From positions 17,112,001 to 17,176,000 of the forward strand of contig CM114271.1 of NCBI GenBank assembly GCA_050084515.1: a stretch of DNA of 64,000 bases, in the 5' to 3' direction. The notes under the pieces are model-generated. The model ran no database searches. It was not told where the DNA came from and saw only the letters and a list, made by a program, of their open reading frames with translations. Position numbers and translations under genes: made by a program. How positions within the stretch are numbered: the first letter of the stretch is position 1; the number at the start of each line of letters is the position of its first letter. Source of the stretch: Blasia pusilla (taxonomy: Eukaryota). This document shows, piece after piece, positions 1 to 64,000 of this stretch.

Positions 1-473
1 CTCTCTCTCTCCTTGCCTCAAAGAGACCATCATATGCTAATCGTGAGTGAAGAGCAATGTTTCGTCATTAGGATGATTTGATAGCATGGCTTCACGGGAA
101 ACATTTCTTTCTACTTTTGTTTGTTTGTTTTTTCTCTACTCATTCTTCACAACGCCATCTTGTGGAATCTTCTTAATTTTCAACGTGTCAAGTTTTTGTA
201 CGGGAATGAAGAGTTTTCGTGCAACACTTCGGTTAAGATCGGAGCTCTAGCCTGACATGCTTAGGAGTAAGATAACCCGCAATAGTGGGTCTTCTATTTG
301 TTTGTGGCGATTTGGAGCCTAATTGAGGAATTCATAATTTCAAGGAAGTTACATATTGATGAGAGTTGATTTTCTATTTATAGAAAATTTGATGAAAGTT
401 TCCCTTGATCCACTATTGTAGGTTTAGGTTCAAGGAGATGACTTGCCTGCGTAGGTTATCAAGGGGAGGACTT

Positions 474-494
474 GGAGAGAGAGAGAGAGAGAGA
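474..494. repeat. (GA)n microsatellite
   Basis: Uninterrupted GA run; a second, longer (GA)n run lies at ~1072-1105. Confidence 0.9.
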
Positions 495-1066
495 TTGGTA
501 TTTGTGAGAACTATTCCTATTTCATTGGAGATATTTTGGTAGCTTCTCACAGTCTCACTTCCATGTTTGGATTTAATGGATGAATGAGTTAGTGCAGTGT
601 TTTGAATGTTTGATTAGTGATAGCGAGGTATGTTGTATAATGATATGTATGTTTGTAACAAAGGGCTTCCAATAGAGATATCCGGAATTGATACTTCTAA
701 CACAATATAAGTTGAAAGTATATTACACAATTTAAAAGGAAAATAATGGTTTCTAATACTCATAAATCTTAGATTTATTTGTGAGTTGTAGTAGTGGTTT
801 TTATACACTTGTGTTTTACTCTATGATTCAATTTATATTGTGAGTAAAGTACTTGCAATTTTTCCTTTACTTGTAAATCTTGTGCAGATTTCTCACAATT
901 TTGGAGCGTAATCTGTTTCTTCAAATTGAGGATGGATTTATTTCATTTATTTAAATCTTTGCATACAAAATTTACAAAGAAAAACAAGAAAAGATCTTTG
1001 TGTATGTATTTTTAGAGAGAGAATGAATAAATGAATAGATTTATTGTCCACGGGGATCCCACAGGG

Positions 1067-1108
<42 letters not shown>

Positions 1109-2280
1109 TTATTAGCCAATGTATATATATATTCTCACATTCATATCATGATTCAAAAAGGGCCTAATGTCCCTATATACTACCTTCATAGTAATCATTT
1201 TAATGCATTTGAATCTAAGAAATGATTATCACAACATATGGCGTATCATTTTGTCACTACTCCAAGATTCCTCTTGTATTATGATAAATAGTGAGAGAGT
1301 ATTTACTAAGCTCTCATTTACAAGAGGAATGTTTGAGATATTGAATGGTGAGTACCGTTCATTGCCTCACCTTCATGTATCTTCCCTCAAAATTTAAAAA
1401 CCAAAAAAATGACAAAACCTTTCAATGAAAAGTAAATATATTATGCTTTTAAAGTTGGATGACTTGAATACACTTATTTTATATTCTAATGTGGAATAGT
1501 TTACAAATTTAGGTTGGAAATAGATAAAATTTTGAGAGTGGAAACCTCATAATATTAGCAACATTTCAACGGCCTACAATGCAACCGCATATCAATGTCC
1601 CTAATATATAGAGCATGATGTTTACTTCTACCACATTTTCGAGTATTGTACAAAGTTGATGCACTATAATACTTAAGTAATGGGTTGAATTTAATATCTA
1701 ATCCTCTCGCAATACCTCACCTCGGCCTTTATTATTGTTCAATTAATGGCCTACCTCTCATTTAGACTCCTTATATCCTACCATCCACTTGTTTCCTTCG
1801 TTGCATTAGATTTATAATGTTCTTTGAGAAAAATGACGAGGTCTTTTTTTGAAATGTCCCTCCATAGGGATGATAAAGAAGAGATAAAGAAAAAGGGGAT
1901 GAGCTAAGGAATTGGAAATCCAAGCCTTGAAAATTGAAAATGAGGTTTTGCATTGTACAAGCGATGTGGCTCTTCAAAGGAAAAATATTTGTAAGCCACT
2001 TGCGTTCATCCAAATAATTTCCAATTGATTTTGAACATTCAAACTTTCTTTAGGAATGGATAACATCCCATTATAGGTATTAATGAGGAAAACATATATG
2101 ATAAAAAAATATTGAATTATAATAAAAAGAAAGGAAGGAATCATGCACGAAAGGAAGTCAAGATAAAGTGCTTGAAGTTATAACAATAGTGAAAAATAGA
2201 AATGTACTGCAAAATTCTAAGAAAAGTTATGTCAAAGAAACTAGGTTTATGATCTTAACATTAACTTATTTAAATCATAT

Positions 2281-2527
2281 TTTTTCATAATGATAGTTCT
2301 TAAATGAACTTAAGGTGTTTCAAGAGGATAGAATGCAAATGTGCTTTGAATTTGTGAGGACTTAAGAATTGAGGATTCATTTTTTGAATCAAGCCAAATC
2401 AAATAGAGATCATTGGAAAAAGAATTGAAAGGCTTCTTGTATCTCTTCCCTCTAACTCTAAGCACATTTTCATCCTCTTGTCTTCAAACACCTTAAGTTC
2501 ATTTAAGTGATATCACTATGGAAAAAA
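2281..2527. repeat. Fold-back / MITE-like inverted repeat
   Basis: Perfect 22-bp inverted pair cttaaatgaacttaaggtgttt (2299-2320) / aaacaccttaagttcatttaag (2486-2507), extending imperfectly to ~70-bp arms. No clear TSD seen. Confidence 0.6.
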
Positions 2528-3218
2528 AAAAGAACTTTTGAATATTTTTAAATAAAAAAATTAGGTGGTTTCCCATTAAAAATTATGCAAGGCTTATTAT
2601 AGGATTGGGAGAAGTCCATATCAACGACATATTCTCTTTGCGTGTGCAAGCGATAAAAGTGGACGATCAGAATCACTCAAGCGAGAATTCAAAAAGTAAA
2701 TGGGTTTATGAATAACTACATATGATGATTGCTAGGTTTGACAACTTAAGTATGATAAAAAAATGATCTCATTAATGATTTGATATATATTATTTCGTGC
2801 CATTACACATCGTTGCCAACATACATTGGCTGTCATGCACATAATGTCTAAGATCCATCTACCTATGAATCCTAACATCTCTACATATGCACGACTCGAT
2901 AACCCCAATAAATAAAGTCGAATATGAACTGCAAACTCTGATGAAATCTACGATCAATCATGCTTCATCCAAATAGCCATATCCATGAATGAGATACACA
3001 CTGTTGTAACATTAGGAGAAAGTGTACAAAGGACTCACAAAATGTGTGTGATCTTTGATCAATCCTAGCCCACTCTTCAAGAGAGAATCCTTGCTCAATA
3101 CATAAGAGCTGCACTGTATCACGTATCCTAACATGGGTTTGATCATAAGGAAAATGAGCTCCGAATGAGCTTCATCTGAAGTATACTCCCCTAAGCATCT
3201 CCATGGGTGACTTGTACA

Positions 3219-5830
3219 CAAGGTTGCACGGAAACGGGCAAGTCTGTCCATGAACGGACATGCCTAGCCTACACCCGAGCCGACATCAGATCCCGCCGCG
3301 TAGACTGGGGCTGATGGTGCCCGCACTCGCCTAATCAAGCCCGCCTAATGCTTGGGGGGGGATCACTATATGAAAGGTTCTATATCACCTATGACGTTTT
3401 AGGGCCTAGACCCCCTAGCTTATAAGTGAAATTTTTTTTCTCACCCTTATGTACTTTAAAGGAGTCATTTTTCATTTTTGGTACCCCAAAAATTCTTTAA
3501 GTAAAGCAATCACTTGAAATAAATAAGGCCTTGAAAGAAAAGAAAAGTACCAAGTTAAGTTAATATCCAACATGTTATCCTTACATATGATAGACGGGGA
3601 TTCAACCCTTAATTGAGCAAGAAGCTCAATCAGCCAATCTATAATTTCCCTAATCTACTCCCTCCCACTAACCTACTCACAATTCAACAGTGTCAAGTAC
3701 ACTCTAAGCACAATCCACAAAAATATTGAATCCAACATGTCTCAAACATTAAAAAATCACCAAGATCAACTCACACTCGGAATGTATGTAGTCAAAGCGT
3801 GTAAGTCAACTAAATCAAGTATATATATTGTATCTTGTATCCCTGATTTCATTGTCAAGTTAACATTAGAAATCACCATTTCAATATCAATCCATTGCAC
3901 ATCTATTACATCATAAGTGAACAAGGTTTTGTTGTTACCATGGACGGAAGACTTGTACCAATTACACATGACACGACAAATGCTTTCCTTCTGTACAAGA
4001 GGAGATATACGCATGCCTACCAAGTCTAAGGCCCTATGACATCTTGACCAATGTGTACCATTCTTTTGAATCATAAACACGATACGCCCCAACCAATACT
4101 CCTTTTTTGCAACTCTTGCCTCCATTGAAAGTTGTGTCTCTTTTCCCTTCATTTTCTTTGACTTCGTTGATCTTGTGGAAGGGCCAACGTCTGCTGAAGA
4201 TTCTAACAAAAATGCAATATCACTACCAACATCAACCAAATAAGTCAAAAAATTAGGATCACGATCCTTTCCCTTGCCAGTAGTGTAATATGTCTTTTGG
4301 GCTATTCGAGTTAGCATGTCCTTTGACTTGAAAGGATTGCAAGACAATTGATTTACAAGGGTGGATTTATAGATAATCTTGCCCTCATAAGTGACAGTAG
4401 GCAATATTGCATGTGGAATCGCCATAGTAGTTAGTTTTGCTTAGCAACCACCCTCACAGAGAATTGCCAATTTTCCAATGTTTCTAGAGAGCTCAAAGAT
4501 CAAAATATGAGCAACAAACAACAAAATTCGATTTTCTGATCACTCTATACACAACTTTCCAGAAGCGATGACATTGATTTGAGCTTTCAACCACACATTT
4601 CATGTTGGAAAACTATGGGTGCAACTGAATACTGCAATTGAGTGCTCGTCCGAGGTTGACGCAAGGTGGCATTAGAACAGGCAGACGCATGGTGGCTCCG
4701 TGGAGAAGCACAAGACTACAACGGAGAGATAGCAAGGAGAGGAAGACTTTTTTTTGGTGCATTAGGTTGCAAATATCTCTCTTTCACGACCAAATTTGAT
4801 TCCCCCCACGACAAAATGTGAATCAAAAGAGAGAGAGATAGAGGTCACATGCTTACCTGAATCAACATGAAAACAAGAGGGTAGATAACAATAAGCCGAC
4901 CAAGGCCGAACAATGGTGAACCAACTTCAACAACAAACCGAAACAATAGACATACACCAACGATTCTAAATAAGCACAATCCATCTGTCGAGGTTCCAAT
5001 ATCGCAGGATGTAGATCAAATTGAAAAAAAATACGCCTTCAGTTGCTTCACAAGTAGGTGTTAGTCACCACAGATCAAAGAAAGCTTTTCAACATGTCGG
5101 CTATTCGAGAAGAACTTCACAGAGGATTGATCAAAGCTCGCTCGATCATCAAACCTCCCTACAACCCGCGTGCAACTTGCTTGCAAGTTCCTCTTTCGAG
5201 TGGCGGGTGTTCGTCTTTCCTTGGAAGGTTTTCCCCTAAACCCAAACCTAGTTCAGGTCTACTCAGGAGAAATAGTGGGAAAATGGTTAAGGGGGATAAC
5301 CATTTAGAAAAAAAACTATTTTTTTCCCTCTAAATTTCCCTGCAAAGAATCAAAGAATTTCCTACCTAGGGAGGAAATTATTATATAAAATTAAAATTGA
5401 AATAAATATAACTAAATTTTATGCAAAAAATATGTATTATAGATATTTTGTGAGGATTAACCCTATCTTATGTGAACATCTTCCATGGAAGGGCAACAAA
5501 TATAAAGACCCTATTGTTCTTTTAAAAGCGTTATGGAATAAATTGAACCCTATTGTTCTTCCACAAAACTTAATAAGTCTTCCAAGGGGCGCAATTAAAA
5601 AACCCCTTACTTTGTCGCACGTGATGGGGTATATTTGTGGAAGTGAGACCCCCGAGGCCCAATGGGGGCCACATCCTCCCTACGGGCTTGGTTGCGGGTG
5701 TGGGCTCGTTAGCCCGGATTTACGTGGCGGGCTTGGGTGTGGGCCGCGATTACTTAGGCCTGCATGGACATGTCTGTCCATAGGACAAACATAAGTCTGA
5801 GGACACGGACTTTGTCCGTGTGCAACCCTA
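3219..5830. mobile_element. TIR DNA transposon with 8-bp TSD (hAT-like; P-like not excluded), probably non-autonomous
   Basis: Starts CAAGGTTGCAC (3219) and ends GTGCAACCCTA (5830). Perfect 8-bp direct repeat CTTGTACA at 3211-3218 and 5831-5838. GC-rich subterminal regions with cccg/cggg motifs at both ends. Confidence 0.8.
3766..4425 (-). CDS. 219-aa ORF inside the TIR element; function unknown (possible transposase-derived or captured fragment)
   Basis: Long open frame with protein-like composition in AT-rich DNA, starting at ATG. No DDE motif recognised. Confidence 0.4.
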   Translation of the reverse strand: MAIPHAILPTVTYEGKIIYKSTLVNQLSCNPFKSKDMLTRIAQKTYYTTGKGKDRDPNFLTYLVDVGSDIAFLLESSADVGPSTRSTKSKKMKGKETQLSMEARVAKKEYWLGRIVFMIQKNGTHWSRCHRALDLVGMRISPLVQKESICRVMCNWYKSSVHGNNKTLFTYDVIDVQWIDIEMVISNVNLTMKSGIQDTIYILDLVDLHALTTYIPSVS

Positions 5831-6555
5831 CTTGTACAAACATGTCACCTCCCTCCTAGCAGGCCACAACCAACCTAGAATACACAAGTACTAACTCTCC
5901 AATAACTACACATGTGGTCCTCTCACAAGACCAACTACCAACTAACCCTTGATCCTATGGGTCCAAGTGGAGCCACACATGGCTGGGAGGGTCAACCTCT
6001 CCAAGGTTGCCACTCCTCATAAAGGGAAGGGTGACCTACACTCATAGGTCACATACGACTTCTCAAAATAGGGAAGTACAAGATCCTTTTAAGGCCTCGA
6101 TACAATCTCGTCCTACGCCTTATCTACCATGACAATTTAGATAAGGTTTGGTGAAAAAAAGCAATACAATAGGGCTTCTTAGTACGAGCGCTCATGCCTT
6201 GAATAGCTTATTAAATGTATAGTCTTTTCATAATCCTTATTAATTATTTCATATAATTGGGTATTGATCCTAAAGTGGGATGTAAACTTTTGTTGTGTCT
6301 TTCTTTTCTTTTTTCTATTTTAAATTTCTAATAAGAAAATCAGAAGAAAAGAAAATATGTATTGCAATGCAAGTTATATACTACATATGAAGAAATTATC
6401 TAATATAAAAAATATATAAGAAAATCTACCATCAATAAAATTTCCTTTTTTAGGGTTTAAGGAAGCCTCCCAACCTTCCAAGCAACTATATTCTACCAAC
6501 ATTACTATGAATAAGTACTCCAATTGGAAGATGCAAATCTACCCAACATTCATCG

Positions 6556-7082
6556 TGTCACGTCCTTTAGGATAGATCCATAAGATCTAGTAGAGCGTCT
6601 TCAAGAGTAGTGGAGGACAGGCCTAGGAGGTCGAGGATGACCTGCTGAGGCCCCGGGAACCTGAGAGAGCAGGTTTCCCCTTCATTTTGGCTCATTTGGA
6701 GCCATATTGAGGAACTTACTATTTTAGGTAAGTACCATTTTGAGTATATGATCGACTTTATATTTTTGGTAAGTGGCCCTTGACCTCCTACATCAGGTCA
6801 AGAGCCAAGGAGGTGACTTGGGAGAATAGGTTACCATGGAGAGAGCTTGGGAAAGAGGAGGGATATATATCCCAAGGAGAGAGAGCTTGAGAGCTCATTC
6901 TCTTTTTGTTGAACCTCTTGGCATGAGGCAGCGGAGCTATGGTCCCTTGCCTTGTGAGTGTAACCCAAGCCTCTCATTAGGAGAGTGGGTTTGGTTTGAC
7001 ATGAGAGAGAGTGCACACCTTTGAGAGCTATGATGTGAGATTGTGTAGAGAGAGATTGGATCTTACTTTACAAATAGAGAAT
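6556..7082 (+). repeat. Terminal repeat A1 (5' LTR-like)
   Basis: Matches 16209-16736 with about 10 differences by eye (~98%). TATA-like gatatatat at ~6862. Confidence 0.92.
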
Positions 7083-8576
7083 GAGAGAGTCCGAGAGCTT
7101 CATGGGGGAGCTTGCTGGTCACTTGCTGTTTTTGCAGGTTGGGGACTGTGTTCCCCGTTCAACGGCTCATCGGAGCAAGGGTTGCTTGGATTGTTCTTTG
7201 CATTTGCCAATTTTTCGTGTGGAAGAGTGGCGCGCGGAAGCGCTGCCCAATTTCTGATAGGGATTGAGTATGGGGGCGGGTTGCCCCATGCCGGCGCTTT
7301 TGGGAGCACCATGTCGCTTGCTGATTTTCATTTTTACAGGTTTTACATTTTTGTTGGGAGGAATCAGCGCGGAAGTGCTGCCGAATTTTGTGTAGGGGAA
7401 AGAGACATTGGGCTTTACGACATTCCTGTCAATTTTTACTGGAATTTTTGATTCTAAATATTTTTTGATGCTGGCGTAGATCGTGAAGCTGTGCACGCTC
7501 TGCAACAAATATGCGCAATTTGGAGTTGCGAGCAAAAATTTATGGCCAATCTTGCAAAACTGCCATTGCTAGGCGATTTTTAGGGTTAAAATGTGCAAAC
7601 CCTAAACCAGCCGCCACACCGGCGGCGGCCGTCGCCGTCATAGTCACCGTCAACCATCAACGGTCAAAAGTCACCATCATCGTTCGGCCGTCACCATCAA
7701 AGGTGAACCATCACCGTCAATGGTCCACCGTCCGTTGTCCACCCTTGGTTGCCGTTGCCGCCGTTACGGAGTGGAGGGTCTTCCACAACGTTCGTTGATT
7801 CTCAGACTTGCGTCGCCATCACGTCCTTTGTTTTGGCCGCCACCGTCATCAACTTGTGATGGCATATGACCTCTTGTTATAGTGTTTGAGTTTTGATTTC
7901 ATGCTACTATGTTGTGATTGGTAGCTGCTCAACGACGATCGAGTATCGTGCCGTGACGCCCGTAGCCGCAACGCGCCGCCGATTGCCGCGCCGTGCTGCT
8001 TGTGGCCGCACCGCACCCTCTCGATCGCGGAGCCGCTCTAGCATTGTGGAGCAGAGTGTGGGTTTATTCTTGATTGAGGAGGGTATGCCGCCGAGTGCCG
8101 CATCCCATCATCGAGGGCCGTGCCGTTCGTAGCCGTTACGTGCCGCTTGCAACGCCGCACCTTTGCACTGGAACCGCACCGTCTATCGAGGAGTTTTGAG
8201 CAACTTCAGCATGGGAGGAGTATGACTTGCTGATTGGAGGACTTTTCTCCACGACTGAGTTGGGGTCGAGATTTGCAGTTGTTGAGGAGTGACATTGACA
8301 TGTGTTCAGGTTACCCATTCTAGTCTTTTACCCTGCACGTGTGAGGGATTCTGGGATTTGGGTAGTTTATTTGGAGATACTGGTTGTGTGGATGCTGAGA
8401 GTATCATTTATGTATGTGGTTTAGGGGACATAGACCTGTGTGGGATGTCCGGAGTTGAGGGAAGGTTATCGATGAAATGATAGGCTGGTCGATTTGCCCT
8501 ACCACGCCGCTTATTGCCGCACGTTACATGTCTCGGGGAGGGAGAGTGTAGATCGAGTGTCGCATGTTTGGGTTGA

Positions 8577-10215
8577 ATGATTGAGGGATTACTCGCGAGG
8601 CAAGAGTGATCGGGTGAGAAGGGCACAAGGTTCATCACAGCGTCCGTTCAGGACTTTGAGAGGCGAGGTGGTGAACGTGAGAGTAGCTCTAGAGGTTTTA
8701 CGCGGAGTGGCGTGAGGTTCCGAGGGTTTTCACTTGAGGGACCACCTCGACCTCCTTCTGTGTCATCGTCAGACAAGGGGGAGGATGTAGAGGAGTTTGT
8801 GAGCACATCGCCACACATTGTGAGTGGTCCTACCAGTTGGGCGTACAAGATGGACGACCGGGGTAGAGGACCGCGTAGGTTTTCAAATGTAGTAGGTATG
8901 ATTGAGTTGCACGATTTCATAGTAGAGTTTAGGAATTGGTGCGACTCCCAGCGGGCCAGGAACTCTAGAGAGTTCAACCAGTTTACAGCATGGAACGGTA
9001 TGTTCTAGCATTTAGAGGGGGCGCCCATGGACGATTACCATGAGTTTTCCCAGAGATATGCCCAGGAGATTGAGGCATGGCGACTCAACTACGACCCACA
9101 CTATGTGTCATGGACGGAGCCATTCCCAGATGAGGAGGAGGAGTCAGGAGAGGCTACTTCCTCTTCCACTAGTGATGTTTTGGGAGGGGTCACTCGCACT
9201 GGAGTTGTTGCACCGTCTAGTCGGGTTCATCCCAGATTAAACCCCGTGGTTGAGTTCTTTGCTAAGTTGAGGGCGAGCTACCAGGAGGTACGGACGGAGA
9301 AGTTGTGGAGCATCCACAACTTCCAAAGGTGCTCGGGTGAGAGTTTACATGAGGCTTACACTCGCTCGCGCCGGTTGATCAACGTCACTCAGGGGGTGAC
9401 AGAGGCTCAGGCTATCCAGTCATGGTACGCGATGTTGGACCAGACCCTGCGGCCACCGGTGCGGGAGGGGGTGCTTCTTATGAACACCTCCCCTACGTTG
9501 AGAGATGTTTTTAGGACCGCCAAGAACATTGAGCGCAATATGGCGGAGGAGAGCGTAGCCACCATGGTTCTTGGCGAGAGCAGTCGCGATTTGATGCACC
9601 ACCTGTGTAGCAACGTGGACTCCGAGATAGGTCAACTGTGGCACCACGAGCTCAGGGAGGATACTGGGAGCCTGTGGCACAGGGACCTGGGCCTTCATAT
9701 GCGGCTCAACAGCAGCTGCCTACTTTTACTTGTTGGTCATGTCATGGAGCCCATCATCAGCGCCATTGCACTCGTCAGGGTCAAAGACGTGTGCCTCAGC
9801 ATGGTGGAGGAGATGGTGCTGCACCAGGAGGTTATGTGTGTGACTATTGTCAGAGGTATGGTCATACATGCGCCAGTGTTTCAGTTTACATCCTGAGTTA
9901 CGTTCGGACCGAGGGCCAGAGACGGCACCAGAGCGAGTAGTTGGTCCGGGTGGGCCTAGAGATCGTGCACCAGGTGGTCCCGTTGGGGGACGAGGAGCTG
10001 GAGTGGCCCGACAGGGTGGTGGAGCTTCCCGTGGAGGAGGTAGAGTACCACCACCTAGACGCGCCGAGGGAGACGCCGGACGTGAGGCTGGGATGGCTGC
10101 TCACATACAGCAATTACATGAGCAGATTGCCGCTATGGCATTGAGGTTACCCGATGCCGGATCTGTGGCATCGACATCATATGGAGCAGCCAGAGATCTG
10201 GAGGATCCTGGTTGA
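8577..10215 (+). pseudogene. gag: Gag (retrotransposon capsid/nucleocapsid), disrupted
   Basis: Collinear frames 8712-9008 and 9027-9896 with a gag-like segment (FQRCSGESLHEAYTR). Zinc knuckles CWSCHGAHHQRHC and CDYCQRYGH. The start position is approximate. Confidence 0.75.
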
Positions 10216-10789
10216 TGGGCGAGGTTGCCCACATGGAGGCCGCCGCAGTTGTGACGCGTGGAGCAGCCGTAGAGTTGGATCCACAGCGATGGAAAGCCAG
10301 AAAACAGACTAGGCTTCCTCAGTCTTTCACGTTGTCCAAAGCGATGAGGACCCCATCGATGGGTCCTCATCAAAGTTCCTTGAGAGTTGGTGATGTTGTT
10401 GGTGTGCAGGCACGGAGGGCGATGGGAGAAGCGATTGCGACGACTCCTATTGTTGATGCTCAAGAGGGGCATGTGTCGAGCACATTGTTGGGGGCGGCCA
10501 CCGTTGTGTACCGCAATCCTTTATTTTCTGCTTCCGATGTTATGACATTGGGGGGTACGCCCGCCGAGGCTTTTCGGCTGGCCGCTTCGCTACGTGAGCG
10601 CGGAGTTGGAGTTCTTGCATCATGTTCAGAGGTGATGGACCTGCCCTTGGAGAGGATGCTCGGAGCGTCCACGTCAGATTCATGGCAGGCTGCGACTGCT
10701 AGGATGGCAGAGATGCCCGCTAGACCCGTGATAGAGCATGCAATGGCTTCTCCTGGTGTTGTGTTGTTGGATAGCTGAGGAGAGGTCTT

Positions 10790-11200
10790 CCAATTGGTGA
10801 GTCCTGGAGGTAGAGCTTTTAGTCCGAAGCGGGTCTTGTTGGATTCTGGAGCGCAACCCCGATGTTGGGGAAAGCGTCATTCAGAGGATTGGGCTTGACG
10901 AGAGCCGATGTGGAGCGTTGTCCATTCCGGATCACAGACATCCTTGGATGGAGCGAGTACCACCACAATATATCACCCGACAAGAGGTCGTGGTGAGGAT
11001 TTGCCCGAGACATCCTGAGATGAGTCCGTAGTGCGCGCCAAGGCGATAGTGATCGATCACGAGTCCTCGACGTCTTGGTTGGTGGAGCAGTGTTTTACCC
11101 AATGGGGTTTTCCCTGGATTACTGGGAGGAGTCAGCGTCCTACAGACCAGGATGGCTGTCACGTGATGGGCGCCTTAGCTCATTACCCGTTCGATTCACA
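10790..11200 (+). pseudogene. Retropepsin aspartic protease, disrupted
   Basis: FSPKRVLLDSGAQP with catalytic D-S-G at 10842-10850, followed by frameshifts. Confidence 0.75.
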
Positions 11201-11544
11201 GGTGTAGTGATCGAGCAACGGCCATGAGAGATGGCGATCTTAGCAGCATTTAGTAGTGCCATCACTTGGCCTAGTGATTTGATTGAGGGACATGTCCATG
11301 CAGAGGATACTCCTGTTCCTGACATTTCTATGGAGAGGAGTGTTATGGTAGCTGCATCATTCCGTGGAGGAGAGGTGCCGTTGTGGGGCTCGACTGAGGA
11401 GCTTCGACGATTGGCAGATGAGCATGTGCAGACCGCGTGGAGCAAGGCGTTTGCACCAGAGCATGATGGGTCTGAGGAACACGAGGTTGCAAGGAGTGCT
11501 ACGATGATACCCTTGGATACCACATCCATTGTGTGGTGTACCCC

Positions 11545-12490
11545 GGAGGAGGGTATTCGAGTGTTAGATCTCTTTGGAGGGATTAACACCAGGTTAGTTG
11601 TTGTTTCGCAGGAAGGAGTGCGAGTACAACAGTACCTGTATGTGGAGAGTGATGATGTTGCAAGGCGCGTCTCACTACAAAATGTGGCGTAGTTGCGCCT
11701 ATGTTTTCCCGACTTATTGTATGCGTCCGCAGTACGGGGGTACCAAAGTTCCCTACTGAGGGATATTTCGTTGTTGGGGGTGTAGGACTTAGAACGGGTA
11801 GGGACCATTGATTTGGTCATTGCCGATTGGCCATGTCAGGGCCAATCGAGTTGGACGAGGCAGCAGGTTTGTTGACACTCGGTCCAGGTTGTTTTGGGAG
11901 ATGTTGAGGGTCTTACGGTAGTTGCAGGAGCACCAGTCTCATTCTCCAGCCTACATTCTGGAGAATGTGCCAATCTTAGGAGACTCCAAGTCACGGATGG
12001 TGACGAGTGCTCATCAGGTGCGTGCCTGGATCGGCCCAGAAGTGTTCTTGGATGCGGCGATTGTAGGTTCTAGAGCCCATCGCCCGCGTCTATGGTGGAC
12101 CAACTTGGTGCCCCATGCCGTGCAACAGACGGCGTATGCGAGAGTAGAACGCCCCTCCCATTTGTTAGTGGATTCCATTCTGGATCAAGGTCGTCAATCA
12201 TAGGCAGTGAGGCACGATGATCGACCACCGTTGACTGTGGTCAACATGGTAGGCAGGCCGCGGGCAGCCTTGCCCACGTTTGTGAGTTTTCCCACTTCCT
12301 ATGCATAGAAGGAGGCCAGTCCTGGCTTGGTTTGGGATGACTAGGTTCAACGGTTGGTGGAGCCTAATGCCGACGAGAGAGAGCGAGTGATGGGATTTCC
12401 ACGGGGTGAGTGAGGGCGAATCGTTCGGGCCAGAGGGCAACACAACGCCATGTCTTGGGTGAGGCGATGGACTGAATCGCTTGACATGGA
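11545..12490 (+). pseudogene. C5 cytosine DNA methyltransferase domain (DNMT3-like) embedded in pol, disrupted
   Basis: Motifs in canonical order: I IRVLDLFGGI (11555-11584), II YVESD, III RDI, IV DLVIADWPCQG (PC at 11831-11836), V LFWEMLRVL, VI YILENV (ENV 11961-11969), VIII SRAHRPRLWWTNL (RPR from 12081), IX EPNADERERVMGFP (~12360-12402), X VLGEAMD (~12452-12473). Confidence 0.9.
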
Positions 12491-12899
12491 TCCTCGGCTT
12501 GGGAGTGGGTGAGCGGCGTCGTATGAGATCGCGACGAGATCACGGCCGGTTGCGTTGGTGAGCCCCATGCCCACCGAGACGATGGAGGCGTGGTGGGGCG
12601 AGACCGAGGAGATCTCGCACGAGGGAGATCGAGAGAGACACCTTGGACTTCTTGGGATGTTTTGCATGTACGCCAGAGATGATAGCCACAAAGATCGGCG
12701 TGGTTTGTGCACCGCACGTGGAGGAGATCAGAGTTTGCAGTTGGCTGCAGGAGAGCCGCCGAGTGTTGTTGTTCGAGATGGGGTTGCATCATAGCAACCA
12801 CCAATACCCGCGCCGGAGAGTCCTACTATAGTCACGATGGAGACTTGGAAGCCAAATATGGGCCCTAAGTTGACAGGAGGAGAGCGGCGCCAAATACAT

Positions 12900-13640
12900 C
12901 AATTCCTCAGGAGTTATAGGAGCTGCTTTGCGTTTAGCATGGAGGATTTGGGTACGCTGAAGGGACCGGGATCCACATTGAGTTATCGAGTGATACGCCG
13001 ATCTTCCGATGACCCTACAGGTATAGTGATATGGAGAGGGCTCTGATTCAGAGTAGGAGCCAGGACTTGGTCGGAGCAGGACTAGTGGAGATGTCGCATG
13101 GGGAGTATGCATCTGCCACTGTCATGCCCGCCAAGAAGGATGTGCATGGCAACTGGACGGATAGGCGGATGTGTGGGGATTTCCGACCTATCAATCGGCA
13201 CACAAAGTCCGATAGGTATGCCATGCCCACCCCTCAGGAGATCTTTAATGCGATTGGTCACGCAAAGGTCTTCAGTTCATTGGATCTACGAGCCGGATAC
13301 CATCAACTGCCTATCAGATTGGAGGATAGGCAGAAGACGGCATTTTGGGGCATCGATCCTCATGGGAAGGATTGTTTGTACCAGTGGCGGTTCTTGCCAT
13401 TTGGGTTAAAGAACGCCCGGCTGAGTTTCAAAGGGTCATGGATAGGATCTTGGCTGGTTTGGATTTTGCTAGGTGTTATATTGATGATATCGTAGTCTTT
13501 AGGGCCACGATTGAGGAGCATGAGCGACATCTAGAGGAGGTGTTTCGACGATTGTAATTACATGGGCTGAAGCTACATCCAGGTAAGTGCAAGTTCTTAT
13601 GCGACCAGATTGAGTACTTGGGTCATACGATGTACCCAGG
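12900..13640 (+). pseudogene. pol: Reverse transcriptase (Ty3/gypsy), disrupted
   Basis: RRMCGDFRPIN, FSSLDLRAGYHQ, KTAF, LPFGLKNA(P) and YIDD at 13477-13488. One frameshift near 13418 and a stop at 13555. Confidence 0.95.
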
Positions 13641-14300
13641 GGGCCTTGGTGTTCAACTGACGAAGGTAGAGGCTATCTCACACATTCCACACCATACAGA
13701 TGTGAGCCGTGTTCGCGCATTCATGGGATTGGCGAACTTCTATCGGACATACGTCAAGGGATTCAGTTCGATTGCGAAGCCGCTGACCTTGCTGACCAAG
13801 GTGGATCACGAGTGGCACTGTGGGGATGAGCACGAGCGAGCATTTCAGTTGCTCAAGGACAGGTTGACGTCTGTGCCCATCTTGAGGAGACCGATTAGGG
13901 GGCGTCCTTTCCAGTTGCACATAGGATTGGAGCATGTTGGGGCTTGGAGCAGTGCTCACCCAACATGATGATGAGGGTTGAGAGTTCGTGGTGGCTTATG
14001 CTAGCCGCTTGAACAACGCTGCAGAGGTGAAGTACAGCTCGTATGAGGATGAGTGCTTGGCTGCAGTGTGGGTTGTCGTGCATTTCAGGTTTTACTTATT
14101 CGGCAATCCCTTTACGATCATCACTGATCATCAACCACTGAAGTGGTTGATAGAGTCCGACAAGCTCATAGGGAAGCTTGCGAGATGGGCTCTGTTGTTG
14201 CAGGAATATGATTTTCAAGTGGTACATAGACCTGGGACGCTCAACCAGGATGCAGATGGGTTGAGTCGTAACCCATGCCCGAGTCAACGAGATGCGACTG
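13640..14300 (+). pseudogene. pol: RT connection and RNase H, disrupted
   Basis: VRAFMGLANFYRTYVKGFSSIAKPLTLLT, VAYASR, YSSYEDECLA, FTIITDHQPLKWL, LARWALLLQEYDF, NQDADGLSR. Confidence 0.93.
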
Positions 14301-14599
14301 GAGCTCGATGGCATGGAGAGAGTGATGAGGAGTCAGTGCCAAGATGGCACTGATGGCAGGATTTAGGCATGTTGGCTATGGAGAGCCAGAGTGTGGAGAC
14401 TTCGATGGCGAGGTCTAGTGGAGAGTCCTTGGATCCCGAGGCCAGTGAGGAGACGATAGGTGGCCGACATATTCATGATGATGGAGTAGTCTTGAAGTAC
14501 CTTCGTACTGGCAGCGTCGCGAGCACTGTGGGTGATAGAGAGCGAAATCGGATCCTACAGCAGGCCAGACGGTTCCGTTGGGAGAGGGCACATGTTTTG

Positions 14600-15532
14600 A
14601 GGGTTTGGGAGGATGGCAGAGTACGCGTAGTGCCACATCCTTTGCTGAGAGCACGACTAGTGCAGCATGCCCATGAGGAGTTGGGTCACTTTGGGGTGAA
14701 GCGGACGTACAGCTTGCTCCGTATTCAGTATTGGTGGCGAGGCATGCAGACTGACGTTCAGCAGTTTGTTGCCAAATGCATGGTGTGTGATCGGGTCCGA
14801 GCATCGTTTAATGCTCCGAGTCCACAGTTGCATCCATTACCGATCATGGGCTTAGGGTATAGATGGAGTTTGGATTTTGCAGGACCTTTGCCTTTGACGG
14901 ACCGTCACAGTCGTTATATATTGGTGATGGTCTAGCACTTCTCGAAGTGGATCGAGTTGGTTGCATTGCCTGACAAAGCGAGTGAGGGAGTAGCTTATGC
15001 CTTCCTTGACAGAGTGCTGAGTCATTATGGCGCACTGGCTCAGGTGTTGACAGACCAGGGTACCGAGTTTCGCGATGAGTTCCAGGCCTTGTGTGATCAG
15101 ACGCTCATCGACCATCGTACGACTTCGCGAGATCATCCCGAGGCGGATGGATTAGCGGAGAGAGTTTTACAAATGGTGAAGAGGGGTTTATGCAAGTATG
15201 GCTTGCAAAGAGGTCACCTAGGAGATTGGGACCTCCAGTTGCCCTGGTTGGCGATGGGATACAGATTCAGCATGCAGGCATCCTTAGCGTCTTTTTCACC
15301 GTACTTGCTACTTTATGGCCAAGAGCCAGATTTACCTGCGGCCATTCGTCGAGATGTTGGTAAGGTGTTGGACCTTGATGACCCAGATGTATGGATGCGA
15401 GCATGTTCTCAGAGGGATGAGTTGTTTCAAAGAGTGATGCCCATGGCGTTCGAGAACTTGGCGATTGCGCAACATCGGGATACGTTGAGGTATGCGACTA
15501 TTCGGGGTGGTGGTTATCGACCAACTATCTAG
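14600..15532 (+). pseudogene. pol: DDE integrase with HHCC zinc domain, disrupted
   Basis: HAHEELGHFG...YWWRGM...CMVC zinc finger; WSLDFAGPLP, VLTDQGTEF and DGLAER catalytic segments; internal TAG at 14933. Confidence 0.95.
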
Positions 15533-15768
15533 AGGTTTCATAAGGAGATTATGTCTACTTGCAGCAGACGGCACCTACGACATTGGATGTGATTGCAGGG
15601 CACACTATCTTGAGAGTGCGTTACGTTTTTCCATCCGGTGTTCTCTTGCTGGAGGGACACGATGGTATGGTATGGAAGGACCATGTGCGTAATTGTGCAC
15701 GATGTCACCTTCCTAACATTGATGGTACAATGGATTCGAGCTTAGCAGTAGTTCCTGCAGGCTTGCGT

Positions 15769-15903
15769 TGTATGTTGTGTGGTTCTGCCCGTGGTGCGGC
15801 CACAATGCTTGTCTATGATGGTTGTTCGAGAGGTTGGCATATGGCATGTCTGACGCCACCTCTCACTAGGGTTCCTCGGGGACAATAGATGTGTCCCAGA
15901 TGT
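15769..15903 (+). pseudogene. C-terminal PHD finger of pol
   Basis: CMLCGSARGAATMLVYDGCSRGWHMACLTPPLTRVPRGQ*MCPRC fits C4HC3, with one Cys->Tyr change and a stop at the conserved Trp position. Confidence 0.88.
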
Positions 15904-16086
15904 ACATAGAGGAGATATTAGGTAGGTTTCGATCCCGACTTTTTCTCTAAGATGAATGATAGGAAGACGACTAACGATGGGGCCACATGAGCACCCGGCT
16001 TTCTTGCTCTTAGCGTCCGAGAGATGTATGTCATGGTAGGTAGGGATAGATGGCTATATGGAGTTAGAGGGACCTAACCACTAGCT

Positions 16087-16093
16087 AGGGGGG
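16087..16093 (+). promoter_or_regulatory. Putative short polypurine tract
   Basis: agggggg immediately upstream of repeat B1, not upstream of A2. Confidence 0.45.
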
Positions 16094-16095
16094 CG

Positions 16096-16206
16096 ATTGG
16101 AGATATTTTGGTACTTCTTGTCTCGTTGTTTGGATTCCATGAGTTAACATGGGATCGTACGTGTTTGTGTGTGTGTTCGGTGACAGCGATGTGTATGCGT
16201 ACGATA
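16096..16206 (+). repeat. Terminal repeat B1
   Basis: attggagatattttggtacttcttgtctcg...gcgatgtgtatgcgtacgata matches 16735-16862 (~8 substitutions plus a 17-nt indel). Confidence 0.9.
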
Positions 16207-16208
16207 GT

Positions 16209-16862
16209 TGTCACGTCCTTTAGGATAGATCCATAAGATCTAGTAGAGCGTCTTCAAGAGTAGTGGAGGACAAGCCTAGGAGGTCGAGGATGACCTGCTG
16301 AGGCCCCGGGAAACCTGAGAGAGCAGGTTTCCCCTTCATTTTGGCTCATTTGGAGCCATATTGAGGAACTTACTATTTTAGGTAAGTACCATTTTGAGTA
16401 TATGATCGACTTTATATTTTTGGTAAGTGGCCCTTGACCTCCTACATCAGGTCAAGAGCCAAGGAGGTGACTTGGGAGAATAGGTTACCATGGAGAGAGC
16501 TTGGGAGAGGGGAGGGATGTATATCCCAAGGAGAGAGAGCTTGAGAGCTCATTCTCTCTTTGTTGAACCTCTTGGCATGAGGCAGCGGAGCTATGGTCCC
16601 TTGCCTTGTGAGTGTAACCCAAGCCTCTCATTAGGAGAGTGGGTTTGGTTTGACATGAAAGAGAGTGCACACCTTTGAGAGCTATGGTGTAAGATTGTGT
16701 AGAGAGAGATTGGATCTTACTTTACAAAGAGAGAATTGGAGATATTTTGGTACTTCTTGTCTCGTTGTTTGGATGCCATGAGTTAGCATGTGATCGTGCG
16801 TGTTTGTGTGTGTGTTCGGTAACAACGATGTATGTTGTGTAGCGATGTGTATGCGCATGACA
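16209..16862 (+). repeat. 3' terminal block A2 (16209-16736) + B2 (16735-16862)
   Basis: A2 matches A1. B2 matches B1 and ends TGACA next to the TSD. Confidence 0.92.
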
Positions 16863-16903
16863 ATCGTTTTCATGGTGAGTAAGCAAAAAAAAAGGGCCTT
16901 AGT

Positions 16904-16906
<3 letters not shown>

Positions 16907-16954
<48 letters not shown>
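16907..16954. repeat. (TA)n microsatellite
   Basis: Pure TA run. Confidence 0.95.
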
Positions 16955-16957
<3 letters not shown>

Positions 16958-19900
16958 CAGAGAATGTGTATTTTCCCCATCAATGTATTAAAAAGATGTC
17001 TAGATTTCCTTATGCATATTATCTCTATAATATATATCGGGATTCTACCCTATACGTGATGTTGACATCATCCTAACGAATGTCTTCAAGCTTTTTTTTT
17101 TTCCTTGATGTGAAACAAAATCCATAATTCTCGTTTCCTTTTACTTCTTGCATAAAATCCAAACCTTTGTTACAACGTAATGACCACCATATCGAAGCAA
17201 GATATGCCATCACTTGGAGTCGGGCATGCATATCTATGCCTTGCATATTCTTCTACTCCTCTATTCTAAATAATATAAGGACTCTTACCATAAAATATAT
17301 TTCTTAGACATGTCATGAGCCTACTCCTTTTCAAAGTCAATCCTCCGTTGAATGTCGGGGGAGGATGATCAGCTCCTCATTGGGGAGATGTCTGTTATCC
17401 TGTCAACACACCCATACGGAGGAATGGGTTCTCGCATGGGTCAGGCCATAAATTGCGGACTCAGCACTAAAACCAATAAGAAAATCGAAGCAGGAACACC
17501 TCAGGAGCGGCACTGACCATCGTGTCCTACGGCTCTGTTTGCCATGGAGAGTGGTGAAGATGCCATGTACAGAGGTGGAACTGGGAGAGTGATCAGGGCT
17601 CCCATTTTGAAGGATTTCGCGGGAGCGGAGCTGTAAGTGCCGGCGGTGGACATCATCTATCTTATCTTTACCATCACCTCAACCACAAGGCATGGCCTCT
17701 CGTTTCCGTGCGAGCTAATGTTACCGACTCCTGTGCTACGATTCTTGCCATTTGGTCGAGTTCGTTCTGCCCATTTCTTTGGGATGCACGAAGAACCAGC
17801 CCCTGACATGTTGTTGTGTACCTAGGAACAATTCTCGAGCATTTTGAGAATAGTAGTGTAGAATAGTCGATGTTCCTTAGACACTTGAGTGGGTCGTTTG
17901 TGGAAAGAAACAGAAACCTGCAGCGGAGTACGGAGAGAGAATCATTCTTGTCTCGTGCATCACTCTGATGGCGCTCGCCAGAAGGGTACATGGAATTCCA
18001 CGTTTCTGGATGTGCAACTGTCTGGTCTGTTGGACGTGTGCTTGTGTTAGTAATGCCGATAACTTCCGTCTAACTTGTCTCTTCTAAGGAACAGATGCCA
18101 TAAATTGTAATCGCACGTATACCAATGCAGCCACTGTTTTCCATCTTCGCTTAAAAGCATCTCGTTTTGATGACAGCGCGGCTAGCGAGACCCCGACTGA
18201 AAACGATTCTATGGAAGTTCAGTGACGATATACGTCTAGAAGATCAAGGAAATATTCTTTTATCAATAATACAGAGATACCACTCCATAGTACAGCACTG
18301 AACCTCCTACTCTGCAAACACTCGACAGTCCAAACCAATGTACAGTGACTGTCAAAAGGGGAGCGCTTTCAGCCTACACTGCTTTGACACGCGGAGTCTT
18401 TCAAGTACTTTGTCCCCTGCAGCTTCACGGATCACCTACGGGCAAGAGGACCCTGGCCCGAGCCAGACTGCAAGACCGGGACTAGCAGTGACGACGGGTA
18501 CGGAGTGCGGACACCCTCGCCTGGGTCGCTCGGGTCGCGGAACCTGGGCAGTGAGGTATGTCGGGCATGTGGCACGGGCAGATGACGCGAGTCAAGCAGA
18601 TGTCAAAAGCTTAAATAAATTAATCATCATTGCTAACCTGTGCAGCTCACCGTTATCCACTCGTGTTTGATGAAGAGATAACACACTTGGGCATCTGTTG
18701 TTGGCCCAAGTATGACACGATGAAATGGGAATTACTAGTTTGATATCTCAAGACTGCATGGATCATGTTCAACAGGAACATAATATGGAAATTAACAGTA
18801 AGTAGTAGCTTTTCAAAACATTCAACTGCACTTCATCATGTGTTGATCTAAAGTCCTTTAATGATCTATATTATTATTGAGAGGGTTTCTCTGATTCGCC
18901 AACACCTATCTCGATGAGTCCATTTGGCTCCCATGCATGTGTACTTATACACATGTGTATAACAAGTGAATAAGAACAAAGTCTTCTATATTATGGGCGG
19001 CAAGAATTTAAAATTTTTTTTGTGTGCTCCGTGCACGGTTCTTTACGGTTCTCATGTGATATTCTGTGATAGTCTTGCGCTAGTGTAGTATAAGTGTGAT
19101 GGTCATGCACTGGTGATACATACTAGACAAGTCGCAAGGATACTATTTCCATCAGATCTCTTCTTGGGCGTATCACACAAAAGAGTATTGCATATTTTCG
19201 TGTGTATGACAATGTTCTCGATTGGGCGGAACTTTATGATAAAAAGCTAGCAATCATCTCCAGGATGAAAATCACCCTTAGGAAAGGAATTTATTCATCC
19301 TCTTCTGTTACTCTCCTCAGCACCGGAGGATGGGGGTCCTCAAACCCAATTCTCTTTAAATTATTTAGAAATTCATAATGGTCCCAACTGTCCAATGGAC
19401 CTCACACGAGCACCAAACCGAGACCCAATTAAATACATGAGTCGCAAGTTGGAATCAAATAGTGACCTCCGAAATCCACTCTATTGGACTTGGTTCAGGT
19501 TTCGAATCCCAACACCAAGTCTTCCGATCCATTCCGTGCCCTTGGGTCACCTTACGGCCTCCCAAAGTGGGGTTCGAGTCCCAAGCACTTTGAAGACCTT
19601 CCCCCTTACTAGTACTTGGGGGATTCTCAGCCCTCCTACTATCCTTTGGGAAAAGATGTTTGGGGAAATCGTTTTGGCCCTCAACTCAACTTCCCTTATA
19701 CTTGTTTTCAAGAAGTTTCTCAATCTCTACTTGTGCCTTTGCTAAGATCTTTGATGCTTGGAACCGGATTTGCATAAGATTTCCAACGCCAACTTTTTTG
19801 TCCAAAACGTATCTTGGGACTAAAATTTATGGTCCAAAATACAGTCAAAATCCCAACCGCTAGTCACGTTCTAAATCCGGTTCTCACCTCTTTGGCAACC

Positions 19901-21571
19901 AACCTTCCTAGACTCAACTCCTCTCAAGTCTTCGTTCACGTTTCGTTCCGATTTCCTAGTCGCAACCATAAATGCATGAACGCTGACCCTTGTTCGCGTC
20001 TCATCACTTGTGTCTCTTATGTCTCTTCCAAGAGACCACTCCAACATGTAAACCATCCTAGTATGAGCAAACTAGAGTTCTGATGTTTTGCTTGGCGTTC
20101 GTTTTGTTATGAGGGTCGCGATATGTTGAGTGTCATTCCTAACACATTTATAAATTTTGCCACAAGAACAATAGATGTTGAAAGTAGAGCAACGATACAA
20201 TTGTCCATCCATAAGCATGTTGCAATTTTTGTAATCCTCCATTTCCACTTGCCAATGTAGGGAATTTTGTTCAACGTTGTATGGCTTCAATTCGTGTTGT
20301 ACGGATGCTCACACCACCTAGAGATTTCAAATGCAAGGTTAAGTTTGAGAGAGTTTTTGGAAAGGGGAGGAACTCTACATTCAAAAGCTTATGTATTTGT
20401 GGAATTCGAATTGGACATTGCAACTAAGAGAGAGGTTGAATCAAGTGATGGAAAACAACTTCCATGATGACCTCTCCAACATAACATGTGAAATGATCAC
20501 ACGGTACCCAACCATATTAAGAGACCAATACAAAAAAAGACGAGATTTATCTCCAAAAAAAAAATTGGATGAGGGAGAGTGGAAGATCGCTTTATCTCAA
20601 CGCCTTAAACCCTCCGAGGCCCCCTCTTGCTAGTACTCCCTCATTGCCCATCTCTTATATACTATGAAGGCATGAGCCTCCTTCTTGGAACCGGTAAGTG
20701 GGCACTTACCTTAAGGGATGAAACCTTCTTCAATTCGAGAAGGCCACGTTACTCCTTCCTACTTCGAAACATACTTAGTTTCGTACACGTAACATGTTAA
20801 AAACAGAAATTTTTTTAAATCGATATTTATATATTGTGCATCATACAAGAAGCTTACTAGTAGTCCACATAGCCACATCATAGACTTGGGAAGTTGATGT
20901 GTAGATACCTCATGGCACTTAACAATTCAATCTCCACAAAACAAGGCAAGATACTCCACATATTTCCTTTTGATCCTACCATATTTGGCGAATTTAGAGT
21001 TAGGTCCAAAATATGAAAAAGATCTAAAATATGAAAAAACATTAAAAGGAATTATTATACCACATTTGGCTTTAAAAATCACTTAAGAAAGCATTAAAAA
21101 TATGAGGAAATTAATATGCACAAACGCCACATGCTACGTCCAAGGCCTTTTCTGTTAAAGGATTGTCAATCTAGTCTGTGTGGCCATGAGATAACTTGCA
21201 GGGCTAAATAACCCCTGATAATAATAGTGCTTGCGTGTCCTGATCCGATGGGACACGCATCAATTTGTTATTTTTCGGCCGGTCTGCCGTCCCATCCACC
21301 GGGCAGCCTCATCCAGAAGGTGCCCGGAGTGATTCTGTCGAATCGACGTATATCAAAGCTCCAGTGAGGCTGATGGCCGTCCGATCTATAATTCGGTCAG
21401 TTTGTGCGGAGAACGTCGAGTAGTTACGGCGCGCGAAGGGCCGTCGGATCGACCGACTGATACATTATGTACCATCCGATTCAGATCTCAACGTGAGAAC
21501 ACATTGTGGGTCCGTGATCGGATCGACGGTTACTCGAATTGGTGGGCAAGACTCTGACGGTGAGTAGATAA

Positions 21572-22574
21572 CCGTAAGATCATAGATCTAACGGCTATTA
21601 GGTGACTCAGATGTGGAGTACTGAATGAGCGCGCAAGACGAATGAGCCAATGGTGACGGAGCGTACATCGAGATAGATTCTAACCGTCAGATTTTAAATC
21701 TAACGGCCTTACGAGTATCAGACGTGGACTAGGGAATGGTGCGCACGGACGGCTAAAGCATCCTGTAAAGATCGCCCGGTGGGCTCAGACATCGCGGTGG
21801 GTGACGTCCCCGACGGCAGAATCAGAAACCCACACGTGATCAGGAAACCTCCGTCGGCGTACCAGCGCGGACGGCTCGGATGGGCGAAATCCAACGGTCT
21901 CGGATGGGCGGAATCCCCGGGGTCACTTCCGGGGACGGGGAATCACCACTGTACCAACTCGTCGCCACCGGTAAGCTCCGAACGTTCTCTTTCACGGCCC
22001 GTGAATCGATCACGGGCCGCACTTCCCATGGGCCCCGGCTCGCTCTGATCCACGGTTCCTCGGCTCGGTAGGGAAGACGGATGGTATATCGTAAAAGGAA
22101 TTGGAACTGTCAGATCTGAGATCGCACGGCGGTGCTGTGGACGACATATTCACATAACTCCTACTGTAGGTGGTCATGGACGGAAGGAATTCCACGGAAT
22201 CGGAGGACGACGACGACGTGGGGAAGACGAATAGAAAATCGAGGTAGGGAACCGTCGGATCGGAGATCGCACGGGGATGCTGCGAACGGGATATGCACTC
22301 GTGAGTTCGTGCGCCACTCGGTGGTGATCATGGACGGAAGAAGACTGGAGGTCGTACGGAAGACGGACTGTAAATCTCGACACGCATACTAGCGGTCGGA
22401 TCTGCGATCGCACGGCGGAGCTATGGATGGAATGTTCACTCGTGATTGCGGCGTGGTGATGGACGGAATAAGTGCTTCGGACATTGAGGAGGACGTAGGG
22501 ACGACGGCCTCGGTAGCGTAGACGGACGGTACATCGCGACAGCCATCCTAACCGTCAGATAGGAGATCTCACGG
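21572..22574. promoter_or_regulatory. Array of 23-bp dyad motifs CCGTCRGAT-N5-ATCNNACGG within diverged tandem units, upstream of the saposin gene
   Basis: Six copies with a fixed 5-nt spacer at 21572, 21684, 22107, 22252, 22393 and 22552. The regulatory role is inferred. Confidence 0.55.
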
Positions 22575-23637
22575 CCGTGCTCTTGACAGCATATACACTC
22601 GCGACTGCGCGGTGGGCACGGACGGAAGAAGTGCTACGGAATAGTACTAGGAAGACGAGGAGAAGGAGGAAGTTGCGATCACGAGCGAAGCAAAGCATCG
22701 CATTGCATTGCGTTGCAGAGCAGAGAAGAGCAGAAGAGAGCGTGAAGGCGCAGGGATTCGTCGAGCGTTTGATCCGAGACGTACGCCTTTCTCTGCCGAT
22801 GGTGGCATTCTAAACGATCAGGCGGAGCGGAGCTGTGGATGGTGTCGCGATATTGCTGTTTTAGGTCGCTTTCCGACTCAGTGGCTTCTTCGTGGTGGTA
22901 GGTTCCTGGACGTGTTTGGGTGTTTGTTTCTGTGTTTGTGTGCGCGTTTTCGGTCCCCAGCTAGAGGCAGATTCCGTCGGATTCGCGCTGCGGATTTCCG
23001 GGCCGTTCAGCTGTGCGTGGTTGGTTTGTTTCATTGGAAAATGATGCAAGTATTTGGTGCCCGGGGTATGCATTCGAGGGAGTCGGTTTTGGCGCTTGTA
23101 TGTAGGTCACGTGCCACGGTTTATTTGCGTGCCTTGAGGAGAGGTTTTTAATTCAGGAGATGTGGATTTAGTGGAGGGGGGAGTTTTCAGTAGGAATTGA
23201 CAAGCGATCAGCCCGTCTCGCTGTTATTCTCGACGGTGCGTTTACCGTGAATCACTCTAATCGCTTAGGCGATGTTTTGAAGCTGAGGAGTCGGGTGTGT
23301 GCTAATTTGGGGTTTTTGTCTGTCCTCGGCATAACTCTAGGGTAGGTTTTACCGATCATGAACGAGATGGTAGCGACGCGCGTTGGATTCATCGTATAAG
23401 GAAGCTTCTAATTGAAAGCGAGCCGTCGTTTGTGTGTGTTTACTTGGGAGTAGATTCCGCATCCAGGAGAGTGGAGGTAGCGGAGAGACGGGAATGGATA
23501 ATAGGCGTTCGGAAATGTGTTTAGAATTGTCCCTGTCCCACTTAGAAACAAAGTTAGAGGTAAACTGCTCTGTGTAGATATCTGAATTGTGGAAGTGTGG
23601 CAGATATCTTGTTCCACAGGAGACCGAAATCCTCAAA

Positions 23638-26381
23638 ATGGGGGCACGATGGGGCCAAATATGTTTGGCGGTAGCCCTGCTGTTCTTCATTTGCATCGGT
23701 ACCGAGGCGCGCGCCGTAAATGAAGGTACAGGGATCCGATTCAACACTTCCTACCCCTTCCTTTGATCGTTCTGAATAAGTAAATTTTGTTTGATGTAGC
23801 GGTTTTCGTGGCTTAGATTCACCGAACGTTGCCAATTCAAGCTGAGTGCAAGGGCAAAGGAAGTCTTCTTCTGCTAATGGCTTTAGTCACTACAAGTCTG
23901 AGACAAAGTAAAATTTAGTAGAAAGTCACTCAAACTGGAGAATTGTGACGTGGTACCATAGGTATGAGACCTCAAGTTTTATCCTTGTAAGAATGATAGT
24001 GACACATTCACTATGTATGTGGTGTGGTGCCTTCAAGTGTATGGATTAGATGGCTCTTTTTTAATCCACCAGTTTAGCTTTATGTTTAGTTCTTACTGCT
24101 CTCAAAGGATGTGGTTTTTGAGGAAACCTCCTAAGCAAGGAGATAGTTGCCTATCTTCTGATTTCTATCCGTATCCCAGTTTAGCCGTCTCACAATTGCG
24201 GCAGCAGACAAGAGTCATAAGGAAGCTGTCACTGTGTTTGATTTTACAGAGGAAAACGTAATTTCAGCAACAGGTTTGGACTCTCCACGGTTCCTCTGTG
24301 ACGCATGCCTGCAATTATCGAATGAGGCACAGTTGATACTGTCTGATCCTGAGACAGAGAAGGTCCTAGAGGATTTGTTCCGACAGTTTGCTTGTGAAAA
24401 TCTTTCTCCAAATTTCAAACCGAAGGTGCAGTTTCCACTGTTATCTTGTTTTCTATATTTCCATTGAGCTTCAGATGTAGATTGGACGAGAGTAGAGAGT
24501 AATCCTTGTATAAGTGGAATTTTTTCATTCGATATCAATTCAAGGACGGTCATTGAAGTTGCTCAAGGCATAATGTAATGTCTACACTTTCATGTGCAAG
24601 CAAATCGGAAGGTTACTCTTATTTATGATCCCTTACTCTGGTGCCTTTTGTGTACTTGAATCGGGGTCTCCTGTGTTTGGATAGCTATATGTTTGAGCTT
24701 GTAACTATCCAAGAAAATTGAAAATTTTCAAAAGTTACATGGTTGACATGTTGATCTGTTTCCTTCGCAGTGTGTGGACATGGTCAAGATTTACGTGCCT
24801 GATCTCATGATGGCACTTCAGGCATATCTGCGTCCTGAACTTTGCACAGAAAGCGGATTCTGTGCTCCTCAGTTGACAGTAGCAAAAGACACAAAGACCT
24901 GCGCATTATGTCAGGATTTTGCCATGGATGCACTCACTTACTTGGGATCAAACAGAACGAAGTCTCAAATCATTGTTGCTCTACATCTTGCATGCTCCAA
25001 ACTTGATGAGCTAAGTAAGCAGGTGTGTAATGGCGTCAATTTTTCAGTCCATGTGTTGAGTGTGTTGCTAGCATGCGACTTCTTGGTAGTGTTAGGTTAT
25101 GTTTGTGATTATTCGGAATGGGATAGTCTTCCAAAGACATCAGTTCAGAGGACTAGTGGAAATGATTTTTGGTTGTTTCCTCCTTAAACCCAAGATGGCA
25201 ACTTAGGCTTTTTTGTGCATTTGAATTAGCAGTAATCTTGCTATGAGTTAGGATAAGGGTCAGGAGTTTGTTTAGAAATTCTCTTCAATGTTCTCAATTG
25301 ATAATAAGAAATTTGAAATGTGCAGTGCGACTTGCTTGTGGACGTGTATGCCCCTCAACTAATGGCACACCTTGACATGATTACACCTGAGGAGTTCTGT
25401 GAAATGACACGACTTTGCAAACCTGCTCTTGATGCCCTTCAGTTGAAGCGAAATGACTGTGCTATCTGTCAGTTTGTGATATTGGAAATGAAAATAAAAC
25501 TGCGGGATCCAAAGACACAGGTTAGTCAATATTTTTTCTGTCGTTCATCCTGTGAACTCTCCCAGCTTGTTCTGCAAAATCTACGAAAGTATATCCTAGA
25601 GCAGCAGTGTCTGAGAGTCCAGGAAGATTTTAGTAGATGATTCCCTTGGGTTGGAATTTTGGATTTTCTCAATCAACTTTCTCGTAGATCTCAGGTGCTG
25701 ATGAATGCACAAGAGAACTGAATCTGGAGACATAATCTATGTGCCCCTTTCCTTAGTTGGGATCTTTTGTCCGATTGGAAATTGGTAAAACATAACTCGA
25801 ACTGATTATTCATGTTTATCTATTGAGCTTTCTGCTTCAAAGAATGAGTTGGTTTCATCAGTATCTAGTTTAATGCTCTACACTTAATCACTGCGACTCA
25901 GTTGGGATCTATAACTTTTGTTTCAGGAGAAATTGGTGGAAATACTGAGTAATACCTGTAATAGAGTGAAGGGCCATGAAGATGAGGTGAGTAGACTACT
26001 TTTGAGGACACAAATCCCAATCAATCTTTCTGGCATGAAGTAGTTCTACTTGTACTTAGTAAGAGTTGCTCGCACACAACTGATCCTTTTTTCATACTTT
26101 AAGTCAAGTGTCATGACTTTTATCTGACTGATACCAGCTTGCTACCTGTCAGTTCATCAATTCCTGCCATTTGACATCGTGGTGTTGTTGTGCAATAGTG
26201 CAAGCTCATTGTGATGCAGTATGCTCCCTATGTCTTGGCCAACCTGGACAATATTCTGGATGCGGATGCACTTTGCACAAAAGTTCGAGTCTGTCCTCAA
26301 GTGCGGGAGGTCAAAGATTTCGACACAATTCTTGTTATGCCCTCAGCTGAGAGGGCTCAGCAGCACCGTCATGCTCTTTAG
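23638..26381 (+). CDS. Prosaposin-like protein (signal peptide + three saposin-B domains)
   Basis: GT-AG exons in phase: 23638-23725, 24250-24425, 24771-25022, 25326-25520, 25927-25986, 26199-26381. Hydrophobic N-terminus (ICLAVALLFFICIG). Three saposin Cys patterns: CDAC..C..C..CTESGFC, CALC..C..C..CEMTRLC, CAIC..C..C..CTKVRVC. Confidence 0.9.
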
Positions 26382-29300
26382 GTGGTCTTTGGAATGCCAT
26401 ATTGGCCTTGCTTTATAGTGCCCACAAAATTGCTATTGTAAAATGCCTTTAGTCTAACTGCTCCCTTCTGTCTCCATGGGAGTCATATTGAAAAGAGTGT
26501 TTTGAGTGTTATAAATGTAATGGAGTTGAATTTGGGAGATAGAGTATGGGATTGGCCTTCTATCCCATGTCAAAATTGATGTCCTATATCGTAAATTATC
26601 GTAAATCATCAAGCTCTCATGACAGTTTCTATAACAGAATTGTGTATCACTGTTCTTCAAAGATTCAAGTTGAGACTCAAATGAAATGTACAAAACGACA
26701 TGAGGTGCCTCAACCTGTGATTCTTTTCATGAAAACGAGAACAACAAATGCATTTGCAATCCCAACTTCTATCCAAAAGTGTGAACGAGCAATGTCTAGA
26801 TCCCTTGGGCCAAACCACTTTCTGCCTCGTTTGAATCAATGCTGGGAACTTTCACTTGGTTACTGGGGAATTCCAGTCACCCCGTCATACAATAGTCCAA
26901 TGTCCTCATTACACCAGTTGTGGTCCTCTGCAATGCCTCGCTTGTTGGAACATGAGTGCACGAATAACCCCTAGTTTCTCGAAGAACAACTTTTCCACCA
27001 TCACCTCATGGACGGGCCTTTTGCACACTTTAGTGGTAAGTTTTTCAATTACATGTGTACCATTGGGAGGAAACACTTCAAAGAATTTTAACTGATTCAT
27101 CTATCTCATCTTCAAGAAAATGCCACACCCATTCAGCGTTTGAGTTTGAACTTTGTCGATTACCGCTAAAGTAAATAAATACATGTGACGAGCTAATTTG
27201 AAATACAAAAATGAAACGATTTCCACGTAAAGTCACATCTCAAAATTCCCGACTTTCATAACGACGTAGATTAGTAGATAGAAGAAAGGCAGTTTAAAAT
27301 TCTAAACACAACGAAAAAATCTAAAACAGAGTTAATCCAAAACCATGGACATGTCGAAAAAGTGTTCTAAAAAAAGAGTCGGAATCCTTCACCTAATCCT
27401 GGTTGCAGTGGTATTTGCACCCACCTTCATGTGTGAATCTGATTATTTCATGGTGGATCGGTGAGTTTTGTCGCATTGTTTAATTGGAGTTTATGAAGAT
27501 AACGATGTTGTTGCACATTCATGCGACAATGTGAATGACCCATGGAGAAGCGGTAGAAAGTTGAGGGAGTCCCCACTTTGAGAAGAATGTTCTTGCACTT
27601 TAGCGGAGTTTTCGGCGAATAGGAGGAAGCTATTGCATAATCATGTGGGATCATGAGTGTTTGAACGGAACTATGAAGACGACATGACAATCATGGAGGT
27701 ATATTCCTGTTCGAGTAGGAAAGCTTGGATGGGTGTTTAGAACCGGTAGGAATCCTGGTGGGATGAAGTTATAAAGTAGGAAAATTTATTAACTGTAGAA
27801 ATGAAATAAATCTTCAAAAGGTTTTAAATGGAAAAATGTTATTAAAAAAGATAAGAATGTACAATGAGTAATGCAAACATTCTTTTGTGTGAACTTTAAA
27901 TTTTTTAGTTTTTTCTCATTTCATAAAAATTTTGAAGTGGAATTTCCCTACCTAATTAGGTCAGAATTTTCTATTTTCAAATTTTAAGTGAAGTATTTTT
28001 TGAAGAAATAATTGGGATTAATTTTCATTTTAAACCTACCCTATAATTTTTTCAAGAAAGATATTTTTTTACAAATGATAGGGATTAAAAAAAAATTTAC
28101 TCCTAAAAGTTCTAAAAAAAAACTCTCATCTCCCTCCCATCCCTTAACTTGACTACCCCCTCAGCACCCTTCTTACTTTCCTTGTGGCATTTGAAAATTT
28201 GGCATACATCACAATCACGTAGAGAGAGGGAGTGATTCCCACGGAGGAATCACTCCGTTAGTTAATAGTATACATAGTAAGGTGGCAAGATTGTCACTCT
28301 CTAAGATTTAGATTGAGGGGACATTCTCTAATATTAAAATAAATTATTATATCGCAAAGAAGAAAAATTGACACACATCATTCTATCATAAAAGACTTCG
28401 ACTCAAGAGAAAAGACTCTCCGATTTAAAGAATAGTAATGGACTTGTGTACACCTACTTGCCCAAGCTCCCTGTAGGGAAGAAGTCAATGAGGGGTCTAG
28501 GAAGTCACCACTTTCAAACCTCCACTTGCATGCCTTTCGTTTATTATCCTCTAATCATGAGCAAATTTGATCTCATGGACCAACTCTAAGTGAAGTAGGG
28601 ATAGAACACAAATAGAGAGCAAGATTATTTGTGTTGTAGGTAGTAGATCAATTCTCTTAATAAGATTCCTTAGATTGTGAGTCCACCAAATGATGTCGAT
28701 AGGAAGTTAGGGAGAAATAATCTCTTCAGTTAAAAATCTACCATACCATATGAATTTTATTATCAATAATGTTGGCTTTTCTTATGAAGCCGGTTTACAG
28801 AAGGAAGTGGATTTCTTTAAATTGGAGATACATCACGTACGATACAAGGTCAAAAGCATTCTTTCGGAACACAAATCCTTTTGTCGAAAGAGTTGTTAGG
28901 TGATGGGCCCCGATGAATTGCCCAGTTGCCCACACTTAAGGATGCAGTATAGATGGCATGCAGTGGTGATGAATTTTAGAGACGTTTCCATAAAGATAGC
29001 GAGATAGAAACCTGATACTCATGCCATCCGCAATGTTTTGGAAATGTACAGATTGGATCCGTGTAGTGCCTTTTGAGTGTGCCTTCGTAGCCTTATTATT
29101 TGCATCGACATGATCTTGCACAAGTTACCCCACATGCCGACCGAAAGACAACGGAATTGTTCATACTTTCATTGAAAGAAGGCATCGAAGTCGATGGTTT
29201 TTGTTATGTTAGGCATTTTCAAAGAGTTCAGAGACCCTGAGTACATGAACCCTGTCAATAGGAGAGATGTTGGAAGAAGAGATACACTAGATCCACCATG

Positions 29301-29760
29301 CATAAGAATCTATGAATCAGGGGCAACTGGACGGTGCACGAGAACGGAATAAGATGAGAATTTATAGACCGATGGGATTTGGACACTGGATGAAATTAGA
29401 GCCAGGTGACAAGGGGTAAACGGTACACAAACACAGTGAGACGGGAAACCTCTCGTGAGATTATATTCACACGTTAATGGAATGAAATATTCACAGGGTA
29501 GCTTGCAAGTCTGGATTCGCCAGCCAACACATGTCTAGCGTCCATTCTAGAGCACCAGCAGTGCGCATTCACCTTCACATGTACGCAATGTGAAAACAGG
29601 GCCTAAAAGTCAATGACAAGTTAATAATTTACACCTCCGCAAGAGGGTACCACTACCTGTGATCAATTGTTCATGCAAACACAACCCTCCTTCAAGGATT
29701 AGGTGACCTAACTATGGCAGACCTCCACCTAGATGTTACGAGCTATAACAATATGAGACT

Positions 29761-32291
29761 CTAAATGTTGTAGGAAGTAACCTTCTTGGGCGTGGCTACA
29801 ACAAGTGGTGCTTCAGGGGAAGCCAACGAGTGGAAGTTGTCGTTCATAAATTTACTCTCCACAATAGACTCGTCTTTCGGAACCACTTCATAACAGTAAC
29901 AACTTTTCAGACCCTTCTCATGCCTGTAACATTCATGATCACTTTGTTTCACCCTCTGAAAGTCCCATACGACCGTGAAATTACCAACCGACACAACCAG
30001 GTGGCGCTCTTGTTTCCCAGAATCTGTGACCTGCAAAATTGAAGGCAATACAAGAGATAAATACACTTGAGTGGCAACACAATCCCATAAGGCCAACATG
30101 ACAAGAACGAATCCAAGGCCTCGGAGGTTCGTTAATGAAAGCAAGGGCGATGATAGCAAGAGAATAGCAGCGTCCATGATCTTTAAAGTTAAGCACTGAC
30201 CTTGTTGAGGACTACGTTTTCCAGTCTCAAAAAAACCAGAATTTGAAGTAAGATTCATTTCTTTTCCAGTCAGATGCAGGATGAAGTGTTTTAGAATGTG
30301 TTTGGGATAGTAAGGAAGCGACTTGATCCTGTGGTTTTTTCTCCAACAGTTCCGGGCAGATCAGCGAATACGAAAAGGAACGTTGGCAATTACACTTACG
30401 TGTAAAAGATGTGGGTATTCCTGGAGCTGTTCCCGGGTAATCCAAAACACAATTGGATAACGTGACAGGTGAAGGTTCTGATTAGAAGGATTCTAAAACC
30501 ATTCGTTATGCATTTGCGACTTTAATCAAGACCATACACCAGGACGTTAGCGCAGAACAGTTCGGCAAGTAGTGAAAAAAACTAAAGTGGTCGAAGAACC
30601 GGGATCTGTAAGGTCAGTGAACCAATCGAACTCGGGTCACCCAAATGTAAAGAATCACTCACCCAGGAGAACTGGCCACCACTGAACGTGTGCGCACCGG
30701 CTGCATGTGCGTCTACAGGATTGAGCTTGAGTAGACGCGGAGCAGCAATGCGACTTCCCATGCGCCCAGTGAATCCCGTCTTGGTCTTTCCGTCCTTGTC
30801 CTTGAAGAGAGTGCTGATCAATATCATATACGTATCGGTCGTGGCCAGAATCCACTTGCCATCATAAGTGACGTCCACATGTGTGATAGGCGAACCCAAT
30901 CCGGGAAACGCAGTCTTAGCCATGCGCATGGAAGTCGTCCCATAAAGACGAACTTTCCCATCCCTTGATCCCACAACCACCGCACCATCTCCCGTCGACG
31001 CGAAGCATTGGAAATTGGTACCCCTAGAGAACTGATGTCCCTCGGTCCACGCTAGAGTGGGACTGGAGAGCTGCTGCACAATTCCAGTTTGCGCTCGCAT
31101 ATCCCACCGGCAGAGTCTATTGTCGTCGAGTCCAAGAAACGTGGAGCCCATATCCAATTGCGACCCTTTGCTGTCGTTCGTAAGGTCCCTCATCGTTATT
31201 GGAGTCCCATCCTTCTCAAATTTCCACTCGGAGACCACCTTCCCTGTACCCAAATCCAGCTGACTTACACCAGTAGGATGCTGTTGGGCACTCTTAGTCG
31301 GGCTCATGAGCATCATGTGACTTTCCCCTCGGATTAGCATCCCTTTCTTAGGTGTTGAAAAGGGATCTGCGGCGTCACTGCCGCTTCCCTGGAAACGTAT
31401 CGACACACCCTTGCCATGTACACCTGTTGACAAATTGTTGAAAATGTCGATACCGGAGTTTCCGATTAAGAAACTGTGTTCGCCAGCGCCCATGGTGAGA
31501 CTTTTTGCACCGCCTTTCAAAGATTCATTGTAAGTTTCTTTGACCTTCCTGCTTCGCTGCTCTTCCGCAGCAAGATGGTCTTCAGCATCCTCCCACACAG
31601 ATTCATCAGCATCTTCTCCCGTCGCCCAGTTCATAAAATCCTTGCCGAACACCTTCGTCTTATTTTCTTCGGTTGCTCTCATCTGGTAGCTATTCTCGAA
31701 TTTGCAATTTTGAAACTCGTGTACAAATTCCTCGTAATCCGTCTTGTTCAGAAACTTCATGGCCCACACACTCCTCGACACAAAATCCACCCGCAGCTGA
31801 TCATCAAAAAACTGCATCTGAAGAGCATCGTCCACTTTATTGGAAACCTTGTCTCCGACCTTCAGCACCCAATTGGTCCAAACTTTTTTACCAGCTGTCT
31901 TAGAATTCCACTCATCATCCTCGCTATCGCCATCCTCATCCTGGTCTTTCACAAACTCATACGGCACCTCTCTTGAGTACATAGTCCATTGAGACTTAGC
32001 AGTTTTGTCACCGGTGTAAAGATACAGTTTCGCTCGCTTGTGAGTCGCAGGCACACCACCAGGACTAAGGGACAATGCACCGAGCTTAAAGCTCAACACA
32101 TCCGCTTTACCCTTTGAGGTACCCTTTGCAGCTACAGTAGGACTAGCTGCGGGACTACCTCTAACCTTCGGAGCTCTCTCCATCTCGCCATCAGCGGAAT
32201 GGAAGCTCGGTGAGCTCGCTTCCGAGCCTACGGACTCATCTTCAGACTCTGTATCATCGAGCTCCCCCTCTCGGCTCTGTGCTGTCCCCAT
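29761..32291 (-). CDS. VID27: VID27 / CYPRO4-like protein (vacuolar import and degradation 27 family)
   Basis: Exon 1 32291-30663 and exon 2 30030-29761 with a GT-AG intron, ~632 aa. MG N-terminus, acidic region, [53 protein letters not shown]. Confidence 0.93.
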
Positions 32292-35200
32292 ACCTTCTTG
32301 CCAAAAAGTCGATCTCTACGTCGCCTGTACTCAAAATCAAGCCCCTTCGACACCCGGTCGCACGAAGAGACACGTTCAGCTATTCAGTGATCCGTCTGCC
32401 CTTCCAGACGCTGAAACCGGACCAGAACGCAAGTTTCAATTGCAATCACTTTGCCTCAAAATCCAGACACTTTGGCCGTTCCACCGAAGAAGACTTCGAA
32501 TGGTACCAAAGCCTACGTCCCCAACTTATCGATTTTGGTCCCTGAACAACTGCACTAAGAAGCCTTCAGCTTAAATATCGTACGGAGCTTACAAGAACCA
32601 ACGCGGTTGCTTCACGGCCAATCTTCGCCCCTACCTTCCAATTACCGCAACCAACCTACAGAAAACCACAAAACGCCCCACTTCCACTACTTCCAGACGA
32701 TCTAAGGCAAACAACAGCAGGCGCCTGGCGCCCGCGTCCCCGTCAATTCTCGTCGCCCCAAGCGTCAGACGAAGCTCGTGGACATTTCAAATCACCAATA
32801 CAGAGCATAGGTTACCGCAACTCACCACTCCCTCAACAACTACTTCGTCTCGTCGGTCGATTGCTCCCGGAAACTCGGCTTTCACCCTGAAACTCCCCTC
32901 AGATTCTATCCGGAACCCGCTCGGTTACTCCCCGACCAATACTCACCCTTCGCGCCTTCAACGGAGCTTCAGGCGTTTAAACCCCTTGCACATTTCGAGT
33001 CACCGGCAGAGCAGAAACCACAGCCAGAGACCACTCCCTCCTTCATCCACTTCTTCGTACCTCCAGCCGACCGTCGCACACACAAAAGCTCCACTCCAAT
33101 CCGAGCCAGGACCTTACGCACTCGCTTCCGCACCAATTCTCGTCCCCCACGCCTTCAAACAACGCTGCTCACGATGATCTGCACATGGAAATCACCGGCG
33201 GAACGCACACCGCCTCCCCCACACGAGCGGCGAGCGGCCTCCACGCCTCCGCGAGCGATCGATCGGCGCAAAGCAACTGCACCAATTCCCTACCAAGATC
33301 GCGCGCACCGCAACTGCACCAAATCCTTACCAAGATCTCGCGCACTCACTCGCTTCCCGACCAATTCTCCGCCCTCACGCCTTCACCGGAGCCTCGCAGG
33401 CCGCGCGCAAAGGCTTCAAACCCTACGACAATGCCACCGGCGCCATTTCGCGGCTCTGTGCGCTCAAACGCACGCTCCTCCCCCGCGGGGCCGGACCCGC
33501 TCCCTCCCGCCCTCCGTCTCAGGAGCGGGAGCCGGAGTGCGATCGGACGCACGACAGGTGTCAGAGTCAAGAAAGTCCGCGAGACATTCTCAAAATTAAG
33601 CCGGGTAAACGGAGGAATTGCTCTCCGGACGAAGATGCACTTCGATAAAAACGAGTGATGGAAAACCCAACGGAAATACAAAAGAGGGGATTCAAAGAGT
33701 AAAAACCTCAAGGCCACAACAGGACCAGAAAAGGAAGAAGGGGGCATTCCCCTTAACGACGAAACTCACCAACAACAGGGACAATATCAGCAACAACAAG
33801 AGAGCTATGAATACTACTAAGTGGGCTTCTAGCGCCGGCGTCTCCCATATCCTGAGCCCGCCGCAAAATGTCCGGGTAAATAGGGTAAACAGGGCCATTC
33901 AAACTAAACCTACCCTCATTGTTGGGAGGGGAGTTTCGAAAGTGAAACGGGTAAATTGGGCCCTCAAGGGAGGATGGAACCGCTCTCAGAGGGGAAGAGA
34001 TTGTGAGTGGTACTATAGCAGAATCCACGTGGATAGGTTAGATGTAGAAGATTTTTTTTTTAATAATCCGAACATACAAAATCTAAATATCAATTGGCAA
34101 ATATCTTTTATAATTATTAGACGGTGTCTCTGCTCGAGTGAGAAAACATCCGAACCGAGCACTCGTGGAAAAAATATTCCAATTGTAACCCGTGAAAGGA
34201 AGTACGAACCAAACTAATCCAATGGCCAAAAAATACACGTGACACTATTTATAATCGCACTCTCTCATAATATTATAGATTGGATAGTGTTATTTGTAAA
34301 TGCAGTTATATTTGACAATTGGATAAGAAGGAAACGTTTCACAATCTATATCTACGTGCAACAAGAAAATTTAAATGTATATGCCCCAATATTAGTCCTT
34401 ACTTATCATCCGCGGCACCTTTTCTCATACTACCTCGTTACACCTCACTATTTTTTTATTTTTTCATACTAATACAGGTAGCAAGAAATTTTTTTGAATT
34501 TGTGTGCAATATGATTAGTCCCTTCATTCCATTGCATGGTGCGGGTTGTACATTAATTTTTATTATTATGGGATAAAAAAATTCAAATTCATGTTTGATT
34601 TACACGTAGTCTTGAAATAGTAAGAAAATATTTTTTTCATGTTATGGACAAGAAGAAAATCTTTTAAGGGAAATAAGTTTTCTTTTTTTTGGATTTGTGT
34701 GAAGCATGTTTATTCCCATGCGGATCATGGATATTACACTAGCCATTTATTAACACTATGTGTTAATATCAAGTCCCATGGAAATCGATAACGACCTGCA
34801 TCCATGAAGGAGGTATAAATTTTATGGCCCAACATCAATGACAATAATCTTCAACGACTTTGAATCAGCATCGTAGTAAACCATAATTATGAGGGATTTT
34901 AGGATTGTTGTAAAAGAAACTTTCCATGGGACTAAATTAACTGTCTATATTAATATGAGAGGATGGCTTCTTGATTTGCATAGACCTATGTGATTGACAT
35001 TGACATTACATCCATCCGACACAATCTACTTCTATATATATTTGGGACAAACCCATCATTTTGTAGGTACCTTACCAATAGAGGAGAGTCATGGATATTA
35101 TGTCTATCTGTCACCTCCTCACTAACCTCCAAAAATGAAAACTCACCATCCAAACCCTATATTGGAGTTGTTCCATGTTATTGACATAACGTAGTTAACC

Positions 35201-35329
35201 AACGAGGAAGGCATATGCATGCCAACTTGGCATCATCTCCTAATCCCTCTCTCCATGCCATCGAGCTCTTCTCTCGTCTCTCTAACTTAGACATGGATTG
35301 CAACTTAACCTATCTACATACTAGTTTAG

Positions 35330-36480
35330 CTCAATTGGACTACGAACCACCTAAAGAATTATACTCTTGTAGTAATGGAACTCAATTGGAAAGCTTCCTT
35401 ATATTTTTTTCAGACTCCATCAACCAACTCAACAGTTGATGATTAATGATAAGCACGCAAGGGTTGTCAAATAAATAACACCTAAAATGTGCCATAATCA
35501 TAGAATAGACCCATGATAATAGTTCTCTACAAAATAGGTGAGGATGTAAACTTAACCGCAAACTCTTTATCATCTCCCAATGCCATATGTGATATTGTCT
35601 TGTTAGCAAGGTCAAAGATTCCACAATTGAACTTAAACCCTTGACATATCGTCGATAGAAGTTTGCCAATCCTAGAACTCCTCAGACTTTACTCACATCT
35701 GTAAGGCATGGGATATGTACAATTGTCTATATCTTCATATGGGAAAACCGAACCTACTAGGGAATATGGCGTGTCCTAAGTACTCGATCTAATCTTGGAA
35801 GAAACTACATTTTCCTATATGAACCTTTAATTCCACGTTACTAAAATCGAAAAAATCTCCTCCAAGTGACGCTCATGCTCCTCAAACATGGAATGATATA
35901 TAATAATATCATCTATGTAATATTTCATAGACTTGAAACTAGGGAGAATCTTATCGATGACCCTTTGGAACTCTAGAGGGGCATTCTTCAACCCAAATGG
36001 TAAGAATTGCTATTGGTACAAACAATCTCTCCCAAACTAATCTATCCCCAAAATATTTTCTTCTCCCCAGCCTCCACCCTTATAGAAAGTTGATGATATC
36101 CAACATAGAGATCTAAACTACTAAAGATCTTTGCATGCCAAATGGCATTAAGGGTCTCTTCAAGACTAGGCACGACGTACCAATTTGACATTGTTTGTCG
36201 ATCGATTGATAGGACTTTAATCTTCACACATTCGTTTATCAATCCAACTACAATACATTTCCTTCTTTGCCGACATGATTATGGAAAATGCATATTCTCC
36301 ATGCATTTAATTCCATTGCTTTTGCCTCCCATAAGTCCTAACTCCTACTTTGAATCAAGTCCAACTCTCTCAATATCATAATACTTATAGGGTTGACATA
36401 AGACTAATATTTGGAGTATCACTAGCCAAATCTATCTATATACCAAGATCCTTCACAATTGAGAGCTACTACATACTACC
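35330..36480 (-). mobile_element. Degenerate RT/RNaseH fragment related to the gypsy element
   Basis: AKIFSSLDLYVGYHQLSIR, LPFGLKNAP, YIDD and LANFYRRYVKGLSSI; heavily mutated. Confidence 0.85.
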
Positions 36481-36799
36481 AAGTCTCCATCATGATGTGC
36501 ATCACTCAAAGAAGAAGACTCGATCTACGGTTGCTTCTTAGAAACCCTAGCCAACTTTGCTACAAATAACCTATTCTGATCTTTAACATCATGCTTTATA
36601 TTAAAAAAAGAATATATGTTATTTTGGCTTCCTTTGCTCACTCAACTCGAGCGGCTAACTAGGAAGTCAAAGGATGTATATCTCTCCTCGTCTTGCCCCC
36701 AACCAATCCCTCAATAGTCTCTCTAGGCAATGTGCTAACTCATAGACATAATGGAATGGATGTCATTCATATCTATTGTTTTTATGTGTGAGGTGAGGT

Positions 36800-37535
36800 C
36801 AAACATGCCATGGGAGGTTATGATTGATAACCACCTCCCCTAATATTCGCATACCTCAAAGTATCCCGATGTTGCGCAATTGCCAAGCTCTCAAATGCCA
36901 TGGGCATAACACTCCAAAATAACTCCATCCTATGAGAACATGTTCACAACTAAACATCAGGGTTATTGAGGACATGCTACACCAAGCATGCTCTCTACGA
37001 AGGATGAGACACTATGCGTATTCTATCATCCTCCCAAACTCGTAACGCATGTGTCCTCTCCATCAGAATCGTTTGGCTTGCTTTAGGATCTGATCTCGCT
37101 CTTTAGAATCCATTGTGCTCGCAACACTACCAATACGTAGGTACTCCAAGACTACTTCATCCTTGTGGATATCTTTGCCATGTGTCAGCTTCTTACTAAC
37201 CTCTAGATCTAAGGGCTCTCCATCAAACCTCGCCATCGAAGTCTCATCACTTTGGCTCTCCATAGCCAACAAGCCCAAACAGGCTGACGTGTGCTATCTT
37301 TGCACCTTCTCCTCATCACTCTCTCCATGCCAACAAGTTCCAATCGTATTTCATTGACTCTAATATGGGCTACGGCTCAAACCATATGCATATTGGTTGA
37401 GCATCCTAGGTCAATATACCATGTAAAATTCATACTGCTGCAACAATAGAGCCTACCTCGTAAGCTTCACTATAAGCTTATGGGACTCCATCAACCATTT
37501 AAGTGGTTAATGATGAGTAATGATGGTAAAGCGGT
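36800..37535 (-). mobile_element. Degenerate RNaseH/integrase fragments of the same gypsy family
   Basis: LLAMESQSDETSMARFDGEPLD...VVLEYLRIGSVAST is homologous to 14369-14580; the AFESLAIAQHRDTLRY segment is homologous to ~15440-15500. Confidence 0.85.
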
Positions 37536-38125
37536 TGTCGTGCGCATACACATCGTTGATCACATCCAAACCACACAACATCGATCTTCCTAACACACAG
37601 GTGTAGATCCACGCATAAAAAAGAACTCATGCATGTGCATCGAGACCCCATAACAAAATTAGAGTAAAAATGACTCGCATGGCCAACTCCAGTCTGAAAT
37701 CTACATCAATATATCGAGTCACATCCATCCTTTCCTATGAGGAATCCAGACGCTAGCACCGTGATTCCTACTACATACAAAGGAAGAGAGATGCTCAAAG
37801 GCTCAACATGAGAACGATAGCTTCAGAAAGCCATCTCTCCCTCTCTATATAGCCTTCAAAAGAGCCAAAAGGCTCTCGCCCCCAACATAGCCTCTCCAAT
37901 GGTAACTACAAACAAAAATTATTGGTTGGCTATCAACTCAATCAACGAGTCACTGAGCCAAAAATACCAAAGAAATAAACTCTTTAGAAACAACACTCCT
38001 GACGCAATACACTTGTCATCAATCTCATCCAACACCTCAAGATAAAGTTACACCCAAACCATCCGTTGACCCTCTATACCGTCGACGCAGTAGAACTCTA
38101 CCTGTCAACCAACTAAGATGTGACA
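37536..38125 (-). mobile_element. Solo terminal-repeat unit (A+B type) of a related family
   Basis: The minus strand starts TGTCACATC and ends ...cgatgtgtatgcgcacGACA, nearly identical to the B2 end. Flanks cggt (37532-37535) / cagt (38126-38129) form a 4-bp TSD with one mismatch. Confidence 0.7.
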
Positions 38126-39479
38126 CAGTTGCTGAATAAATCAAACGTGAAATATGCAATAGCCCACATTGTAGTCAAGCACTCACCCTTATACAAGTTA
38201 TACTTTTCCTCTATAACGTTGTCTTGTCGAGAGCTTTTCTTCGAGAAAGATAAGACCTTTTGGTTGTAGTAGTCGTTGATGCAAGGTCAAGTCTCTAATA
38301 AGTTTCCATATTAAGTATAAAATTATTATATACACTCTTCATTATCTCACGATAAAAATTACGAATGGTAGTTCCGAGGATATCACTTGTTCATAACATC
38401 TAACCGTGGGAAACTCCTAACTATGAAATCCTTGTAAACTACTTTGCACTTATACACAAGAAAGTCGCACAATTAGTGTTAAACCCTACTCAAGCATGCC
38501 TATTAACATCCATAGATCGATATATAAGGACATAAAAAAGATAATCACATGTCCTTCCGTACGTGATAATAAGAAAGATCATCGTAGTTGGAGGTTGGAT
38601 GACGTGGTTCATAAATGTCTCTTTAAAGTGATCGACTAAATAACGATTAAATCAATACCTATCTACGAAGATAACCTTTATGTGATATGGGTTGATAAAA
38701 GGAAAATTGGGTGTGACCTGTGCTCCACCCTTATCCATGATTAACAGACATCATCTATTCTCCTCAAGAATGGGCTTGGCGAAGTTGCTCTCCCAAGAGG
38801 GATACTCCAATCTCATTGGAAAATTAACAAGCCAAAAACCATCCACTATCCTTAGTATCACAAGAACTCCCCTAAGATGACTTGTCTCTACAAATAACCA
38901 TCTCTAATTATATCAAACACTCAAAACTTTTGAAGAATAAATCTTAGCCAAATCACCTTCCGAGAGGAATAATCCATTCTCATTAGAAGAGCAAGCAAGC
39001 CTAATTCCATCCACTCAAGAGTAACAAGGGAGACTCAAGAAATAAAATTGAAGGTGATGAATCCTTGAAGATTCGTATTCTTTATATACTCACAAGGGAT
39101 CCACAAGAGTACAAAAGATGACTAATCTTTCTTATGCCACATGGTTTTCTCTCAAAACTTAGCCAATCCCTTTTTGACACAAGTAGATTACATGTTGTCT
39201 CTTCCAAAATATCCTCATCTACTCACTTCATATCCTCCAAACTACCCCCAACTATCCTAGCCACCAACCAAGACTACTTTAACTATATTTTCATTAGCAC
39301 ACCAACCCTCTACTTTACTTTTATATTCCCATGTATCATTTATTATCTCCTTTCCTAACGTTGGGCCCACACAAATGAAACACCATAAAGAGTTACATGT
39401 AAAATTTATTTTCCTAAGCTAATTTACTTAATCCTTATAAAACTCTTTCTAACATTTATAAGACAAGAGTTTACACAAT

Positions 39480-40170
39480 GGATCATTTTATTATACGACG
39501 ACGTTGTTCAAGCAACTAGCTTAATCCACCACAAACTCTATACCCTTATCATCATGTTGGATGGAGAGTGCTCCAAGCCCCAATCTATGCATGCTCTAAT
39601 TTATTTCTAATTGGAAAGGATGTGGCTTGATAAGTCTGCTCAATATGGGCGCGGATGTCAAATTATCCTTGAGCAACTGGAATGCTCTCTCCTGCTCATC
39701 CCCCCAATACCATTCATGACTCACCTTGGTCAGTAATGTTAGTGCTTCAAAATCAAACTAAGACCCTTAATTTATTGTTGATAGAAGTTCTCAAATTCCA
39801 TAAATGTGCAAACTCGACTCACATCTGTAGGGCGTAGAGTGCGTGAGATAGCCTTTGTTTGTTGAACATCAAAGCCACATGGATATATAGTATAACCCAA
39901 GTACTCAATGTGGTTGTATAAGAACGTGCACTTGCCATGATATAGCTTCAGCCTATATAACTATAATCGTCAAAACACGTCCTCCAAATGTCGCTTAAGC
40001 TTATCAACTATGACGCTGAAAAATACGATGTCATCAATGTAATATCTAGCAAAATCTAGACCTGCCAAGATCCTATCCATGAACCTCTGAAAAATTTTCG
40101 GGGCGTTCTTTAACCCAAATGGTGAGAATCGCCTTTGGTACAAACAATCCTTTCACAATGACTCAAACCC
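39480..40170 (-). mobile_element. Degenerate RT/connection fragment of the same gypsy family
   Basis: DCLYQ..FSPFGLKNAP and ARYYIDDIVF; collinear with 13370-14040. Confidence 0.82.
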
Positions 40171-40179
40171 GCAAAAAAG

Positions 40180-40434
40180 AAAAAAGAAGTTGCGAGTTAT
40201 TTTGCAAGTATTTTAAGACATAATTGTGACTAAAGTGCTATCAACTTTCGAGTTTAAGAAAATATAACTTTTGAGTTGCATTACAATTATAACTAGTGAG
40301 TCCAATTCTTAGGTTTGTGAGTCAATTACAAGTGCATGACTCGCAAAGTTGCAAGTTTAGTAAGATTCTATTGCAACTATACTAAGACTAAGTTGCTGCT
40401 CTCAAAACTTCCAAACTAGCCCAATGTAGTAGTG
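40180..40434 (-). mobile_element. Possible CACTA-type terminal fragment
   Basis: Minus-strand CACTACTACA at 40434, followed by repeated tcgcaa/ttgcaa-like subterminal motifs. Similar motifs occur at 44330-45060. No partner end found. Confidence 0.4.
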
Positions 40435-41699
40435 TTGGTTCTAGCCATCAAAGGCAAAGAAATACCAAACACTTGGCCATATTTCAAGCTAGGTGGCAAC
40501 CTTCTTGGAGTACAACCCTTGTGTCGTGTGAGTATACATCACTAACCAACATACATCCGATCTCATCAATACACATCTAAAGTCCATCTATCATATGGAT
40601 CCTAGAACATAACTACACAAAAGATTGGACATACCCAATTTAAAACTCATCTTTACCTATACAATCAAATATAATAAGGTAGAACCTTCCATTGTACTAG
40701 AACAACACTCATTCCCAATGTGGCTCGGAAATAAAAATTGTATGCATGAATTGCTCTCAAAATAAACACAATTAACATGCATGGACAATGTGTGATCTCT
40801 ATGACAATCCTAGTCCAATCTTAATACAAGAGACTACATGTTCAATGCATTAGTATAGCCTTGTTACAATGCATCATAGATCCCATTCTTGGGATTTCAT
40901 TTCTAAAGATAATTTCCAAATGAGCCTCCTCATGAGTATCTCCTCCTTGAGCCACACCATGGTAACCTATTGGAATATGCTACCACTCCATTTAGTAAGA
41001 AAAGGCTTTCATGAAAGGTCAAAGCCATCCTAGCTACTTGAGAATCATTGGCTTAAGAGGAATCAATACATGCATGGCATTCACTAATGTGCCACCCAAC
41101 ACAAAAGGGAAAGATTATATGTACATATAGGTCATCATCAAGGCAATAAGTCACAATGAACATTACAAAGGACCCCTCCAAGTCTAGATGTACTCTTGCC
41201 TACCTCCCTACAATCATAGCTATGACAACTATTTTGTAAACACTCATTACTAACCAACATACATCGATTCTCATTAACATAAGTCAAAGATTCATATAGC
41301 ATATGAATCTTATAACACATCTACACGAACAATGGGACACACCAAATCACCCCTCGAACTTGTGGTTAGATCCCTCTAACTCCAAATAGTTTACAAAACA
41401 TATATAAATATTATGCGTAATTATAGTGGTGAGATCAAAAGGTTGGGTGCTATGTTGCCCCATTGTTAATGACTTTCATGCAATCCATCCTTCATCTTGT
41501 GAACCATCCATCCATCAAAGTTATACACATATGAGACAAAGCCAACATCCTTTAAAAACCAAATCAAATACAATATATGTCATCATGCATATGTTGAACA
41601 TCCAACATAAACATCATGGTTGCTCCCTTGGAAGACCATACAGCATGCATCTAGAGCCTATAAGAACCATTATCAAGCTTAGATAGATGTCAGAAAATT

Positions 41700-41794
41700 G
41701 ACTTGAGGTAGATGATATAGCAAAACGTATTGTCCAGACGCTAAAGAAGGGTTTGTACAAGTATTGCTTGTAGACAGATCATCTAGGAGATTGA

Positions 41795-41795
<1 letters not shown>
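41700..41795 (+). mobile_element. Short integrase fragment
   Basis: Homologous to 15140-15232 (aagggtttgtacaagtat...catctaggagatt). Confidence 0.6.

Positions 41796-41798
<3 letters not shown>

Positions 41799-41880
<82 letters not shown>
41799..41880. repeat. (CT)n(AT)n compound microsatellite
   Basis: Long CT run followed by an AT run. Confidence 0.95.
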
Positions 41881-41881
<1 letters not shown>

Positions 41882-42421
41882 AAAGAATATATCAGTTTTT
41901 CTATTTTGTGTGAGTATCAAATATAGTAGTTCATATATATTATGAGTTTGACTGCATATAACTCAGTCTTCAATACTCCTCAAGCTCATAGCGATATCTT
42001 TAGTACTTAAATCGTTTCTAAACACTTAAACTTATCTCTAGAATATGACTTTGTAAAGATATGAACAATTTTTTGATATGTACCTATATCAAAAACCACA
42101 AGATCAATTTCTCTAGCAAGCATTTTCTCTCTAATAAAGTGGCAGTGCACTTCTACATGTTTTGTTTGAGTATAAAACACAATGTTATCAGCAAGCTCAA
42201 TGCTACTAATATTCTTTGCACATATTATACTAGGTCTTGAGTTATTAATACGAATGTCACAAAGTAATCAGTGAAGCCACATCGCCTCACATGATGTATT
42301 GGTTGCTCTTCTATATCCATGTTGAAGATAAGACAACTATAGGATGCTTCTTTGAAGCCCAACTTATAGCTTCGTTTCCCAAGGTGAAGAATAACTAGAT
42401 GTAGAGTGTCTATTAAACACA

Positions 42422-42864
42422 TGTCACATCTTTTAGAATGGATCGATGAGTTTATGGTAGATCACCTTCAAGGACATCAGAGTACAACCTCGAAAGGTCA
42501 AGGATGACCTACTCAAGCCTTTGGTAACATGAGAAAGCAGGTTTTCCCTTCGTTTTGGCTCATTAGGAGCTATACAGATAAAATTACAAATTTGAATATT
42601 TATTGTTGGGATAAGTTATCGTTAGAAATATATTTGACTTTCCATTTTGGAAAGCGTCCCTTTGCCCGCTACAGTAGGTCAAAAGCCAAGCAAGTGATCT
42701 ACGAGGAGAAGTTACCATGGATAGATTTTGGGATATATCCAAGGAGAGAGAGCTTTGGAGCTTATTCTCTCTTTGTTGAACCTCTTGGCATGAGGCGGCA
42801 AAGTTATGGTCCTCCTTGCCTTGTAATTAATCCAAGCCTCTCATTAGGAGAGTGAATTTGGTTT

Positions 42865-42898
<34 letters not shown>

Positions 42899-44325
42899 TG
42901 GAGTTTGATTGTACATTGTGAGACGTTTGAATGTTTATGATTTACAAAGAGAGAATGAGACAAGAGCAAAAGCCACTCATTTGAATATTGTGTTGTTTTA
43001 TTTTTCATACAAAAGAGTGGCGCATTGCAGTGCTGCCCAAATGTTTTTGAGTATGGGGGCGGGGTTCTCCATATATGTGTTTTTAGGAGCGCCTTGTAGC
43101 CTGTTGGATTTATGTTGCACATGTTTGCAATTTTTTGTGGAAGAAATCAATGCGGAAGCGTTGCCAAATTTTTTATAGGAGTTGAGGCCACGGGTTGCAC
43201 GATAATATATCCCAATTTCAGATGGATGGTTGGATGAAGGAATTGATTTGATGATATTGTAGATCAAGAAGTCATGCACGCTTTTTGAAGAAATGATGCA
43301 CAATTTTGACATTGGAGCTCAAAGTTGAGGTCATTCTCGTGGGGCTGCTATAGCCAATGCGTGAAGGTAGAAATTTTGAAAGCTTGGAACTCCCTTTGGT
43401 GGGGTTAGAAAAAAAATTCATTTTATTTTAGTGCATGGGACAAGTGAAAAAGTGATTTTAGGGTGAGGTCAAGTGAAAATTTTATTTAGTGGGTGTTGAA
43501 AGGAGATTTGTGGGTTTTAGTTTGTTGATTTTTTCTGAAGGGATTAGTAGAGTGGGATTTTTTTTTAAAATTTTAAATAAGGTTAAAGTAAAGCCATATT
43601 TATCCATGTGTGACCAGACATAATTACCATTGATCTTCACCACCATCTACGTATTTTATCGTTCAACCACCATCATCTATTTCACTACGGTCAAACTATC
43701 GCTTGACGCTACTTTGTTGTCATCAACAGATGGGGTTGAGTTTTGAGGTATTTTCTAATATGCATAGTGATTGGTAGCCGCTTGACGATGATCAAGTACC
43801 GTGTCGTGATGGTTGTAGTTGCAACATGCTATTGATTGTCACGCCATACCGCTCGTGGCCGAATCGTACCATCTTGATCACGGAATCGCATTACCACAGA
43901 AAAGCATAGTGTATATTATCCATAGAGGAGGGGATGCCACTGATTGTTGCATCCCATCATCGAGTGCCTTGCTGTTTGTAGCCATTCCGTATCACTAGTG
44001 TCGCATCGTACCGCTGTACCCACACTGCACATCAAGGAGGTTTGAGTATCGTCAACATCAAAGAATAGGACTTGCTAATTGGAGGAGTTTGTCTTTATGA
44101 AAAAGTTGGGATCAAAGTTTGCAGTTGTTAGGGAGCAAAGAATACCTACATTTTGTTTAGATTATCCATTCTAGTCTTTTGCCCTGCACGTTTGAGGAAT
44201 TTTCCGATATTGGGTAGCTATTTGGGATATTTGGGTTTATGTGGATGGTAAGAGAATCATTGATGTACATGGTTAAGGTACATAGACATGTGTGGAATGT
44301 CCAGAATTTAGGGCATGCTATGTCG
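42422..44325 (+). mobile_element. Truncated 5' end of a second, older copy of the gypsy family (repeat A + 5' leader)
   Basis: Starts TGTCACATC. Homologous to A1 (gttgaacctcttggcatgaggc, ccaagcctctcattaggagagtg) and then to internal 7083-8470. Confidence 0.88.
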
Positions 44326-46880
44326 AAGTCTCACAATAGTAAAAAAATGGTTGCAAATAAATTGCAAAAGACTAACAAAAAGTCACAAGATAGTAAGTCC
44401 AAGTAGTGTTTTTCTTTGCGCTCCCAATTTAAAGTAGTGGTTTTTTGCACTCGTGGAATAGTCGTTGCCTACTCAAATTTCCCTCACTTTGGACTTACTT
44501 TTGGATCTATAAAGCACTTTTTCCAAGGGGGATTTGGATCCTTCCAAATTTTTTCTTAAGGATTTCTTTGATTTTCTTACTCCTTTATTTCTTATAGTCT
44601 ATAATCAAGAGTTATGGAAAAAAGCATATAATACAATGAACTTTACTTGTCTACATGTTCTTCAACATAAATAAAACCAAAAAGTTAAGATTTAGCTCAA
44701 CTATAGAAAGAAATGAGTTGTAAAGTTAGGAGAGGAGTCTCAAAAATTCGGTAGGAAAGTGAGAATGGAGTGGTTTGGAGGCAAAAGGGCAATATATGGC
44801 GGAGGTTTCGTTGTCCGTGGATGCATTTGCAAGCTGTTTATAATGCCGAATACCTGCACTTTTCAAGTTATTTTTGAGGCATACTCACAAATCTCAAAGC
44901 GAGGTGTTTGCGACTCTTTTGCATCTCTTGAGACTCGTAAAATTTGGAACAAGTCGCAAACTAGAGCCAACCTGCATTAGACTTGTAAATGGCTCGCAAA
45001 TGACACGCAAATGACGCGCAGGAAATGGACTCATAGACTAGTTGTAAACGCTAAAAAATACTCATAAGATGACGAATGTACCCTCTTATCCGTTGTAGCG
45101 CAAGATGCATTTGGGTTGGGTAAGTTGATGTTGGAAAGCTTGTAATAAGCGGGTTCCAACACACCAACTATCCAAAAAAATACACAATAAAGCTCTTGAA
45201 AGAGGCCATGAACTATCAAAATGACACTTGGGGTACGTTGAGAGCCACAAGCAACGGCTTGAGAGGGATACTTATTAAAAGTAGGGCCTCAAAATATCTT
45301 GAACCGTCTACTAGGAGGTGGTTATCTAAGGGATTTTGGAGCTTGAACCCACCTGAAGAACCACAGGGATTGATGTAAGGATACATGATGGATAGAGAGG
45401 TTGGCATTGGAGGTTGATATAGTTGCACCGAGCAAAATTTGGTGGGACCAATTTTTGGACGTAACCTTGGATTTCAACCCAAGGCACATATGTTTAGTCC
45501 CAATTAGACACTTGTTTAATGTCCATTGAGTAGTTGACAGTATCATATACGCTGTTTGAGATATTTAGACCATTAAAGAAGTTTGTTCTTTAAATTCTAA
45601 TTAAATTTTAAATAAAAAATTTCATTTGTTTGAAAGGAAGATTGAAATTTTGGAAATCGATTTTTCATGACTCATTAACGAATATTCTCTAGATGTAATC
45701 ACTTTTCTTAAACACGGATTAGGCAAGACAACATGAAATATAACAAAAGGATACCTCTCTAAAATGCATATCCAGTTTATTTCTAAAAGGTCCACGTTCA
45801 AACCACCCTGACTGGGAGGTGTAGAGGTGGTTTTCCCCATCCCATCCCGCGCACTTTCAAATTCAATTGTCACACGACGCGTGTCAGTCATACCAGCTGT
45901 CGATATTTGAATTGAACTACCAGAGAGCTGGCGAGGATTCTCTCGCCACGTGGCATATGCCATTCGTCGCTTTCTGACTCCTTGCCGGGAGTCACCCTGC
46001 ACTGTCGCGATAAGTCTGACCGATTGTTGTCTGCTTATAATACGAATTGTTTAAAAAAATAAAAAATAAAAAATAATAACACTATTTTATCAATCGGCTT
46101 CAATCAGGGCCCGGGGAGCTTTCCCGGCTAAATGGGTAGTTTCGCGGTGGTATACATACGCAAACGACGCTTCAGAAATAAGAACCGGATTGTAGATAAA
46201 AGTTACGAAGAGACACCCCTATTCCCGGGCAGTGTTTCCCCGGCAGGTGCAAATTAGCGACGGGAATTTGAAATTTGGACCGGCAACGGTATCACGGTTC
46301 TGCCCGGGCCTCAGCTCACCTCCTTCGAGAAGATCGTGACGAGAAGAGCTCTCGGTACATCGATGGTACGGGAGGCGGGAGGTGGAATTGTAGCGGTTGG
46401 TGTTTGCACTCGTGTTTCATTGTGTAGAGTGTATTGTGTGCAGAGGTAGGTTGAGGTTGATGCGTTTGCACTTTGAATCAGACAGTGAGGATGCGGAGTC
46501 GTTATTGCGAAGACGATGTGCGCTACGATGGGGTACGAAGGATATGGAGTAACGGCGATATTCACTTGTTGGAGAAGATGGGATGAAGGATGTGAAGTTT
46601 TTTTTATAGGGTACCGACGTGTAGTGATTGTAACGCGCGGCGTTTATTCTGCCTCATAGTATTTGTTTGTTTTGTTTTCGGAGGTGGTCTGTAGTGGAAG
46701 CGCTATGATTGTCAATTCTTTTCTTTCAAAGTGAGGTGCGAAGACTATGGAGTCTTTACAGGGTCGTTTATTCATTTATGGTAAGGTGCCATGTGTGTGT
46801 AGTCATTACGAGGACGTTAGCCCACTTCTCGGATAGGAATGGAGGTTATGAGGTCTTTCAGTATTTGGACTCTGAAGTTT

Positions 46881-47102
46881 TTTGACGCATGAAGTTGTTT
46901 CTCGCGGATGTAGGTAGCGTTCTTGTGATATTTGTTGGAATAGGGCAGAAGATCTGCATTTGTGAAGTCTCTCGCCTTCTTGGTATCTTCCTTTGACGCA
47001 TGAAGTTGTTTCTCGCCGATGTAGGTAGCGTCCTTGTGACATTTGTTGGAGTACGGCAGAAGATCTGAATTTGTCAAGTCTCTCGCCTTCTTGGTACCTT
47101 CC
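46881..47102. repeat. Tandem duplication, 2 x 111 bp
   Basis: Units start tttgacgcatgaagttgtttctcgc at 46881 and 46992; ~90% identical by eye. Confidence 0.9.
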
Positions 47103-48589
47103 TTTCATCCGTAATTAAGAATCTAATTACGTCCCATACGTTTCCTAAAGCTGTTAAATACCTGCCTTTGTAGGAGGAAATGGAATGTTAGGTCTGCTTA
47201 CCTATTAAATCATGTATGGAAGTGTTTGATTAGACGTAAATTCCTCCACGACCGTTGTGCTCAACGCATCTATTTTTCGCAGCTGTCGGATCCTTAAAGG
47301 TCTTGATGCACCTGAAGGAGGATGAGGTTTCCAAAATGGCTTAACTACGTACTGGCGACAGATGTCTCGATGAAATGAAAAGAGAAGCAGACCTGAGAGT
47401 GGTCATTTGATGGATTATTCTAGATCGTCTTCAAAGTTTTATTTTTCTGAATATTAGGGTTGCCCCTCTGCGTTCTGTCCTTGGATTCCCTGTTTCTGTT
47501 AGGCCTACTTGTAGAACCATGTGCGCCGCATCAGTTTGCCGACTGGTGCACACGGATAAGTGAAATACCCTATCTCGACTCACATATCTGTAAGTGAAGA
47601 AAAGTTATAATCTGGACGCCCACGGTCTAGGGAGTACATATTCCTATGAGAGAGGGATTCGAACACGTCAGATCAACCCCTAAATCTTCAGAAGTTTGTT
47701 TCGTTACGTTTCTAAAACTCGTTGCTATAATGAGGTCTGCCATGTCGAAGGTGAAATGAAATGGCATTTTAAGCTGATAGAGCCATTTTCTTAGCACAGA
47801 TTAGGACATGGTGCACGACAAGCGGGGTTCGGTTTGGTCAAATATGGAGTTTGTAAAATTTTGTACCTGCGTGACGGACGTAGTCTAATCACGAGAATCA
47901 TCTGTCCCGACTATGCCTTGCTCTATAGCGGCGACGTAAGCACGATGATGTTGTACCGTAGCTACCAGTTTCTAAGAATCATTGTCAAATTTTAGTGTCA
48001 GTTCGAGTGCGGGAGCGAGCTGAATGTAATCCTTGATTTTTTCCGAATAAATGAGCGGAACTTGGCACTCGACTGCATCGTTGAAAGTGAGTAAAAGTAA
48101 GGCTTATTCTGGTTCGTTTTCAGAAATTCACCTTTCAAGTAGCACAACAACGAATGTCGCGGCAGTCATAGCGTAAATGTACCCGAGTGTAAGCGCGCAC
48201 AGAAGTAGCGTAGAAGACGAAAGTTTCTTCCATGGTGTGTGCACCTCCACGGATGCCCCAATGCTATCGTTTCTGTCTGATCTACTCAGGTAATCATGGG
48301 CCTGTCAAGCGGTAGAGGGGACTCGTGCCTAATTCTGAATTCAGACTCTTGCATGGTTCCAGACTAGGCCCGAGAATTTCTGCGGGGCGTGGTAGCTCTC
48401 TACTCCTGAAAAATCGGAGGACGTCTATCTACCAAGCTTTCAAAAGGAAGATTGGAAACAATCCTCGGTTCCCATGTACCTCTGATGAAGTACTCAAGTA
48501 GTCACTCCTGCCAAGACCTCGACTTACCGGACATAGAAGCCAGCATTGATGTATCAACTTCCCTTATTTGCTCACAATATCGAACTATC

Positions 48590-51500
48590 AGCACTCCAGA
48601 CTACTCGAATCACAGTTGACCAAGCCCAAATGAGTAGCTCGATGCAAGTATTGAGGCTCACTAATTTTTCCATTCCGTTGGAGGTTTTTTCCCCCTTCCC
48701 AGCCCATCATTTGGGGGAATATAGCGCATAGCCCTTGCACCAATTCTCATACACGTGCGGAAATTCTTAGCTTCTAGTACTTCATCCAGAACTTTCTTCT
48801 GCAAGAGATGTTGAAGCCAAGCCAACAATCAGAGTCTGGTCTGGAGTCGTTCAATTGCATTGCTTATGTGCAATAATATGTATTTCTCCTTCCTGGTGCT
48901 TGTTCCTACCTAGCGAAAAGCGAATCTCAGAATTGGTAGGCCACGGACGCTCATGCTTTGCAATACGACTTGGAGGTTAAGATGTGGACCTTGAATCGTT
49001 CCCATCGACTGTTTCTCAAATACTGTTTGTAGATCTGTTCCTCCTTCTTGTAATCCTGCGCATTGATCGCACATCATTCGAATCGAATGAATGGATGCTT
49101 TGAGCGAAGGAATCTAGACTTCGTAAGGATGGATGAGAGGAATGGATGCGTGGAGCGAAGGAAAATCTTAATTCCAGACTTGATATGGAACGGATCAAAT
49201 GAACGGACTAACTTGAAGCTCAATGGTGCAATCTAATGCATGTACTAGTAGGAAATGATGCATCAATGGAAAACCACTACAACCAGCCATCATCAGCATC
49301 CTCCGCAAGTCCGAGAGAAAATGTCAGGTTCATCACATATAACACAAGGTCCTAATCCTAACTCCAAACCTCTGACCACGTTGATTGCATGAGCTGAAAT
49401 TGGTGGGATGAGTGAGCATTGACGTTCTTACGTGCGCAGAGAGCGCTTTTATCACATCTCTGTCGCAATGCCGGTGGAAGTCCCACACATTTAGGACCAA
49501 CACTTCCACCGGGCTAATGGTGACAATGCTGACAGCTCTACGTGATTTCTTTAGCAGGCCCCTCTGCAAAACAAAAGCAGTACCAACAAGGTCAGACATT
49601 GCTCAACTTTGGAAAAGTTGAGCAATCAAAGATCTCCGCCAATGGCGAATCATCGCTATATGATAGAAAAGAGGAACGTTAAACCTAGTGGAATCAATCT
49701 GAAGGTTGAAACTTTATCGGTGTGTACGGACTAATGTCAGCACGACGCAGTCAGTCAGACCATGAAGTGTGAAATTTCACCTGATCAGAAATTTCACGAC
49801 AGTACTACGTTAGGGCAGGACAAGCAAAAGTTGCTGCAGAACGGTGGGCGTAGTCAAACGTTGAAAGACTACTAATAAGTTTGGAACACTTGGGAAATCA
49901 GAGACCCCCAATCGGATTATAACAAATGTTTTAAGGCGCTCAATCCTAGGGAAATCAACAGCCCCTTCCCCGAGGATAGAAAAATGGACAAGTGGGGGAG
50001 GAACGTACGACAATAAGGAGGGAAGGTTGAACGTTGAAGGCAAGAAAATTGTATCATTGATTGACTTTAGAGGGGATTAGAGCTTTATATTCTAGATCTG
50101 GAGAACCTATCTGTTGACGACCGTGCGTAGTTCATTTGTACGATCAGTACTGAACTAGCGGTGTTTCCAGTATCTGAGCTGACATTGTTTATGTTCTGCG
50201 ACCCACATTGGTTTTGAACTATTAACTTTAATTGACAATTTTATTGGCATCGTTGCTGTTATCGTACATTTGAATTCACATTGTTTCTGGTATGGGTGGA
50301 AGGGCTGACACATATCAACCGACATTTCTGGTGCGTGAACTCGTGGACCCGTGGTGCATAAGCTGATATTGTTTATGTTATTTGTGAGTTTAGTTAGTTA
50401 ACGGTTTCACAGTTTCTCCAACTAATGGAGTGTGGTGACTGTGGTTTGGAATCTATTTTTTTCTCTTTTGGCCCTTGCTTGATATAGCCTAAGATCTTTT
50501 TGGCCTATCGAATGTTTAGGTTTCCTAGTCGATAGGCTCTCCCATCGATTGTATTCTATACTTACGAACTTCAATGGGTCGATTCCGTATAGACTTTCGT
50601 ACGGTTCAGGGGCTTAGTAGGGTTGTACAACTGTCAGCTTGAAGCAGCCCGGCTATGGAACAGCTACATTGACAAATGACGAGGACGTTCGCCTTTAGAC
50701 CAAGATAAGCAAATGGGAGCAGTACTGATTCGCGTCCATGCGCAGTTCGTTTAGGAGATACAGCTGCTCGATTCCTCATCAACTTCAATTGCTATCGAAA
50801 GGTGAGTTCATGGAGCCACATACCTCCCCAAAGTAATCTCCAGCACCTAGCAAGCCGATATCCAATATCATGGTGTTCTGAGCAGCACAAATCACATGCA
50901 TACTCACTATCAGTAGTACATCACCCCGATTTGTGTAACCTTTTCTTGGAAAGGTGTGTATCTTCATAACTTAGCTCCGTGAAGATTCGATCCCAGGCTT
51001 GATTTTTCATAGCGTCACGCAAGCAGTCAGCAATCGTTCCACTAATGAAATTAAACATTTGGAAAGGTTTTTCCGAAGATTCACACGTTGTTGGATTGCT
51101 GCAGTGAAGCTCTTCTTCGCCATCCACGAAACATGGCATAGGGTTGTTGCATTCATGAATTTCTTGTAAGGTATGCGTGGGGTCTATGATCAAGAAGATC
51201 GAGGAGAATGAATGCTGTCGAAAAGAGCAGAAATGGTAACAAGTTTGGTGGAACAGCTTCGAATGTAAACGCCTCAGCATCGTGAATTGAAGAAAAGGAT
51301 TGAAAAGAATGGAAGTTTTAGAGTTGTGAATTGAAAAAGGTGTATTTTTGTTCTCAGCTGTCACAACTTGTTCCCGGGTCTGCAGAGTTGGGAGTAATGT
51401 ACCTTGTCCTTGTTTTTAGCTTCAGGACCTTCTCCTTGCTCGAGCTTTTGAATCTCCCGACCCGCTCCTGGAATGAAGCTGGGGCTTTCAACATTATCGG

Positions 51501-54500
51501 CGTAGATATTGAAACCCAGGAGCTTCTTTTCGCGGTTGAGCACACCCCTGGCCCAAACCTGGAACTTTTGGCGATAATACTTGACATCTTCAGAGAATCC
51601 TGTCTTCATCACCCCTTGGCCGAAACCCAAGTGCAGCAATGCATGCTCTTTCGCTGAGAAATCCATGTCGGTGAGTCGGTGTTCTCTCTCTTCCACCTCA
51701 CTGAGAAACTTGGACAGAGTGTATTTCGGCTTCAGTGATGTTCTCCTCCTCCTCTTCCCTTGGTACGTGCGTTCCTGCATTTCCGACTTCTTAAACCTCG
51801 CTCCGCCATCTCTGGATTGGCCCGGCTGATTGCGTCGCTCAATGCTCGAAGGACCAGGAGAAATGGGCCGCTTTTCTTCTTCTTCGGTTATCATTGCCCT
51901 CATTTTCGGTGAGATTCCCCCGAAGCTCATCAATTGCTGAGGCTGAGTCTTCTTCAGTGATGATTCTCGTGGTGAAAATCTTCCAGCTACAGCCTTTGGC
52001 GAGTTGGGGTTGCCCCAAGGGGAGAGCGCACCCGATTTATACAGCTCGAGAGAGTCCCGAGGAAATGCCTGATTAGAAACAACAGGTACAGAGAAAGGGC
52101 GCCCTGCAGAGCGTACACTGCCATGCACATGGCCCGAAGGCCGACTGTCTCGCTTTGCTTTCGCGGATCGAGCTGTGGCCACTTTCGCGTGTCCCACCGC
52201 GAGTTCTCGCAGAAGATCAGGGGTTTTGAGTATGACGTCCGGCAGGCCGGCAGGGGTTTTGATAATTTGTGACTTGAAGTTGGAAGTTGCGCGCTTCGAG
52301 GGCCTTGGAACCAGTGATGGTCGACCCCATTCCTTCTCTCTGATTTTTATTTCTTCCTTGCAACGATGGTGTGTCGTAGGCCTGCTCAGTATCGGATTCC
52401 ACCGGACCGAAACTTGTCACAACCTCACATTCTAGACATCTTAGTGCGAGCCACATGGCATTGCAGCACGATTGGAGGAGCTGTAGAGAACTATCAGAAG
52501 TATTCTATGAGGCTAGGAGCATTTCATACACTCCCCTTTGCAGGCATTTGTGAGCAAGAGATAGGGTGGGTGAAGGTGGTAAGTATTCTCTGAGGCTAGA
52601 GATCTTTGGTTGGGGGGGTAAGGAACAGAGTTTCAGCACAATTTCTGCAGTGGTTTGATTAATTAGACTATGTGGACGAGGTTGCTGTTTCTTACGCGTA
52701 TTGGTACACAAATGTTGAAACCCGGGGAAGACGGAGAATTGGTTTCCTGTGACTCGTAATCTCCATTACAATCTGTCAGATGCGACGTCGACATTAACAC
52801 TCTCTCCTTTAGGCATGCCCCTTTAATCTTGCGCTCTTCTAGGTGTCAGCCAAGATACTCTTTACAAACACTATCTATCTTACCTCAATTCTGACCTCAC
52901 AAAACAGCTTCTCCTCTATGGTCACAAAGCTATGGCAGATTCCTACTTTACTCTGCCATCCCCCTTTCCCGGAGATTGCAGTCGTGTGGTTGATTTTTCA
53001 TGGGAGGCTTAGGTTCACTTTCATGAAATGAATCTCCACATGAAAGGAGAATCGGAGCTCAATACTTGCTAACCATTGACAGCAGGACATGTCTGCCGGT
53101 GCCAGGACTGTTTTTGAAACAGGGTCGAAGGTGTAATCTGTCATCAGTTCTCTTCTGTGGGTGGAAAAACTACACAATGTGGAAACATAACGCCTTGCGA
53201 ATGGACCTGTTATAAAATGCTCCACGTGAAAGGAGAAGGTGAGCCCATACTTGCTACCAGTTGATACTAGACAACTAATGACTACGGATGGCCATATAAT
53301 CGAGTTTCCCCTCACTTCTGTGGGTGAAAGTGGAGGTCTACTCAGTAAATTAAATCAGTCCACTCCTGTGGGTGAAACTACACATTGTGGAAACACAATG
53401 CCTTACGAAATGATTTGTGAGGAGATACTCCTCATGACAGGAGAATGTGAGCTCAATATTTGGTACTGGTTTATAGCAGACACTGGCTGCAGGTGGCAAG
53501 ATTTTTTTTGAAACAGAACCAATGTCAAATCTGGATTTCTGAAAGGAGTTCTCTTCTGTGGGCAAGACTTCACACTGTGGAAACACAGGGCCTTACGAAT
53601 CTTCGTGGAGTTATCAAGATTTACGTTTAGTATGCAGGACTTTCCATACACTTGATGTTTTTCCATACATGGACAAAATCCTGAGTAAAAGGTTGAAGGC
53701 AAATTTTCTAAGACTTACTCGACACTCGCCTGCTTTTACGAAGAACATCTCAAACGATTCGTCACCTTGGAACGTCACCACTGATCAACGAAAATCAAAA
53801 CAGTTTCATGTTAAGGAGGGTGAATGGAGGTAATTTCCAGCAATTTCCTTCTTATGACATTTTCAAATGAAAAGCTTATCTTCATCATATGCTATCCGCA
53901 TCACTTTTGAGGTCTAATTGCAAAAAATTGGCAGGAGACATAAGAAAAAAGCAAATCACATGCAAAGTGCTCTTCACAAATTGGTGAAATCTAGGGTCAT
54001 GTGCATCTTTGGACCTCATGTTGTGGCGGGGAAACGGATTGAACATTGAGAAAGTAGGTGAGAATAACCTCCACATTTGAAAACTAAAGCAAGTCAGAAA
54101 TAAAAAACTCAAAGGAACCACCCCCACAATGGATAAGTACAAAGCCACAAAGAACCCCTACCACTAATGGGCTTGGATTGAGTGAGGTTTTCTAGCTAGC
54201 TTCGGCACCGATGGTGCAAGGAAGATGACTTCTATTCTAGGAAAATTCCCAACATTCAATTATAAGGGAGTTGTATCGTACTAATGTTGTATCTTATCAC
54301 GGGTGAACACGAAAAGCGTAAGGGGGAAGACTTCCAAATCCAACCCCAAGAGACAACACATGCTACTCCACTTTTATTCTACACAATGAGCCCAAACCAA
54401 GGAACTTTCGAGATACATCATGTGGTAGGAGATACCAACGCTAACTATTCCGCTTTCCAAAGATTGTTTATACTGTTGGTGAAAACTAGAGAACTTTTTT

Positions 54501-57500
54501 TTTTCACTCCAATACTTACTATGGACTTTGGAGTTCATAATTCGTTACCTCTATGGCATTTAAATCAAAATAAAATACTTGGAGGGTTCCTCCATCCATT
54601 GTAGGAGTCTGTTCCCTCCTCACAAAGGCAAAGGACCAGCACACTAATCTATGCCAACAAGTGTCACCAAATTATTCATCCCAAGTTTGTATAGCTTACC
54701 TCTGTTTTTGGTATATGTTCGTGAAGTGAGAACGTTCGCCAGCCGCAGTAAGCTTTGCTTGGAGACGTCAGAAAAAGCCGAAATGCTCTACGAAATGAAA
54801 GGGCTAATCAACATCAAAAGGGCTCCATGAAGGTTGATGAAATTTGTGAAATGGAGTCCTCTTGTAATAATGTAAGAATGAAGGGCATCCAGCTCATGAA
54901 AGGTGATCATTGTGTCTGCAGGAGTTGTGGAACGAAGTACTATTTTTGACTCGGGGACAAAGGTATGAAGAAATCTTCACCTTTAGAAAACGAACACGCT
55001 CCTTGAGCTCGGGAGTTTTCTCAATCCTCAAAATAGCGTCATAATCCTTCTTCGTTAACGTGAGTAACTCCGACTGCATCGAAGGAGGAAATTAGTTTCT
55101 TAAAGAGGAAATCGAATAGTTGCTAGTCAAAGAGCCCAAAGGAAAGCTTGACCATGGACTAATCGGAAGAGCTGAGGAGAGAACATCACCCACTACACAA
55201 GTTCGATCCGAGCCCATTGCCGTTAGAGTCTTTAGAACATCTATATTGTTATGGGGAGATACTACTTTTGTCCATAGCGTTTAATATTTGTGGAACATGA
55301 GAACAAGAAAATGTTGAGAGGAATTTCTCAGTTTTGAGTAAACCCTTAGGCACTGGGCTCCAAACTAGTATACAAACGGTGGAACCAAACCGTGATATCC
55401 ATCTTTGAAGCACAATATTCATCTATCCCATGATGTGCTGATAAAATCCGAAGACTGTAAGACGGTTTGATGCAAGACCAGATTCTTCCAGCAGTAACCA
55501 CGACATTCAAGGCCAAATTTCCACTTCCAGTTAAAATTCTCTAGATATTTCTGATTGACGGTTTGCTGTAACCCTTTTGACATCTAATTGTAGGATTGGA
55601 GAATTTGCAGTGCACTTCCACTCACGAGCTATTCTTCTGCATAATCTCCGTATGTTCACACTCCAACCATTAATGAATGGAAGGACAGCTATGATCGTGC
55701 AATTGATAGGTGAAGCACTTTTCTGCACTGTGCTTACCCTCTCGGTGGTGAAAGTTGTTTCGGTCCTGTTGGCACAGAAAAGAGCAGAAAAAGTGAGAAT
55801 TGTAAGACATGAATTCAGCCTTCAGCACAAATCACAGGTTTTTTCTTTTTATGGTTGTGATTCTCAGGTAACCCTGGAGTAAGTGTGAATCATACATGAA
55901 TCACATTTAATAGTAGGGTAGTGAGCTATCAACTGGCGTGCAGCAACGCTTCCAGATCCATCGAAATTGGAAGCAACCCTTGTCATTGACTTAATTGGAA
56001 GATATGTGTAAAAGAGATGGCAGAGCAGTAGTCTAATTCAGCTCGCACTTGGGGGTGCAGAGAGGATGAACTCTCCTTGGATGGAATCAAAAGCATGTCA
56101 TTGAACTTAACATTGTTCATGAAGGGTTCTCCACGGAGAGTCTCGAGCAATTGCAGGAAATTAAGCGCGACTGAGCATGAGAATGTGTAGGATTCTACTG
56201 TCTGCGATCTAACAAGCTAGCTAGAACGCAAGACTTACATCTTACAATCATCCTTGCTGAGAGCTAGTTCGCCAAAGCAATCACCTGGAAGCATCAATGT
56301 CACTCTGTCTTCCTGGACGCCCTCCTCATATACTGTGGCCTGAAGCAATGGGGCAAGAAGAATGTATGTTAGCACATTGTGGTCTTTCCTCAGACCTTAG
56401 TCAAGACCACAATGGTGCTGCGTCTTGGCAAACACAGATTTTGTCTCTCTGCAGCACTTGGCTTTGGACGCTTAACGGTGTCCTTTAATTTTGGATGCGA
56501 GTTTGTTTGAAAGCAGGACAATTAGGCTGGAGACGCACTATCTGAGACCATATATTGTTCACTTTGATGTCGTAGTTGGGATTCAGAGAGCAGCCTATGA
56601 CTGCAGAGGAGTGTGCTCGAAAATGGGATTCACGTACCCTGACAAGCCCAGTAAACACGATGTAGAATGTGCTGCTCACTGCACCTTGCTGATAAACTGC
56701 ACCTCCATCACACCTTTCCATGATCACTCACCTCTCTAGCTTCAGCTGAAAGTCTCGTGACAAATGAAGCATCCTTGACAAGAAAAGGCGCATATTAAAG
56801 TAAAATTCCTCTTAGATTTTCGTTCCCCTGCAGTCACAAAACCTACAGAGCCAAAAGCGGAAGAGATTTCCAGCTCTCGATTCGTTCTATTCCACTTCGG
56901 AAGTGGGAGCCCTAACAGATCTGCCTTCATTGCTTTCCAACAACACAGATTTCAAAGGTCATTTCCTCAGCCACAATGGAAACAAACGAGTAGCTTTGGA
57001 TGCATAATCGCACCGTATTTCCAGAGAGTGTCAGAATCCCCACTCTAGAGATCGAGCTGACCCTCTCACTACAGAATAGTTAGTTTCACTAGTTCAAGTT
57101 CTATGCATCGTGCAAAGAAGAAAGGTGCGTCGTAGGTGCAACTCTAGTGCATAGCGACGTCCAGACGTGTCTGCTTTGGATGAAGAAGGCAGGGGCGTCC
57201 TGCAAGAATGAGATGAGCTCGAGAGTTGCAAAAGTGGAAGACTTTGGAAGTTAAGGTCGAAGAAAAACATGCCCAAAGTTCAGTCTGACATTAGAATGAA
57301 CCATAAAACCATCGCCTCGAAACCGCCCAAGCTTTGGACGATCACTCAAAGTATCAATGAGTGATCCTTGTTCAAAATCGGAACTATGACCCAGAGCTCC
57401 TTCGGAATTTGGAACATATGACATTGTACATTAAGAAACCTTCGAAATCGGCCAAAAAACACTGACAGTGCCTCGCTCCAAACCTCTTCCGGGATTTCCA

Positions 57501-60403
57501 GCTTTAAGGTTTCACAGCAGCGAATGAGACTTGTCTAGAAACAGCAGCCCTTAATCAATTTGTAGCGACTGCCCCATATAAAGCTTGCATGATCACAGAG
57601 TGCGTAACAGCATTGACTTGTGGGAATGAAAGTGGGCAGTACTCTCACCTGTTAAATTGGGATCCCATCTCTCGTAGCCCAAGTACCTGCATATCTGCCC
57701 ATTTCCAAACATGGCAACTGAATATTTCAAGCCGTGAGGATAGGGCACCGATTCGAAACACTCAAAGTTTGCAGACTTAGCCTATCTATCTCCATCTTCA
57801 AGTTCGAGACGCAGTGCGCGCAGATCTACGAGACTCACAGCTTCTCCATAAATTTCATGGATCACAAGGAGCTCAATCAGGCGCAGCAGACGCACTAGTA
57901 CTATCTATGAGACTGCCAGTTTCTCACATCAGCAAATTTCGCAAACACCTTAATACTGAGCTACGCACGGGCAGATCCGTGAGACTCATAGCTTCTAGAA
58001 CTAGTGCGGATCTCAGCAGATTTCGTCCGTCACCGGCAACTTGGTGGACTTGAAGCTAGGTTACAGATCTCCGTGAGACCCGCAGCTCCGCCACAGATTT
58101 CAGACACGATCTGCCTTGCGCAGCTGCAACACTCGCATCCTGGCAACTGCTTCTCTGCACCATAAGAACCACTCGCTCGCCTTCGCAGTCATGGCCTCCC
58201 TTCCCCCCCTCACTTTTTCACTAACTCAACTGACTTTCTTTCTTCGTCTCTCTCTCTCCGAATCACTCTCTCCATGAATCATTCACTCACTTCTCCACAG
58301 GTTTCGTGCATCACTCACTACATCCGTAAGCACCATTCACTCGCCTGCGAGAGCGAGTGAATGGTCTTTCTTTCTCTCCACAGATTTCGTAGATCGCAAG
58401 CGACTTCACAATCGGACACACGGAATGCTTGTGCAGCCGCATCATTCGCAGTCGAGTCGAGTCGAGTCGCATCGCATCGCATCTTCTATCCCTCACGTGT
58501 CCACGGATTCCTAAGATCGCAAAGGCGCCAGACACACATGAGGCGTTCCATGACGGCGCGACGGATGCAATAACGCGCGAGACGAAAATCAGCGAAGTGA
58601 GAGCACTGACCTCAAGGCGCTTGGCCAGCGGCAGATCGCCGATGAGTTTCACGTCCTTCGCAGATTCTTCCAATATGTACAAGTCACTCTGAGTTCGATC
58701 TTGGGGCCTTTTATTTTGGGCAGTACATATAATCGGATTCCCATCCATTCTCATATCAGAATTTCATATATTCCGATATAAATATTTTAAATATAAAGAA
58801 TATTGAGAAAAATCGTCTCTTTCCATATATATTTTATGAAAAATAATTTAGAAATAAATTTTATTTATGTTAAAATTTATTTTTAAAATATTTTGAAAAA
58901 ATTATATGAAAGAAACGATAATTCTCTATTCGAAATTTACTATTATTTAACAAAATATGAACACGGTGTGAGTGGAAGAGTTTAGACACTTCAATCAACG
59001 AGGAAAAAACTCATCTAGCTTGCTCGCAGGTATTGTACCTCACCGTCACGGTGATCTCTAGCAAGTGTTAGAGCTCGGCCCAAGCATCATTCACGGGTTG
59101 TAAGCTATCGAGCTCACCATCGAAGCCAACACTCGCGAATCTCTGGTTCCTAGTGGTGGTGATGCAGCTCATGGACGGTCATTTCAACTACCACACGACG
59201 AGCTAAGCTCACGAATGCGGACCGGAGATTCGTGATCTTTGATCTCTCCAGCAAGTCTCCCGGCCCCAGTGTGACGTGATTAATTAAGTGCAGCCCCATC
59301 CAATCCTGGTCCACGAGTCTCAAGCCATGAGTTGAGTCTCGAGATTATTGTGGTCTCGCGAGTGCGGTGTACTCACTCGATCGTATCTATGGCGAGTCCA
59401 ATTCGCCCATGAGACGCGCTTCTGGAGTGCTCTCGGCCTTTGTTCGTCGCTGGCCGCATGGGGCCTAGCGACTTCGACTCGAAATCCTCAAGAAATAGGG
59501 CCCGAACGACACTCGCTTACGTCCGAGTGGGGAAGATGTGTGCACACACAATGAGTCTACACGAGAGAGAGAAAAGGGGTGATCCGGGCGGCGGCGCTAG
59601 AAGAACTGACCTTTTCTTCACCACGTTTCGGCGGCTCTCGGTGCGGTAGTGAGCTAAGCCACGCCATCCCTCCAGCGATGGCAACGAGCGGACGACCTGG
59701 GTGGGGTGGGGGGTAAGACAAAATTAAAAAAGTAGGATAAGATCACAGCATATTACGTCATCCATCGGATCCGATCGGATCGAAGGCTCTGCGGGTGCTA
59801 GTATCCGGAACGGGAAATTAAATGCGCTCGCTTTCGACGGCATCTAAAGCTAACGCATTTATGTCGGAAATGCTTTAGCTTTGGATACAGTACAAAACCA
59901 CCCATCACCATTTTGGAGACGAGATCAACGCAACACAGGGTCTCCCACACACCACCGCACTCCGACCAGTCACCAGATGCATGCTCGCGTGCATGCGATC
60001 GATCCACCGTTAATCGCGAGGCACCGGGGAACGTTCCCGCATCCTCAAATCGAATCACGGAGCACCACCCTACGTGGGTCTCCAAGCGTGCGTGCGTGCG
60101 TGCATGCATGCATGCATTCATGCCAGCCATAAACGACGTCCACTTAAACCCTAAACCCTCCCTTCGGATTCTTCTCGCCCCTTTCTCGCATCCAAGGGTT
60201 TCTCGAATTCGGAGGTGCACCGCGAGCGATTGCTGCACGAAATCGAAGAGAGAGAGAGAGAGCGAGAGAGAGAAGGATTTATGATCACATACCGGTGTGG
60301 GAGGAGGATGTAGAGCTGCAATCTGGGGGTCGTCGGGAGGGAGGGCGAGCGAGGTGGGGTTGGGGATGGGCGGTGGTAAATCTGCCATGGTGGATTCGGG
60401 CAT
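48590..60403 (-). CDS. Protein with two cyclic-nucleotide-binding (cNMP/CAP-like) domains, multi-exon
   Basis: In-phase GT-AG exons: ~58754-58611, 57694-57649, 56696-56638 (VYQQGAVSSTFYIVFTGLV), 56339-56239 (GDCFGELAL), 55765-55738, 55073-54981 (ELLTLTKKDY), 54787-54700, 53780-53719 (FQGDESFEMFFVKAGEC), a large exon ~52410-51400, 50877-50824 (LGAGDYFGE) and 49563-49432. The first (60403/60388-60293) and last (~48800-48590) exons are tentative. Confidence 0.75.
53033..53601. repeat. Three diverged ~190-210 bp tandem units inside the cNMP gene
   Basis: Recurring ctccac.tga.aggagaa...ctgtggg...cac.tgtggaaacac...gcctt.cgaa at ~53033, ~53220 and ~53428. Confidence 0.75.
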
Positions 60404-61144
60404 GCGGGGAACGTTACGGCAGCGAGGCGTAAGTCGCCGTGCGAGGAGCTATGAGGTCCAGAGGAATCGCGCTGGATCGATCTCGAAGGTCTGCACGATC
60501 TCGCGTTCTTCGGACAGCCGAAAAGCCGAATGGATGCTGCGCTGCGTTGCTGGTCCTAGCATGTCAGATTGGAATTCCCCCAAGGAGGACCCACCAATCG
60601 AAGCGCCCTTCCTCTCACCCAAGATCCGAACGCTCCTTCGCCCGCCCCGGAACCTCCGAGGATCGGGAACCGTGGGGGCACGGCCGAAAGCCGCTCGATC
60701 CGAAGCTCTCTCCGCTCATTCTCTCTTTGGCCATGATGCCCCGGGGATTTCGACGAGCGCCCAGATCGCAACTCCGGAACCACTCCGCGTCTTAGCTCCT
60801 CTCTCAGCCCCCGGCCCCGGGTAGTTATCATGTCTCCGCGCTCTCATTCCCTTCCCTTCCCTTCGTTTCACCTCCCCACCAACTGTCATCTCCCTGGGGG
60901 ACACGATCCCGACGGCCACCGTCGGAGACCGTCAACTGTGGTTACCGTATGTGTACAGAATACCAACTGTGCTGGGTGAGCTCTGGCCATACAGTACACT
61001 GCTCACTTTCGGATATTTCGCGGGGCGGATGGATGTCGGGGGAGAGACAGACACTCTGTCCATTTACTCACCGTGTCCGTCCACGAGCTTTCCCGCCCCC
61101 CATCGTCGTTCGAATCTATCTGGCTGTTTAGGCTGTCTATGTCT

Positions 61145-61187
61145 AAATAGCCAGTTTTCTATTTAACGAATAGAAAACTGGCTATTT
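61145..61187. repeat. Perfect 19-bp inverted repeat with 5-nt loop
   Basis: aaatagccagttttctatt-taacg-aatagaaaactggctattt. Confidence 0.85.
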
Positions 61188-63483
61188 CATCCACTTTTTT
61201 ATTTAAGTTTTATATTCTTCTTGTTAGGGGATTATTTTTCTGATGGTTTGTTTCATTATGAGAAACATCGAAACCTTTATGTATATACCATTTTATGAGG
61301 ACATATAGTTATTCAAGTTCAGGAAATAAAAAACGAAAATTTGGGGAAGAAGTAGGAAAAAAAATCTGTTAGGGGAAGATGACATGATTTTTTTTCCAAT
61401 AATGGAAGTCAAAACTTTGGAAGAAAAAACCACACGCAAAAATGTACTTTGTCGGCGTGTTCCTCTCTTACCAACAACCTTGTTAGGAACTCGTTATTTA
61501 ATAGGCCTCTTGGCCTTGCCATAGATGAGCTCTAAGATTTATGCTTGCCTAGAAAGTTCTATTACAACTTCATGAGTCTATGAGGTACTACCTCCTCCTT
61601 TGCCTTGGACTTGCTACTCAATAGGCCTTTTGGACATAGTTGCTCGTATTTTGACATTAATTTTCTTATCATGGATCGTAGTAACTTAATACTTTATCAA
61701 GTTATCAAGTCCGCTAACATAGGCTTTCTATGTCGTAATAGTTTTGTAAAAGACGTCTTCACAAATTTCCTCAAAATAAGCAATTGGAGCTTCTTTTTAA
61801 ATGAGAAGTATGGGATGTGGTTTTTTAAGGGTCACTTTCATGGATGGTTTTCCAGGAAAAAGAGGGGAGTATGTTGCTTAAACAAGATTTTAAAAAGAGG
61901 AGCAAGTTTAGAAAGGGGGGAATTGGGGATGGGGGAAAGTTCATGAAAAATGGATGAGAACCTTTTTGGAAGTTTCTTTTACCTTGCATTGCATATACAT
62001 ACATGCCACTTGACTAGTATAATATAATATTTAACTTAAATGGAAGAAGGAAGGCACTAGTGTATTATCCATGTGTTATGTTACTCTTGTGTTGGAGCAA
62101 AAAAAAAAAGCGAACTCCTTGTTTTCAATTGTTCATATTTCATTTGATGTCTACCCCAATAGCCAATAGATGTGTGTCAATGAATGCTAGGAACCAAGAT
62201 TCCTAGAAGAACTTTTTCTCTTACACATATAAATAAAATATTTATCTGGAATTTCTATGATTAAGATAAGATTGAGCCTTATTTTTGGCCATGGCTCTAT
62301 TTTTATTTTATTTTTAACTCAAGATCAAAGATTACAAGGATTTTGGTACGCGAGACCAAGACCTACAAAAGTGGGTAAAATATCTAATGTTAGGATACAT
62401 TTTATTTTCATTTCATACCCTTAAGCACGATAAATATACAGGCCTACTTTCTTTTATTCCCTGAATTAAAAAATTAAATCCAAGGATCTTTTTAAAATAA
62501 AATTTCTTTATTATAAATTATTCTGAATTTCAATATCTTCCTCGCTTGACATATTTTTGAAAAAAACAACATATGTGACTTACATGTTCCTCTACAGCAT
62601 ATTTACTTTCATGATAATAAAAAAAAGATATGTGATCGCCGTGTTCCTCTTTAGCTTGATACGTTTTTTTATTATTTAAAAAAAACCACATGTGTGGGTA
62701 AGCATGACCACCATGGGATAGAAATTGCACCCAATCAAGAAACTTGGAACCCCATAATATGTAGTACTCTTGTTATTGTTGCACAGAAAGAAACGATTTG
62801 CTGTGTCCCATAAGTACGTGTGAGATGACATTAATACCTTTAAACATGAGTACTTAGAAACTGCAGGAATCTGTCGGCCCCAAAACGTATAGGCCTAATG
62901 ATCTCAGAAGAGCTCTTAATTGGCTCTCTAGAGATTCCCAATTATATACTCGCCACTCACAACGAAAATAAGCAAAGAAAGTTTGCCTATGGGTTTCCAA
63001 AAGAGCAAAGAGCGAATAAAGTGCAGCCAACTTTTGGCACTTTAGGTCACATCGAAACTCGAGAGGAGACAACGGCTTTTGGAAGAGATGTGTAAGGAGA
63101 GAATGAAACATTTCATAAGTCGTGAGAAAGGAGAAGAAATCATTGCATGCAAAGGAGGCTTGAGGACACTTGGGAGAAGTGAGCGATTGGTAGCCCTTTT
63201 AATAATTGTGACGTTTGAGTAGTTGGCTGAGTGTATTTACCAATAGTGATGTGTAGGTAACAAGATAGTCTCATTTGAGCACCCAAAAAACTTAAGAAAG
63301 GATTTCTTAGGTGTGCTTATTCTCGTCCAGGCTAATCATAGCTTGATTAATTTGGTTGCCATTCAAGGGAGTTGTTTATACAGCTGCTCCTGAAATGTTT
63401 TTACCTTCCTTAAAAAAAATTAAATTGTGTATTTGATTGATACTTTTGCTACTCTCTTCATTTTCAAGCAATATATATGCTAA

Positions 63484-63620
63484 TCTATACTATTATTTGA
63501 GAAGCACTTCTCAAATGGCGACACGGGTTGCATTTTTGAAACCTTCAAACGGCGACACGCGACAGGCCATACATATGTAAAGGATTGTGCATCGCACGGT
63601 CCCTCACGAGCCCTAACTAG
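63484..63620 (+). mobile_element. Miniature non-autonomous Helitron
   Basis: A|TCTATACTATTAT start, subterminal hairpin (tt)gtgc-atc-gcacgg, CTAG|T end, no TSD. Confidence 0.6.
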
Positions 63621-64000
63621 TCCCATAGATCCCAACTCCTTGTTTCCTCACAACTTTCTTAAAGTAATGGAAATTCTTAATTTTTGCAACTTAGGGTTCA
63701 CTTCTAAATTGCTCACATCTTGGAAGAGATTATGGGTTAATATTTCAAATTTTATGAATCTCCATTCAATATTAAAAACATATGTAAAAAATTATTCGTT
63801 GAAATTATAAGGATTTTTGCATTTGACATGCTTAAGATAAATTGGAATTTTTTTAGTTGGAAATAGGATTTTTTTCTCAAGTCACTCCGTGAATTTTTTA
63901 AAAAGACTTGAAGTATTTTGGAGATAAAGCTATTTTGATGAAATAGGGGTTTCAAATTTTAATACAAATTTTGTAGTAATATTTTTATGATCAAGACTTA

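Follow-up and report, generated by a model that had tools for sequence, protein, structure and literature searches.

Split direct repeats in the order A-coding-B-A-B are best known from tyrosine-recombinase retroelements, including PAT, TOC1, Ngaro and SymbioDIRS. One Ty3/Gypsy element has been described in the same terms: in KnitGypsy-Dnmt3 of Klebsormidium nitens the repeats are "the same as that of a DIRS retrotransposon" (de Mendoza et al. 2018, PMC5890265, Fig. 4c legend), which the Fig. 1 legend of that paper gives as A-coding region-B-A-B. The available text passages and supplements of PMC5890265 give no mechanism, target-site duplication (TSD), priming site or junction analysis for this element. 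A search by title or abstract start, with subscription journals mostly outside its coverage, returned no paper on the mechanism of split or permuted long terminal repeats (LTRs) in Gypsy-type elements, and the accessible part of PMC11982613 held nothing relevant.

Two other systems bear on the question. Elements of the Tf1/sushi group, including plant Tcn1, have ordinary LTRs and no tRNA primer-binding site (PBS); their RNA pairs through its 5' end with the stretch following the upstream repeat (PMC7175516, PMC6317226, as far as consulted). In retroviruses, linear cDNA is the accepted integration precursor and two-LTR circles are mostly dead ends, a view disputed for HIV and foamy virus; retroviral integrases do cleave palindromic circle junctions (PMC1905944, PMC1180852, PMC4372172, in the portions available). 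HIV two-LTR junctions arise by non-homologous end joining and may contain polypurine tract (PPT) or primer sequence (PMC5618025, in the part consulted).

An Element with Permuted Ends

The element at 6556..16862 of the window (the whole 64,000-nucleotide stretch of Blasia pusilla DNA analysed) is a decayed copy of an abundant plant Ty3/Gypsy retrotransposon family. Self-BLAST of the window matches 6556-7088 to 16209-16742 at 97.8%, and 16096-16192 to 16735-16831 at 93.8%. This confirms the A-internal-B-A-B layout that a first-pass annotation had read on a DDE-integrase element:

6552..6555, no strand: left TSD ATCG, 4-bp
6556..7070, + strand: A1, downstream part of the true LTR (distal U3, R, U5), beginning with the left att end TGTC
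16096..16206, + strand: B1, upstream part of the true LTR (start of U3), without 17 bp and with a decayed end
16207..16208, + strand: 2-nt spacer, 'gt' in this copy, inside the internal att near-palindrome GACA-NN-TGTC
16209..16724, + strand: A2; B1, spacer and A2 make one intact LTR
16725..16734, + strand: 10-nt PBS remnant at the A2/B2 joint, a putative end-to-end cDNA junction
16735..16862, + strand: B2, probable B half of the upstream LTR, at the right end, terminating in the right att end GACA
16863..16866, no strand: right TSD ATCG, 4-bp

The ATCG duplication beside A1 and B2, the TG/CA ends, the purine tract before B1 and the spacer were all verified in the sequence. The older copy at 42422 passes from A into internal sequence with no B before A (71%), as had been noted. 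The repeat A itself stands (9 differences over 516 aligned columns between A1 and A2), with ends that needed correction: A proper stops at 7070 and 16724, and the extra 10-12 bases earlier counted as A are PBS sequence, kept at the A2/B2 joint by the window copy (1 of 30 loci compared showing retention). B1 likewise holds as the upstream repeat, its odd end and missing 17 bp reflecting decay and not a family trait; the usual B1 end, by locus comparison, is the same as the B2 end.

A 17-bp indel discordant at 18 of 30 loci had prompted the idea that B1 and B2 are inherited separately. This was rejected: the loci had been chosen with a short-B1/long-B2 query, and the short form is sporadic, with 77 exact pattern matches genome-wide vs 1,639 (patterns of 24 and 29 letters). 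Of thirty short-B matches, 9 lay at B1, 19 followed A and 2 were elsewhere; one element was short in both B copies.

The coding region, all on the + strand, reads as follows:

8700..10700: gag-like region, frameshifted; zinc knuckle in the relative L246
10836..10853: aspartic protease motif LLDSGA, by motif reading
11540..12410: Dnmt3-like C5 cytosine methyltransferase (DNMT) domain, interrupted by stops and a frameshift
13013..13770: reverse transcriptase, frameshifted (PF00078)
13822..14230: RNase H, frameshifted (PF17917, E 3e-31)
14642..15530: integrase, comprising an H2C2 zinc finger and an rve core that keeps its D, D and E; one in-frame stop
15769..15903: PHD finger at the integrase C-terminus (PF00628)

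The order gag-PR-RT-RH-INT with a DDE integrase is that of Ty3/Gypsy, the protease standing at motif level in the window; Pfam searches of the gag region and protease of this copy gave no match. TG...CA ends with a short TSD, and a PBS after and PPT before the repeats, are also Ty3/Gypsy features. Pfam matched no chromodomain at the integrase C-terminus, where the PHD finger lies instead. A six-frame Pfam search of the element, and one of three ORFs from the near-intact L246, gave no tyrosine-recombinase family. The element shares split direct repeats, and probably a joined intermediate, with the PAT/TOC1/Ngaro and SymbioDIRS elements, but differs from them in its DDE integrase, TG/CA ends, 4-bp TSD and PPT.

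The Dnmt3-related DNMT lies inside Pol, as in Gypsy-Dnmt3 elements. Its assignment comes from comparisons with relatives, the N-terminal DNMT piece in the window having no Pfam match: the window domain aligns at 64% to an intact relative, which itself matches DNMT3A at E 2e-11. Homologues are annotated by name in Marchantia, Calypogeia and Sphagnum; no named K. nitens sequence is among the homologue matches listed. Annotation has taken Pol fragments of the family for DNA-methyltransferase-like genes of the host. By ARAGORN, the window contains no tRNA gene.

Gypsy domains, DNMT in Pol and repeat order all agree with the published description of KnitGypsy-Dnmt3. The premise that split direct repeats are foreign to DDE Gypsy elements was wrong (PMC5890265, Fig. 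4c legend). A point of difference is that the present family is very abundant. The layout was already noted in that one figure legend, and what is new is genomic sequence evidence bearing on the route.

A Family-Wide Layout

The Blasia pusilla genome contains at least about 800 family 3' ends, with copies on many contigs. All 40 scored matches cover internal-B-A-B, for a query that itself had that shape. A query without this layout bias found B in front of none of 30 A+internal 5' ends. Comparing the ends of genomic copies, as the first-pass annotation had proposed, therefore shows the permuted layout family-wide and not A+B LTRs at both ends; lacking two complete identical end LTRs, the element is a variant and not a canonical Ty3/Gypsy member. 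Among 30 PPT-B sites taken in genome order, A follows 27, and B then follows 26 of these. Two PPT-B sites, L166 and L175, have no A after them. A third such site, L091, belongs to an A-internal-B copy whose TSD is exact and whose 5' end is plain A1; it is not a mirror form. L067 was left out of the junction and self-primer tables; its BLAST rows show no adjoining B.

TSDs of 14 other paired copies were exact 4-bp duplications in 7, had one mismatch in 3 and were absent in 3, with 1 uninformative. Just 5 of 17 5' regions of remnant-bearing or internal-B copies contained an A1 end (exact TSD 2, near TSD 1, none 2). The NCGN target preference of REXdb Phygy (PMC6317226, as far as consulted) is not seen: ATCG has no C at 2 and G at 3, and other exact TSDs varied.

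The family is transcribed: three raw Blasia pusilla RNA runs hold 4,811-5,107 matching reads, mostly 90-95% alike and in one orientation, a result at the level of the family. RNA joints running from 16862 to 6556 were considered as circle junctions and rejected; with the 2-nt spacer present, they are most plausibly B1/A2 joints of other copies. A one-off rearrangement or assembly artefact is refuted by the hundreds of copies on many contigs, their TSDs, metagenome relatives assembled independently with the same layout, and RNA reads that contain B-spacer-A joints.

The LTR Is B Plus A

The repeat produced by reverse transcription is, by its flanking signals, evidently B+2 nt+A: the PPT precedes B, the self-priming site follows A, and the halves co-vary. 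The signals are:

6860..6873, + strand: TATA-like box about 30 nt before the putative transcription start, by motif reading
6894..6909, + strand: putative RNA 5' end and self-primer, complementary to the sequence directly after A1
7071..7085, + strand: non-tRNA PBS, with one private substitution at 7075
16086..16095, + strand: PPT, abutting B1

The spacing of the TATA-like box is the same in a metagenome family. The self-primer is intact in A2 (16548-16563) and has one substitution in A1. The window copy's own PBS pairs over just 6 nt; RNA reads of other copies have the family base at 7075. Family-wide, the complement extends at least 12 nt in 21 of 29 copies, against at most 9 nt across 580 control positions, and it is conserved in another family, unlike this one in sequence (17, 12, 11 and 10 nt at 4 loci). 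At sequence level this is the complementarity of the Tf1/sushi/Tcn1 group, given the predicted RNA start, with a self-primer of up to 16-17 nt vs 11 nt in Tf1 (PMC7175516, PMC6317226, in the passages available). The permuted LTR, DNMT and PHD finger, and the missing chromodomain match, set the present element apart from that group. The RNA 5' region of the decayed window copy folded with z -1.59. The exact PPT-B pattern has 800 matches in the genome.

Private variants at positions 24 to 493 are common to A1 and A2 in 13 paired copies. For B variants, 8 of 9 carriers in one case and 5 of 6 in another show the variant in both B1 and B2. This indicates that both members of each pair come from one template. 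Such whole-length sharing tells against a two-step origin, in which integration of a small circle made of the LTR alone would first leave a solo A-B unit, whose A part would then receive a one-LTR circle by recombination. Solo A-B units with exact 4-bp TSDs do exist (L114, L128, L105, L097; six places in the context check), and polarity would be built in, but ordinary A1/A2 recombination explains the solos, and recombination in B would yield a mirror form that is absent. This improbable origin is already largely refuted.

The integrase ends TGTC...GACA sit inside the B+2 nt+A repeat as a near-palindrome. The spacer measures 2 nt in 84 of 85 B-A joints and is GC, AC, GT or AT in 82; only 25 of the 85 have GC, so a perfect att palindrome would be the ancestral state.

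The A2/B2 Joint

At the A2/B2 joint, 21 loci form a ladder of PBS lengths and 15 a ladder of PPT lengths; some of the 15 also have filler bases, and one locus has both remnants. At L198/L215 the order is PBS then PPT, and fillers at L199 and L213 repeat nearby element sequence. A never follows the B of a remnant joint (0 of 35 distinct places). Full internal-B-NN-A-joint-B ends are present at 8 of 21 PBS-remnant and 8 of 15 PPT-remnant loci, and L211 is a full element with PPT remnant and filler at the joint and an exact TSD. The context check ruled out internal deletion as the source of primer remnants in full 3' ends; in solo A-B units such an origin may still apply.

Joint type changes 19 times on the A tree vs 18.8 when shuffled. 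B2 substitutions change 7 times vs 22.5 and 6 vs 19.5, with none of 300 shuffles as low. Joint type is thus not heritable, and B2 substitutions are. Taken together, the five joint classes show slight clustering (47 changes vs 52.7; 5 of 200 shuffles as low), on a weakly resolved tree with 12 of 102 branches well supported. As judged from these genomic copies, the A2/B2 joint is not inherited, and its remnants resemble retroviral two-LTR-circle junctions. Replication of the DIRS/PAT/Ngaro type, with RNA spanning A1 to B2, ends restored from the B1/A2 joint and integrase replacing tyrosine recombinase, would give the same repeat layout (PMC5890265, Fig. 1 and Fig. 4 legends). It should also give an inherited, remnant-free A2/B2 joint, and neither is observed; moreover, PPT and PBS are placed as a B-NN-A LTR requires. 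Such replication is very improbable.

A Probable Route: Join, Then Open

These observations point to a model, which we consider probable, in which a Gypsy-Dnmt3 element reverse-transcribes conventionally with att sites inside its LTR, its cDNA ends are joined, and integrase then opens the upstream LTR. RNA would start about 340 nt into A1, end in A2, and self-prime as in Tf1. Reverse transcription would yield a linear [B-NN-A]-PBS-internal-PPT-[B-NN-A], in keeping with where PPT and PBS are observed and with the co-variation of the repeats. TG/CA would be missing from the ends of this molecule (ATTGG..., ...CTTTA). Error-prone joining of the two ends, presumably by a host enzyme, would create the A/B joint, with primer remnants wherever RNase H was unfinished. 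Integrase would cut GACA-NN-TGTC of the upstream LTR after each CA, leaving two CA-3'OH ends with 2-nt 5' overhangs, and insertion of these with a 4-bp duplication would give the observed A-internal-B-NN-A-B. B2 would be a by-product bearing the right att end, and just B1-NN-A2 would be transmitted. We infer circle, cDNA end and transcription start alike from genomic sequence, the closed circle as such from joint anatomy.

DDE enzymes of the IS3 and IS30 families open circles where two ends abut across a short spacer. Those are bacterial DNA transposons whose circle is made by transposase, with no reverse transcription, unlike the present element. The two-LTR circles of HIV-1 and foamy virus, in the reports as far as consulted, share end-joined junctions with primer remnants and an integrase able to cut a palindromic att-att duplex. 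In those viruses circles arise off the main path, and the palindrome is formed where the two LTR ends meet. The present element encodes its palindrome within the LTR and has no att at the end-to-end joint, and its standard product is permuted. The first-pass suggestion of a B+A unit integrated in circular permutation gains support from the family-wide layout, A1/A2 and B1/B2 co-variation, PBS/PPT remnants and the non-heritable A2/B2 joint.

Polarity is the difficulty. Two equal att sites of a symmetric circle would predict the mirror product A-B-NN-A-internal-B, found at 0 of 717 A-B joints (9 matched a following A-start motif, none A-B-A-internal). A symmetric circle does not account for this strict use of the upstream LTR. 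It is pure conjecture that the element's Dnmt3-like enzyme marks one LTR and so sets which att is cut.

The upstream att lies 128 bp from the DNA end and the downstream att 516 bp, a difference that could give polarity if integrase cut first. It would cut the upstream internal att in linear cDNA and insert both new ends, one of them on a 128-bp B fragment, and the host would repair the A-end/B-start break in the chromosome, with a free circle unneeded. This unlikely alternative predicts the same product, primer remnants and fillers, and the order of steps is not readable from genomic sequence; yet each insertion would be a chromosomal double-strand break, and 74 of 83 sampled joints are clean (blunt or 1-nt overlap). 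A shade less likely still, reverse transcriptase itself might make the joint, the finishing plus strand jumping end-to-end onto the minus-strand 3' end and recopying B, and integrase processing the lariat-like form. The jump would place PBS before PPT as at L198/L215, is one-directional if the plus strand alone jumps, and suits the fillers that copy nearby element sequence. No reason was found barring a minus-strand jump, however, and fillers of up to about 15 nt are also compatible with host end joining. Polymerase-theta joints can hold fillers of such length.

Implications

By a slight balance of probability, joining before opening defines a bryophyte-wide lineage in which end-joining of cDNA into a two-LTR circle is obligatory for integration. 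Att sites would have moved into U3, so that every inserted copy keeps its own circle junction, and the layout would be convergent on that of tyrosine-recombinase elements with the DDE integrase kept. LTR finders of the kind that depends on two full LTRs, TG/CA ends and a TSD (PMC6317226, in the part available) should miss or miscut the family.

If the model is true, a family whose every insertion passes through an end-joined form would be a natural counter-example to the linear-precursor rule, and primer removal and end joining could be studied directly in the hundreds of copies that the genome already contains. The Marchantia polymorpha homologues would make the question testable in a model plant, if their copies share these ends.

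Repeat Layout in the Window and the Family

The element is a decayed Ty3/Gypsy copy with repeats arranged A-internal-B-A-B. It lies in the window as follows:

6556-16862, plus strand: whole element
6556-7070, plus strand: A1
16096-16206, plus strand: B1
16209-16724, plus strand: A2
16735-16862, plus strand: B2
310-651: ancient decayed A-B unit belonging to this lineage, with 67-70% identity; probably solo or a 3' end
29761-32315, minus strand: host gene that encodes DUF7135 and VID27 C-terminal WD40-like domains
35219-41801, mainly minus strand: nested, decayed reverse transcriptase, RNase H and integrase pieces from a related subfamily that share 68-82% identity with the element

Stops and frameshifts in the coding region show this copy to be dead. 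Re-inspection bore out the positions given in the first-pass annotation for the repeats, the TG/CA ends, the ATCG duplication, the purine tract and the two-nucleotide spacer. The annotated start of A likewise stands but its end does not: A stops at 7070 and 16724, and the surplus bases are primer-binding site. In an older copy at 42422, A lacks a preceding B and passes straight into internal sequence, as had been claimed.

The A-internal-B-A-B layout is a real, standard feature of a large family. In a genome search with the 3' end as query, internal-B-A-B was covered by 40 of 40 scored matches and present in 30 of 30 loci inspected, although that query itself has this shape and biases the search towards it. 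Checks free of that bias gave the same picture. B preceded A at none of 30 A+internal 5' ends. Polypurine tract (PPT)-B sites taken in genome order continued into A in 27 of 30 cases, and 26 of those 27 then into B. Exact-pattern counts, which are lower bounds, gave 800 PPT-B sites genome-wide (564 followed by two bases and the A-start motif) and 717 A-B joints.

The A1 end was present in 14 of 20 upstream regions retrieved; the 4-bp target site duplication (TSD) of these 14 copies was exact in seven, had one mismatch in three, was absent in three, and was unreadable in one. Solo A-B units carrying 4-bp TSDs also occur in the genome; a solo unit followed by later recombination fits poorly as the source of the layout, and is very unlikely.

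Variant copies were seen as well. One locus (G000:C1:3150186-3153214) reads internal-B-GC-A-internal, a tandem pair with one true LTR in common. Copies at L091/L331, L026, and L277 stop at internal-B, without A2-B2; L091 has a plain A1 end and an exact TSD. Such copies arose by recombination between B1 and B2 or, alternatively, from a one-LTR circle that was used directly. Across the family, loss of 17 bp between a pair of 8-bp direct repeats has recurred independently in B, affecting B1 or B2.

The True LTR

The PPT directly adjoins B1. Sequence just 3' of A1 is not tRNA-type; instead, it complements sequence lying about 30 nt past a TATA-like box within A. This complementarity spans at least 16 nt in 15 of 29 copies and at least 12 nt in 21 of 29, against at most 9 nt across 580 control positions. 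The relation is kept in a metagenome family whose repeats differ in sequence (17, 12, 11, and 10 nt at four loci; 0-4 of 2,000 shuffles). The arrangement is that described for Tf1 self-priming (PMC7175516). In 13 paired copies, A1 and A2 have private variants in common along their length: identity within a copy is higher than the average to other copies in all 13, and higher than to the single best other copy in eight. B1 and B2 likewise share variants. Together, the PPT at B1, the self-primer after A1, and the shared variants suggest that reverse transcriptase makes B-NN-A (NN, the spacer) twice. Its product would then have B-NN-A at both ends, and those ends would lack TG/CA.

The integrase (att) ends lie inside B-NN-A, as GACA-NN-TGTC. 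The spacer is 2 nt in 84 of 85 joints (GC 25, AC 25, GT 19, AT 13); AC, GT, and AT may be deamination products of GC in CHG context.

The A2|B2 Joint

Among 83 joints chosen without regard to oddity, 48 show a 1-nt overlap, 26 are blunt, and nine are other. Genome-wide patterns revealed ladders of primer-binding-site sequence at 21 joints and of PPT sequence at 15, with filler bases in some; one remnant joint holds both sequences, and the window copy's joint retains 10 nt. The joint resembles HIV two-LTR junctions, which are described as formed by NHEJ and as able to contain PPT or primer sequence (PMC5618025). An origin as internal deletions is ruled out for remnant joints in full 3' ends, because no A follows the joint's B at any of 35 distinct remnant places (including two pairs resembling segmental duplicates), and 16 of these have full internal-B-NN-A-joint-B ends. 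In one remnant-bearing element, both ends are flanked by an exact TSD; the A1 end was present in only 5 of 17 retrieved regions.

On a weakly resolved tree of 105 A repeats, blunt or overlap state is clustered no more than in shuffles (198 of 300 score as low). Two B2 substitution markers, by contrast, are strongly clustered (0 of 300). This contrast indicates that the joint arises afresh at every transposition.

A Proposed Route

The route we consider probable has four steps: linear cDNA would be made; its ends would be joined into a two-LTR circle; integrase would cut the internal att of the upstream LTR; and insertion would follow with a 4-bp duplication. Cutting after each CA would leave ends processed in the usual way, each with a 2-nt 5' overhang. 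Palindromic att-att junctions are described as cleavable by retroviral integrases (PMC1905944, PMC1180852, PMC4372172).

The chief result against this route is polarity: the mirror form is absent. An exact-pattern genome search found no A-B-A-internal among 717 A-B joints; the A-start motif follows the joint in nine of the 717, with real A sequence in two. The integrase cut may instead precede joining, an unlikely order that yields the same product and may account for the polarity bias. An end-to-end jump by reverse transcriptase could also make the joint; its product is again identical and the bias may follow from it, but we regard it as quite unlikely. The order of the cutting, joining, and jumping steps lies beyond the reach of genomic sequence. 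A DIRS-like route fits poorly and is highly improbable.

Coding Content, Relatives, and Expression

In the element's six frames, Pfam identifies reverse transcriptase, RNase H and a PHD finger, along with the zinc finger and core of integrase; it finds no tyrosine recombinase there.

A C5 methyltransferase is located between the protease motif and reverse transcriptase. Its Pfam match in the window is weak (E 0.007), and it is 64% identical to that of an intact metagenome relative, whose top solved relatives are DNMT3A (E 2e-11) and then HhaI (1e-3). The organisms with named homologues are Marchantia polymorpha, Calypogeia fissa, and Sphagnum fallax, so the host is probably a bryophyte. Many Marchantia gene models (P0121-P0138) are Pol fragments of this lineage with PF00145, one of them labelled DNA cytosine methyltransferase by a source.

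The element's domain order recurs among the 34 metagenome loci inspected (those of at least 6 kb, from 69 found). One (L258) is a complete A-internal-B-GC-A-B with duplication AAGG, and the B-NN-A joint was seen at seven metagenome loci. A third family (L280:15299-15951), with unrelated repeat sequence, reads PPT-B(157)-GT-A-B with joint CATGACA/TGTCATG.

Reads from three RNA runs (same species label) align along the element in a single orientation, increasing towards the 3' end. Most are 90-95% identical to it, so these come from other copies. Loose read ends at 16060-16096 show that a sister subfamily is expressed, one with an identical PPT and a different B start, which resembles that of the metagenome family.

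Precedents

According to a figure legend, KnitGypsy-Dnmt3 has DIRS-type repeats and Gypsy domains (de Mendoza et al. 2018, Fig. 4c; PMC5890265); a 2026 preprint mentions 'Gypsy-DNMT3' in streptophytes (10.64898/2026.05.21.726589). The literature searched, with most subscription journals outside its scope, yielded no account of how the A-internal-B-A-B layout originates. In the active, PHD-bearing Chlamydomonas element Gypsy-7a_cRei, the right LTR's last 8 bp are missing from the left LTR (PMC9940879, Fig. 6 legend), possibly a miniature of the permutation described here. The layout was already known from one figure legend; as far as searched, the evidence bearing on its route is new.
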